This document shows positions 1 through 64,000 of a DNA stretch of 64,000 bases, in pieces (the stretch's first letter is position 1; the number at the start of each line of letters is the position of its first letter). A program made the position numbers and the translations under genes. The notes beneath the pieces were generated by a model. That model searched no databases and was not told the DNA's origin. It saw only the letters and a program-made list of their open reading frames with translations. This stretch comes from Octopus bimaculoides (taxonomy: Eukaryota), in NCBI RefSeq assembly GCF_001194135.2, contig NC_068982.1, forward strand, positions 104,784,991 through 104,848,990. Direction: 5' to 3'.

Positions 1-942
1 AATAAACTAAATTAATTAACAAAATTATAATATTTAACTCTTAAAATGTAAAGTGATGTTCCAATACACTAGTTATTTGCAGCTGTCTTTCAAAAAATAT
101 TTGAACTTTTAGCCGTACTTATGCAGTAAATGTTTCTGCTCAGCCATTCTTTCATTTTACTGACTTCCGTCATTAGCTTTTTTTCTATGGTTACAATATT
201 TCTTTGGAAAAGGCGGGAGATTAGCAGAATCAGATGGGTGGCGGACAAAATTTGTTGAAGTATTTAGTTGCTTTCTCAGTTCAGATCTTACGGAGGTTAA
301 TTCTGCCTTTTTATCCTTTCGGTGTCAGTAAAATCAATACAATTTAATAAATACAGGAATCGATATAATCAACTATAACCATCTTTCAAATTTCAGTTCT
401 TTGTGTCTATATTAAAATCAAATATTTCTTGGGGAAAAGTGTTTTTTTTTTTTTTAATTAATTTCGAGAAGATAAAAACAGTCTTTTCATGAAGGAAGCA
501 AAGCGAAAATACGATATCAATTATATTTTCATTTTGCTCGCTTGCTATTGTTGTCAGTCCTGATTAAGCAGATGTATGATTGACTACAGGCATTCAAAAC
601 GCTTCAGATATATTATTTTTGTGACTACTTTTCTTAAGTGGTTGTTGGCAATGACTGGAAGTCATTGAACAAGTTCCGATACATCTAGTATAGACAAATA
701 ATGAATAAACTGATGAAGAGAAGTTCTGTTTCGGAGTCAAAAAGATTACAAGCTAGCTATAACACCCTACTTAAACTGTTTATTATTATCGTTCTGATGC
801 TCCTAGCCTGACAATGTTTCTCACATTACCCTCAGACAATACATTCCAGAACTTTCCCCCGCCCCCCTCTCTCTCTGGATATATACTAATCTTTGAAGAC
901 TGCTACAGTGTGTCCTATTTCCAAGATGAACAATCCTCTGAC

Positions 943-1130
943 CAGTGCCAGATTTAGGACAAATGACGCCGTGTGCTAGTTAAGTTGTGGCTCCTTACGT
1001 GGGCAGTCAGGCATGCATGCTCAAGAAATTCATCGTAAAAATATTTTTTAGATAGGAAGATGCCCCCGCCCCTGGTGAAACGAGGCCCTGTGCTTAAGCA
1101 CACCTAAGCAGAATGGTAAATCCGGCACTG
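943..1130. mobile_element. hAT-family MITE
   Basis: 14-bp TIRs CAGTGCCAGATTTA / TAAATCCGGCACTG (13/14) and 8-bp flanking TSD CCTCTGAC / CCTGTGAC (7/8). Confidence 0.75.
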
Positions 1131-1453
1131 CCTGTGACTGTTCTGTTGCTCTTATTTTCATTATTTCAGAGATGATGACGATATCTATTACGAACAAATT
1201 TCTCTAACTCTTTGAGTCTCTCCTTCTTTTAAGGAAAATAAAATCTACTGGATGTACTGACTCTTCTGTGGTAATAATAAGGCTCACAACTTTAGTCTTT
1301 GCGAATGTTCAGGCCAACTTACATAGATATTTCATGGAGAACGGTTGTCTTCTTCTGCATCTGGAGCAAACTAAGACTTAGCACAAGGTCATCTGCGTAA
1401 TCGGATCCATAGTGATGTTCTACTCTATGAATTTTTGTGGCACCCCAAAACAT

Positions 1454-1690
1454 GGCGCGTGGTCTAGAGGTTAGGGTGTTGCACTCACGATTGCAAGTTC
1501 GTGGTTTCGACTCACGGGCCGAATGTGCATTGTGTTCTTGGGTAAAACACTTCATTTCACGTTGCTCCAATCAGCTGAGTAACTCTGAGACGAACTGGCG
1601 TCCCGTTCAAGAGGAATGTTGTAATCTCGGTCACTTACATGCCATAGAAACCAGGTAACCGCCTTTGAGTCCTCAGGCTCAAGACAGTAG
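1454..1690 (+). mobile_element. tRNA-derived SINE
   Basis: tRNA-like head with A-box (TGGTCTAGAGG) and B-box-like (GTTTCGACTC), followed by a TTGGGTAAAACACTT core. Confidence 0.6.
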
Positions 1691-1989
1691 TATTCAGTGG
1701 TTGATGATGAAAATACGGCATTAGTACAAGCGATAACGACGCAGCGGCTTTGGAGCAGCCAAGGTAACATCACAAATGTAATATGATACTTTGGTGAGAC
1801 GGGATGCTAACGAAAAAAAAAAAAAACTTGTTTGTGAGCGGTCCAGTTCAGCACGAACATCTTTGAATATAACAGATTGAAAATGAAATGTAATAATAAA
1901 TTACGCTATTTTAGTGTCTTAACCTGTTCACCGACGGCTGCATGAATTCCAATCTCTCTACTGGTATGAGAGTGAGTCGTTAATAGTGG

Positions 1990-2780
1990 NNNNNNNNNNN
2001 NNNNNNNNNNNNNNNNNNNNNNNNNNNNNNNNNNNNNNNNNNNNNNNNNNNNNNNNNNNNNNNNNNNNNNNNNNNNNNNNNNNNNNNNNNNNNNNNNNNN
2101 NNNNNNNNNNNNNNNNNNNNNNNNNNNNNNNNNNNNNNNNNNNNNNNNNNNNNNNNNNNNNNNNNNNNNNNNNNNNNNNNNNNNNNNNNNNNNNNNNNNN
2201 NNNNNNNNNNNNNNNNNNNNNNNNNNNNNNNNNNNNNNNNNNNNNNNNNNNNNNNNNNNNNNNNNNNNNNNNNNNNNNNNNNNNNNNNNNNNNNNNNNNN
2301 NNNNNNNNNNNNNNNNNNNNNNNNNNNNNNNNNNNNNNNNNNNNNNNNNNNNNNNNNNNNNNNNNNNNNNNNNNNNNNNNNNNNNNNNNNNNNNNNNNNN
2401 NNNNNNNNNNNNNNNNNNNNNNNNNNNNNNNNNNNNNNNNNNNNNNNNNNNNNNNNNNNNNNNNNNNNNNNNNNNNNNNNNNNNNNNNNNNNNNNNNNNN
2501 NNNNNNNNNNNNNNNNNNNNNNNNNNNNNNNNNNNNNNNNNNNNNNNNNNNNNNNNNNNNNNNNNNNNNNNNNNNNNNNNNNNNNNNNNNNNNNNNNNNN
2601 NNNNNNNNNNNNNNNNNNNNNNNNNNNNNNNNNNNNNNNNNNNNNNNNNNNNNNNNNNNNNNNNNNNNNNNNNNNNNNNNNNNNNNNNNNNNNNNNNNNN
2701 NNNNNNNNNNNNNNNNNNNNNNNNNNNNNNNNNNNNNNNNNNNNNNNNNNNNNNNNNNNNNNNNNNNNNNNNNNNNNNNN
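1990..2780. other. Assembly gap (N run)
   Basis: Ns. Smaller gaps at 8922-8944, 21641-21661, 28920-28929, 32126-32171 and 61528-61668. Confidence 1.
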
Positions 2781-3110
2781 GGGTGACTTACACCCACCTT
2801 TTTCACCACTTCCTTCCATCTCTGCTCATATACTCTGGCTGACAGGGTTCTCTTTTCCAGCCCTATTTTGCTCTTCAGATGGTATTTGAAGTAATTCAGC
2901 AATCCAGGGCCGGACATGTAGGACCCTGTCCCCAAACCTTCCATTCTTGTCCTCCCTATGCACTCTTTCAATACTGCTACCGTACAGAAAAAGCAAGCCT
3001 CACCTTCCTTTGAGAGTCCAGTTGGCGGTATCATCTTTATCATAGACCCAGCCGTACTCGTCCCAGATGCGACAACACGTATTCTACATAAATTCGTGTG
3101 TTGCTTCTCT
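2781..3110 (-). mobile_element. Decayed non-LTR retrotransposon ORF2 C-terminus (L1/Tx1-like)
   Basis: Frameshifted translation YVEYVLSHLGRVRL / PPTGLSKEGEACFFCTVAVLKECI...LLNYFKYHLKSKIGLEKRTLS...RW resembles recalled Tx1-type ORF2 ends; it runs into an assembly gap. Confidence 0.5.
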
Positions 3111-4028
3111 GCAAAATGTCAGTAGTAATGGAGATTAAATACGCTTTACACCGCTTAAATTGCCAAAGGAGTAAGTATAAACAGCTGAATACTTGTCAGT
3201 GATTGGTTGAAATTATCGAAATAAGACAATTTTTTACATGAAATAAATTCGAATACAAAATTTTTTTTCTGTTCTATAACACAAAATAGATAAGTATACG
3301 AAATTTGAAAGTTTTTCGGTACCAAAAACACTACATAAAACATAAATGAAAACTGGTGCCCCCGTTCTGAACAAGATCCCCTTTTGTCCTTGGACAATCC
3401 CATCGGCTCTAGAATTGAAGAAATATTTTACCTAAGCTAGGATTCGTTTAATAATTAGGTTTATTTCATGTTGGTGAGTAAAGTGACTCGCATTCAGTTA
3501 ACATGACAGACCAATAAAAACCTGGGGATTGGGGTAGCTTGTCACACCGACGTTTCATGCTTTCTAAACACATCGACTCCGATGGACATTCTTTCGATAT
3601 TGGTCTAGAGTATAGGTATGAGGAAACCAGGTCATTCACCCACTATTTCAGCCTGGCCTCTTTATCTGTCACGAAGGAAGGTTGTGTGGCCGTGTACCAA
3701 TATCGAAAGATTGCTCTCCGATGGAGATACGAAGCTTATTTGGGGCAATTAAGCCACTGATATTTGTCATGGCTAACCTTCAGAAAATTCGACACAGTAA
3801 ATATATAATTCTTTATTGCCATCAGAACGTAACGGCAGATAAAATACCGCTAAGCATTTCAGCCGGCGTGCTAACGCTTCTGCCAGCTCGCCGCTTTAGA
3901 CACAGTAAAGATAAGCTAACGAAGAAGCCTATATAAATTCGTTTCACATGCATACCCCCCCCCCCCCAAAAAAAAAAAAATCAGTTATATTATATCTATT
4001 GTCCTAACAGTATAAATTTCAGGAAAAC

Positions 4029-4083
4029 ATGACGTCATAATTTCCGACTTCCTGTTCTTAAATGCGCAGGTGCAGCCGGAAGC
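4029..4083 (+). promoter_or_regulatory. Housekeeping-type promoter motif cluster of PUF60
   Basis: Palindromic CRE ATGACGTCAT (4029-4038), ETS-like ACTTCCTGT (4047-4055) and GCCGGAAGC (4075-4083), and TGCGCA (4063-4068), in CpG-containing DNA about 250 nt upstream of the ATG. Confidence 0.55.
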
Positions 4084-4314
4084 TAACATTCGCTAGTCGA
4101 CTTCGAAATACTGAGAATTTCTAGTCGTACTTAACGTTATTCTGTAAATAATTCAATAAACGTTTGCAGAGAATTTGAAAGATAATTACTTTACTCTCTA
4201 TATATATAAATAAATAAATATACTGAAGAGAAACAAGGTGCTTTCAGAAAAAGCCTTGTGTGTTTTAACAGCACGAAGGATTCGTATCATCTTTACCAAA
4301 TTACTTTCCATTTC

Positions 4315-4374
4315 ATGATGGCACTTACTATGTCGGACTTGAAAGCACCGAAGCACAACGGTGATATAATGGAG
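4315..4374 (+). CDS. PUF60: PUF60 exon 1 ([20 protein letters not shown])
   Basis: ATG downstream of a promoter-like motif cluster; strong donor GAG|GTGAGT; phase 0 fits exon 2. No homology support. Confidence 0.7.
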
Positions 4375-7300
4375 GTGAGTTCTGTTAAGTTTATTGATAA
4401 TGTGAAAATATTGTATTTGATTAACAAACGATATTAAATAAATGGGTTTAAAAAGATCTTTGGAGATTATTTCCTCAATCTCGCCATCTTGCGAGACTCC
4501 GTCACATGTCTGGATAGGAATATATTAAACAGAATATAATGTTTTAATAAGAATGGGTTTTGTCACTTATTTCATTACTTTCTCTTAATATTAGCAAAAT
4601 CACACATCTATATTATAAATATTTAATTATTATTCATGAAAGCAGGTTTTGCTTGAAACGCCCAGTCCTATTTAAATTCATATTTGCTTTACTTAAACAA
4701 TTTAGGTAATTACTTGGTGAAAAAAAAAAAAGATAAATATTTCAGTTAAATGTTGAAGAAATTAAATTTACTAAGTACCTTAAATATCCATTGAGCAAGA
4801 CAAAAAATGCCGTGCAATATTTTCTTTATGTTATATTTTACTACACGTCGCCATTCTGCAAAATATTTTTATCTAAAAAATAAAGATTGCAGCGTGGTAA
4901 ATACTTCCTCTGTTTTTATCGTTTTAGATTAGACTCCTTTAGGAGAAATAAATTGATTTCTCTCTCGCTGCACATATATATTATATTATATATATATAGT
5001 GCTGATTACATATATCTATTTGTATTAGATTTCATTGCTGTCGAATTGAAAATAATTTCGAAATGTTAATGCTATCATTAGTTATGTTGATCATATATTG
5101 CAGTGATTCGCTTGAGGATCTATCTATCTAGATGGATAGATAGAAAGAAAGAAAAAAGAAACAATTCAAGGAGACTGGAACATTCCCCATATTAATTAAA
5201 ATAATTTTTTTTATGCTAATATACATTTTCATTTCTTATGAAGCATGGGACTTCTCATTTGAAATTCCGCCGCGTGTAAGTGTGTGTGTGGTTAATGATG
5301 GTAAAATTTAGAAATAGAGGCGGAATTAATCTTACACACCGAAAGTAAAATAAAAAGTAATTACTTTCTGTATATCTATCTATATATGCTATTACAACAA
5401 TATACATACATTTTATTTTATTAAAATTGTTTACATAAACAGAAGAATAAGCCTTATAGAATATACATGTTAGTCTGTCTTTCGTGTAATTGAACAATTA
5501 AGCATTCGTCAGGACACGTCTGCCGCCACTTCAGTTGAAATGCTGTCCCAGTCGTTTGTCCTTGATTCTTCATTGTTTGTCAGTGGTGATAAGCGGTTTT
5601 TAGTCTTAACAAAAACGTTTCTGTTTTTATAAGTTGTAAACGTATGGTAGTTATGATGTTCAGTTCCCAAATCAGTTTTGGCCCCACTAGCTACTGATCA
5701 AAAGCTTTCCAGTCTTTAAACCATCTTGTCTTTTTGTTTAGTCAGCCGACTTATCTAATCTCTCTCTTTTTAAAGACGACATGGCTAGCGACCACGTAGA
5801 AGGTTCCCTCTATTGACTCAAGAAAACCAGTTTTATGAGTCTCTGTCGCTATGTTGTTATTTCATGCAGCTATTAATAAACTGTCTTACGCTAAGTGATT
5901 AGTATCGCAATAATGAGTGAAAGAAAGGTGATCTCGGCCTTTTAACTCCAGTTCGACTCTTGAAAGCTGAAGCAAATGCAACAAAGCCTGTCAATGAATA
6001 GGAAGTTAAACTTGCAGATTTGCCCTAAATTTTTAAAGCAGCCAAGTTAAAGAGTTAACTTTAAGTCAAAGGAGGTTACATGACGTGTTCGAAATAGCAG
6101 CCAAATCTTTCCTCAATCACACCTTAAGATGGTGTGGCCACGGCTGAAACGTCTTTGCTTGTGTGTTTAACTCCATCAGAGCAATCTTGAGTTTAAAGAA
6201 TTGATAAAATAAATCACTCGTACGTAAATGGCAACTTGGTAACAATCCGACAAAATTACCGCGAAGTTGCAAATTAGAAATGCAGTTTTATAAAATCCTA
6301 GCAATTATATTCAAGTAATTTATTTTTTAAAAATCCAATCAACATGGCACAGATTTATAACTTGAAAAAAAAACTGTTTTAAATTTCCCTCCTAACCTTT
6401 GTTATTCTTAATAAATTAACGTATTTGTTGGAATAGAAAACTCTAGAATATCGAGTCCGAAACTCAATGTAATTTCATAATATCACATGAGCTAAGAAAA
6501 ATATGATTTTTAATCACAACGTTTCTGAAGAGGTCTTATTATTTTCCATATCTTTTGTTGTGCAGCGTTTGGAAAGGCCAATCTCCAATGACGTCCCGCG
6601 TCTTGCATTCATAACCGTTTAGTCGGAATATTATGTGGACGAAGCACTGGACATGTAAATCTACATAATCAAGCTGACACGCACACACTCAGTTTGCATT
6701 AGCGCCAAATGAGGATTTTCATATTGCAAGATCCTTGAAAGAGATAATCATTAAATTGATGTTCCTACATTTCTTTGATCCGTTTATTCGATTCATTGTA
6801 AAATATTAGCAAAAGGAAAATATGCAATATTTTTTTTTTGCATACGTGGCCCTTATTTGAATGTACTTTTTTTTTTTTGATGAGTGACAGAAATTGTTGA
6901 TATTTTTTTAACGCCGGTTCTAACCATTTTAAATAATTCGTTTGGAAAGAAAAATTTTGAAAAACAAAATCAGTTTTTGAGTGTAGTGAAATAAATAGAT
7001 AATAAATTTTAAACTTGCTCGGGCTTGAAATATCAGGCAAGCAAACAAAGCAACGATAGTTTTTTGTTTTTTTTTTGTGTGTGGTTAGATAGAATGGTGG
7101 AAGTGCACAAACAGAGAAAAATTGTGGTGGTTTGCATGCATAATTGCTATTTCATTGAAGTCTTATATGTGAGAAGTATAAATGCATTAGCGAACATTTT
7201 ACTTATTTTGATGGAATATGTTAAGACCGGCACCAATTTACAGCAAGACTTAAAAGGCAAATTCAGCATCTGCAAAATTTGATCTCACCCAAATAATGGT

Positions 7301-10300
7301 GCACTGTAAAGTATCTGAGATAGTCTGTCCTGACTAATAATAGATATGATATTGTTTTGCAGACACTAAGTGGTATCGGGTGTTTGTTTAAAATGACCCA
7401 ATTCTTACAGCAGTATAAAGTTGCACAGTTTTTTGCATATTTCTTTCTTAATATACAGAAAAGGTTTTGAAAATGCAAATATATGGGAAATGTAATTGTG
7501 CAGCATTCATACCTTTCTTAGTGGCATTAAGCATAAACCTTGATGATTAGAGGACATGACAAGCACGAAACCCGATTGCTATGTTTATAGTTTACAGCAG
7601 CTGCAGTTGTATTCTTAGATATTAATTAGACTTTAGCTGAGTGAGCATTAAATAAATTGTACTTGCTGGCTTTCAGCAGTTTTTGAAATATCAGACAAGT
7701 AAAGCATATCGATTCAGTAAATACTGACCCCATCCGATTTTAACGATAAAATGAGTTACTAGGGTAATTATTTTTATGCTGTAGAAATGAAATGTCGGTC
7801 GCTGTTCAGAAACCGGCACTACTTAGAGGTCCCTTAGGGTTAGTTTTTAGGGGCCTCTGTATTTAAGTAGTACCCAGGAACCCGCTTTATCGCAAATTTT
7901 GCGATTGATAATAATAATAATAATAATAACAATAATAATAAATTTCTACTGGAGGCACAAGGCCTGAAATTTGGGGGGAAGGGACTAGTCAATTACATCG
8001 ACCCCAGTGTCTCACTGGTACTTAATTTATCGACCCCGAAAGGATGAAAGGTAAAATCGACCTCTGCGGAATTTGAACTCAGAACGTAGCGAAGCATTTC
8101 GTCCGGCTGCCAGCTCGCCGCCTTATAATAATGGTTTCAAATTTTGGTACAAGGCCAGCAATTTCGGGGAGCGGGTAAATCGATTACATCAACCCCAGTG
8201 CTCAACTGGCACTTTTATCGACCCCGAAAGGATGGAAGGCAAAGTTAACTTCAGCGGAATTTGAACTTGGAACGCTAAGCATTTTGCCTAATAATAATAA
8301 TAATGACTAGCATTTTAATTAGTGAAAATAAACACAAAATCTCTATGAAGGTTTGCAGAATTGATTTTTCAGCTTGGCACAAGACCAACTTTTACAGAGG
8401 TATAATTAGTTGAATATATTGACCGAGTTAACATTGATGCCCAAGTTGACTCAAATCCAGTTAACTGAACGATAAAACTCAGTAAAGTATTTTAGTTTGG
8501 CGCTTTACTGGTTTTTATCAACTTTATAATATTGATTACCTATGTTTTATCAATATTTTGAGATTTGTAGACTTTATCAGATCTGTAGTACATGAAAAAG
8601 TGTGTGCGCAATAAAATGTTTTGTAAAATATGTAATTATTTAACATGTATACATTAAAAAAAGACTTTTATCTGATATGCATGGTATCTCAAGGAGACGA
8701 AACAAAGTTCATCACATCGTCAGCTTCAACTAGCATTGTTAAAACTACACAAAAAAGCTCATTTGGAAAAGTAAACGGGGTGGGGGTGGGGAATAATAAC
8801 TCATAATGAGCTCAACAAAATACTGTTAATTATTTGAAAACTTTCAGAAAAGGAATCCCTGTCAGACGGGTTAAATATATATAAGATGTAATAAGTTTCG
8901 AATTGATGCAGTTTTTTTTTGNNNNNNNNNNNNNNNNNNNNNNNACCAATAAAAATAACTTGGTTATCGGCGTGAGCTAATTCTTTTCAGTTTAATGTTT
9001 TTTGTTTTTAATTTTGATTTGCATATGTTCAATTCGCTACGATCTCTTTAAAGTAAACAAAATCAAGTTTAAATTGGGATAGGGGTGAAAAAATATATTT
9101 TACATATTCGTAATCTCCAACATCTAAAAAGTAGGAATCCGAAAAAAAAAAAAATGCATTTTTCAAGGAGAGGTGTGAAACTGCATTAGCCCCATTTTCT
9201 TTTATCTCATTTTAATTGATAAATGCTTTAAGGTGATAGAAAAAAATGTGTGTAAACAGTTTCCAACTGATTAGTGCAGGATATATAATTGTGCAAATTT
9301 TTGATAATCCAATCAACATTTCTATTTCTCACTTTTTTCTTTCTCGTTATGAGAAAAGAATACAGAATATAATAGGTATATGTCTATAACAGTGCTTGCG
9401 TGTACTAAATGTCTGAGAATTATTGAATGAGCAACACTTTTACCAAGCCGATAATAATATATAGCTTCTATCTGTATTGTCTGAGCTGTGTCCATGACCT
9501 AGATATTTTTCTGATGCAGATTACGTACTGTAAAGGCTTCACAACTATGAAGAGCAGGAACTATTGTTTTTATCAAATTTACAATTGCCTAACGGAAGAT
9601 ATCAATAAAAAGAAAATTTTTAATAAACTGTTTTGCAATTTGTTCCATAGTTCCAATCTCTTTGTCATCAAGAGATAAATTTGCTTTTTGTTTCTTATTT
9701 TGTTTACCCCACCCCATTTATTAACGGAAGCAACTATGTGCATTCACAGCATTACTGCGGATGGTGAAGTGATTGAAGAAACACTGGACTATCCAATGTG
9801 TCATATAAAAAAACCAAGAACTTCGTGGCTAGCGGTCCCAATCTCTTCAAACGTCTCAAATACGATTGGTTGCAAAATGTTATTTACGTGTAAGTGGTGA
9901 CACATCTGCAACTTAACATGCACAGCTGCAGACGTGTTATATCTATCAGATGGATTTCCCTATATCGATCTGTATGTTTTCATTTAAGATATACTACATA
10001 TATATATCTGGAAGCACAGCACTTTATTTACAGTTTGAAATTAATAGTCGACATTCGATTCATTTTGATTTTTGCATATACACAAATTTGTGTCTATTAT
10101 TTGTTAGGGTGATCATGGTTGAAATGCGTTTCTTGAAACCAAATTGAAAAAAATATTGCCGATTCCTTAAAAGGACAGAATGTTATGGTTGGAAAACTAT
10201 TGTCACAATGTTACACAAACACAATTCATATTTGAAATGCACGTGCAGAAATCAAGTTTGACTAGTATACTTTTCATACCATGTAGATTGTACATGGGAT

Positions 10301-11615
10301 TTCAGATGTCACCAATGCCATGATGTAGAATTTGGTTTAATCAAAAGGAGATCATCCCCTGCAATCATTTTTCAGAGCCTTTGACACTGCTGGAAGGAAT
10401 AGGAAGTTATCTTCAGACCAAAACCTGAGTGGATTCTGTTAAAAAAAACTTACCAAGTGATGGTGACTAAAGTCCTACTCAGTGGGATCAAATTTGAAAG
10501 CTTATAGTTTGCTATGCAAGCTTAACTATGTTGGTGTATCTGCACTCATGAACTGGCACTGAACTGACCTAACAATTTACAATGTTTATGTGTGCATTCT
10601 CAGCATGGGCTATGGGTGGACAAAACTCCATCCCTCAGGCTACTTAGAAGTTTGAATAATTTTCAAATTTTATTAAATGTTCTGCAAATAGCTCAGCCAA
10701 CATATGATCTGCTTGCTAAATGCATGTGGTTTGTGAGCAACCATTTGACCATCCCTGCTATGTAACTAAATCTCTCTATCTGTCACTATATTTTGTTTCT
10801 AGTTTTACTATACATCTATACTATACAAGTGGTTGTACAAGAAGCAAGCACAAGGGACAAATTCTGATAGCCAAGGCCAAGGAGAACCACTTGATGAAGG
10901 CAATAATGCTTCTGAACAAGCTGAGTTGGAAATGATTTGGTTTTTAGACGAAAAGAACTTCCACCTGGACAAGTTGCGCAACACACAGAACATCAGGTAG
11001 CTTGCCTACAATCCATGTGATGTCCCATGTATCATGAAAACTAACATCCCCCAAACTTTGATGGCTTTTGGGTGTGTCTCCAGTGAGGGTGATGTCGTGC
11101 TGCTCCATATCTTTGAGGAGGGCTTAGGGTCAGTTCAGATGTGGAACTGCTGGAGAATGTGGTCAAACTCTGGCTGGGGAGTGCTGCTGCTAGAAGGCCA
11201 TGTGTGTGATAATAGGATTTGGCTCCTTGCCATACCTTCTGAAAGAGTCAGATGTGGTTGTTGAAGAATTTCTATAACTTCACTAGCTCCAATTTATGGC
11301 TTCCTAATCCCCCTGATTGCAATCCCTAAGAAAACACCATGGCCAAGCTGTTGGATAAAATCAAGATGTTCAAAGATCTCAAGGACACAGTGTAATTTCA
11401 TTGAAACAAGTAAAAGAATAAAGAATATCAGTCATTTGACTGCGGCCATGCTGGAGCACCACCTTTTAGTCGAGCAAATCAACCCCAGTACTTATTCTTT
11501 GTAGGCCTAGTACTTATTCTATCGGTCTCTTTTGCCGAACCGCTAAGTTACGGGGACGTAAACACACCACCATCGGTTGTCCAGCGATGTTGGTGGGACA
11601 AACACAGACAAACAA

Positions 11616-11646
<31 letters not shown>

Positions 11647-14600
11647 TACGACGGGCTTCTTCCAGTTTCCGTCTACCAAATCCACTCTCAAGGCTTTGGT
11701 TGGCCCGGGGCTATAGCAGAAGACACTTGCCCAAGGTGCCACGCAGTGGGACTGAACCCGGAACCATGTGGTTGGTAAGCAAGCTACTTACCACACAGCC
11801 ACTCCTACGCCTATTCTTGATTTTTTAAAAATATTTTTTATTTTTAGATGGGAATATTGTTTTCCTGTTATGCAAACTGTCAAATTTAGTCAGAACATCC
11901 TGTAAATAATGCTATGTATATCTTTGTTTTTTTAAATTTCATGTTAAAATTTATGAACAAATAATAGCATTGTTGGCTCTAAGTTTCCAACAGGCTAGTC
12001 ATTTGTTTAATGTATTTCTGATGGCAATGGTGATAAGGAGCATCTGTAAACTCTGTAGAAAGGATTTCATTCAGATAGCACAATTTTTTGCTGCTGTTAA
12101 CATCTCTTGGTGATAAATCTTGGTTAAAGATATGAATGCATACACATACATTGAACTTGTGTATAGTTTCTATCCACCAAATTCCATTCACAAGTTGGTC
12201 ATGGGTATGGTAGAAGACACTTGGTGAAGGTCCTGTGCAGTGGGACTCAGATTGGAAGCACATGGTAGCTAAGTGAAATTCTTAACCATATAGCCAGGTC
12301 TGTACCTTATTAAATAAGGATTCTGATGTGTCTACATGAGTGTCTTAGCTCAAACATGTTTTACAATCATTATCTTTTTGGAGGGACTAGCAGAAGGGCA
12401 GTAATATACTTTTAAAAGATATCTGCATGCATGATCTCAACATAATTGAATCAACACCAGAACATTGAAAAGTGTTGCCTCAGATAGGAACTGGAGACCT
12501 TGGGTGAACAAGGATTTCCTAAAGAAAGCAGCTGAAAAACCTTTTGGAAAAATCTCAGTCCTTGAAATAAACTAGTCATATCATCCATTTCCATGAAATA
12601 GAGCTGAGTGTGTCATCCCCATTGGAATTGTTTGAAGAATTTCATATTCCATATGTCATTTCAAAAGTGGTTAGTGTGTTAAAGAGAATTAACATTGTAG
12701 GTTAGAACTTTAATCTGCCGAGAAAGGCTCTGCCAAAAATGTAAGAATTCTTCTAGTACTCTGTGATTCATTTATTAACACAGGCTTGATTGATTATTAC
12801 CTACACAGACCACTAGTACTCTTCTCAAACTGTATTGTTTAACTACACACATAAATTTTATATGTAGTACTCTTTAAATGTATCTTGTGAAAGTGGAACA
12901 GTCATTTATTCTCTAGTTATTTCCAGTTAACACTTGTGACTGAGATACTGCAATATAAATGTGTATGTAAGTTCATATATTTATGTATGTGTGTATACAC
13001 ATATATACATACACATAAGTGGGGTGGTGCTGAAAAGTTCTTGGCTTTAGGTAAAAGAAAATACATGAGGATCAGTTAACATGATTTTATTCAACATTTT
13101 CCCCTTTCAGATTCACGCATTTATTGCAGTTTTTAATCTTTATTTTATTTTCTAAAATCAAGGATAGCCAAAGTAATGCTCTTTTCCCTATATAGAATCA
13201 GAACATGTAGTTTGTAAGCATCAATCTCTCAAAATAGATATCCTATACAAATGATTGCAAACTTGAAATGCATACTCCATCACTAACCCTATTCATTTGT
13301 TATTAAGCACTCACTTTCTTTAAAGATACATATCAATATGTGACATGTAATCTAGCCCTAGTCATTTCCTGATTTGTGCTGGTCTATTGTAAAGGATCTA
13401 TTGATCTTTTACAACGGGCCAGTACAGCTTGGCATTGGGTGTAGGCATCTTTATTACCTTCTGATTGAAGAATCAGAGATCCCATTTCATTAGTGATGCA
13501 CTTAACAAGACACTGCTTACTGCTTAAACTATTGAAATACATTCATTTGGTAATAGCTGAAAAGTTGTAGATATTGAAACTGGAATTAAAGTGCTAACAA
13601 GTGTTCAGAGGATCATGAATTCAATGTTGTTTCAGTATTATACCTCCAGGTAAACTGCACACTGTCACTACATATTTAAAAAAAAAACAAAAAGCAAATC
13701 ATGATTACTTTATCACTTTAAAGATGAATAGCACAAAGTGAAAAACCTTAATATTGCTACAAATACTGTGCCTAAATATCACTGAGGATCTCTTCTGATG
13801 AACATACATCATCATGGCCTAAACTGAATGACAAAGACTGGCCTTTCACTTGAGAGCCAGAAAATAGTTCACCTCCCAACTACGAACCCTCTACAAAACT
13901 CTGATGAGTGAGACCTACAATGTTATTCCAACACCAAGGGCAATGCTGCTGCTACCCCCTCTCCTAGACTATCCAAAGAAAGACTTCTAGATTGATTATT
14001 ATGAAGTCAATCATTGGCATATTCCATATCTGACATGTAGATATGCTATCTCTCTGCCTTTTCTAACAATAGTGCAATGGCCTCTACTTTTTGGAGCTGG
14101 TTTGTTTCATGTCACTCCCACTAAACTCCCTTGATTTACTCGTCTCTCTCTTTCTTATTACCCTTATTGTGTCCACTCTCTTAGTTCCCTATAAATCACT
14201 ATATCTGGTCCTACTACCTCTGTTTGTGTTTCACAGCCCTTCCCCCTGACAAAGATTTATGCCAAGGAAAATGTATGTGAAATAGTTACAGAAAGTCATT
14301 GATTGATTTTGGCCTTAATTGCATTGATTAAAAATACAATATTTATGTATCAGTAGGAATATATCACTGAACTAGTTTGGCATTGTTTTGCTAATGGTAT
14401 CATAAATCTATAATAATGATTCTACATTTGTGTTTGGCTCTTATATATAACCTAATATTTTATGAATATAACAATTTATGACAGCTTTCATAAACTATAC
14501 AACTAGGTACAGGTAAATGTGATTGTTAAATGCATTGAATGTGCATGACAATAAGATATCATTTTATTTATAGCATGGGGAAATAAAATTTCTGGGAATT

Positions 14601-17600
14601 TTATATCAAATTAAATTATATTTTTACCATTTATTTGGCTTAAAATCAAATATTTGTTGTTTCAGTTGGATTTGCAGCCAGATGACCGAGCCAAAGTCCT
14701 CAAATTGGATGTGGGTAAGTGAAAAATTGAGCAGCATCATGGTTTTTCTTTTACTGAAGATTTATGTGGCACAAACTTGTGGAAGCTACAGTTGCACTCA
14801 TATAGATATTTGACCTCATTTTTTTTTTTAAACTCCCCTCATATTGGCTGACTCTGCCACCTGATATTGGCATGGTTACAACCTGTAAACAATGTCAAAT
14901 TCATAGAACAATCTGGTTTGGAACAAAAAAAAAAAATTGATGTTGGTGTGATAAGGAAATGTGTTTCTCTAACAGTTGTATCCGCTGTTAGTTAGTGATT
15001 TTAGTTGTATTTGATATATTTATTTTACTCTATCAAAGTTGTTCAGGGTTTTCAGTATTTTTCACCCTCACTATTTATGTACCTCCTGCTAGCCATCATG
15101 CTCTCACATATATCCTCTAGTGCTGGTGCCATGAAAAACTCTACTCAATACACTCTGTAAAGTGGTTGGGATTAGGAAAGGCATACAGTTGTTGAAACTA
15201 AGCCAAAATGAGTAAGATTTGGTCTTCCTATCCTCTGGAAGTACAGCAATGACTCCTCCAGATCATGTCATCATGGAAAGTTGACTCAAAATTTTGGTGA
15301 TGACTTCTTGTTTTCATTGTTGCGGTAATAGGTGCATGATCACTGCTATTTTGTTGCAGTACACAAGCACGTATATGCCAACTTTATGTTAATTGTTAAT
15401 TTGTCTTCAGTAGAATACTCTGTATTTAGATTGTTTGAAAATTATTTAATTGGCAGAGGCATAGTACTGAGATTTTGTAGGCTTTCTTAGACTAATGAGA
15501 TCAAAATGGATTTTCAACTTGAGCTGTAGGGAAAACATGGCCAGGAATGTGGTTCTGGGGAATACGCATTTGGAAAAGTGAGGGGCTGGTTAATAGGTGG
15601 GCTTGAATAGTGATGTACAACTTCACTAGTTTAATGTTACAGAAACTGTTATAGTAAAAGTGGAAAATAAATAGTACATTTGCATAAAAATTAGTTGTGC
15701 ATTATTGAATGAATTTTTGCCAATAAACATGACTTTTCTTTTAAAATCCAAAATGGGCTCTAGGATGTTTGTGTGTGCATTGTTGCAACAATGTAATTTC
15801 AGATGTATGAGTGGTCATATTTGTGTTTTGATATTGTTTAGTATGTTTGATTGGTGAAGTTGTAGATACCAATCTGGAAATATCTTGGCAGGATAATTGT
15901 AACATAGATAGGTTTTGATTTTTTGCCAGTCAGTTAAAATGATGCTTATAACAAGAAACTAATTGATGTACTTCACTGATGCAAAAAAATTTTTAAGCCA
16001 TACAAAAATGTTACCTTTAACACACTGCAACAGTTTAGTTTTTTACTGTTTACTGTTGAAATTGATACTCTGTTATGTACCACAAATTGAGTGATTGGTG
16101 AAATACATGCTTCATGTAAATATCTTCAAATTTTTCAGCTAAATTTTTGGTGTTAAATTTTCTTTATAACATTTGTTCAGTTCAAGTTGTAGTGAAAGAG
16201 CTGTCTTTTAGGAACCATTTGCAAGTTCTGAAGACAAAATGAACTGGGAATCCTGTTGGCATTGTATTTTTATATAACAAATTTTCTAATGGATTTGTGT
16301 GTGCATGCATTTGTATGTGTGTCTGCAAATCTGTTTTTAAAAAATTAAGAATTTTTTTCTACAGCTTTGAAAAAATATTTTTGTTAGAATGAAAATCAGT
16401 TTGTGAACTGAGAAGTAGATCATATTGAAGGATTAGTATTTGTGTTCTTTAGCTATGGCAGTTGGAGGTTTAGCACTTAATAACTTGATTATGAGTTTGT
16501 TAGTGTCAACGGATTTCTTTATATTTTTGAATTAAAATTTGAGAAACCTTTTATTTTGTGTTGATTCAGTTTTATCAGTCAAATTTTCCTCAGATGTGGA
16601 ATACAACTATTATCGGAGCGAATTTTCTTAGATTACATCAACATCAGTGTTTTAAAATAACTCCCATACATTTGCAGCATTAAAAAGATGTTAAATAAAA
16701 AATAAAAATCCACACTATTTCTTGCAATAATTTGCATATGGGGATGAAAAGGAGCTAAACATGTTGATATATGTAAATTAGTTTTTGGCTTTTATAATAT
16801 TTTTCAGGTGATGAGATGCTGGCGTCTTTTGAGTAGGTCATCTTCATATCTTTCCCTTACAACCAATCAAGTACCAGCTTCTCATATCTATCTCTTTCTT
16901 TTTTCTCTCTATATTTGCAGCACTGAAAACACAAGGTCTCAAGGAGACCCAAACCTTGTACCTCAGTCTCAGACACCAGTTGCTGATGTAAGAGGAATGA
17001 TTCAGCCGAACCATCTGCTTTTGGCAGCATTATTGCAAATCTTTATTATGATATGGTTTATCTATATTTTAAAACATGTTAGTCTAGGACAGAACAGAAA
17101 TATGTTTATTTGATCAAATTTCTTCTGGAATAATTTTAAACCTAAAATCTTTACATTGCTGAAATATAAAATTTATTTAATTCATATCAATCAAGATCCT
17201 TATCTTGAAATATTTTGAGAAAATTTAGCTACTGCTTAATTTTAGCAGTAAACGCAAAAGATTTTGACTCTTTATTTTATTGAACTGCCTGGTACTTAAT
17301 GTTTAAATGCCACTTTTACATCAGCAACATATGCTGTACAGCAGACACTGTCAGTATGCAAGTAATATACAGTATCAGCAGTTAGTCTTCTTAAGCACAC
17401 AGCTTGGTCATATTTACATTGATTGGCTCAGTAAGTGTTGTGTGACAATTTTTGAAATCTTGTTGTAAAGGTGGATTATTTTATTCCTACAGTTCGTTAG
17501 CAGATATTGTTTATTAAAGAGTCTTTAGATTTTCATACTTAGATATCTAGTCTTGATTGACTTTCAAGCAATAGTTTTGCTTGTGTATCAGTAATGTTGC

Positions 17601-18440
17601 CGATTGTTCACTTGATCCAATCAGCTCTGATCTGCATTATCATGATTATAAGAGAGGATTTGATGTCTACTAGATTAAATATAGTTTTCCAAATTTTAGT
17701 GTATTTCTTTAAAAATAAATCTATCAAACCGTGTGGTTTATTCTGATTATTGGTAGCAAAAGTTTCAAGTTTGGGATTAGTAATTATAACAGATTCCATA
17801 ATAAATTTGCTATCCTTTGATTTATAATGGAATTAGATAGCTTCAGTTATAGCAAAGAGTTTCAATAATCACTAATTAGTCATAACTTAAAGAAAAATAG
17901 ATTATGGAAATGAGTATACCAATAGTTACAAACACAAAGTACATTAGTTCATCACTGCAGATAGATGCTGAGGCTTTTATGGTTTAAATCTTTGTAGGTT
18001 TTTTTATGCTGCAGCAAGTTGGCTTTATGTAATGTGAAATGATCTACAATAATAATGGCTGGTGAAACTGAAAATCTAATTAATCATACACGTGTACATA
18101 GCACACACGCGCGCACACACACACACACACAATACATACACATTTGATGATTGCTCTAGAACACTTAAAAAAATAATGTAACATTTTTTAAAGTTTTAAA
18201 TTATATATTATACACACACATACATGCACATATGCACAAATAAATGTGCATGTGTGTGTGTGTGTGTATATATATGCACACACGCACACAACTCGTGTTG
18301 CATATTTTCCTCTGTTTCATGATTTGTCCCAGAAAACATTGGTTAAGAAACTGAATAATTTTATCAAAAATGAGTACTGACTTATTACTGGGTTACTAAT
18401 CTGTGTATTTTGTTGGTGTGTGTCTGTGTGTGTATGTGTA

Positions 18441-18534
<94 letters not shown>

Positions 18535-20312
18535 TGTGTGTATATACACGTGTATTGTGTAAGGAAAAGAAGCTATTTGGTTTAGACGTAGCTTTATGTA
18601 TATATGTTGCCTATCCTGTATCTGTTATTTATATCTAAATTGCATCTGAAAAAAGTAATTCTTTGCTTTTCTATTTCATATTGGATTTGAACGCCATAAT
18701 TTTTTATGTAGAGTAAAACAATATAAAGAGAAGAAACTACTATTGTATCCCATCACTCAACAATTCCGTGTCTCACAGACAAAAAGAACTATGTTCATTT
18801 ATGTTTTTGTGCTTCACCTAAGATATCCCTGAAGCATATAAATATAGTTACTCATGTATTCTGGTCAAACACCACTGAAAAAGAAAAGCAACAGCATCAG
18901 TTAAAACAAATTTTTCATAACTGGGTTTTCAGCCTTTGGGGATATAATTCTTAAAAAGTAACAGTTGAAATTGTGTGACTTAAATTTTGATTTCTCTATT
19001 GTCTTTTTAACAGAGTTTCTACATTTTCTTTGCTAATCAGTTGTTGGGTTGTTTTCTTTCCAGTTCCAATTTCCTGTATTGAGTATGAAATCCAGCTTCT
19101 AATAGGAAGGATGATATTTTTGAAATATTTTTCATAAGTTTTACTAAAATGAAACAATATCACATTCACTTTCTAGCCTTTTGGTCTAGTTTCAGCTACT
19201 TTGAAAGGATGTCTGTATTATTTAGAACTTTCATTGAATTAGTTTAAGGTACTCTAGTATTTTTAATGGTTAAAATCCCAGTACTAGTTAAGTATTTTTT
19301 TTCTTTTTTTTTTTTGTTCCTGAAACTGCTTTAATGCTGGTCTATGCTTGTCTGAAAGAGTTGACAAAAATAGTGTAGTTGTTCATGAATGAATTTTAAC
19401 ATATCAGAATTATGGAATGATTTGATTGTTTGAACACATCTTCAATCATTTCTCATTAATTAGATCATATACATGACCTTGAACATTGAAAAACTTTAAA
19501 AATCTCCATGTGTGTGTATATATAGATATGCATATATATATCTATATATGTTCATGTGTATATATTTAAATATAGTGGTGGTATGTGTATGGCAGAATTG
19601 GTAAAGCATCAAACAAAATACTTTGAGGTATTTGGAATATGCTCCAAGTACAGATCTTCCCAGACTCATTTTGCTCTTCACTTTTCCAAGGTCGATGAAA
19701 TAAGCATTGGGATTGATGCAGTCACCTCAGCATGACCATATATAATCAAGGAGGCAGTATTTTCAAACCACTTAGTAGCTTAATAGAGAACTATTTTGGA
19801 AAAAACAGTAATAAAGGAACGAAGCTAGCAAGATTGTAGATGTAAGAGTCTGGCTTGAGGATTAGTTTGTTTCCTCAATGCTTATGTGCAATGTATGTTT
19901 TACTTTAAAGGGAATCATCATTCTTTTATGTCCACTTTCTCGTGCTTGCATAAGTTGGATGGAATTTGTGGTAGATTTTCTCTGGTTGGGTGCCCTACCT
20001 GTCGCCAACACTCATTTGTTTCCAGGTAAGGTAATATTTCTTCCTGGCTAGATGTGTTTTTACAGAATATTGGACATGAAAGACACTGCTTGACAGTGAC
20101 AACTATTACAATGTCAAGACAACACATGTATTACATTCATGCACATGTATATATACATGACTGGTTTCTTTGTAAGTTTTCCAAATCCATTCACAAGGCT
20201 TTGAGCAACCTGGGCCTATAATGGAAGACATCCTAGTTGTCATGCAGTGTCATGCACCTTTGACCATGTGATTGGGAAGCAAATTCCTCAACTGAAAATG
20301 TGTGTGCGTATG

Positions 20313-20346
<34 letters not shown>

Positions 20347-23300
20347 GCTCATTATCATCTTTAACATCAGCTTTTCCATGTTTGCATGACATAAGCATGA
20401 CTTTTGTAGTTTAGAAGGTTGCTCCCCAACCATTTGGTCTCAGGTTCAGTTCTGCTATGCAGGACCTTGGACAAGTGTCTTCTATATATGTATGTGTGCA
20501 TACCCTTGTCTTGACATTATGTGATGATTGTAAATGAGCATTCCTCTCATACAAGCAATGTTGTTTGTTTCCAATCTTCTGTAAAAAGCATGTCTGACCA
20601 TGAGGAAATATTAACTTGTTTAGAAATAGTTGAAGGTTGTTGACAAGAAGAGTGTCCAGCTCCTTCAACAAATTCCATCTGACCCAAACAAGCATGGAAA
20701 ATTTGACATCATGTGATGATGATTGTGTGTGTAGCACATATAGAATATGCATATAGGTATAGATACATGTACGCATATTTGGATACATACATATGTGGGG
20801 TCGGTTATGTGTGTTCTATAATACTTTTGTTTACCTTATAACAATTTTAAAATAATTTTTGTACATTTTTTTTTATTCATATCAGGTACATTCCAGTTCC
20901 TGGTAGCTGTTAAGTCTTATCACCCACATTGTTTTATAATAGTATTGAAATATTTCATCAATGTTTTCTTTCTGTTTGTTTTTCAGTGAGCTGAAATTGA
21001 TCTCTAAATATTGTCATATCCATTGTTAGTCTGTGTTATTCAGTTGTCAGTAACCAAGATGTTTACTTATATGGATGTTTAGAGACACAGTACATGGATA
21101 TTTTTCTACCACTATAGATTTTAGGTTTCCTTCATCCGACCTTGACATTATCAAACTATTCTGTCAAAATTTTGTTTTGATGGGAGACTACAAAACAATC
21201 TGTTGTAACTAACACTGTGTAAAGCCAACATATTGGTGCTGTTGATGCGAAACTGTCTTGCGTTGCATTAGCTGGTTCAGTTCACTTCACATTTAGTGGA
21301 CTATTTTTTGAATACCCTAAGAATCCAAATCTAATAAAATCGATTTAATCTCTCTTAAAAATTTAAGTAGCTAGTAATTTAGTTTAATCTAACCCAGTTA
21401 AAATACATATTGATCATGGTGGGTGCAAGTATGATTTATGTCAAAATTATTTCTCAAACAGTCTGAAAACAAATTGTTTTCCAGTTCTCAGTTAACTTTG
21501 TTGTTCCAAGTGGGTCTCATTGATAACTGAATTATCTGTGAACAGATTGAGTGTTCCTGGACATGAAAATTTTTCGTAACTTTCTTTTTTTAATTGCATC
21601 TCTTAAATGATAGAATATTTTCGGTTAAATTGTATTAAAANNNNNNNNNNNNNNNNNNNNNTATATATATATATATATATATATTTATGAAACTTGTCTT
21701 CATGTTCATTTCAATGGTTATTGAGAAATAAGATGTTTATCTTGTTAGACAATTTTCTAACTGTAAAATATGATGCTGCTTTTTTTATGGTGTGAAATGT
21801 ATTTTATGGATAGTGCGCTTATCTATCTTTTAAGGCTACATTTTCATGGTGTTCTTTATTATTAATCCTTTTAGACTGATTAGTTAAAATTTTAAAGCTG
21901 ATATATTGATATTCATTTCCCTCTACTAATATGTCTATGGTGGAGCAATATTCTTATTTCCTTTTCTTGGTTGTTTTATATACGATATTTATGTTTTTAT
22001 TTAGCTTCCCAGTAAGTTCCTTTCAGTATTTATTGAAGTCCTTTGCATCTTCCCTTTGTAATTCTTAGAAATTTGTAAGATCTAAGCTTATCTCACTCTC
22101 CAGTACCTTACTCTTTTTTTCCCATATATATCTTTTTTTCAAGTTTCTTCATTTATATTAACATTCTTGTCTATCGTATTAAGGGAATCGTAAAACTTTG
22201 TTATTGGAAATAGCTGAATGAATTTTAATAACATCAATTGAGCATATGAGGTTATCAATTTGAAGATAGTTTGATTTCGTATGCGATAGGGCACACCATT
22301 AGTTATAGATTATAGCCAATTTAGTGAATATTCTAAGTTAACATTATAAATTCATCACAGGCTCTACAGTTGATAAGTCTTAATAGTTGCCAAGTGCATA
22401 TAACTCTTTAGATGGAAATCAAAGATAAAATACTATCGGTTATGGAATAATCTTCGGGACTAATCGATCCGTTCTTAAAAATAGTTAATTATTTTGACTC
22501 ATTCTCTATTCTGCACACTGAGAACCATTCTGCTACACTACCCTGCATATAGTGGCTTTTCCTGAGCTAATAACTTTTGTAGCTTATTCTCTAATAACTT
22601 TTGTAGATTACAAGCGAGTATGTTGAGATAAAACTATAGATTTATATGAAAAGTATCAGTTTTAAGCATGTCAGCCTGTTCTTTGCAGATTTTGTGTTTC
22701 TAATCAGACATCATTTATCTAGGTTCAATACTGATAATGTTTTGATGCTCAACACAAAGTTCAGATCTGATTAGATTTTTTTTTTATCTCTTGATTCTAT
22801 AATTGCTGTTCTATCAATATTCATTTGATGAAATCTGGCAAAGATTTTCAAAATTATACTTTGAATGCATTTCAGTAATTTTAATTATTTGATTTCTTTT
22901 TTTAGATTTTAGTTATGCAATTAACTGTTGCAAAAAATTATATTTGTCTACTTTAGTGCGATAGTTGGAATTAAGTGTTAAGCTGGGCACTTGGGATTCT
23001 GATTTTAATTATTATTTAGAATTTTAACGATTTTCTTTTGATCTGAAGGAAGTGGCTGTGCCTATTGCCCTTCTAGATTTTCTGAGCCCAATGAGATTGA
23101 GACATTGAATGAGGATTGTTGGAAAAACATGGGCAGGGAGGGAGTTTCAGAAGGTTCACATTTCGAGGAAGGACTGGGGTTAGTGTAGGCTTGGGGAGTG
23201 GTGTGACAATATGAGTAATGGGAGACGAGTCAGCAATACCAGAGCAGAAGTGACATGAGACCAAGAAGTTCTGAATAGTAGAATCCACTGTAGTAGTGGC

Positions 23301-26300
23301 AGAAAGGGCGACAGTATTTGTGTCAGAAGTTGGACTGCATTGTGAACAACTTAGTAACTAATCAATGTGATGTACTTACTTTGGATGCAATCTAGGATGT
23401 TTCTATGTATAGCAGCAGCAGTAGTGTTATAGATGTAGGGGCAGTACTCTTTTGTTGGGTTGCTTTGAACTTTATAGAGGGCTCATAGTTGTTTGGAGCT
23501 GAAATATTTCACTAAAGAGATAAAAACTAAAGTAAGGACTTTGTAGAACAACTTGATAAAATTTAATATTGTTTCAGCATTTAATAATTAACAGAAAGTG
23601 CTAGCTGGTTTATTGTTTTGGTTGGATGTTATTTCTTTGTTATATATTTCAAAACCTAAATATATATTGAATTTATGTTTCCTTTTGGAATTGAACCTTA
23701 CAATCTGTATAAAGCCAGGTACTGACTTGTAACTTTGTACATGGCAAAGAATGTGGGGAAGTGGATAGTTGGTTGAATTATTTATCAACTCCATAGCATT
23801 GAAGTTCAATGTTGATTACTGTAGGATTTAATGTTCAAACTCATTACAGTTATTCTCTCGTATGTTTCATACAAGTTTATTTGTATTATTTTATCTAATG
23901 AATTTGAGTTAGTTTCAGTACTATTTTTTATCTTTCAGGCAACACACACTCACACATGCACTCACTGTGATCCTGTGCTGAGAAAATTTTCAATTCTTTA
24001 TTTTCTTTTTTTTTTTTCTTTTCAAATCTACAAGCATTTTCTGTTTTTTTTTTCTTTTTTTCTTTTAAATCTTTTTTAGTGAAATGTGTATGTCGAATAC
24101 CTGTTGCCTTCACCTCCAGCCATAGCAGATTTTGAATATACATTTATGTTGGTCCTTCTCAACTCTTTTCAATGCTTGTCAATAGGTTTCAAAGCACGCT
24201 GACTTTCATGCTATTCTTCATTAAGATATTCATAAAAATAGCTTGCTTGTGCAGGTTTTATGTTTTTACAAACAGTAAACTATCTTAGGTCATGACTGAC
24301 CAGAGCTACATAAGCTGTCTTGAACTGTATTATTTTATAATTATTATAATGAAAAAAAAAAAAAAAGCCATAAGAGATAATTAGTGAAATTTCTCCCAAC
24401 TATGCATATAGCAAAATAAATCCCCCCTTCATTCTTTGTGAATTTTAAGCAGGTAATTTTTGTTAAATTGATTACTGTACTTAGTTTTGAATATTATATT
24501 TACTTTTATTTTAAAATTCTAAATTATTTCTGAAATTTAGAAAGTATCTACTCAATTTTTTGGATGTGGTATCTTTAGAAGAAAGCTTCACTGGATGTAA
24601 TAAAAATCTGCTTCAGTGCCTTCAGGAAGCTGGTGGAGTTTAGTAGTATTGTAGCTTGTGTTGTGGATATGTACTTGGGTGGGGTATGAAAAATTAAGCT
24701 AATAGTGATGTGAAATCTAGTATAGAAAATGTGATAAAAATTAGGGAATTGTATCAAAGGATAACCTTTTCTGCTGTAATAAATATTCTCAAACCAGATA
24801 TAAATTAAAGGTAGCTAAGTTGCTGAATTGAGGCCTTTCGGATTTAATTTATGGAATGATGAAATAAAGTATTAAACTAGATAAAAGTCTAATAATCACA
24901 AATAAGAAATGTGTAATTGATGAAGTTGTTGGGAGATTTTATTCTGAAAGATAGTAACATATAGTAGAAATCTTTTGCACATTTTAAAGACCAATCTAAT
25001 ATTTACAGCAAGTTTGTGGTTGGAGTGCAACACTTCCTTAACAGAAAATTACATATTAAACATTTGAAGTGACTGAAAGAAGGCAATGTTTTATACATGA
25101 GTGACACTATGGAAATATCACAAACCACCTAGATAAGCTGCTATCTAATTAAATGGTTAGATAAATTTAACCCTTTAACTGTGAAATTACATTTCATGAT
25201 TATTCCATTAATGAGGATAGATATCTACCCCAAAATAGAAGTGGTATTTTGTGTAAGTCAATGTGGCCTCAATAGACTTAACTATCTCAACAAAAATAGT
25301 TTCAAGCATGACATTCTCAACAAAAGATAGACTAATGTATAAAACTGCTTTCTGCAGTTAAGAGTAACAAAATTTTGAGTGGATATATCTTATAGCTGCA
25401 GTAAAGGGGTTAATGCTAAATTTGTTTAGTTAATGAGAATAACTGAAATGTGATCAGGTGGAGTGGGTGGGTAAGTCTTGAAGATTCTTTTGAATATTGT
25501 AGATAAAGCTCATAAAGAGTTAGCTTGACAAATAGCTAAAACTAATATGATATATATTTTATTACTATGGGAGATAAAAGGGAGAGCAGTTTGAAATCTA
25601 TGGAATGTAGATGGTTCTGATAAGCTAAGGTTAGATTTGGTATTTTACCTTTGAGACAAGTATATGCTCTAGGCTTTATGGTAAATGAGAGCAAAGTTTG
25701 GTAGACATAGAATTTCAATTAAAATAGGCTGTGTAGTTAAGTTAGCTTCTCAACTGTGTGATTTTGGTTTTGAGCCCACTTTGTGACATCTTGGCTTGAC
25801 CAATGTCTTGTCAGTAAAATTTAGTAGATAGAATCTGTATGTAAGCTCGAGTGTTTGTGTGTATGTTTCTCTGGATTTTTTTTTCCAGCATTCAAGTTGG
25901 CTACTAACAAAGAAACAAGGCTCTTAAGACAGCCCTTGGTGTTTGAGGATATGTGATTTAGTGCGTATGTGTGTGTGTGTGTATGTATATATGTAAGTGC
26001 ATGGGTGATTATATATATATACACATGTATATAAATGTGTGTGCGATTCGTGTATTTGTCATTTAATGTTGGTTTTCCATCCTGGCCTGAGTTTGATGGT
26101 TCAACAGGATCTGACAAGTTGAAGGACTGCATCATGTTCCAATTAGTGCTTTGGCAGATATTGGAGCATGACACAGGCTGGATGACCTTAATGCTAATCA
26201 CTATAGAATGTACTGGGTGATTTTTTTGTGGCATTTGCACTAGTTTGCCTTGTATCTTGCAAGACTAAGAGCCAAAAGTGTCCTCTGTAACTAAGGGAGA

Positions 26301-29300
26301 ATTAATGAGAAAGGTACAATGATTTTAGGCAGGATATTGAGGGAAAGTAAAATAAGAAAAAGAATAGCTTTGTAGTTAAGGTAGTAGCAGAGTAGACAAA
26401 TTGAGAACTTAGCAGGGAAAAGGAAGGGATCACTGTTAGGAGTAATTCAGAAAGTAGAGGGACAATGGAAAGTTGTGTAGGGGTGGTCTACAGCTGTTCT
26501 TCATTATAATGCTGAGTATGGGTAGAAGGTGTGAGGAAAAGGACAAGAAGGGAGAACTAGACTAAGGTGGCAAGGAATCCTGAGTCATTGAAGCAAAATG
26601 AGGTTTGATCAGAGTGGATATTGGGAAGGCAGTTTAGAGGAGCAACTTGTGGATGCAGTGTGGGAAAGAGAGGCTGGAGGCTATCACATAGAAAGGAGAA
26701 GAACAGATGAATTCAGAGAAAGCATCTTAGATTGTAGTGAGAGAGAGAGGATTATGGAGAGCAGTGAATGAAAAGTTAGAGGTCATTCCAGTGGTGCAAA
26801 GGTCAAAGGTGTTGAGTGGCAATGATGATAACCAAGAAGGATATGTGCTGGTTAGTAGTGCAACAAAAATATAACGTGATTGGAGGGGGAGGCTATGAGT
26901 GATGAATAGACTGGTCATGGAGAGTTTGGGCATGAGGATTCAAATTAAGAAAAGAATGGTTACTTGTGTGTTAAGGTGCATTTTGTCATTGGAGGGTGGG
27001 TTTTTGTAGTGCTGCATATTGTCAGTTAGTATGGTCCTTTGTCATTTCCTCTGAAATGCAGCATCTTTAGGTTAGCCATCACCACTTTGCCTTAAATCTT
27101 TCTTGGTCTCCTCCATTCTCTTCATATACCTGTACTTGTGCAACTCTCTTGCACATTACACCTAGTTCCTCTTATACCCAGTTAACCTCTTAGTTCATTT
27201 GTCGTCTGGTGTTCATGCACGTTAATATTATGGATCCATTGGAATATGCAAGCTTCATTTCTTTCTGGTCTTTGCAAATCTTCTGCATTTGAAGCTCATG
27301 TGTTGCTACTATGCAACATTATAATTTTAGCAGAAGATTCATACAATCTGCCCTTTACTCTGAAAAAAAAAAAATCATTGTTGTCAGTGGTAATAGCTCC
27401 TTGAACTTTTTCCAGTCTGTTGTTATCCTGATTAATATACTTTCTGAGCAACTATCTTCCCTTTTAATTATTTCTCCTAGGTGTATTGCTCTAGTGCATC
27501 TGCCACATGTAGTTCAACTCTGTTAGTCTGCCTGTATTTTCACTTCATGTCTTGCGTGTCCATAAGCTTACATACATTAGACACAGCATCTGATGTTTAT
27601 GTCTACTTTGTGGCATATGAAGCAAAGCCATTTCTCTGAGTTGAATGCCAGGAATAGTGGTTTGCTTTTAGCCAAGTATTTCTCTTGCAGTTGTCTAAAT
27701 TGGAGCATTGCAAACATGGTACTTCTACTTGGCATGAAGCCAAACTGCACTTAATTTAGATTTACTCTGTGATCCAACAGTAAGATTCTTCTTCAATTTT
27801 GTCTCTCTATGGCATCTCTTTTACCTCGATAGTTTAGAATTATACTTCTACGACAGTTTTAGAATTATCCCTGATGGTCATACATATCCTATCTCCAATA
27901 TTTTTGAACATCTCTGCAACTATTCCTGATAATCCAGTAGCGTTCTTTGACTTCATGTTGTTAGTCATTTTATCTACTAAATTGCTGTTCTCTCTATAGG
28001 ATCATCATGAAATAGTGTGCACCTTTTAACCCTTGCATTCTCCACATTCAACAGTCTCTAATAGTAGCATTTTCATGCCACTTGTTTTCCTTCCACAGCA
28101 GTGGCTAGTATACCATCATCATTTTGGTTATATTTCTCCCCAATAGCATCTTTGTTTTCTCTAACATGTGCAAATCTTTTCCTTTCTGCTTCATCGTTAG
28201 CCAAGTGCACCAGTTGCATATGTCTTGCTTGCTGCTTGATAATGCACTTTGCTGCTACCTTCCTTCTAGGTTTTTCAAGCCTTTCTCTTTGCCATTACAC
28301 TACTATCAAACATGTCATTCTGCCATCTAATTATATTCAGTTTGGCTGGGACTTTGCACCAGGCATATGTTTCATCTGTAGCCCTAAGCAGGTTTTATGT
28401 ATGTATGCATGTAGGGTGATTGCTGTAGTATTAATGTAAACTGGTTAACAGCCAAGATCAGTTGAGGTTCCTAATGTACATCTTGTTTTATTCTTCTATT
28501 TCTCCCTTACACCTTACCTCCTCATCAAGGCCTGCACCCACCTCACTATTGAATTTATTCAAGATCCTAGTTGCTGATAACTGGTGTGGTTCAGGGATTC
28601 CAGGTTAGCTGGTGTTACTATTCATACTGCCAGACCCTAAACACATTTACCATTATTATGGTGTTTTTAGGATAATGGATATTCCCTCATTTTTTTTTCA
28701 TAATGACATTTTGTTGAAACATGAAACTATGTATATATATATATATATATATATAATAGGGGGGGGGGAACCCTGCAGAGGTCAGCAATGCCTGTGCAGA
28801 GTTTTAGATCCAATAAGGCTTGCACAACACCTCATAGACCCTCTCCACTCTATTGACATTATCCAGAGACAAGCCGGAGCAAGATGTCTGGTGCCAATAT
28901 GAGTCACAGGCTCAGGGATNNNNNNNNNNGACCCTCTCCACTCTATTGACATTATCCAGAGACAAGCCGGAGCAAGATGTCTGGTGCCAATATGAGTCAC
29001 AGGCTCAGGGATGTGGGACCGCCGTGATCTCTAGCACAAACCAAAGATCCCCAAAATGTCCAATGCCATTCCCTGCATATTTGGTTTTATATCAGAGTGA
29101 CCTTCTAGAGACACGCTTCAACAAAAGCTCAGGTCACTTATAAGGCTCTCATGAGTGCTGCTGGTAACATGTAATTCAGTACAACCTGTTGCATGGTTGG
29201 GTTGCCGGCGACTAAACTGGCACCCCTACCAGGCTACCCTGGTGAGGAGGGTTGCTAGAAACTCAGCAGGAATAAAAACGACCTGTTGAAAGCTTGGAGG

Positions 29301-29483
29301 TATATGTGTATACGTATATGTATATACATATGTGTATCTATATACGTATATATATATGCATATGTATTTATATATGTATATATGTATCTACATACCTAGG
29401 TATTTATATGTATATATATATGTATTTATATTCATATGTATATTTATATATGTGTGTATGTCTATATGTATGTATATATATAT

Positions 29484-29516
<33 letters not shown>

Positions 29517-29590
29517 CATGTGTACATATGTATGTGTATATATGTATATGTATGTATATATGTAATTTTGTGTATCTATTTATATGTATG

Positions 29591-29627
<37 letters not shown>

Positions 29628-30119
29628 TGTGTGTATATATGTGTGTGTGTGTGTGTCTGTATATATGTATAAATATGTGTGCGTATATATGTATATATAT
29701 ATATATATGTATTTTTAAAGTCAAAACTACCATAGTAGAAACATGGTTTATTATGGTAGATTTGACTTTGGTCCCTCCGAGTGTGAGGCATCTATGTATA
29801 GTAATGCCCTTATTTAATAATTTTTTCCCTTATGAAGTTTTTCACCCTAACTACTTGATAAATTCTTATAAAGATTTTATCCTATTTTTGAATGTATATA
29901 TGTTTATGTGTATATATATGTATGTATGTGTATATGTATCTGTGTGTATGTATATGTATATTCGTGTATATATATATGTATGTGTATATAAGTATATATA
30001 TATGTATGTGCATATAAATGTGGAGAGAGGAGGCCGGTATGCATGGGCGACTGCTGGTGTCCATAAACAACCTTGCTACCATGTGCTTCCAATCTGAGTC
30101 GCACTGCACAGGACCTTCT

Positions 30120-30188
<69 letters not shown>

Positions 30189-31338
30189 AATCTCTGAAGA
30201 GGCGTAGCGAATCATGCATGTACCCTCATTACATCATTTTCATCTAATAATTACAACCGGTGTACAGGAGCTATAGAGATAGAATGGGGCATGCCAACGC
30301 TAGGCCGAAACAGCTGTAAGTTTCTGTCCCTTCTCCAATTGCTAAATGTCCTTTATATCTGTAATCTTAATTGTTAATGACGTGGTATGTCATAAGTGTC
30401 TGTATATTGTGTTTTTTGTCAATTTAGTTATAAAATAAACAGATTAATCAATGGAATACCTTGTCTGTAAGTCGATGGGTACCGCATATTCTCCTCCATT
30501 TTCTCATTGCTATATAAATTTAGGGTAAAATAACCCCTTTTTACCTGCACCCACTTATTGCACTTGGTATAACACTAGTGTATATAAATAATTGGGTACC
30601 CTCCCAGCAGTATATTGGATAGATACTATCCCTTAGTGGGTTGAATCCTCAACCCCTAACTCTCTTGGATTATATGTATATGTATATTTATATATATATA
30701 TAGATATATAGATATATATATATATATATATAGATATATAGATATGTATATATATAGATAGATATGTATATATTTAGATATGTATATATATAGATATATA
30801 TGTATATATTTAGATATGTATATATATATGTGTATATAGATATATGTATGTATATAGATATATGTATGTATATAGATATGTATGTATATAGATATATGTG
30901 TATATAGATATATGTATGTATATAGATATGTGTATGTATATAGATATGTGTATGTATATAGATAGAGAGAGAGAGAGAGAGATATGTATATATGTACATA
31001 CGTGTATATATATGTATATATATCATAGTTTAACGCCCACTTTCCATGCTAGCATGGGTTGGACGATTTGACTGAGGACTGGCAAGCCAGAAGACTCCAG
31101 GCTCCAATCTGATCTGGCAGAGTTTCTACAGCTTGATGCCCTTCCTAACGCCAACCACTACGAGAGTGCAGTGGGTTCTTTTATGTGCCACTGGCACGAG
31201 GGCCACTCTCACGGTACTGGCAATGGCCACGCACAAAAGTGTTTTTTACATGCCACCTGAACGGGAGCCAGTCCAGCCGCACTATGTATATATGTATGTA
31301 TGTATGTATATGTATGTATATATGTAGATAGATAGATA

Positions 31339-31371
<33 letters not shown>

Positions 31372-33780
31372 GTAGATAGATATATATGTGTATATGTATA
31401 TGTGTGTATATATATATATATGTGTATATGTATATGTGTGTATATATATATATGTGTATGCATATGTATATTTATGTATATGTATATATCATCATCATCG
31501 TTTAACGTCTGCTTTCCATGCTAGCATGGGTTGGACAATTTGACTGTGGACTGGCAAACCAGATGGCTACACCAGGCTACAAGTTTCTACATCTGGATGC
31601 CCTTCCTAATGCCAACCACTCCGAGAGTTTAGTGGGTGCTTTTACGTGCCACCGGCACGAAGGCCATTCAGGCAGTACAGGCAACGGCCGCGCTCAAAAT
31701 GGTGTATTTTATGTGCCACCTGCACAAGGCCTGTCCAGTGGCACTGGCAACGGTCTCGCTCGAAAGTCCTTACTCATGCCTCGGGCACAAGTTCCAGAAA
31801 AGCAACACTGGGCACAGGTGCCATGACGATTTTGCTTTCGCTTACCCCAACAGGTCTTCGCAAGTATATGTGTATATATATATATATATGTATAAATATG
31901 TATATGTGTGTGTATATATGTATATATATATGTGTGTGTGTATATATATGTGCATATATATGTATATATATATATGTATATATGTATATACATGTGTGTA
32001 TATATGTCTATATATATATGTGTATATATATATGTGTGTGTGTATATATAGATATGTATGTATATATACATATATATGTGTATAAATATGTATGTATATA
32101 GATATGTATACGTGTATATATATATNNNNNNNNNNNNNNNNNNNNNNNNNNNNNNNNNNNNNNNNNNNNNNATATATATGCCCACATATATACATAAATG
32201 TATGTATATACACACACCCAGATACATACATGAGCAAGTGAAAGAGGCATTTGGAAGTAAACAGTTAAGATTGTATTAAAATGTATAGTAGAAAAAATTG
32301 TAAGAAAAAGTATGAAGTTTGTCATTTGAATGTTAAGATTTGAATAAATCTCTTTATGTGTCTCTATATGTAATGTTTATCATTTTATCTGCTTTTCTCT
32401 GCTTGCCTGGGTCATATGATGTTTCAATGAAGCAGAATTTGGTATGGCCTGTTGCTTTTGTTGTTGCCAAGCTTCACCTTGTTTTCAAGGAAGATGCCTT
32501 ATCTTCCTTGTTTATCAAACAACAAGCAGATCCATCATGTACTTACAGAGGATTGAAAGAATGATATCATTTATATGAGCAGTGATGCTTTGTCTACAAT
32601 TAGCTTGTCAACACTAGGGGAATATGCACTCAGTCTTATTCACATTCATAAAATGTAAGTGTTTGTTCTGTTCAGTACCTTTGTATTGACACTGGTTGGG
32701 TAGTAGTGATTCAGTGTGTAAAAGGCAAGTTGAATAAATTACTGAGAAACGAATATGAGATGGGTGTTAGGGAAAGGAACCAACTATAGAATACTGTCTC
32801 AAGAATCTCATCCAGCTCATGCCAGCATGGAAAAAACATGTAAAAACAACATTGGTGATTCTTGTCGTTCTAAATGTTATATATATATATATATGCATGT
32901 ATGTATGTATATGTATAATATAGTTAGAAATAACATTGTTTTAAACAATTTTCTATTGTTACTTCAAAATGTGATAGCAAGTAAGAATATATTTGTAGAA
33001 TAATTTGCCTCAGTGATAAAATTTTTTCCTCATAATATTTACATCACTTGATTTTAAGAAATTGTAATTCATGCAGCTGCAAAATGTGGTTTGGAAAGAA
33101 AATATTAAGGAATTTATTACTTGAAGGAAGACCCATTTCATGATGTCCTATTCGATTGAAAAATTATCAGCTCTTCCCTATGTAGAAAACTTAATGGAAG
33201 ATAATTTATCTAAATTGTTCCAAGCAACTAGGTATAGAAAATACTTCATTATTGTTGATGAGTAGGGTAGGGACTTTCCTTCATAGGTATGTTATCTTAT
33301 ATCTATGTGGTTCAACTAATACATAGTACGGGGATAGTTTAACAAGCTGTAAATTTATTTTATTTGAAGAATTATACAAAACTTATTGTAAAGAACAATC
33401 CTTTACTTTTCCTTGTTTATCAAAAGCATTTTCTAATTAGTTTTTGCACATTGAATCTTCTTGGCTTTTATCCCAACTGTTTTATAGCAGTTGCTGATAG
33501 CATCATTTCCTTTCTGTTCAGTACATTCGCACATTTAGTGACCCAACATTCATTAACAAAAAAAAAAATCTTTGTTGATGTAATATTAATACTGTTTTTT
33601 TGTGAAGCATCCTTCATTCTTTTCAACTAGTGTAGATTAGTGTTTAGTATTATACCCATAAAAGTATTAAATTCCCTAACACTGGCTTTATTGATACATG
33701 TAAAAAATCTGAAGTCAAAAGTGTAGTGATAGTAATTAATAATAAACATATTGCAGTGTGTCTGTGTTGTGTGTATGTAC

Positions 33781-33831
<51 letters not shown>

Positions 33832-36800
33832 ATGTATGTGTAGGTAGGTAATATATGTATGTATAAATGTACATATGTATATGTAGTGCTATTTGCTGAA
33901 AATACTAAAAGTTATGGAATATAATTTGTTAGGACTGGAGAATACTTATTGAATGAAAATATTTGCCTTGAAGGAAAATGCTTTGCTTTTTATAAACTGC
34001 ATATTCATATGGAACTTTCAGTCCATAAATAAAATTGTATAATCCTGTTAGATTTTGTTTTTGTCAACAATGCTAACTCCATGAAATCAATAAACTATAT
34101 CCTGTTTGTTTATGGGCCCCCTTTAAAAAGTTTTGATAGTGAAATAATTGCTAGGTATTTTATAGCCTTCCTGATTTCAATCTTCAGTTCAGGCACACCA
34201 AATACAGGATATTTAATTTTGTGTCTAGTTTTTGGTGATATTGGAAGATATCTAACTCATTAAAGACATTAGATGCCCTCCCTCCCATTTTCTTCCAAAT
34301 AATTGGGAGTTATTTCACTTTAATGTCACTTATACCAATAATAATATCCTAATCTTCTATACGTTAAGTTAAAAAAAAAAACCCAACAAAATGTAAGTTA
34401 TAACTTGTCAGAGGAGCAGTGTTTTATAAGAATACCATTTATTTTAGTATAAAACATTAAGCACGTTTTCCAACCTGCTCCCATATTTTTAACTCTTTCA
34501 ATGATTTTTGCCTGATCTAGAATATTCCAAGGACAGTGTCACTATTAAATGATATATTTTAGCAAATCTAGAAAGCATCTGCGTTTATTCTCTTTATGTT
34601 GTTCTTAAATGCTATTTTTCTCTCTTTTTTTGTGTTTTTATATATCAGTAAGAAGTTCAATATTGCTCGTGCCACCCTTACGGCCAGCTGTTTTATGGGG
34701 CTTTTGGTGAGACTACAGTGGCCAAAATTAGGGCCAAACTGGAGGCAATCAGTCGATCGGTGCTTGTGATGTGGTAATCCTTATTTCACATGAATATATT
34801 GTAAATTGTTTGATTCCTAAATACTGACAGCCTATATCTACTGGTGCACATCATTGATATTTTCTCTCTACGACTCTTGATTAGTAATCACTGAAACTTT
34901 TAAAGCAATATTAGTCTGGATGATCTAATATTCTTGCTCTCATACTTTAATTTTTTCAATGTATCTTCCCTTTTTATATTTTTCTCCATATCCCTTAAGG
35001 ACTATGTCTGTGCCTCAAATAAAAAAAAAAAAATCTTGTCTCTGCCCCAGTCTTCATTTGTCTTGGCCCTGTTCATATTCCGGCTCTTTTTCTTTTCTTT
35101 TTTTTTTTTTATATCATTATATAGTTTCTTCCAATACTTGTCCTATTTTTGATTGTTTATTTAACTATCTTTTGGTTTTGCTGACAGATTTGGCTGCAGA
35201 AGAACTACAAACACCACAGGCTGAACAAATAGGTCCAATTGTTGAAGGTCCCGGTGCAAAAAGAGACCAGAAACCATTTGTATTGCCTAAATTGACAGCA
35301 TCTCAACAAGAAGCTATACAGAAGGCTAAGAAATATGCAATGGAACAAAGTATTAAAAGTGTCCTGGTGCGACAGACCATTGCTCATCAACAACAGGTAA
35401 AGTATGTTTGTGTTTGTGTGTGTGTGTGTATATATATAAATAAATAAAGGGAAGACCCAGCAACTAAAGTACAGCCCAGTTAAGAGTACCCCTGATGCAT
35501 TGGTGATATGATATGCTTGAGAAGACCTGTTGAGTCAAGTAAAACCAATATTATAGCTGTAGCCAGTGGCATGTAAAAAGCACCATCTGAATGTGGTCGA
35601 TGTCAGGTCCACCTGACTGGCTCTCATGCCTGTGACACGTAAAAAGCACCATCCAAACATGGCCAGTGCCAGTACCCCCTGACTGGCTCCAGTGCTGGTG
35701 TCACGTAAAAAGCACTATCCGAACGTGATTGATGCTAGGACCACCTGACTGGCCCATGTGTTGGTGGCACCTGAAAAGCATTATCTGAACATAATTGATG
35801 CCAGGCCTGTCTGACTGGCTCCTGTGCCAGTGGCATGTACAAAGCCCCCCCACTACACTCAGAGTGGTTGGCGTAAGGAAGGGCATCCAGCTGTAGAAAC
35901 ATTGCCAGATCAAATTGGAGCCTGGTGCAGCCGCTGGCTCTCCAGACCTCAGTCAAACCATCCAACACATGCCATCACTGGAAAATGGACATTAAGCAAT
36001 GATGATGATGTGTATTATGTTTATATTTTTCATGCTAGTATATGATTTTTGATAGTTTGCATTGTTTTGATTAGCTATTTTTATATTTAGATGTCTATCT
36101 TGTAAAGTAGCTAAATAGATCTCTGTGAGTTTGATTTGTTCCAGCTTAGTCAACTGTAATGTGACTGGTTATTGAACAAAACCTTAACATGGCCCTCAAG
36201 CAGAATCAGCATGAGACAGTATGTGTGAGATAAAGCTGCTTTTGTGAATTACAAGTTCACTCTTTCACAGTTTCCTTCTAACCATTTCTCACTCCTTGGG
36301 ATTGAGTTGACCCGAGGTCATGGTAGACAATACTTACCCAAAATGTTGTGGAGTGGGATTTAATCTAATAGTTGCAAAGTGAATGGGTCATAATGTAGGA
36401 CATCTAGAAGCTGCTCAAAGATTCATTAGTATTTCATTGGTAACTCTGGGTAGCTACCTATTGTTATATTTGTTGTGAAATAAATAAATAAATAAATCAA
36501 AAAGTTCTGAGTTTCTCTTTGTTTATAGTAATTAGCCACTGTAGTTTTATCTGGAACACTTGAAGTAGAATGAGTAAACAAATTTGGTCAGTGGGCTTCA
36601 GGTCAGACAGACTATGATTATGTCTGGTTTCTTTAGAAAATTTGGAAGAGGAACACTTTTAAAGTTTCTCACTCATTCTGTTTCTAGACACAATTCATTA
36701 TCATTGTCTGAATTGTTTTCACTGTTAAAAGTTGAAATGTGATGCTTGCTGCCTTGTTTTTTGTATTTTTGCTTTAGAAGCTCCTTCAAATTCAGATTAA

Positions 36801-39800
36801 ACATGATCAGATAATTTGTCTTAACCTTTAAATACCATCTTACCTGAGGCTGTCAATTTATGTTCGAAACCCCAGCTTAATAAGAACCAAGTTATTTTAC
36901 TAACATTACTACATTATTTTAAAAATTAATTGAAACAGAGGCATTATTTTTCAGCAGAAATATGGGGGGGAAAAAAACCCAGTTTAATAGAAATATTTAA
37001 ATCAGACTAGTTTTTGTCCTTCTTATCTATATAGTAAATGTTTTGTTTTGTTTTTTTTACTTTATTGTTTTTCTATAATTTAAAACAAGTTTTTCATATT
37101 TTAGATATTTACTGTCATTTAAAATTATTCTTTCTGTTTTCAGCAAATGGCAAACTTTCAAAATACTGTTCAAAGGCAGCAGGCCTTAGCATTAATGTGC
37201 AGGTAAGTCATTTCAATTATCAAAACTAGCTTTCTTTTTGTTACTTTATCTTCATAATTCTTCCTCTCATAGTAGTGTTGGTTGGACAGATTTCATACAC
37301 ACATTTAACCTCTTTCTATTTTACATTATTTTAACTGTAATACTCAGCTTGGCTGGTCTTCCTTCTTATCTACTCTTCTTGCTAATGTTTTGATATTAAA
37401 TTTGGAGCACATCCATTTTATGTCACAATCCTGTGTAATTTCTGGCTTGGTCTGACAATGGGAACCAGATTTGTCAGTATTGTTTAGTAGCTTGCTAATG
37501 CTTGTGAGTCATTCTTTCCACAGAATGTCCAAATGTGTTGCTTTATTTTGGTAGTTAAATTTTTTTAATTATAAATTACCTTCTGTGTTGACCAGGATAA
37601 CGGAGGTTTTCTAGTGTTGTATGTGTAGTTACACAAGTTGTCTCTCTTAGTTGTGTTTCATTTTTCTATTAGTGTAATCTCAGTTCTTAAATTTCATTTG
37701 CCTAATTCACATTCAAAGTGTTTCCAATTTTAACCTATTTTCTCTTTTCTAAAATACATTAGAATCATAGGAAAAAGGTTTTTTTACCCAATTTAATTTT
37801 GAGTTATTTCCTAAAGGGTAAAATAGAATAAATTCTAAATAATTCTGTGCTGTTTATTATATGACCAATTATCAAGTCGCATATTAGAATAATAGTTTTA
37901 ATAAAGATTTTCTTCCTTTTCACAGGATTTATGTTGGTAGCATAAATTTTGAAATCAAAGAGGATACAATAAAGCAAGCTTTTTTACCATTTGGTCCTAT
38001 AAAGAGTGTCAACCTCTCTTGGGACCCTGTGACTAATAAACACAAAGGCTTTGCTTTCATTGAATATGAAGTCCCTGAAGCTGCCCAGCTGGCTTTGGAA
38101 CAGATGAATGGTGTCATGATTGGTGGTAGGAATATTAAGGTAAATTTTAATTTTTTTATCTTCTATCCCCACCAATATCCTTGTGAATTATACATGTATC
38201 ATTATAAAGGAAATATAAATTTAAAAAAAAACTGCCAATATATTTCCTTGGTGAAATCATTTAACCCTGCTTTTCTTAATAGTGTAGTTCCTCATATGTG
38301 GGTCATAAAATATTCTTTCTTTTTATTTAACTGCAACAGAACCCATGAACCCAGGCAAGCAACTTGTGAGGAAAAAACATTAATATATTAAATTCTTACT
38401 TTCTGGGATTTATTTATAGGCTCAGAACAGCCTATTAGAGCTCACTTTGTGTTTTCTTAGAAAACTAAGAAGAAAAAAAACTTGTAGAGAAAGAAGACAT
38501 ATGAATGCAGAATCAAAAATTACTTCCCCCAGTCCATATTTTAAAACAAATATTTGAAAACAAAATGTGGTGCATTTAATTTCATGAAAATAGTATTTGG
38601 TTCATTAATTTTTTGATTCAACTGATATCAGTGGTGTAAGTGAATTCAAATGATTGAGGAAGGGAAGAAATTAATGAAATTATATGTACATGTGTAAGTT
38701 AGCCTATATTTTGTACAGTGATAGAAATCTATTACTGTAGCTAGCTTCTGAGTAGCTCAGAAATAACTCAATTTAAAATGTTCCTTGATTCTGTACGATC
38801 ATTGAAAAAATACATTCACCATCATCATCATTTAACGTTCGTTGTCCATGCTGGCATGGGTTGGATGGTTTCACCAGGCTAGCACACTGGAAAGCTGCAC
38901 CAGACTTCAGTCTGATTTGGCATGGTTGTCTATAGCTGGATGTCCTTCATAATGCCAACCACTCTGAGTGTAATGTGTGCTGTTATGTGTCGCCGGCATG
39001 GGTGCCATTGTGTGACACTGCTATTGCATGCTACCGGCACGGGTGCCAATTTGCATGACACCAGTATCTGCCATGACTGATTTTGTTTGGCTTGGTTGGT
39101 CTTCTTCTCAAGCATGGACATAATGCCAATGGTCTTGGTCATTGCCTCTGTGAAGTCCCACACTTGAAAGGAACTCAGCCACTTTGCCACTGCGAGGCCC
39201 AATGCTTGAAAGGCACTCACTTGCTGTACTACAAATGATTGAAGAAAAAAAAAGTGTAAATAGTAGAAGTTCTATGAGTTCAGTTCTTTTAATAATAATT
39301 TCTTATATTGGGAGGAGTTCACATATTTATTGGTTAGATATAACCCAGTTTATAATTGATAACACAAGTTATCCATTCCTGGATGAATGAAAAGTCAAAA
39401 TTAACCCAGTATTTTTGGACTAAGAACATTTTTGTCTGTTAATCTTCTTGGTTGGTAGACTTAATCTGATTCTTAGGTATCTTTTGATAAGTTCATTCTG
39501 TTGCAACCACTTAGCCTAAGTTTTTGGTCTTAGAGTATCCTGATGTCTTGACTACAGTAATTTGTGGCTTTTTTCCTTTGTCCAATTCCTCAGTCTTGGA
39601 GGTCATGGAAAAGTTGCATGCTTTACCCTTCATCCTACAACAAAACCATAACAAATATAAAAAAATTAAAAAAAAAAAAACAAACTAATCACCATTTTAG
39701 TTCAACAAGTGGAATGTTTGTGTACACACATTTCCAAAGTGAAATGCAAAACCTTACATAAAAAAACAATTTGCATGCCATATTTTTTCACATTCTGAAT

Positions 39801-42800
39801 TTTAGAAAAAGTGAAATGTTCTAACTACAAACACCTTGTATACATAACATATAATACCTTAGAGTTTAACATAACTTGTCTTGTTTTAAAGGTTGGTCGA
39901 CCAAGCAACATGCCTCAAGCTCAGCCCATTATTGAACAGCTTGCTCAGGAAGCAAAGAATTTTAACCGTATCTACATTGCATCCATACATCAGGATTTGA
40001 CAGAGATGGATATACAAAGGTTTGTATTTGATATATATCAGAAGATACTTATCTGAGATGTGATGCAATGACATCATTTTTAAATGAATTTATTAATATT
40101 GCTAATATCAGCATTATGACTGAATATGCTGGGTGTTACAAAACAGGATTCACAGAGCATGGGCTAAAAATGAAACTAAATCTAATCCCATTTGATACAT
40201 TTTTGATAATGGAGCAGTTACGTAGTTGGTGATTAACAATGCGATCTTCTGAATTATAAGATTATGTTTCCAATTATAGACATTACCACTGATAAACTAC
40301 GTGTTCGTAATAAATCAGGTTTCACGTTCAAAATACTTCATCATAATCATCATCATTCCTCATCTAAATAAAAATTGTTTAAAAGAATTAATATTCTACA
40401 AATGTAATTATGTTTCTTAATCTATTTTTTCTTTTATTTCTTTTAGTGTCTTTGAGGCATTTGGGAAGATTGTGACTTGTAAGCTCTCTCAAGATCCTAC
40501 AAAACCTGGCAAACATAAGTATGCATTAAGTCTTTTGTGTACTTTTCTAAATTTATTTCTTCATTTCTTGTTAAATGTATGTTGCTAGAATGATACATTG
40601 AAGTTTGCTATGAAAACAAATATTCTTGAATGCAAATTTGAAAATAAATCTTTCTACAAGAATTTACATTTTCCCATTTAGAATCTAGAACCTGCTCATA
40701 AAACTATAAAATTAAACATTGATTGGATTTATTAAAATGCTAATTAGAACAAGTGTATAATTTGAATTAATAATATGAATTTAAATTTTAGTAATTTCTT
40801 TATTATGATTAAAGCTTAAAAAGTAAAACTTGCAGTAAACATGTATAAAAATCCCTTGTAACTGTACCAATGGTTTTTGTTCGTTTTGAACTGGGACTAA
40901 CTTTTTATGTTATAGAAGTTACGGCTTCATAGAATATGAAACTCCTCAAGCCTCTGAAGATGCAGTTTCATCTATGAATCTCTTTGATCTTGGTGGTCAA
41001 TATTTACGTGTTGGAAAGGTAATTATTATGCATTGCAGAAAATGATTTTTTTTTTTTATCTTATTTAATTCACATTTAATGATAGATGGTGTCTGAATTG
41101 TAGGATATTTTAAAATTTTACTGTATGAAATTGTTTTAATGTCTCTCAACAAATAACATAGAATTAACTTTGTATAAATCTCAAAGAAAACTGTTTACAG
41201 TATCATGAATAAACCTTTGTAATATTTCATTTTTATGGAAATATTGACAAGTATTAACTTACTGGAATTATAAAACACGACTGCTATATTTTTTAAGTAA
41301 TAATGTATTTTTATTTTAGTCTCAACAAAGCTTTTCATATTCATTCTTAATGTAAGGATGTATTTAAATTGTTCAACAGTTTTAAAGTTTCTTTAAAATT
41401 TAAAAAAATCAATTTATTGTGTCATCTGCTCTATTAATGATGCAAAACGATGATGATGGTATGTGTATATATATATATATATATCCCGTCATTAAGAATG
41501 AAATATCCAATTTTGAACTGAAAGTTTATTTTACTTTATCTCAACAAAAAGCAATGGAGTTAATCAAAATGTGCACCTAAATTATCAACACAGATTTTGA
41601 CATTTTATTGGTAGCTTATTTATGCTGCCAGTGAAGAATTCTGGAGAGCAAGAGGTGATGAAATCACAAAAATCTGTTTTTGCATCTTCTTTAGATTTGA
41701 AGTTTTTTCCTTGCAAAAAGTTGTCTAATGCCTGGAAAATGTGATAGTTAGTTGGTGCAAAGTCTGGTGAATATGGTGGATGACAGAACACTTTCAAGTT
41801 CAGTTCCTGTAACTTGAGTAGCGTTCTTTGTGCAACATGTGGTCGAACATTGTCTTGTAAGAGAATTGGCCTGTCTCTATTGACCAATCTTGGTTGCTTA
41901 ATTGCAAGTTCATTCACCATTTCATCCAGTTGGCTAATGTATATATCCACTGTAATTGACTTACCAGGTCTCATGAAGCTGTAGTGGATGACACCAGCGC
42001 TGGACCACCAAACAGACACCATTAGCTTTTTTTGGTGAATATTTTTTGGATTGGGTTTTAGCACTTCATCTCTATCCAACCACTATGCAGAACGCTTGCT
42101 ATTGCTGAAAAGAATCCATGTTTCATCACACATAACAATACAATGCAAAAATAGTTCGCTTTTATGCTGTGACAGCAAAGAACAGCAAGTTTCAAGACAA
42201 CGTGTCATTTGATGTTTGTTCAGTTCATGTGGTACCTATTTGTCCAGCTTCTTTACCATGCCAATTTGTTTCAGATGGTCCAATACAGTTGGAATCGAAA
42301 CTTCAAACCTTGCGAACTCATGTGTAGTTTGAAATGTATGTTTCCACTACAGTTTTCAGCTCATCATTATCCACCTTGGTCTCATGTCTACCACGGGGTT
42401 GATTTTCAAGAGTAAAGTCACCAGACCAGAACTTCTATCGATGTACAGTGTGCTCATTCACCATATCTTCATCAAACACCTCATTGATGTTTTGAGCTGT
42501 CTGGGATGCATTGGTTCCACTATGGACCTCCTATCCATAAACAACACAAATTTTTTATCTATCCATAGGTTCACAAAAATTGATTTACAAGAGAAAACTC
42601 ACAATATAATCAAACCTCGTGAATTGTATTTTGAAAAGTGATGTAACTCTTCAATGTTGTAAAACAAAGAATTGTCAGGATAGAACAGAGTTAACGACCG
42701 TCAAACTTGGTGCATAAGAAAATCGGACTTTTAATTCTTAATGACCTGATATATGAGCTGCTGATTACACCTATGACTCATTATTAAATGAAGGCTTGTA

Positions 42801-45800
42801 TGGGTTACACAATATTAGAAATCCTTCCTTAATTCTATTCCGGAGAATTATTATTTTCTCATTGTTTATATACAATTTGTTTTTCCTTCATTATAATGCT
42901 ATATTACTTTCTCTGTTCCTTCATTTTAAGTCTTTATTATTAGTTATTAACAATAATTATTGTTAACTGAATTTTATCTTCCTTGCAGGCTGTGACTCCA
43001 CCAAATGCTTTACAGCCACCGTCAGGTCCCAGTAGCATGCCGACTGCTGCAGCTGTAGCTGCTGCAGCAGTTACTGCAAAGATCACAGCAATGGATGCTC
43101 AACAACAAGCTGTTGGTGTAATGGGTGGCAGTTTGGTGAGTATATTGCTTTCATCCTCTCCAGGAACAGTAAAATAAAGTACCAATCTTATACTAGAGTT
43201 GATTGAATTGATTGTTCCAAAACCTTTGTAAGCTTTCCAAGTCTGACATGGCTGCACTTGATGCTCACATTGAACTTAAAAAAGGTTGATGTCATGTAAG
43301 CAAAACATAGGTGGTGATGTGGGTTACAAGGGATAACAGCTATGCAAAATAAGGATTAAAAAGCTTTTCAAAGGAGGCAGTATTAGCTGCCTTCTGGGAG
43401 ATGGTAGAAAATTCTTTATGGGTACTGGGGATAAAAGGTGGTAGGGAGCAAAAAATGAACCTGTACAATTTTTAAGTCTTTGTTTCCTATTTTATATTTT
43501 CAAGTGATAATCTGCTAGTTTGTCACAATCACAACAATGACGATATCAATAAAAGACTTTGAAATGTGAATAAACAAACAACTAAAAGTATACTATTTGT
43601 GCATGTAAATTATAAGCGATAAACGAAAAGGTATTTCCATAAATACAATTATGATAGCCACTGCACTTGTTGTGTTAGCTAGTGTCATGACTTGGACACA
43701 GATGCTACCTAAATGTCCTCCCACAAGAACAAAAAACTGTGGACGTTTAGATTAATGTCCAATAACAATTTTCTCATAAAACTTTTAAATTACCATTTCT
43801 TAAAAATATTTTAAAGTTTTACATTGTGTGCTGATCAAGGTTCAAACAGCGTTTTGTTATATTCTTGAAGAGGGACTGAGTCTTTACATTGCTATTTTAA
43901 CCAAATTATATATCCATGGACCTTTGGTAAATCAAGGGCCTAGTTTGATATCTACTTCCTGAATTCTGTTTGATAATTGCTGTGTAAGATCATTAATTGT
44001 GAAGCGTACCTTTTGTTGTGACTTCAAAAATTTCAGCTGTTCATGTGTAGAAGAGTTTCCATGTGAAGGGATTGACTTTTGCTGTTGATGAAGAAAATAG
44101 ATGAAAGAGGATTTTAACAATTATGTCCATGGAAGTAGTTCAAAATGTAACATGGGAGGATTAGTTGAAAGCAGATGTGCACAGAAGGTTACAGTGTAGT
44201 GAAAAGTGGTATGTTATTAGACATGACAGCAATTGGGGAAGAGTGGGACATAATAAACAAAGTTTGGAGTTCACCATAACAGAGAGAATTTAGATTGTAG
44301 AAGCAGTTTAATTGGAAACAGATGAGGCAAGAGACAGATGAAGTGCATATTACAAGCAACTTGGCTAAGTTCTCATGCCAGATATAGTCTAGATTTGGGT
44401 CAAATGAGGTTTTATTTTTAGAGTTGTACTCATGTGTGTGTGTCCCAAAACTAATTAGCAAAATTTTCTATTTGATAAATTATGGATTCCTTGTTTTCTT
44501 TCATTTTCTTGTGTAGGCACCACCTGGTCTAGCAATGCCTACTGCACTTGGAGCCAATAACAACATTGGAGCTACAGTATCAACTAGTGCATCTACATCA
44601 GCTGCTTCACCTTTGATGGATTCAGCCAGTCCCATTTTGAGCAGTTCTGGTATTGCCACATCACAAGTAACAACTGTAACAAACCAAACTGGTATTGCTG
44701 CATCAGCTTCTCCTCTTTTCTGTTCTGAATCCATGGTTACTATTCCAGCACCACTACCTGCAGCTGCTCCATTAACAGCTTCACAGACTCAGATGCAGGC
44801 ATCCGCAGCAGCTGCGGCAGCAACAGCAGTAGCAGCTGCAGGTGAGTAATTTGTTTGTTTCCAGTCTGCAGAAATTTATAATTTAACATGTAATTTCTGT
44901 TGGATTGATAAAATTTATCATCATTATTTTTACATCTGCTTGCCATATTGGTATGAGTTGGACAGGTTCATTGCATTCCAAGTCAGTTCTTATTTGGAGT
45001 TACTGCCCAGTAATTAAGAAATAGAGTAGTTGAATTCACCACATGGGCTTTAGTTAAAAAAATCCTGTTACAAGTTTTGTAGTGAATCTTGTTTCATTAT
45101 GCTACATTGGTAAATAGCATTTAAGAAGAAAAACATCTTATTGTTGAAGACTTGTGCTTCAACACTATACAAATATCTTCTTAATGTAAACAAAATTATC
45201 TCTCCTGTGTATACTGTCATAGAAAATTGAATGTAAAGCAGTAAAAACATCATTTAATGTCTTCCATGCTAGGATGGGTTCGGTGTTTTAACAGGATCCG
45301 ATCATCTGGAGGACTGCATGTCTGTTTGTGGCATGATTTCTATTCTATGGCTGGTTACTTTACCTAATGCCAACCACTTTACAGTGTACAAACCCAAAAC
45401 AAAAATGTAACCAAACATAAAACATGAAAATGTAACCCATCAGCTTTTAAATCCGCCATATCTGGCCCAAATATTCAACTTATTTTATGTTCAAACTGGT
45501 CAAATCCAACCTCTTACACCTACCCTACAGTATCATTTTAGAAATAAACAATCCCATCATCAAAATCTTGAAGCTTAGAAGATTATCTATGATCAATTCA
45601 AAACAATGTGAATATATAAGCATCAGATTTAACTGAGTAATATGAATGCTAGAGGGTTAAGTTGCATTTACACACCCATACTTACTATTATTTACCACGT
45701 GATATGGTTCACTGGTTAAGTACGCACAGGCCTTTGCAGTTTACCACAAAATATCTGAAATGAAATATATTTGTCAAGGCAAAGTATAGTACTCTGCTTT

Positions 45801-48122
45801 ACTGTATTCTGTTTAGTTGAAAATTAGGTACCATAGATGCTTTATCTTAAGGATTCATTAGGAGCATTTGTTTCAACGAATTCTATTTGAGATAATTTTA
45901 ATAGTATGCATGAAAATTAGAATTATATCCTGGAATGTAATTCTGAGGAATCATCTCAGCCTAGTGATTGTGACCATGTTCACAGATTATACATGAATCC
46001 ATATACTTTTCACATTGCAATAAATGTTTTGGAAATAAAAGAGTTTATCTAAGAATTATTATTTTTTTTATCATGTGCAGGTATTACACCTAATCCAGGA
46101 ATGAATCTGGCCTTAGGCAAAAGTGTGAGTGACCAAGCAAAATCAGCTTTATTAGGAATACTTGGCAAAGGTATTGATCCTTTGCAGAAGAAAGCACTGG
46201 AAGAAGAACAATCGCAGACATTAGATCAACAAGAAAACATGAAAATCAGTGGCAGTAACGCACGACACATGGTCATGCAGAAACTAATGCGAAAATCAGA
46301 TGTAAGTTATAGGAGTGTTGATTTGTTGAATATTATCATTTCTTGAGTAGTTAGCAATAATTGTCTGAGGAAATTTGTTGTAAAGTCTCATTGTTCAGCC
46401 TTGCCTGAATAAATCCATGGTAGTGAAATAGCCGATTAATTGTAAGTTATATGTATCATCTCTAGTAACATAAAATCATGTCAGTCTGGGCTGGTTCCTA
46501 GGTGATGGGAATTCTATTTTTGTGACCATGGGGTCTTAAGAATTCTTTTTGTAAAACTAATTTTAGAGATGGTAGAAAATTAGTTTGTTTAATAACTACT
46601 TAATTAACGAACCACTAAAGTAACCTAACTGATTTTTGGGTGAAAAGATTAAGATTGTTGGAGAAATAGACTTTTCTCTTCATTAATATTCATAATAGAA
46701 TTCAGCATTACAAACATTTTCTCAATTTATGGATATATTTAGATTTGTCAAACTATTCAAATGATGCTGTCATTTAAAAAAAAAAAAAGTAATTAAAATT
46801 CAAAGAGATAAAATTTAGCAAAAATGTAAAGATGTTTTAATTTTCTTTTTTATCTGCCATTGTGATTTCATTGTTTCAGTGCCGTGTGATGGTTTTACGG
46901 AATATGGTTGGTCCAGAAGATTTGGATGATGAATTAGAAACAGAAGTTACAGATGAATGTGGAAAATATGGTGTTGTCAATCGAGTAATAATCTATCAAG
47001 AAAAACAAAGTGAAGATGAAGATGCTGAAATAATAGTAAAGATTTATGTGGAATTTTCTAAGCAAGAAGGTAATTTTTTTTTTTAATATTCACAATTGAA
47101 TAATTCCCTTCCCTACAACCCATCTTCCTAACACTCTCTTCCTTCCACCAAGGTTCATTGCTTGCTGTGTTTCTTGCCCTTTGCACCCTTGTGAACCCCT
47201 ATTCATACTACTCATCACCTGGCACAAAGCCATCTCCTTTCATACTACTCCTTTCTCAGTTGAAGGGTCTTGCCCTGCAAGTTACTTGGTAATCTCACTG
47301 CTGTAACAGCAGTACCCTCAGTAGATGGTTGGTATTAGGAAGGGCATCCAGTTGCAGAAATATACCAAAGCTGACAGCTTGGTGCAGTCTTCTGTATGTT
47401 TAAAATTGTGTTGCTTTTATATTCTTGGAGTGGTTGGTATTAGGAAGGACATCCAGCCATAGAAATCCTGCCAAATCAGACTGGAGTCTGGTGCAGCCCC
47501 TTAACTTACCAGTTCTGGTCAAACTGTTCAATGCATGCCAGCATGGACAACAGACGTTAAATGATGATGACATATAGTATTCTTGTGATTAGAATTGGTA
47601 GGTGGGAAACTGTACAGAAGCCTGTTGTATATCTCTGTGTGTACAAGTGTGCTAAGCCTTTGGGGTGTTTATTTCAGCTTTTCTTTATATGATACTGGGT
47701 CCAATGATGTTATGTTTACATCTCCTGTAAATATGTCCTGTACCTTGGAATAAAGTAAATAAAGAGACTTGATGAACAGGTATAGGTTGATTGATGGCAG
47801 AAAAGATATCTGGTTGCCAAATACTACTTCTTGTCTAATCCATATCAGCATGGTAATGGATATTAAAAGACAATGATGATGATGCTTGTTTGAGTGAATT
47901 CTTCTGCAAAACAAGTGTTCCCTTTTTAAAAAAAAATTGTATTTTTGATGTCTAAAATGCTGCTCTGCATATTACTTGAATTTTATTGTGGACTTAATTT
48001 TTCTTTTCACAGAAGTGGAATTAGCCATCAGTTCACTAAACGGAAGATATTTTGGTGGTCGAATTGTCAAAGCTGAAACGTACGACCAAGATATGTTTGA
48101 TGCAAATGATCTCTCAGGATGA
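4315..48122 (+). CDS. PUF60: Poly(U)-binding splicing factor PUF60 / half pint, full 13-exon gene model (1887 nt CDS including stop, 628 aa)
   Basis: Spliced translation gives [28 protein letters not shown]1 ([10 protein letters not shown]), [14 protein letters not shown]2 ([16 protein letters not shown]), an Ala-rich linker and a C-terminal UHM ([12 protein letters not shown]...LNGRYFGGR...DLSG*). All introns are GT-AG with matching phases. Exons 1-2 are assigned by splice signals and phase only. Confidence 0.96.
4482..4490 (+). promoter_or_regulatory. YY1-like motif in the first intron
   Basis: CGCCATCTT about 110 nt into intron 1. Confidence 0.35.
7940..8285 (-). repeat. Two tandem copies of an abundant SINE-like repeat with (AAT)n flanks
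   Basis: Repeated ...ATCGACCCCAGTG...TTTATCGACCCCGAAAGGATG(A/G)AAGG...GCGGAATTTGAACT...; degenerate relatives occur at about 280, 19570 and 56110-56250. Confidence 0.6.
10860..11330 (+). pseudogene. Degenerate DD37D (maT-type) transposase fragment
   Basis: Broken translation DEKNFHLDK...[22 protein letters not shown]...QDLAPCHT...[11 protein letters not shown], similar to the element at 59670. Confidence 0.65.
11430..11806 (-). mobile_element. tRNA-derived SINE containing an internal (TA)n
   Basis: Reverse-strand head AGGAGTGGCTGTGTGGTAAG...GGGTTCAGTCCC (B box) ...GCACCTTGGGCAAGTGTCTTC; CpG-rich. Decayed relatives at about 12200-12290, 20170-20310 and 52470-52600. Confidence 0.75.
13018..13130. 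mobile_element. Mariner terminal fragment
   Basis: GTGGGGTGGTGCTGAAAAGTTCTTGGCTT...TTTTATTCAACAT...CACGCATTTATTGCAG resembles a mariner end; no partner end found. Confidence 0.35.
14666..14714 (+). CDS. PUF60: PUF60 exon 2 ([16 protein letters not shown])
   Basis: Acceptor ttgttgtttcag, donor G|GTAAGT; phase 0 in, phase 1 out, linking exon 1 to exon 3 in frame. Confidence 0.7.
27070..28400 (-). mobile_element. Decayed RTE-clade LINE (RT region)
   Basis: Minus-strand fragments [29 protein letters not shown]...[14 protein letters not shown] and [15 protein letters not shown], with many stops and frameshifts. Confidence 0.75.
30188..30323 (+). ncRNA. Minimal type-I hammerhead ribozyme motif (Penelope/retrozyme-like)
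   Basis: CTGAAGA core 30194-30200; stem II GGCGTAGCG (30201-30209) pairs with CGCTAGGCC (30298-30306) at 8/9; GAAA 30307-30310; palindromic stem III ACAGCTGT; GUA cleavage triplet; short stem I AAATCT/AGTTT. Confidence 0.65.
31022..31860 (+). repeat. Two copies of the abundant (CAT)n-TTTAACG...CCATGCT(A/G)GCATGGGTTGGA repeat family
   Basis: Copies start near 31022 and 31490, sharing GATGCCCTTCCTAA(C/T)GCCAACCACT. Confidence 0.8.
35188..35396 (+). CDS. PUF60: PUF60 exon 3 (DLAAEEL...[25 protein letters not shown])
   Basis: Hallmark PUF60 N-terminal motif; acceptor ctgacag, donor CAG|GTAAAG. Confidence 0.95.
35560..36010 (-). repeat. Same repeat family in reverse orientation, with an internal array of about 65-nt units
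   Basis: About four units of GTAAAAAGCACCATC...CCTGACTGGCTC, then GAGTGGTTGGCGTAAGGAAGGGCATCCAGC...GATGATGATG. Confidence 0.8.
37144..37202 (+). CDS. PUF60: PUF60 exon 4 ([20 protein letters not shown])
   Basis: Matches the [11 protein letters not shown] motif; acceptor ctgttttcag, donor AG|GTAAGT. Confidence 0.95.
37926..38139 (+). CDS. PUF60: PUF60 exon 5 (RRM1)
   Basis: [71 protein letters not shown]. Confidence 0.97.
38818..39230 (+). repeat. Same repeat family, forward copy
   Basis: CATCATCATTTAACGTTCG...CCATGCTGGCATGGGTTGGATG...GCCAACCACTC. Confidence 0.8.
39892..40019 (+). CDS. PUF60: PUF60 exon 6 (linker and start of RRM2)
   Basis: [42 protein letters not shown]; donor AG|GTTTGT. 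Confidence 0.96.
40447..40518 (+). CDS. PUF60: PUF60 exon 7
   Basis: (S)[23 protein letters not shown](K); acceptor tttttag, donor AA|GTATGC. Confidence 0.95.
40916..41018 (+). CDS. PUF60: PUF60 exon 8 (RRM2 RNP1 to end of RRM2)
   Basis: (K)[34 protein letters not shown]; branch-like ACTAAC at 40896-40901; donor AAG|GTAATT. Confidence 0.96.
41482..42751 (-). mobile_element. Full-length defective mariner (D,D34D class) in PUF60 intron 8
   Basis: About 30-bp imperfect TIRs (TATCCCGTCATTAAGAATGAAA / TTTTAATTCTTAATGACCTGATA) with TA flanks, 1.27 kb long. Transposase remnant 41585..42566 contains [18 protein letters not shown] and [10 protein letters not shown] (third Asp changed to Asn) and has in-frame stops. 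Confidence 0.92.
42989..43135 (+). CDS. PUF60: PUF60 exon 9
   Basis: [36 protein letters not shown]...; donor TTG|GTGAGT. Confidence 0.95.
44517..44841 (+). CDS. PUF60: PUF60 exon 10 (Ser/Thr/Ala-rich low-complexity linker)
   Basis: Open frame between acceptor ttcttgtgtag and donor G|GTGAGT; phases 0 and 1 fit the neighbouring exons. Confidence 0.9.
45248..45390 (+). repeat. Same repeat family, degenerate forward copy
   Basis: CATCATTTAATGTCTTCCATGCTAGGATGGGTT...CCTAATGCCAACCACT. Confidence 0.7.
46081..46301 (+). CDS. PUF60: PUF60 exon 11
   Basis: ...[29 protein letters not shown]; donor GAT|GTAAGT. Confidence 0.95.
46880..47069 (+). CDS. PUF60: PUF60 exon 12 (UHM domain, first part)
   Basis: [63 protein letters not shown]. 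Confidence 0.97.
47300..47570 (-). repeat. Same repeat family, reverse copy or copies
   Basis: GAGTGGTTGGTATTAGGAAGGACATCCAGC...GCCAGCATGGACAACAGACGTTAAATGATGATG. Confidence 0.8.
48013..48122 (+). CDS. PUF60: PUF60 exon 13, terminal (UHM R-x-F motif, stop)
   Basis: (E)[35 protein letters not shown]. Confidence 0.96.
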
Positions 48123-49346
48123 AATGATTAATTGAAGATGGACAGAGTAAAAGCCAACTGACTTGAACAACTACTGTTAGTGATGTGAATGATGTGTGAA
48201 ACTGAAGTGACTGTGTAACAAATGCTGCCCATATGTGCCATTGTTATCTTTGAAGTATTTTAGATCTACTGAATTCCTTTTCTATTGACAGTAGTGAAGT
48301 TAGTGACTAAACTACATCATCTTCAAATTGTATTTTCACATTATAATCCTAGCTGTTATTGTACTGGAAACGGAAATTTGAACTGTTGATGAATCATTTT
48401 TAGTGGACCTTAAGTATACAGTTTTACCATTAATGGCAGTGGTAAATTCTTGGGTATCTCTCTGCATTCATACAGATAAATAGGCTTCATTCATTGACAA
48501 TTTTTTTTTTATATAATAGCATTTATATTTTTAGATTCATACCACATTGTAATAATATTATCATGTCTTCATTCATCATTAGTGTCTTTTATATTGATTG
48601 TCCTGTATCATCAAATGTAGTGTATTTGACATTAGTCAACATGAAATTTGGTGTACTGTTGAACCTTGTCTGGTCTGGTCTGAAATGGTTTCTAGATTAC
48701 AATATTTCTAACATTCATTTAATTTACACAGGAATTTGTATTGTTACATATTTGTACCACATACAAAGGTTATTGGAGCTTTAAGCATGAAATTCAGGAT
48801 TTTAATATTCAGCATGCTATTAAATATTTTAAAGATATAATAGCATAAATATTGTTGAATGTTTTGTACCAAACGAACTCTTCCATTTTATTATTTTAGT
48901 GATGGCTGCAATAATACCACAATTAAGACATCTACTATTGACAGTATCACTACATTATATAAAACAGTATTGTAATGGCAGCATTTATTCATTATGTCCT
49001 ACTAATGCAATGTCTAAAATTCTTTCATCACTATTATTCAATGAGACATCTCTTTCATACTTAATCATTTGGATAATTCTCATGTACAGTATTAAAGTCT
49101 TTTGGGTTTTTAATCTTTCAACCAAGAAAATCTAAGGCAGAGATTTCTGATATTTCCAAAACTGTCTCTTGGAGGGTGAAACTTCACTTAATTCTCCTTC
49201 AATTTTTGTGAAAAACAATTTTCTTTTAAAACAAATCATTTTCTCAGAAGCAATAACTAAAACTTCAACATTTTTCTACAGCTGCTGCTACTTTCTCTTT
49301 AATTAAACAACTCAAAATAACTTTTCTCCATTATTGACTTACTGAC

Positions 49347-49390
<44 letters not shown>

Positions 49391-49949
49391 ATAACATCAC
49401 ACACACACATACACAAAAAGTATGAGTTACATTCCACTTTTTCATTTCTTGAGATATTTTCATTTGAGAAAAAAAAGTAATCTTCTGTTGACAGTTTTGT
49501 TTTTTGAGAAAGCAATCACAATACTTTTCTTTGAAACAAATTATTTCCCAATGTTGGCAGCAAGAAAACTATATTCAACCATTTTCATAACAAAATATTC
49601 ATCTTTTTTTCTTTCCCATTTCCCGTCCTTTTTTTAGAATTGTTTAAATATGCCAGCCATTCTTTCAACCTTCAGATTACATTTTTCTGACTTGTGTAAT
49701 TTTGTTTATGTATATAAATTGTAAATAAATTTTATATAACTTTAATAATGAGTTGTTTTTCTATTAGAATTTGCGGCTTATTTAACATTGTTTTTATAAT
49801 AGTGTGTAGGATGGTTTTTGAAATTTTGAACGAAACGATCTTTCCACTGTGGTGTAATGGAGTTGTTTCTGTGTTTAAATGTAACTATGTAATAACGTAA
49901 CTTGAGTAAAGTGTTACCAAATAAATACATAAGGTGGAATGTCAATAAA
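48123..49949 (+). other. Probable PUF60 3' UTR with candidate poly(A) signals
   Basis: Repeat-poor AT-rich sequence after the stop; AATAAA at 49724-49729, 49920-49925 and 49944-49949. The true end is unknown. Confidence 0.5.
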
Positions 49950-51105
49950 AGAGTTGCATCTGTGAAATATTGAGAAAATGCATCAGAAGGCTATATTATA
50001 ACAAACATCATAATTTATTTGGGTTGCAATGAGAGTAGACAATTGTTGTATGTAGGAGTCAAGGAAGGCCATTGAACTTAATATACAAATGGGTAGAAGT
50101 GCAACTGTTGATTAAGAGTATAAAACTAGTTAGGTTTATAGAACTGAAATAAAAGCAACTGATTCTACAATTTTATTATTATAGATTTCTTATATTTTGT
50201 CTACTACTTAACTACATGAAGATGAAATTTGCATTATGGCCCCTAACTAGATTATGTTGAGCCAGAGATTCATTTGATTAGCTATTTCCAAAGAGGTGTA
50301 GTAAAATTTGCCCCTGAACTTTGATGTCCCTTACATTACCTCAAGCTTAGTTATTACTCAGGTTGAATCCTTCAACATTTTTACTAGACATATCTGGCCC
50401 AAACATTGTTTTATCTTCAAACTTGCCCAATCTGGCCTCTTACACCTACCTTATGTCATTGTAAAAGAAAAAACCTAAATATTGAAGCTATGAAACAATG
50501 GGAATAAGCATTACATTTGGCAGAGTAATCTGAATACTTAACCCTTTCGTTACTATATTTATTTTGAGATGCTCTGTTTTTCTTTCAATTACTTTAGATA
50601 TAACAAAGAATTTTGTAAAATAACTTAGTTATCATTCAGCTAGTGTTAGGAACATAAATTGTGATTAAGGTTTAGTGGAGGATTTTAATTCATAACTTAT
50701 GAAAACAAGATATTTGTACTCAGAGTCAGAGCCGGTTTCAGCCAGGTTGGTAATGAAAGGGTTAAAGGATGAAATACCAGCCAAGACCAGCTTGAAGTTA
50801 GATGGAGGAAATTTACAAACTTGATGGAAGAATAGGTACAAAGGTAGTGATTTGATTACAATAGAAGTTGCTGTACAAATCTTTGCAATATTCAGTGTCC
50901 ATGATCATGATGGGAATGTTAGAACATGTATCAATAATATGTTGAAAAGAAATGACTACTTGTAAAGATCAAACAATTGTAAATCAATAATTCATTTTCT
51001 ATTCCTTTCTCATCTATTTACGACTAATCTTTCTCTTAGAGTTAAAGAATTATATTTTCCATACCAAGAATGTATATAAGATCTTGGCTAAGCCTTATGA
51101 GAAAG

Positions 51106-51270
51106 TATTTTGAAGATGAGCACTCAGTTGTTCAATCACCTAATCTACCAATTCATTAATGTGTCATGTTTAAGTGGCTGAGTATTCCACCAACTCATAC
51201 CATTAATGTAATTCTCAAGTTGAAAGTTTGACACCAAATCTTTGAATTACAGGTACAATTCAGCTGACAG
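51106..51270. repeat. Local duplicated segment (empty-site copy); second copy at 52749-52834 plus 53235-53325
   Basis: Both copies share TATTTTGAAGATGAGCA(C/T)TCAGTTGTTCAATCACCTAA...CTCATACCATTAATGTAATTCTCAAGTTGAAA...ACAGGTACAAT. Confidence 0.85.
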
Positions 51271-52834
51271 TTTGTTTTGCTTCACAACAGTGATTCTGGT
51301 TTCAACTCCACTATTCGAGTGTCCTGTTACAGATTTGGATTATCTTAATGTCTAATAGAATTCAGCATTTGGAAATTTGTATGAAAGTCTGTGAGAAGAA
51401 AAAATGTGCCAATAAAAGAGAATGTGTTGAGTTGAGTCCCTTTATATAAAAAGTTAAGTCAGACATTCAATAAAATAAGAAACAGACTGACAGTGATTGT
51501 AGTTCAATGATTGAAACTATTTTTTATCTCTTACTTGTTTGTCATTTGACTGTGGCCCTTGAAGAATTTTAGTCAAATGAATGGGTTCTGGTATTTTTTT
51601 TTTTTTTGAAACTTGGTACTTATTCTGCCAGTGTCTATTGCTAAATAAAGCTGATTATTATAAATAAGATTAAAAAGATTTTCCTCTGGTCCTTAGAAAA
51701 TACTCCAGGAATAATGATGTATAAACAAAGGGTTTCTAAAGCTAAAGGGTTAGCAATTAATCTCTCATCATTGGTAGAGCATATCTATTCTAGTTTGTAC
51801 CCAATCATTGCTCTCTGCAAATAAACTTAACTCTTCAAAGTTTAAGTTCCATACATTTGGCCCTTCATAGGCACCATGTGATTTTACTAATTTCTCCAAT
51901 GGGTTGCTTCAAGTTGTAGCCAGTAGGGATGTGGCTTCAATACTATGGAAACAGCAGAATCAGTATACTTTTTTTCAGTCATTGGACTGTGGCCATCAGT
52001 GGCATAGCTAGGGTAACTGCACCCGGGGTAAGCCACAAGAACATGCTCCACCACCCATTACAAAGTCCATGATATTATATAGTACTTATTTGTTACAAGT
52101 AATTAATGTTTTAAAGCAATATTTTAGGAATAAATACTTTACCAAGGTTCATTTACCTGCTGCTTCAGTACAGCCTGTTATTCAAAATACATTTTTTGAA
52201 TGTTTACTTTTATGAAACCTTATTTTAACTGTTTAATGCACGAGCTTCCCCCCCCCGATTGAAACATTAAAAAACCTAATGTGTGAAATGAGATGTACTG
52301 GTGGCCATGCTGGGGCACTGCCTTGAAAGGTTGAGTTGAACAAATTGAGCCCACTACTTATTCTGTTGATCTTTTGCTTAACTGTTAGGTTACAGGGATG
52401 TAAATACACCAGCACTGGTGGGAGGGACTATCATATACACACACACACACATATGATGGGCTTTCACAGTTTCTGTCTACTGAATTCAATTTCAAGGCAA
52501 GGCATTGGTCAGCTCTAGGCTACAGTAGAAGATGCCATGTAATGGGACTGAACCCAAAACCACAAGGTTGCAAAGCAAACTTCTTTACCACACAGCCATG
52601 GCTGTAGATAAGAATGGAGGAAAGAAAATGTCTAGAAAAGCTTGTCTGAACTATGAGTTTTGTTATTCTCTCCTCTCGCCCAATATATCAAAATACAAAG
52701 AGAAACTTTAACTGTAGTAGTTCTACTTCATATGATAGATTCTCAAAATATTTTGAAGATGAGCATTCAGTTGTTCAATCACCTAAACTACCAACTCAAT
52801 GTGTAATGTTTAAGTAGCTGAGTATTCTACAAAC

Positions 52835-53223
52835 GTGGAGGTGCAATGGCCCAGTGGTTAGGGCAGCGGACTCGTGGTCATAGGATCGCGGTTTCAATTC
52901 CCAGACCGGGCGTTGTGAGTGTTTATTGAGCAAAAACACCTAAAGCTCCACGAGGCTCTGGTAGAGGGTGGTGGCGAACCCTGCTGTACTCTTTCACCAC
53001 AACTTTCTCTCAATCTTTCTTCCTGTTTCTGTTGTACCTGTATTTCAAAGGGCCAGTCTTGTCACACTCTGTGTCACATTGAATCTCCCCCCGAGAACTA
53101 CGTTAAGGGTATACGTATCTGTGGAGTGCTCAGCCACTTGCACATTAATTTTATGAGCAGGATCAACTGCTTCCAGTTGATTGCATCAACTGGAACCCTC
53201 GTCATCATAACTGACGGAGTGCC
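52835..53223 (+). mobile_element. tRNA-derived SINE with target-site duplication
   Basis: Head GGAGGTGCAATGGCCCAGTGGTTAGGGCAGCGG...GGTTTCAATTCCC; TSD ATTCTACAAAC (52824-52834) / ATTCTACAGAC (53224-53234); perfect 11-bp hairpin TTCCAGTTGAT-TGC-ATCAACTGGAA (53171-53195) near the 3' end. Confidence 0.85.
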
Positions 53224-56200
53224 ATTCTACAGACTCATACCATTAATGTAATTCTCAAGTTGAAACAGTTTAACACTATGTAACAAGACAAAATCTTTGA
53301 AGTACAGGTACAATCCAGCAGACAGGCTTCCCCAGTTTCTTTCTCACAAAGCTTAGCTAAGATCTTACCTAAAATCTTAAATACATTTTTGGTCAGGAAA
53401 ATATAATTCTTTAACTATAAGAGGAAGATTAGTCCTAAATAGATGAGAAAGGAAACTTTTGACACCATGTTCATCAATTATGAAAATAGTGAGAAAGGGA
53501 GACAAACTGGTGTTGAGAAAATTATGGCAACTACAATGATTTAAAGGTGACCCTTGCAATGGCAATATTTGTACAACAGCCACAGTTCTTACATTTAAAC
53601 TGGCTATATCTGGCCCAAATATTCTACTGGCTATTTTGTGTTCAAACCGATCCAGCCTCTCACACCTACCCTAAAATGTCATTCTAAAAATATACAATCA
53701 TATCACTGAAATCTCAAAGCTATGAGATTGTTTATAAATAAGCATTACATTTGACAATAATTTGAATGCTAAAGGGTTAAAATAGTAAAAACAACTGCTT
53801 CTAAATTTTATGGCGCATAAAATAAACTTTTCAATCTCCTGATAGTCTTTGAAGTATCACTTTGGAGAATAACAATTCTCATGTCATTCCCAAATTTTTA
53901 GGATTTTAAAACTAAGCCCATGTCTCTATCCAATCAGTGTTTGTAGAAGAATGACAAAGATTAAGGAAATCTAATGTAGTTAAAGAGAATTTTATGAAGT
54001 TTCCGAAAACATTTTGGATTTTATTGCTGACAAATTGATCAAAATTCATTTCCCATCATTGTGTATCATAAAATTAATAAGGAGTAAGAAAATTCAAAAT
54101 CTTAGTGAAACCAACTATTAACTTTAACTGAGACAACAAACATCTGGGAGTAATTGCATTAAAGAGGTCTGGCACTCATCTTGCTAACAGACATAAAGGA
54201 GAACACATCTTGATAAAATAATAAATGGTTATTGTTGAAAGAATGCTGCTGGAATTTGGAAAATGTTCTATATTATGACGCAGCTAGTTGAACCAGTGTT
54301 TGTCAGTAACTACCAATGTTCTCTGGTTTATCTAGTAAACCAGTTAATGTCTGCCTACTATTATGAAATGGTAGACTACAATGATTGCACTATATCTATA
54401 AATGACTTTTTCTGTCCAATGTTTATCTAAGACATTCCCTTTCAAAGTAAATGTTTATTTTGGAATTTCATAGTCACATGTTACAATACTTCATTGTAAA
54501 CCATAGACAAGAACGACAGAAATTAGTAAAAAGAGCTTTGAAAATTATTTTTTACTTTTGTACTTATTGCTGTTACCTGGAAAGGTCAGGATTTATCCTT
54601 GTGTTCCCTATTACAGTTAAAGAGAAATGTCTCTGTCTTCAATAGGATACCAATGTATTGTAGGTTTTACACAGAATATGTGAGTTTCATGAAACAGCTA
54701 TCAATTATACTGTTTTGCCTTACAGCAGTGAACTGTACTTCTATGTAGTATATATTTGTAACAAGAAAAACTATCATTAAGAAAGTTGGATATTTTTACT
54801 AAGGAGGAAGTACAGTGACAGAGCAACACTCCAATTTGAATATGTACATCAAAAACACTTAAACAGTACATTTCTCATATCATACTCAATAGTGAAGTAC
54901 ATTATGCAAATTAATTTCTGTATCTACAAGCTAATGTTAGCCAATCCAGCTTGCAGAATTCAAGGTAGTTTATCTTCAGCACAATTCATTCACTCTTTAC
55001 TATTTACTTTCTTGGTTGCATTGTTTTAAAAACAGATATGCAATAAAGCAGTGAGGACTCTTTAGTCTGTGGGCCCCCATGGCAACTTCACTAATGGTTG
55101 GTGCCACAATAAAATACACCCGTACACTCTGTAGGTGTTGGGGATGCATCCAGACTTAGAAACTTGATATAAATTGGAACACATGAGCAAGATCTAGTCC
55201 TCTTACCTGTCTAGATGGGCTGTAACTTTGAACAAGATCCATCCAATGCATATAGCATATAAAACAGATGTAAAAATTCACCTTCAGTTATACGTTTGTA
55301 AAATGAAGTAGATTTCAAAAATGGGCACAAAACCATAGATCTTGGGAGAAGAGCATAATCAATAAAATTCATCCCAATATTTTATTGGTCCTTTATTTTA
55401 TTGACTCTAGAAGGATAAAAGGCAAAATTGGCATCACAAGGATTTTAATTCAGAATACTGTGAAGTAAATATTAACTGAACTTGTATTTTATTTTGCAAG
55501 TTAAAGAAGTAATATCACTAAATAAAGCTTTCAAATGTCTTTTGTTCGAAACTCAAAACTTGAAGCTTTAACAAATGAACAATGATTTTTTTGTCATGTT
55601 TATTGACAAATACTGACAGCAGTAGCTTTGTTTGTGTTTGAGTGAGTGTATGTGTGTGTGTGTGTGTGAGTGTGTGTGTGTGAGTGAATATAGGAAGAGA
55701 GTGAAAGTGAGTATAAATGTGTGTTGAAGTATCACTAGTGAGTATTAACTGCAACTGAAGCAAAGAATGAGTAAGAATGAACATTGAAAACCTAACAAAT
55801 GCAAAGTAACAACCGCACTAAATATAGCTTTAGAAAATCATGATGTGCAGTCAATGATGACCCAAGTGAATGACTCACAGGTGAGAAAGAGACATGAAAA
55901 ATATTGTTGAATTTATAAAAAGCAGATTTAGAGATAATTTGGATAAAGTTTGTTTTGTCTGAGAAAAAGCAAACATTGCCTGCCCCTATATCCCTTACAA
56001 TAATAGAAAATGAAAGGGATGAGTAAGATTGTTAATGTAGAAGTTAAAAGTGTTGATAATTTAGTGTGTTGTGGTGATAAACATGTGGGAAGATCCACAT
56101 GTAAACAGGGAAAGACTGCAATTTTAACTTTCATCCATCTGGGGTTCGATAAAGTACCAATCTGGGATGAGTGCACAGGTGGAATTGTTACAGCAATGGA

Positions 56201-56869
56201 TAGGATGCCTTGTGGTATTTGTTTGGGGTCTCTGTGTTCAGAGTTCAAACCCTACACTGGCCTCTTTGGATGGTAGAGCTAATCCATTGCCTGTTTTAAT
56301 ATCACCATCCAGTCCTTGGGGCCTTTAGAGGAGTTCACTTTGCTGCAAGCATTGGAGCTAAGTCCCCAATTTGAGGATAACTTTCTTATATCAGTCTTAG
56401 AGGCCTTAAAAAGGGTCTGGGCACTGCCCTTCCCTCCTGACAAAGCAATAATAAAAAAAAAAATGAAAGACATGGTTTGAAAAGAGAAAGGGAGTGCGTA
56501 TTAAATTAGTGATTTCAAACAATATCCTTAAAAAAATAAATAAATAAATAACTTAGACCATAAAGTCAGTAGATATGCCACTAAGCATTTTGCCCGACAT
56601 GCTAACAATTTTACTGGCTTACCACCTAGATACTCCTAAATATTGCAACATTTAGAATGAAGACAATAGTTATAGATCAATGTTTCCAATGAACAGCTGG
56701 GGAATTAAGAAGAGAGAAACTATACTTGGTGGAAAACAAATTCAAGACTATATCTGGTTGGTTTAACATTCATCCAGAGGATAATGATTGTCATCATAAC
56801 ACTCTTGATACAACACAATTCAGCATCTACAAATATGATTTCAAGATAACATAGTCAAAATGACTGACT

Positions 56870-57300
56870 ATGTTATCCTGAAGTCATACCTACTGGTATG
56901 TAGTGCCTGTAAAGCAGGTTTGCCCCTCCTGCCTATTGTGGACCAGCTTCTGAAAGGTTTGTTTGTCAAGTGTGGTTCATAATCTGGAGTTCTTCCACCA
57001 TTCAATGCCCAGCGTTTTTCAGTTTTCTCTTCTTTCTTGTGTTCAGTCAAGAATAGTCCAGGTTTTGATCTCTGATGACATGCCCAATCCATTTTTATGG
57101 CTTTCACATTCCCTTGTCTGCATTGGGTAAGTAATTGTTGAAGCTTCGGGAAGTTACTCTTTCTACTATAGAGTAATGTGGATCAAATGCAGATCTTATA
57201 TAGTCTCAGCCTGGTGTAGGTGGAGAACTGAGTGGATTGTCATACGCTGAAAATACATCTTTCTTTGTTGAGACACTTCTTTGATGTCAATGCTGCTCCT
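56870..57300 (-). mobile_element. Decayed, internally deleted 3' end of an RTE-clade LINE
   Basis: Pieces in different frames: LRLYKIC*STLLYS, QQLLTQCRQ, KWIGHVIRD and ALHTSRYD, matching recalled RTE ORF C-termini. Confidence 0.65.
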
Positions 57301-59631
57301 TCACTATGCCTGATAAAGAAAAGGCAAGATAGAAATAGTAAAACAATATAGGAATTCTCTCAACCACAACTTTACCTCTTTTCAGTAATAATTTGCAGTT
57401 TTAGAGCACATATTTAACATACTGTAGTTACTAACCTATCATCCAATGATGCCAGTAGGGAGGAGTAAATTTTTGTAAAAAAATAACACCACAGGGAAAG
57501 AATACATATATGGTAGAAATACTTTGTCTTTGGTTAGTTTATTGACCCATGATTTGTCAACCTAAACTTTATTAGTAATGACATTGAGAATTTGGGCAGG
57601 GCACATCATTCTATCTCAGTCACCACTACTAATAAAAGAGTTCTTTTGTTGGATAGTATATTGTTTACTCTTAAGAGTTTATTTCTCTTTCCACTAAACT
57701 CAAACTAGTTCTTCTATGGTGTTAATAATGGGATGCTTTGAACATTTCTAGAACATGCATCACACAAAGAGCTTATTTAATCCTTTAACAAATGTGCCAT
57801 GATCCAACAAAGGAGACTTGACAGGCAACAAATAGCAGCCAAATTTTCCTCTAATCAAACGCTACCATCTTTAAAAAAAAAGGAGAAAAGACACATTAGA
57901 TGATGTAGTCCTGAATGCCTGTAAAAAGACAAAATGCCATGGATAGAATGATTTTGATCAGGGTTAACCTGGAGCAAAACAACAATAACAACAACAACAA
58001 ATGTGCTAAGATTTAACTCAATGACCTGTGAATGCAATCCCAAGATCATTTAACCTTCCTTCTATTATTACAACTTATGCAACACTTGCTCTAGGCAAAT
58101 CACCAAATTAACACATTCAAATCGATCCATGTCAAACTGGATTGGTTAGAAAATAAAACTAACCAAGAAAAATGAAATTCTGTGTATGACAAAGAATTTG
58201 AAAGTGATACACAAAAATTGATTTGTTAGAAATAGTACAACTATTATTACATCAGGTTAGGCACAAATGATAGGGTTTTCTCTCCAAAAGTTTTAGAGAA
58301 ATATTGTATACTGAGTATGTATCATCATAAAATAACTCTCATTTTAAAGCTAGGCCTATCATGTATCACCCCATTACAGTAATGGAAGATATTGATTTTT
58401 TTTCTCTGTGTTTTTTTTTCTTGATAGCAGTTAAAGTGCTTTTAGCTAGAAAAAAAAAAAAAGAAGACAGCAACAGTCTAGGAAGCTCAGGAAGTGGTGT
58501 CAAGGGCAGCATATGGGTGCATATAATGGATATGTGTTTGGGCTTTTGAAGGCAGGAGTTAGTAAATTGTCATCTTCATTATTCCATTGGAAATCAAAAA
58601 TTAATGCTCTTTTAATCTTTTTTTTTTTGTTAAAAATATTTTTCCTTTCAATTTTATTCAAGTATCAAAACAATAAAAAATAAAAAGCTTTTTATTTATT
58701 TTTTTTTTCAAAAACCAACAACAAATGGAATTTATAATTCAGAACAGAATCTAACGTAAGCAATAGGAAAGCATCATTACAGTAGTCTTTCTTTTTCACT
58801 TTCTCGCAATCCATACTAAAAATTCTTTCCTGAGTCATGATACTCACAGGGCCAATGCTTATCTTCAGTTTGTGTTGAGTGGATGGAAGACAGATCTCCC
58901 CCTGGATGGGACAATAATCTTTAAGAAGTCACCTTTTTTGGTGGATAATACCTACTTAGGTAAACCGAGGTGAAGCAAAATGTCTGGTTAAATAGCATCA
59001 CATCTGCTAAATAGGACATGAACTCATTATTCAGGTGTGAAATATTAGTCGTACATAAGTGTTGGCAATTAATCATCTTAGCTATGTACCTCACCTCAAC
59101 TATAATTACCTGACACAGGTAACCATTAAAGCTTTACCTTTTCTTTTAGCAGTACACAATATTATTATTATAATTATTAAAGATGTACATATCAAAACAA
59201 ACATATACAAGATATTTTGTTTTTTAATACAAATTTTCCTGACACTGAAATATGCTTGATAAACTAAACCATAACTGAGTTATGTATTTGTGCTCTGTTT
59301 TTTTTTTTTCCTTATAAACTCCAGATGACAGAATAGATTTAAATTCTCAGCACTTGCATGGACCAATTGCAAAAGCAGATTGGAGAGAGTTGGATGTGCA
59401 ACTTCTCTCACCTCGAGAATCACCCCTTATGGATATGAAAGATGATGTCAGAGAAGATAAGTACTCATCTCAGATTTGTAGAACAGGAAAGCTTCATATA
59501 TTGCTGGACTGTTTTAATTAGTAATATTAATTGATTATGGTTAATTGACATTTATTGCAGAGCAACTGATGAAACTAATAGATTAATTTATCAGACATAC
59601 ATATGTGAGTGCATGTGCGTGTGTGCATGCA

Positions 59632-59669
<38 letters not shown>

Positions 59670-60922
59670 CAGGGTGAAAAGGGATATTTGAGGACATTTT
59701 GTTTTTAGTTCATTACACCTACAAATTATTTAATGTATCAATTTTTTTTTTTCAGATAACCCTTTCAAGATATCATACTAACTCAAGAAATGAAAAGACA
59801 TGCAGTCATAATTGCTATACATGCAAACCACAGTGATTTAGAAATTAGCAACTTTCCAAATGTTGCAAGATCATTTGTACACAAAGTTCAGTTGGAATTA
59901 GAGGCATGTGATGATAGCGTTTCACCTGTATCAAAGAGAAAAGAACATTCACAACACTCAGATACTAAAAGGACACCAGAATTTATACATGTTCAAAACA
60001 TTATCAATGAAAACCCTAGAAGACCAATGAGGTCCATTGCTAAAGAACTTCAGGTGTCAGAGTGGACTACCAAAACTGTGGTACATCGTGACATTCGATA
60101 CAAGTCCTATGTAATGAGGAAAGGTCAATTTGTGTCTGCAAAGACACAGAAAAACCGTCTCGTCCATTCAAAATGGTTACTTAACAAAGTGAAAAACCCT
60201 TATGAACAAGGCATGCTTTGGTTTTTCTCTGATGAAAAAAAACTTTGACTAGGATCAAAAGTCTAACAGAAGAAATGACAGGTGGTTATGTGCAGATCCT
60301 TCTGAAGTATCCAGAGTGCTGCACACGAAATTTCCAGCAACTGTGATGGTTTTAGGAACGATGAGTAAGCGAAGGTCATGTGATGCCTCCCCACTTTTTT
60401 TCCACAGGGTTTTAAATTAATGCTACTGGATACATTGAGGTACTGGAAATTGTTATCAAGCCTTGGATTGATGAAGTATGCAATGGAAGGTCATACGTGT
60501 TTCAACAAGACTCAGCACCTTCTCACAAAGCCTTAGTCACCCAAGAATGGTTGTCAGACAATCGTTATGATTATGTAACACCCAATATGTGGCCTCCAAA
60601 CTCGCCAGATTTGAATCCCATGGACTACTACGTGTGAGTGTTGTTGAAAGGGAGACTAATTGTTATCTTCATAATACCATAGCTTCAGTGAAGGCTGCCA
60701 TTGTGCAGATGATGTCCGAAATGAATAAGAACCATATAGGGTCAGCATGCCAGCAGTTTCAGTTCCATATTGAAGCCAAAGGCGGTTTCATAGAATAATT
60801 TGCTTTAAAATCATTATCAAAACTAATTGGACAAATGTTTATTCAAATACATATTTATTTAGGCTGAAATATAGTTGTTTTATTGTATACCAAAACTGTC
60901 CTCAAATACCCCTCACACCCTG
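59670..60922 (+). mobile_element. Full-length defective Tc1/mariner-superfamily element, DD37D (maT) family
   Basis: TIRs CAGGGTGAAAAGGGATATTTGAGGACA / TGTCCTCAAATACCCCTCACACCCTG flanked by TA. Frameshifted transposase from 59790 with WFFSDEK and FQQDSAPSH...WPPNSPDLNPMDY; 37 residues between the second and third Asp. Confidence 0.92.
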
Positions 60923-61494
60923 TATGTATGTATATATATATATGCATGCATACATATATGTATATGTACACAGAAGGAAGACTAAGAAACAAAGCAGACA
61001 AAGTTTGGAACCGTTTTGTCTTCATTAAGATTCCATAACTTCCTGTCTACTAATCACTAACCTTTATGAACTGCGGTGGTTGAGGGGGCTTAGGCGGTGG
61101 TCACTCATCTAAAGATATTTAAGTTCATATCACATCAGGGGTGCTACATTGTGCAACTAGTAAGGATCTATACCCCTCCCATCCCATTCATTTGGCATCA
61201 GAATAAAGTAAGCAGTAAAAAAGAATGACTTGATGATGGCGTGATTAAATTTGCAGGTCCTGTGTGCTGAGACCCCACAAAAGAATAGCCTAGATTCACT
61301 AATGTCACTCATTATCTCGTTAAGAAGAGAAATCTGGCCAGGTTATGAGTAACTGCTCTCCAGATTTAAACATTAAGTTATATTTAAAAAAAAAAAACAA
61401 GAAAAAACAACGACAACAAGAACAACAAAAAAACAAGTACATAGTGCAATGTCCCAGTATGGCCACAGTTTCACTAGCTGTAATGAATAAAAGA

Positions 61495-61527
<33 letters not shown>

Positions 61528-61668
61528 NNNNNNNNNNNNNNNNNNNNNNNNNNNNNNNNNNNNNNNNNNNNNNNNNNNNNNNNNNNNNNNNNNNNNNNNN
61601 NNNNNNNNNNNNNNNNNNNNNNNNNNNNNNNNNNNNNNNNNNNNNNNNNNNNNNNNNNNNNNNNNNNN

Positions 61669-61699
<31 letters not shown>

Positions 61700-61730
61700 T
61701 ATATCATCATGTATATATATATGTGTGTAT

Positions 61731-61792
<62 letters not shown>

Positions 61793-62714
61793 TATATATA
61801 GATATATTATATATGTATATATGTACTTTATATATATGTGTGTATGTATGCATATGTATAACATGTATAATATAATATATATATGTTTGTTTGAACAGCC
61901 TGCTGAAATTTGTTGAAACTGGCTGTTTCCACTTCTGCCTCTGAAAGGTGATGATTCTATGTTCCTGAATGAAGTTATAATAAATGTCATGAGAACGTTT
62001 CTACTGAAGACGTATTCTTCATGTAGAAGAGATTTTTTTCAACAACATATTTACATCTCAGAAAGATTATTGTTGGTGTTAAAGTTTAAAATCAAACTCA
62101 CACTACATAGATTTGTGCAATATGAATAACAGTCAATAAATACAAACTATAAACAACCTTATTATATTTCTTTCTTTCTTTTTTTTTTTTTATAATACAT
62201 TAGGAATGGCTTATGTATTCAGAGGTGTCTGAACAAAGATTATATGATATTAGTGTTTTCACACTTGAAATACATGATTTAATGGAATCACCAATCAGAG
62301 AATGTCAAGGGATTGATACAATCATCATACTGAACCACTCATGCTGAAAGATTAACTTGTTTGATTTTGTTAATAAAAAATATGGTAATTAAACAATTGT
62401 ATAGTAAAATAATGAGCAAAATAAATTAAGTATAATATTCAATGTAAAATAAACAAAAAAAAATTGACAAAAATTATTAAAGTTATTTATCTATCTAATG
62501 AGATATACCACTACAAAGAATGCTATATACTATTGGCTCTGATTCAAAGCTAAAGTATGATTGTCCTTCAAATGGATGGCTTTGCAATCTAATGTGAGTC
62601 TAAACTTTTAAGATGTTGGGATATCAGCTATCATTGCATTGAAGCATGATTTTTCTTCATATCAACAACAATAGATACAACATGTGAGGAGACTATACAT
62701 GTGTTGTATATATA

Positions 62715-63594
62715 NNNNNNNNNNNNNNNNNNNNNNNNNNNNNNNNNNNNNNNNNNNNNNNNNNNNNNNNNNNNNNNNNNNNNNNNNNNNNNNNNNNNNN
62801 NNNNNNNNNNNNNNNNNNNNNNNNNNNNNNNNNNNNNNNNNNNNNNNNNNNNNNNNNNNNNNNNNNNNNNNNNNNNNNNNNNNNNNNNNNNNNNNNNNNN
62901 NNNNNNNNNNNNNNNNNNNNNNNNNNNNNNNNNNNNNNNNNNNNNNNNNNNNNNNNNNNNNNNNNNNNNNNNNNNNNNNNNNNNNNNNNNNNNNNNNNNN
63001 NNNNNNNNNNNNNNNNNNNNNNNNNNNNNNNNNNNNNNNNNNNNNNNNNNNNNNNNNNNNNNNNNNNNNNNNNNNNNNNNNNNNNNNNNNNNNNNNNNNN
63101 NNNNNNNNNNNNNNNNNNNNNNNNNNNNNNNNNNNNNNNNNNNNNNNNNNNNNNNNNNNNNNNNNNNNNNNNNNNNNNNNNNNNNNNNNNNNNNNNNNNN
63201 NNNNNNNNNNNNNNNNNNNNNNNNNNNNNNNNNNNNNNNNNNNNNNNNNNNNNNNNNNNNNNNNNNNNNNNNNNNNNNNNNNNNNNNNNNNNNNNNNNNN
63301 NNNNNNNNNNNNNNNNNNNNNNNNNNNNNNNNNNNNNNNNNNNNNNNNNNNNNNNNNNNNNNNNNNNNNNNNNNNNNNNNNNNNNNNNNNNNNNNNNNNN
63401 NNNNNNNNNNNNNNNNNNNNNNNNNNNNNNNNNNNNNNNNNNNNNNNNNNNNNNNNNNNNNNNNNNNNNNNNNNNNNNNNNNNNNNNNNNNNNNNNNNNN
63501 NNNNNNNNNNNNNNNNNNNNNNNNNNNNNNNNNNNNNNNNNNNNNNNNNNNNNNNNNNNNNNNNNNNNNNNNNNNNNNNNNNNNNNNNNNNNNN
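62715..63594. other. Assembly gap (N run) flanked by (TA)n
   Basis: Ns. Confidence 1.
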
Positions 63595-63641
<47 letters not shown>

Positions 63642-64000
63642 ATGTGTATGTAAAACGGCTGAATTATATTTCGTCCTTGAATTTGGAGGATTCCCAAAAA
63701 GATTTCTAATATAGATTCTTCATATTTTGCTGGTAGCTTACTGGTGTAAGCTTGCGAATATGAAAATAATACTTGTATATGGTGTGTTATGTGAATTTAT
63801 GGAAAGGAATCCCATAAAACTCGTTAAAAATGGAGAAGAGAAGATGTTAAAATGTAACAGAATTTTAATAATTAAAATTCTCTTACATTTTAACATCTTC
63901 TTTTCTCCATTTTTAACAAATTTGTGAGTTTAATGTATATATATATATATATGTATCAGATTGGAGCCTGGTGTAGCCATCTGGTTTCACCAGTCCTCAG

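Follow-up and report, generated by a model that had tools for sequence, protein, structure and literature searches.

Brakes formed by poison exons are well known in splicing-factor genes other than PUF60, and the genes for SR proteins and hnRNPs reportedly carry ultraconserved poison cassette exons. PUF60 is itself an essential, dosage-sensitive 3' splice-site factor, and loss of a single copy leads to a developmental syndrome in humans. The control of its level has been poorly described so far, and a full-text literature search, molluscs included, returned no report of a poison exon in PUF60 or of its autoregulation. An island in intron 2 of the PUF60 gene of Octopus bimaculoides is described here that is probably an ancient alternative cassette giving a non-productive mRNA, i.e., a poison exon. 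It resembles the SR-protein and hnRNP exons in being an alternative exon of a splicing-factor gene that introduces a premature stop, in being more conserved than the neighbouring coding exons with conservation that reaches into the flanking intron, and in its presumed role in homeostatic control through decay. It differs from them in gene and phylum, in the length of its invariant run (128 nt against at least 200 nt), in that the decay and feedback of the PUF60 cassette are ones that we infer, and in that it appears to predate the mollusc classes yet is frozen only in cephalopods.

Decoy exons and detained introns, which have reportedly been described elsewhere, are likewise comparable in that a conserved exon-like element lies in a retained intron of polyadenylated-type contigs from which the other introns have been spliced; unlike decoy exons, the mollusc element has a donor whose splicing to the following exon is demonstrated in several molluscs. 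RBM39, U2AF65, and PUF60 form one family of related RRM/UHM factors acting at the 3' splice site, and RBM39 regulates its own level through poison-exon inclusion, with both the binding sites and the feedback shown experimentally (PMC10477243), whereas the PUF60 cassette is known from anatomy and conservation only. In C. elegans, a regulated cassette exon is present in rnp-6, the homologue of PUF60/half pint, and its reported regulator is the hnRNP F/H protein SYM-2 (PMC2265522). The two cases share a regulated alternative cassette exon in a PUF60-family gene, and that study had splicing factors as splicing targets as its theme, and the likeness drawn here is one at the level of the gene family.

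Splice-site anatomy and reading frame of the island

The window, that is, the whole stretch of 64,000 nucleotides that was analysed, contains PUF60 of O. bimaculoides (100% identity to the annotated protein, P0137), and the relevant features are collected in Table 1. Exon 2, the upstream partner of the cassette, encodes 16 residues plus a G, its last base, and ends in phase 1; exon 3 is the downstream partner, in which shifted frames meet stops. A 67-nt exon-like element at 16.9 kb that had been taken for exon 2 was rejected in favour of the true exon at 14666-14714.

Table 1. Features of the PUF60 locus and the intron 2 cassette (positions in the window; a slash marks a splice boundary).
Feature	Position	Strand	Basis
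PUF60 exon 1	4315-4374	+	Mapped from annotated isoform X3
PUF60 exon 2	14666-14714	+	tblastn of annotated isoform X3 (P0261) and direct reading, tttcag/TTGG...GTGG/gtaagt
Extended U-rich polypyrimidine tract and 3' splice-site region of cassette	34579-34648	+	70/70 identical to L001, 69/70 to L008
Tandem acceptor CAG/TAAG/	34646-34652	+	Read directly; invariant in three cephalopods
Cassette (probable poison) exon, 125 nt, proximal acceptor to distal donor	34649-34773	+	Frame computed with true exons 1 and 2
Internal donor GTGAGA (G/GTGAGA after 34706)	34707-34712	+	Overlaps TGA of the proximal-acceptor frame
Distal donor GTAATC (TG/GTAATC after 34773) and conserved intron flank	34774-34805	+	31/32 identical to L001
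Second conserved intronic block, TAAATACTGACAGCC...GGTGCACATCATT	34819-34861	+	95% identical to L001; present in L008
PUF60 exon 3	35188-35396	+	DLAAEELQ...AHQQQ; gene model same as annotated O. bimaculoides PUF60

The island lies within intron 2 and ends 414 nt before exon 3. Its initial description as GC- and CpG-rich is borne out by a GC content of 0.49 (0.33 for the window) and by four CpGs, with an observed/expected ratio of 0.56 against 0.33. The statement that it matches no repeat in the window also holds, as it is present there in a single copy, unlike the multicopy SINE, and an origin as a repeat or transposon was discarded. The octopus SINE itself occurs in at least five copies in the window, the CpG-normal zone of which spans 1-12 kb; the cassette region belongs to the CpG-depleted gene body.

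The island has the elements of an exon, namely a pyrimidine tract with an AG and a GT donor, at sites that vary little or not at all among three cephalopods. The U content of the 70-nt tract is 0.60, the highest among all PUF60 acceptors. Since CAG ends at 34648 and AAG at 34652, the exon can start at 34649 or 34653; this pair falls outside the NAGNAG definition, its spacing being 4 nt rather than 3, so that the choice between them shifts the frame. Elsewhere in PUF60, TAG/AAG at 40913-40918 is a true tandem acceptor. With a hand-entered donor matrix, the internal donor scores mid-range in octopus and above the distal donor, which is weak against the consensus.

The acceptors, donors, and frame results given in the initial annotation for all four splice-site combinations were re-read or recomputed and proved correct. 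When joined to exons 1-3, the 54-nt form (34653-34706) keeps the frame and adds 18 residues. The 125-nt form shifts the frame by +2 and has an in-frame TGA at 34708-34710, 1731 nt upstream of the last exon junction, and in both the 58-nt and the 121-nt forms a TGA spans the junction with exon 3, 1667 nt upstream of the last exon junction. In all three non-productive combinations, the premature stop therefore precedes the last junction by more than the 50-55 nt that define the position rule for nonsense-mediated decay (NMD).

Conservation in cephalopods and the level of constraint

The comparison sequences were those of two distant cephalopods, L001 (ENA ERZ21867824) and L008 (SRR27666087). Neutral divergence from octopus is saturated, with 73 of 221 4-fold sites identical (33%) and an NG86 dS that is not computable. 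Between octopus and L001, the tract at 34579-34648 is 100% identical, the following segment is identical at 58/58 positions (34649-34706), and the remainder of the island at 62/67 (92.5%; 34707-34773); over the 227 nt of 34579-34805, identity is 97.4%, against 40-50% in the flanking intron, 77.5% in exon 3, and ~80% in coding exons. The longest invariant run between these two species thus comprises 128 nt (the 70-nt tract and the first 58 nt of the island) and is broken once in L008, which otherwise agrees with this pattern and carries a 2-nt insertion in its cassette. Under the strict definition of ultraconservation (at least 200 bp at 100% identity), a 128-nt run falls short, though its behaviour is alike. 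Conservation begins at 34579, and a variable T/A-rich indel precedes the second conserved block. The 128 invariant bases and the identity to a distant cephalopod uphold the earlier claim that the island is constrained.

This constraint points to the RNA rather than a peptide. All five substitutions in the extended frame (5/5) are non-synonymous, and the 18 codons of the 54-nt form contain no synonymous change between octopus and L001 at a divergence where only a third of 4-fold sites elsewhere are identical, which argues for constraint at the RNA level. A minus-strand open frame of 71 codons was considered as an antisense coding exon and rejected, since L008 has a 2-nt insertion and variation of the synonymous type is lacking, which speaks against a coding role of either strand.

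The same data bear on the proposal of the initial annotation that a 4-nt acceptor shift decides between a new isoform of PUF60, longer by 18 residues and produced by the 54-nt form, and decay, produced by the other combinations. This form is in frame, it is invariant between octopus and L001, and its internal donor (TTG/GTGAGA) outscores the distal one in octopus. Its production would, however, require use of an AAG acceptor only 4 nt behind a perfect CAG, which normally wins over such a site, together with an internal donor that is specific to octopus and reads GTGTGA in both L001 and L008. Neither the internal donor nor the 4-nt tandem acceptor has a counterpart in the aligned cassettes of other molluscs, which have a single donor aligned with the distal GTAATC and no in-frame version, and none of the 5.8 billion proteins searched carries the 18- or the 41-residue peptide. 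Together with the lack of synonymous change, this renders the three-way switch quite improbable. The island is thus retained as a constrained alternative exon with respect to non-productive inclusion, which is supported by the extreme conservation including flanking intron, the mollusc cassette, the RNA contigs, and a stop located over 1600 nt ahead of the last junction, but not with respect to a new isoform.

Conservation alone does not separate RNA from DNA function, and a conserved GC-rich island in the intron of a housekeeping gene could in principle be a small RNA gene hosted by the intron or an enhancer acting at the DNA level, its likeness to splice sites being incidental. This is extremely improbable: Rfam gave no match at gathering score in the window and none on the island with E values allowed up to 10, folding on either strand was no better than that of shuffles (z +0.05 to +0.75), none of the 66 predicted pairs showed a compensatory change, and RNA of other molluscs shows the counterpart joined to exon 3. 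An intronic snoRNA or miRNA was set aside for want of an Rfam match and a stable fold, as was an editing-type duplex with exon 3, the search for which gave only chance inverted repeats rich in A/T. The island core had no exact match in JGI metagenome contigs.

The 128-nt invariance nonetheless exceeds the needs of known splicing signals, so a further functional layer may exist. In helices proposed by RNAalifold, the block at 34819-34861 would pair with the 3' portion of the cassette; this pairing shows no compensatory change and no support from stability (z +0.3 and +0.5) and is kept as a lead. A combined reading, in which a pan-molluscan poison exon that arose before cephalopods, bivalves, and gastropods diverged was frozen base for base in coleoids (128 nt, 70 of them intronic) by a second, overlapping function, is speculative and on balance doubtful. 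Candidates for such a function are a modelled long-range RNA pairing with 34819-34861 that would gate the two donors and a multi-outcome switch that would include the in-frame 18-residue insertion.

A counterpart cassette in other molluscs

A similar element, made up of a U-rich tract, an AG, 83-127 nt, and a GTAA donor, occupies the same intron in bivalves and gastropods, some 0.3-0.9 kb ahead of exon 3. Three such elements (L002, L007, and L003) were connected through nhmmer matches with E values of 1e-10 to 1e-13, and L064 was found by profile search. Profiles built from non-cephalopods only had their best match in the window at 34606-34678 and 34610-34654, weakly (E 0.1-0.7), and also matched the equivalent spot in L001 and L008. 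The octopus U-tract and the bivalve and gastropod cassettes have in common the motif ATG..TTTTCT..TGTGTTTTT(C)ATATA..AG, the U-tract plus AG being the best-conserved part across molluscs, and the distal octopus donor aligns with the GGTAAAG donors of the others. The cephalopod island and the cassette of other molluscs agree in position and are probably homologous, and the element appears older than the split of the mollusc classes, with nucleotide-level freezing seen within cephalopods only. The comparison suggested at the outset thus yielded a counterpart in the same intron, while the cephalopod-to-mollusc sequence match itself is weak.

The cassettes measure 125, 125, 127, 110, 98, 83, 92, 118, 124, and 127 nt; none of the ten lengths is a multiple of 3, and seven of the nine cassettes translated (the L008 copy being left out) contain an in-frame stop. 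The generalization that every length equals 2 modulo 3 was dropped after L008, L016, L017, and L064 were added.

Evidence from RNA contigs and database models

The 3' end of the cassette is joined directly to exon 3 in five contigs of one bivalve (L011-L015) and in two gastropod-like contigs (L016 and L017), so that it acts, in part at least, as a genuine exon. Once the cassette has been spliced to exon 3, only inclusion can still remove the upstream intron. An exon 2-cassette junction was seen in no contig of any species; every RNA contig continues into the upstream intron, and the 5' ends lie anywhere from about 220 to 1100 nt upstream. Contig look-ups of the octopus isoforms P0137 and P0257 returned no record, so that the RNA evidence comes from other species. 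In the cephalopod contig L008, neither side of the cassette has been spliced, and the flanking intron is kept in L008, L009, and the NCBI octopus models X1/X2 (XP_014788710.1 / XP_014788711.1).

In contigs L008, L009, L010, and L011-L017, from three lineages, intron sequence around or upstream of the cassette is retained, with every intron further downstream spliced out, and octopus X1/X2, as well as models in Mercenaria and Tegillarca, begin inside intron 2. Both observations favour a decoy exon with a detained intron, in which unproductive engagement of the spliceosome would leave intron 2 or its 3' part in a nuclear transcript and full inclusion would be minor. Against this, the absence of lengths divisible by 3 and the frequent in-frame stops suggest that the included form is under selection, and assembly contigs are no guide to isoform ratios; decay would also remove fully spliced inclusion forms and leave them underrepresented. 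A decoy acting through intron detention is regarded as unlikely.

That all contigs run upstream and none joins exon 2 to the cassette could also indicate an alternative first exon, for which a promoter in intron 2 upstream of the island would be used together with the donor only, giving an N-terminally truncated or altered PUF60; two gastropod-like transcripts (P0165 and P0172) indeed carry, within the cassette, an ATG that reads in frame into exon 3. However, the U-tract plus AG that is best conserved across molluscs is an acceptor, conservation ends at 34579 with nothing promoter-like upstream, and the surrounding gene body is CpG-depleted, unlike the CpG-normal 1-12 kb. The contig 5' ends are scattered, and the octopus cassette has no ATG reading into exon 3, all of which makes a first exon very improbable.

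Octopus models X4/X5 (XP_014788714.1 / XP_014788715.1) encode 541 aa starting with MEQSIKS. Their reading frame is exactly that expected with a broken 5' frame, and is consistent with cassette inclusion, no more.

A proposed brake on PUF60 output

The poison-exon reading is based on the splice-site anatomy, the frame outcome, the extreme conservation, the mollusc counterpart, and the RNA contigs that join this counterpart to exon 3; from these we infer that the cassette is also included in octopus. Its role would most likely be that of a brake on PUF60's own output. Use of the 3' splice site at 34649 with the distal donor would place 125 nt between exons 2 and 3, so that the frame would shift and translation would end at the TGA within the cassette. 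With this stop about 1.7 kb before the last junction, NMD should follow. By a second route, partly spliced forms that keep a flanking intron also build up and would be just as unproductive, and the net outcome of both would be a reduction of productive PUF60 mRNA.

The likeliest logic is negative feedback, in which higher PUF60 would raise inclusion and thereby lower PUF60 mRNA, because the invariant long U-tract, the longest in the gene, suits PUF60 or related U-binding 3' splice-site factors. According to a preprint that cites Kralovicova 2018, PUF60 acts at 3' splice sites that have extended tracts, from a position 40-60 nt upstream (bioRxiv 10.1101/2024.06.25.600605), and self-regulation through a putative site in the U-tract is plausible.

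The proposed exon would account for several odd database models, among them the N-terminus of X1/X2, translated from the intron, and the internal-methionine starts of X4/X5 and many mollusc "isoforms." If the poison-exon reading is true, splicing-coupled homeostasis would, within the U2AF65/RBM39 family, extend to the PUF60 branch, and the locus would provide a clear cephalopod case of nucleotide-level ultraconservation tied to a testable RNA mechanism.

The PUF60 gene and its database models

The window is eukaryotic in composition (GC 0.33, CpG observed/expected 0.33) and carries PUF60 on its + strand. From exon 3 to the stop codon, an 11-exon model (35188-48122) bounded throughout by AG/GT is 100% identical to the O. 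bimaculoides "poly(U)-binding-splicing factor PUF60-B" (P0137). Placement of exons 1 and 2 from the canonical isoform X3 (P0261) upholds the exon numbering and reading frame of the initial annotation, and the position of exon 2 gives intron 2 a length of ~20.5 kb. The start of exon 8 carries a true tandem acceptor, TAG/AAG (40913-40918), which explains the annotated pair ...GKHKSYGF... (X1, X3) and ...GKHNYGF... (X2).

The first 76 residues of octopus isoforms X1 and X2 are translated from the intron (34959-35187), so these models reflect intron retention and contain no real N-terminus. Isoforms X4 and X5, with their O. sinensis and O. vulgaris counterparts, are 541-residue proteins that start MEQSIKS, the ORF that remains when the reading frame is disrupted at its 5' end. 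Many other mollusc PUF60 entries, for example in Mercenaria, Aplysia, Gigantopelta, Crassostrea, and Ostrea, likewise have N-termini that derive from intron or start internally.

The CpG observed/expected ratio is ~0.8-1.4 over positions 1-12000, where exon 1 lies, against ~0.3 over 12000-64000, as would fit a promoter zone free of methylation and, after it, a methylated gene body. At 2001-3000 and 62001-64000 GC is extremely low in stretches (0.10-0.19), presumably owing to A/T-rich simple repeats. The SINE-like repeat copies (...catcatcatcgtttaacgtctgctttccatgctagcatgggttggac...) often adjoin (TATG)n-type microsatellites and were not found in the mollusc loci L001-L007.

Features of the PUF60 region, with identity to L001, a distant cephalopod genomic locus
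Feature	Position	Strand	Identity to L001	Remark
Exon 1	ATG at 4315, end 4374	+		placed from X3
Exon 2	14666-14714	+		placed from X3; last base G, phase 1
Distal conserved block, intron 2	16776-17049		91.5% over 281 nt	exon-like core 16921-16987
SINE-like repeat copies	31022-31283, 31490-31800, 35799-36007, 38820-39009, 47423-47570, 63961-64000			copies 70-90% identical
Upstream intron	34380-34578		41%
U-rich tract	34579-34648		70/70
Island, first part	34649-34706		58/58
Island, second part	34707-34773		62/67
Downstream flank	34774-34805		31/32
Proximal conserved block	34819-34861		95%
Rest of intron	34862-35187		50%
Exon 3	35188-35396		77.5%

Predicted splicing outcomes of the intron 2 cassette

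The 125-nt island at 34649-34773, which lies 414 nt from exon 3, is best read as a poison exon of the cassette type, accompanied by retention of the flanking intron as a further non-productive outcome. The initial annotation described tandem acceptors (exon starts at 34649 or 34653) and two donors, internal (after 34706) and distal (after 34773); all of its sequence statements were borne out on direct inspection, and the four splice-site combinations, computed with the true upstream exons, give the outcomes that it claimed. The 54-nt combination (34653-34706) is in frame and adds 18 residues; the 58-nt and 121-nt combinations each form a TGA across the exon 3 junction, and the 125-nt combination reaches a TGA at 34708-34710. 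Every premature stop lies >1600 nt ahead of the last exon junction, and inclusion of 34649-34773 would yield a product of 56 residues, its stop far ahead of that junction. The island is present in the window as one copy only, as had been proposed, compared with at least five for the octopus SINE.

The suggestion that a 4-nt acceptor choice yields an in-frame 54-nt isoform is the weakest part of the finding. A proximal CAG is expected to outcompete an AAG lying 4 nt further on, and both other cephalopods lack the +4 A of the internal donor. The cassettes of other molluscs have no equivalent of the tandem acceptor choice or the internal-donor isoform, and the peptide has no protein trace; none of 5.8 billion proteins has as many as three 5-residue words in common with the island translation.

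Conservation among cephalopods

Relatives were gathered by searching with the exon 3 peptide and retrieving the contigs that encode the matches. The closest, L001 (ENA assembly ERZ21867824), is only 78-84% identical to octopus in the DNA of its coding exons and its introns are otherwise unalignable, yet 34579-34805 is 97.4% identical over 227 nt. A third cephalopod, represented by RNA contig L008 (SRR27666087), gives the same picture. Of 221 four-fold degenerate sites compared between octopus and L008, only 73 agree, and NG86 dS is not computable; neutral sites are saturated, and the island is therefore under very strong purifying selection. This selection is not directed at a peptide: each of the five substitutions in 34707-34773 alters the amino acid in the frame of the initial annotation, and the in-frame 54-nt version has no synonymous change in any of its 18 codons. 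The L008 cassette has a 2-nt insertion (GGAGAGGC vs. GGAGGC, at L008 ~335-340, aligned to window 34741) that may be genuine or may stem from an assembly error, and its length of 127 nt with the insertion is still no multiple of three. The run invariant between octopus and L001 is 128 nt, short of the 200 nt of the strict ultraconserved-element definition. The four CpGs of the island are kept in L001, and the L008 copy likewise has four.

The same intron contains a highly conserved block further upstream, whose 67-nt core reads ...TTTGCAG/CACTGAAAAC...GCTGAT/GTAAGA, preceded by a pyrimidine-rich tract, with surroundings almost invariant relative to L001. Spliced after exon 2 the core is open, but the frame is shifted, leading to a stop in exon 3; core and cassette together (192 nt) restore the frame, with a TGA still present. 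The core is probably a second PUF60 poison exon.

Searches of Rfam returned no family match, and the region folds no better than shuffled sequence on either strand. RNAalifold, applied to the three cephalopods, proposed that the 3' part of the island pairs with the block at 34819-34861, which is complementary to 34743-34753 and 34705-34719 without statistical support; compensatory changes were found in 0 of the 66 predicted pairs. This conserved intronic block starts 46 nt past the distal donor and includes TACTGACAG, which resembles a branch point plus AG and in which the CTGACAG of the exon 3 acceptor recurs, and in L001 ~50 nt of T-rich sequence precedes its counterpart. Inverted repeats toward exon 3 were A/T-rich chance matches only.

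Counterparts in other molluscs

More distant loci, probably from pteriomorph and heterodont bivalves and gastropods because their exon 3 peptides match named proteins, carry a similar element in the corresponding intron, 0.3-0.9 kb ahead of exon 3. Its parts are, in order, a U-rich tract with ATG..TTTTCT..TGTGTTTTT(C)ATATA as a recurring motif, an AG, a GC-richer stretch of 83-127 nt, and a donor of the GTAA type. Three of these loci (L002, L007, and L003) are mutually linked by nhmmer (E 1e-10 to 1e-13). Profiles built from non-cephalopods only have their top matches in the whole 64 kb at 34606-34678 and 34610-34654, and in L001 and L008 at the orthologous spot; all these hits rank first but have weak E-values (0.1-0.7), and the apparent homology of the cassette across classes is statistically weak. 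When aligned, the octopus distal donor GTAATC lines up with the GGTAAAG donors of other molluscs, whose cassettes share with octopus an AAAUNAGRC...GGAG motif. Measured from the first AG after the tract to the conserved or observed donor, the cassettes are 125, 125, 127, 110, 98, 83, 92, 118, 124, and 127 nt long, none a multiple of three. Nine copies (all but that of L008) were translated from a phase 1 entry: seven contain an in-frame stop, and the remaining two shift the exon 3 frame.

RNA evidence came from assemblies of public RNA-seq runs, whose contigs give no isoform proportions. For one bivalve, five contigs from as many runs (L011-L015) read U-tract...CTACTAG/92-nt cassette/exon 3; the bases preceding exon 3 form no acceptor and the frame is closed by a TAG 7 codons upstream. 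The cassette donor has therefore been spliced to exon 3. Two gastropod-like contigs (L016 and L017) follow the same pattern, their cassettes ending ...AGAGGATGCG/ and joined to exon 3. All of L011-L017 still contain the upstream intron. With the cassette joined to exon 3, this intron is removable only via exon 2-cassette splicing, which leaves these molecules with inclusion or retention as their only outcomes; an exon 2-to-cassette junction was seen in the RNA contigs of no species. Two contigs, L008 and L009 (the latter from a bivalve), retain the cassette with unspliced sequence on either side, although every downstream intron has been removed.

Possible regulation and relation to known poison exons

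The 3' splice-site region of the cassette has the highest U content in the gene (U 0.60 over 70 nt). By approximate scores from a donor matrix, the distal donor ranks with the weakest and the internal one in the middle range. A weak exon behind an unusually long invariant U-tract would be expected if its use depended on a U-tract-binding 3' splice-site factor. A preprint reports that PUF60 acts 40-60 nt ahead of those 3' splice sites that have extended tracts (bioRxiv 10.1101/2024.06.25.600605, citing Kralovicova 2018). Because of the weak exon, the long U-tract and this reported preference, negative feedback by PUF60 on the cassette is plausible, although we would place it somewhat below an even chance, and other U-binding proteins would fit equally well as its regulator.

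Ultraconserved poison exons are carried by SR and hnRNP genes. The PUF60 element would work like these, and like the poison exon through which RBM39, a PUF60 relative, regulates itself (PMC10477243). A regulated cassette exon is reported for rnp-6, the C. elegans PUF60 homologue (PMC2265522). The literature searched describes no poison exon or autoregulation of PUF60 and, given its likeness to known poison exons, the PUF60 cassette is therefore regarded as an addition to this known class.
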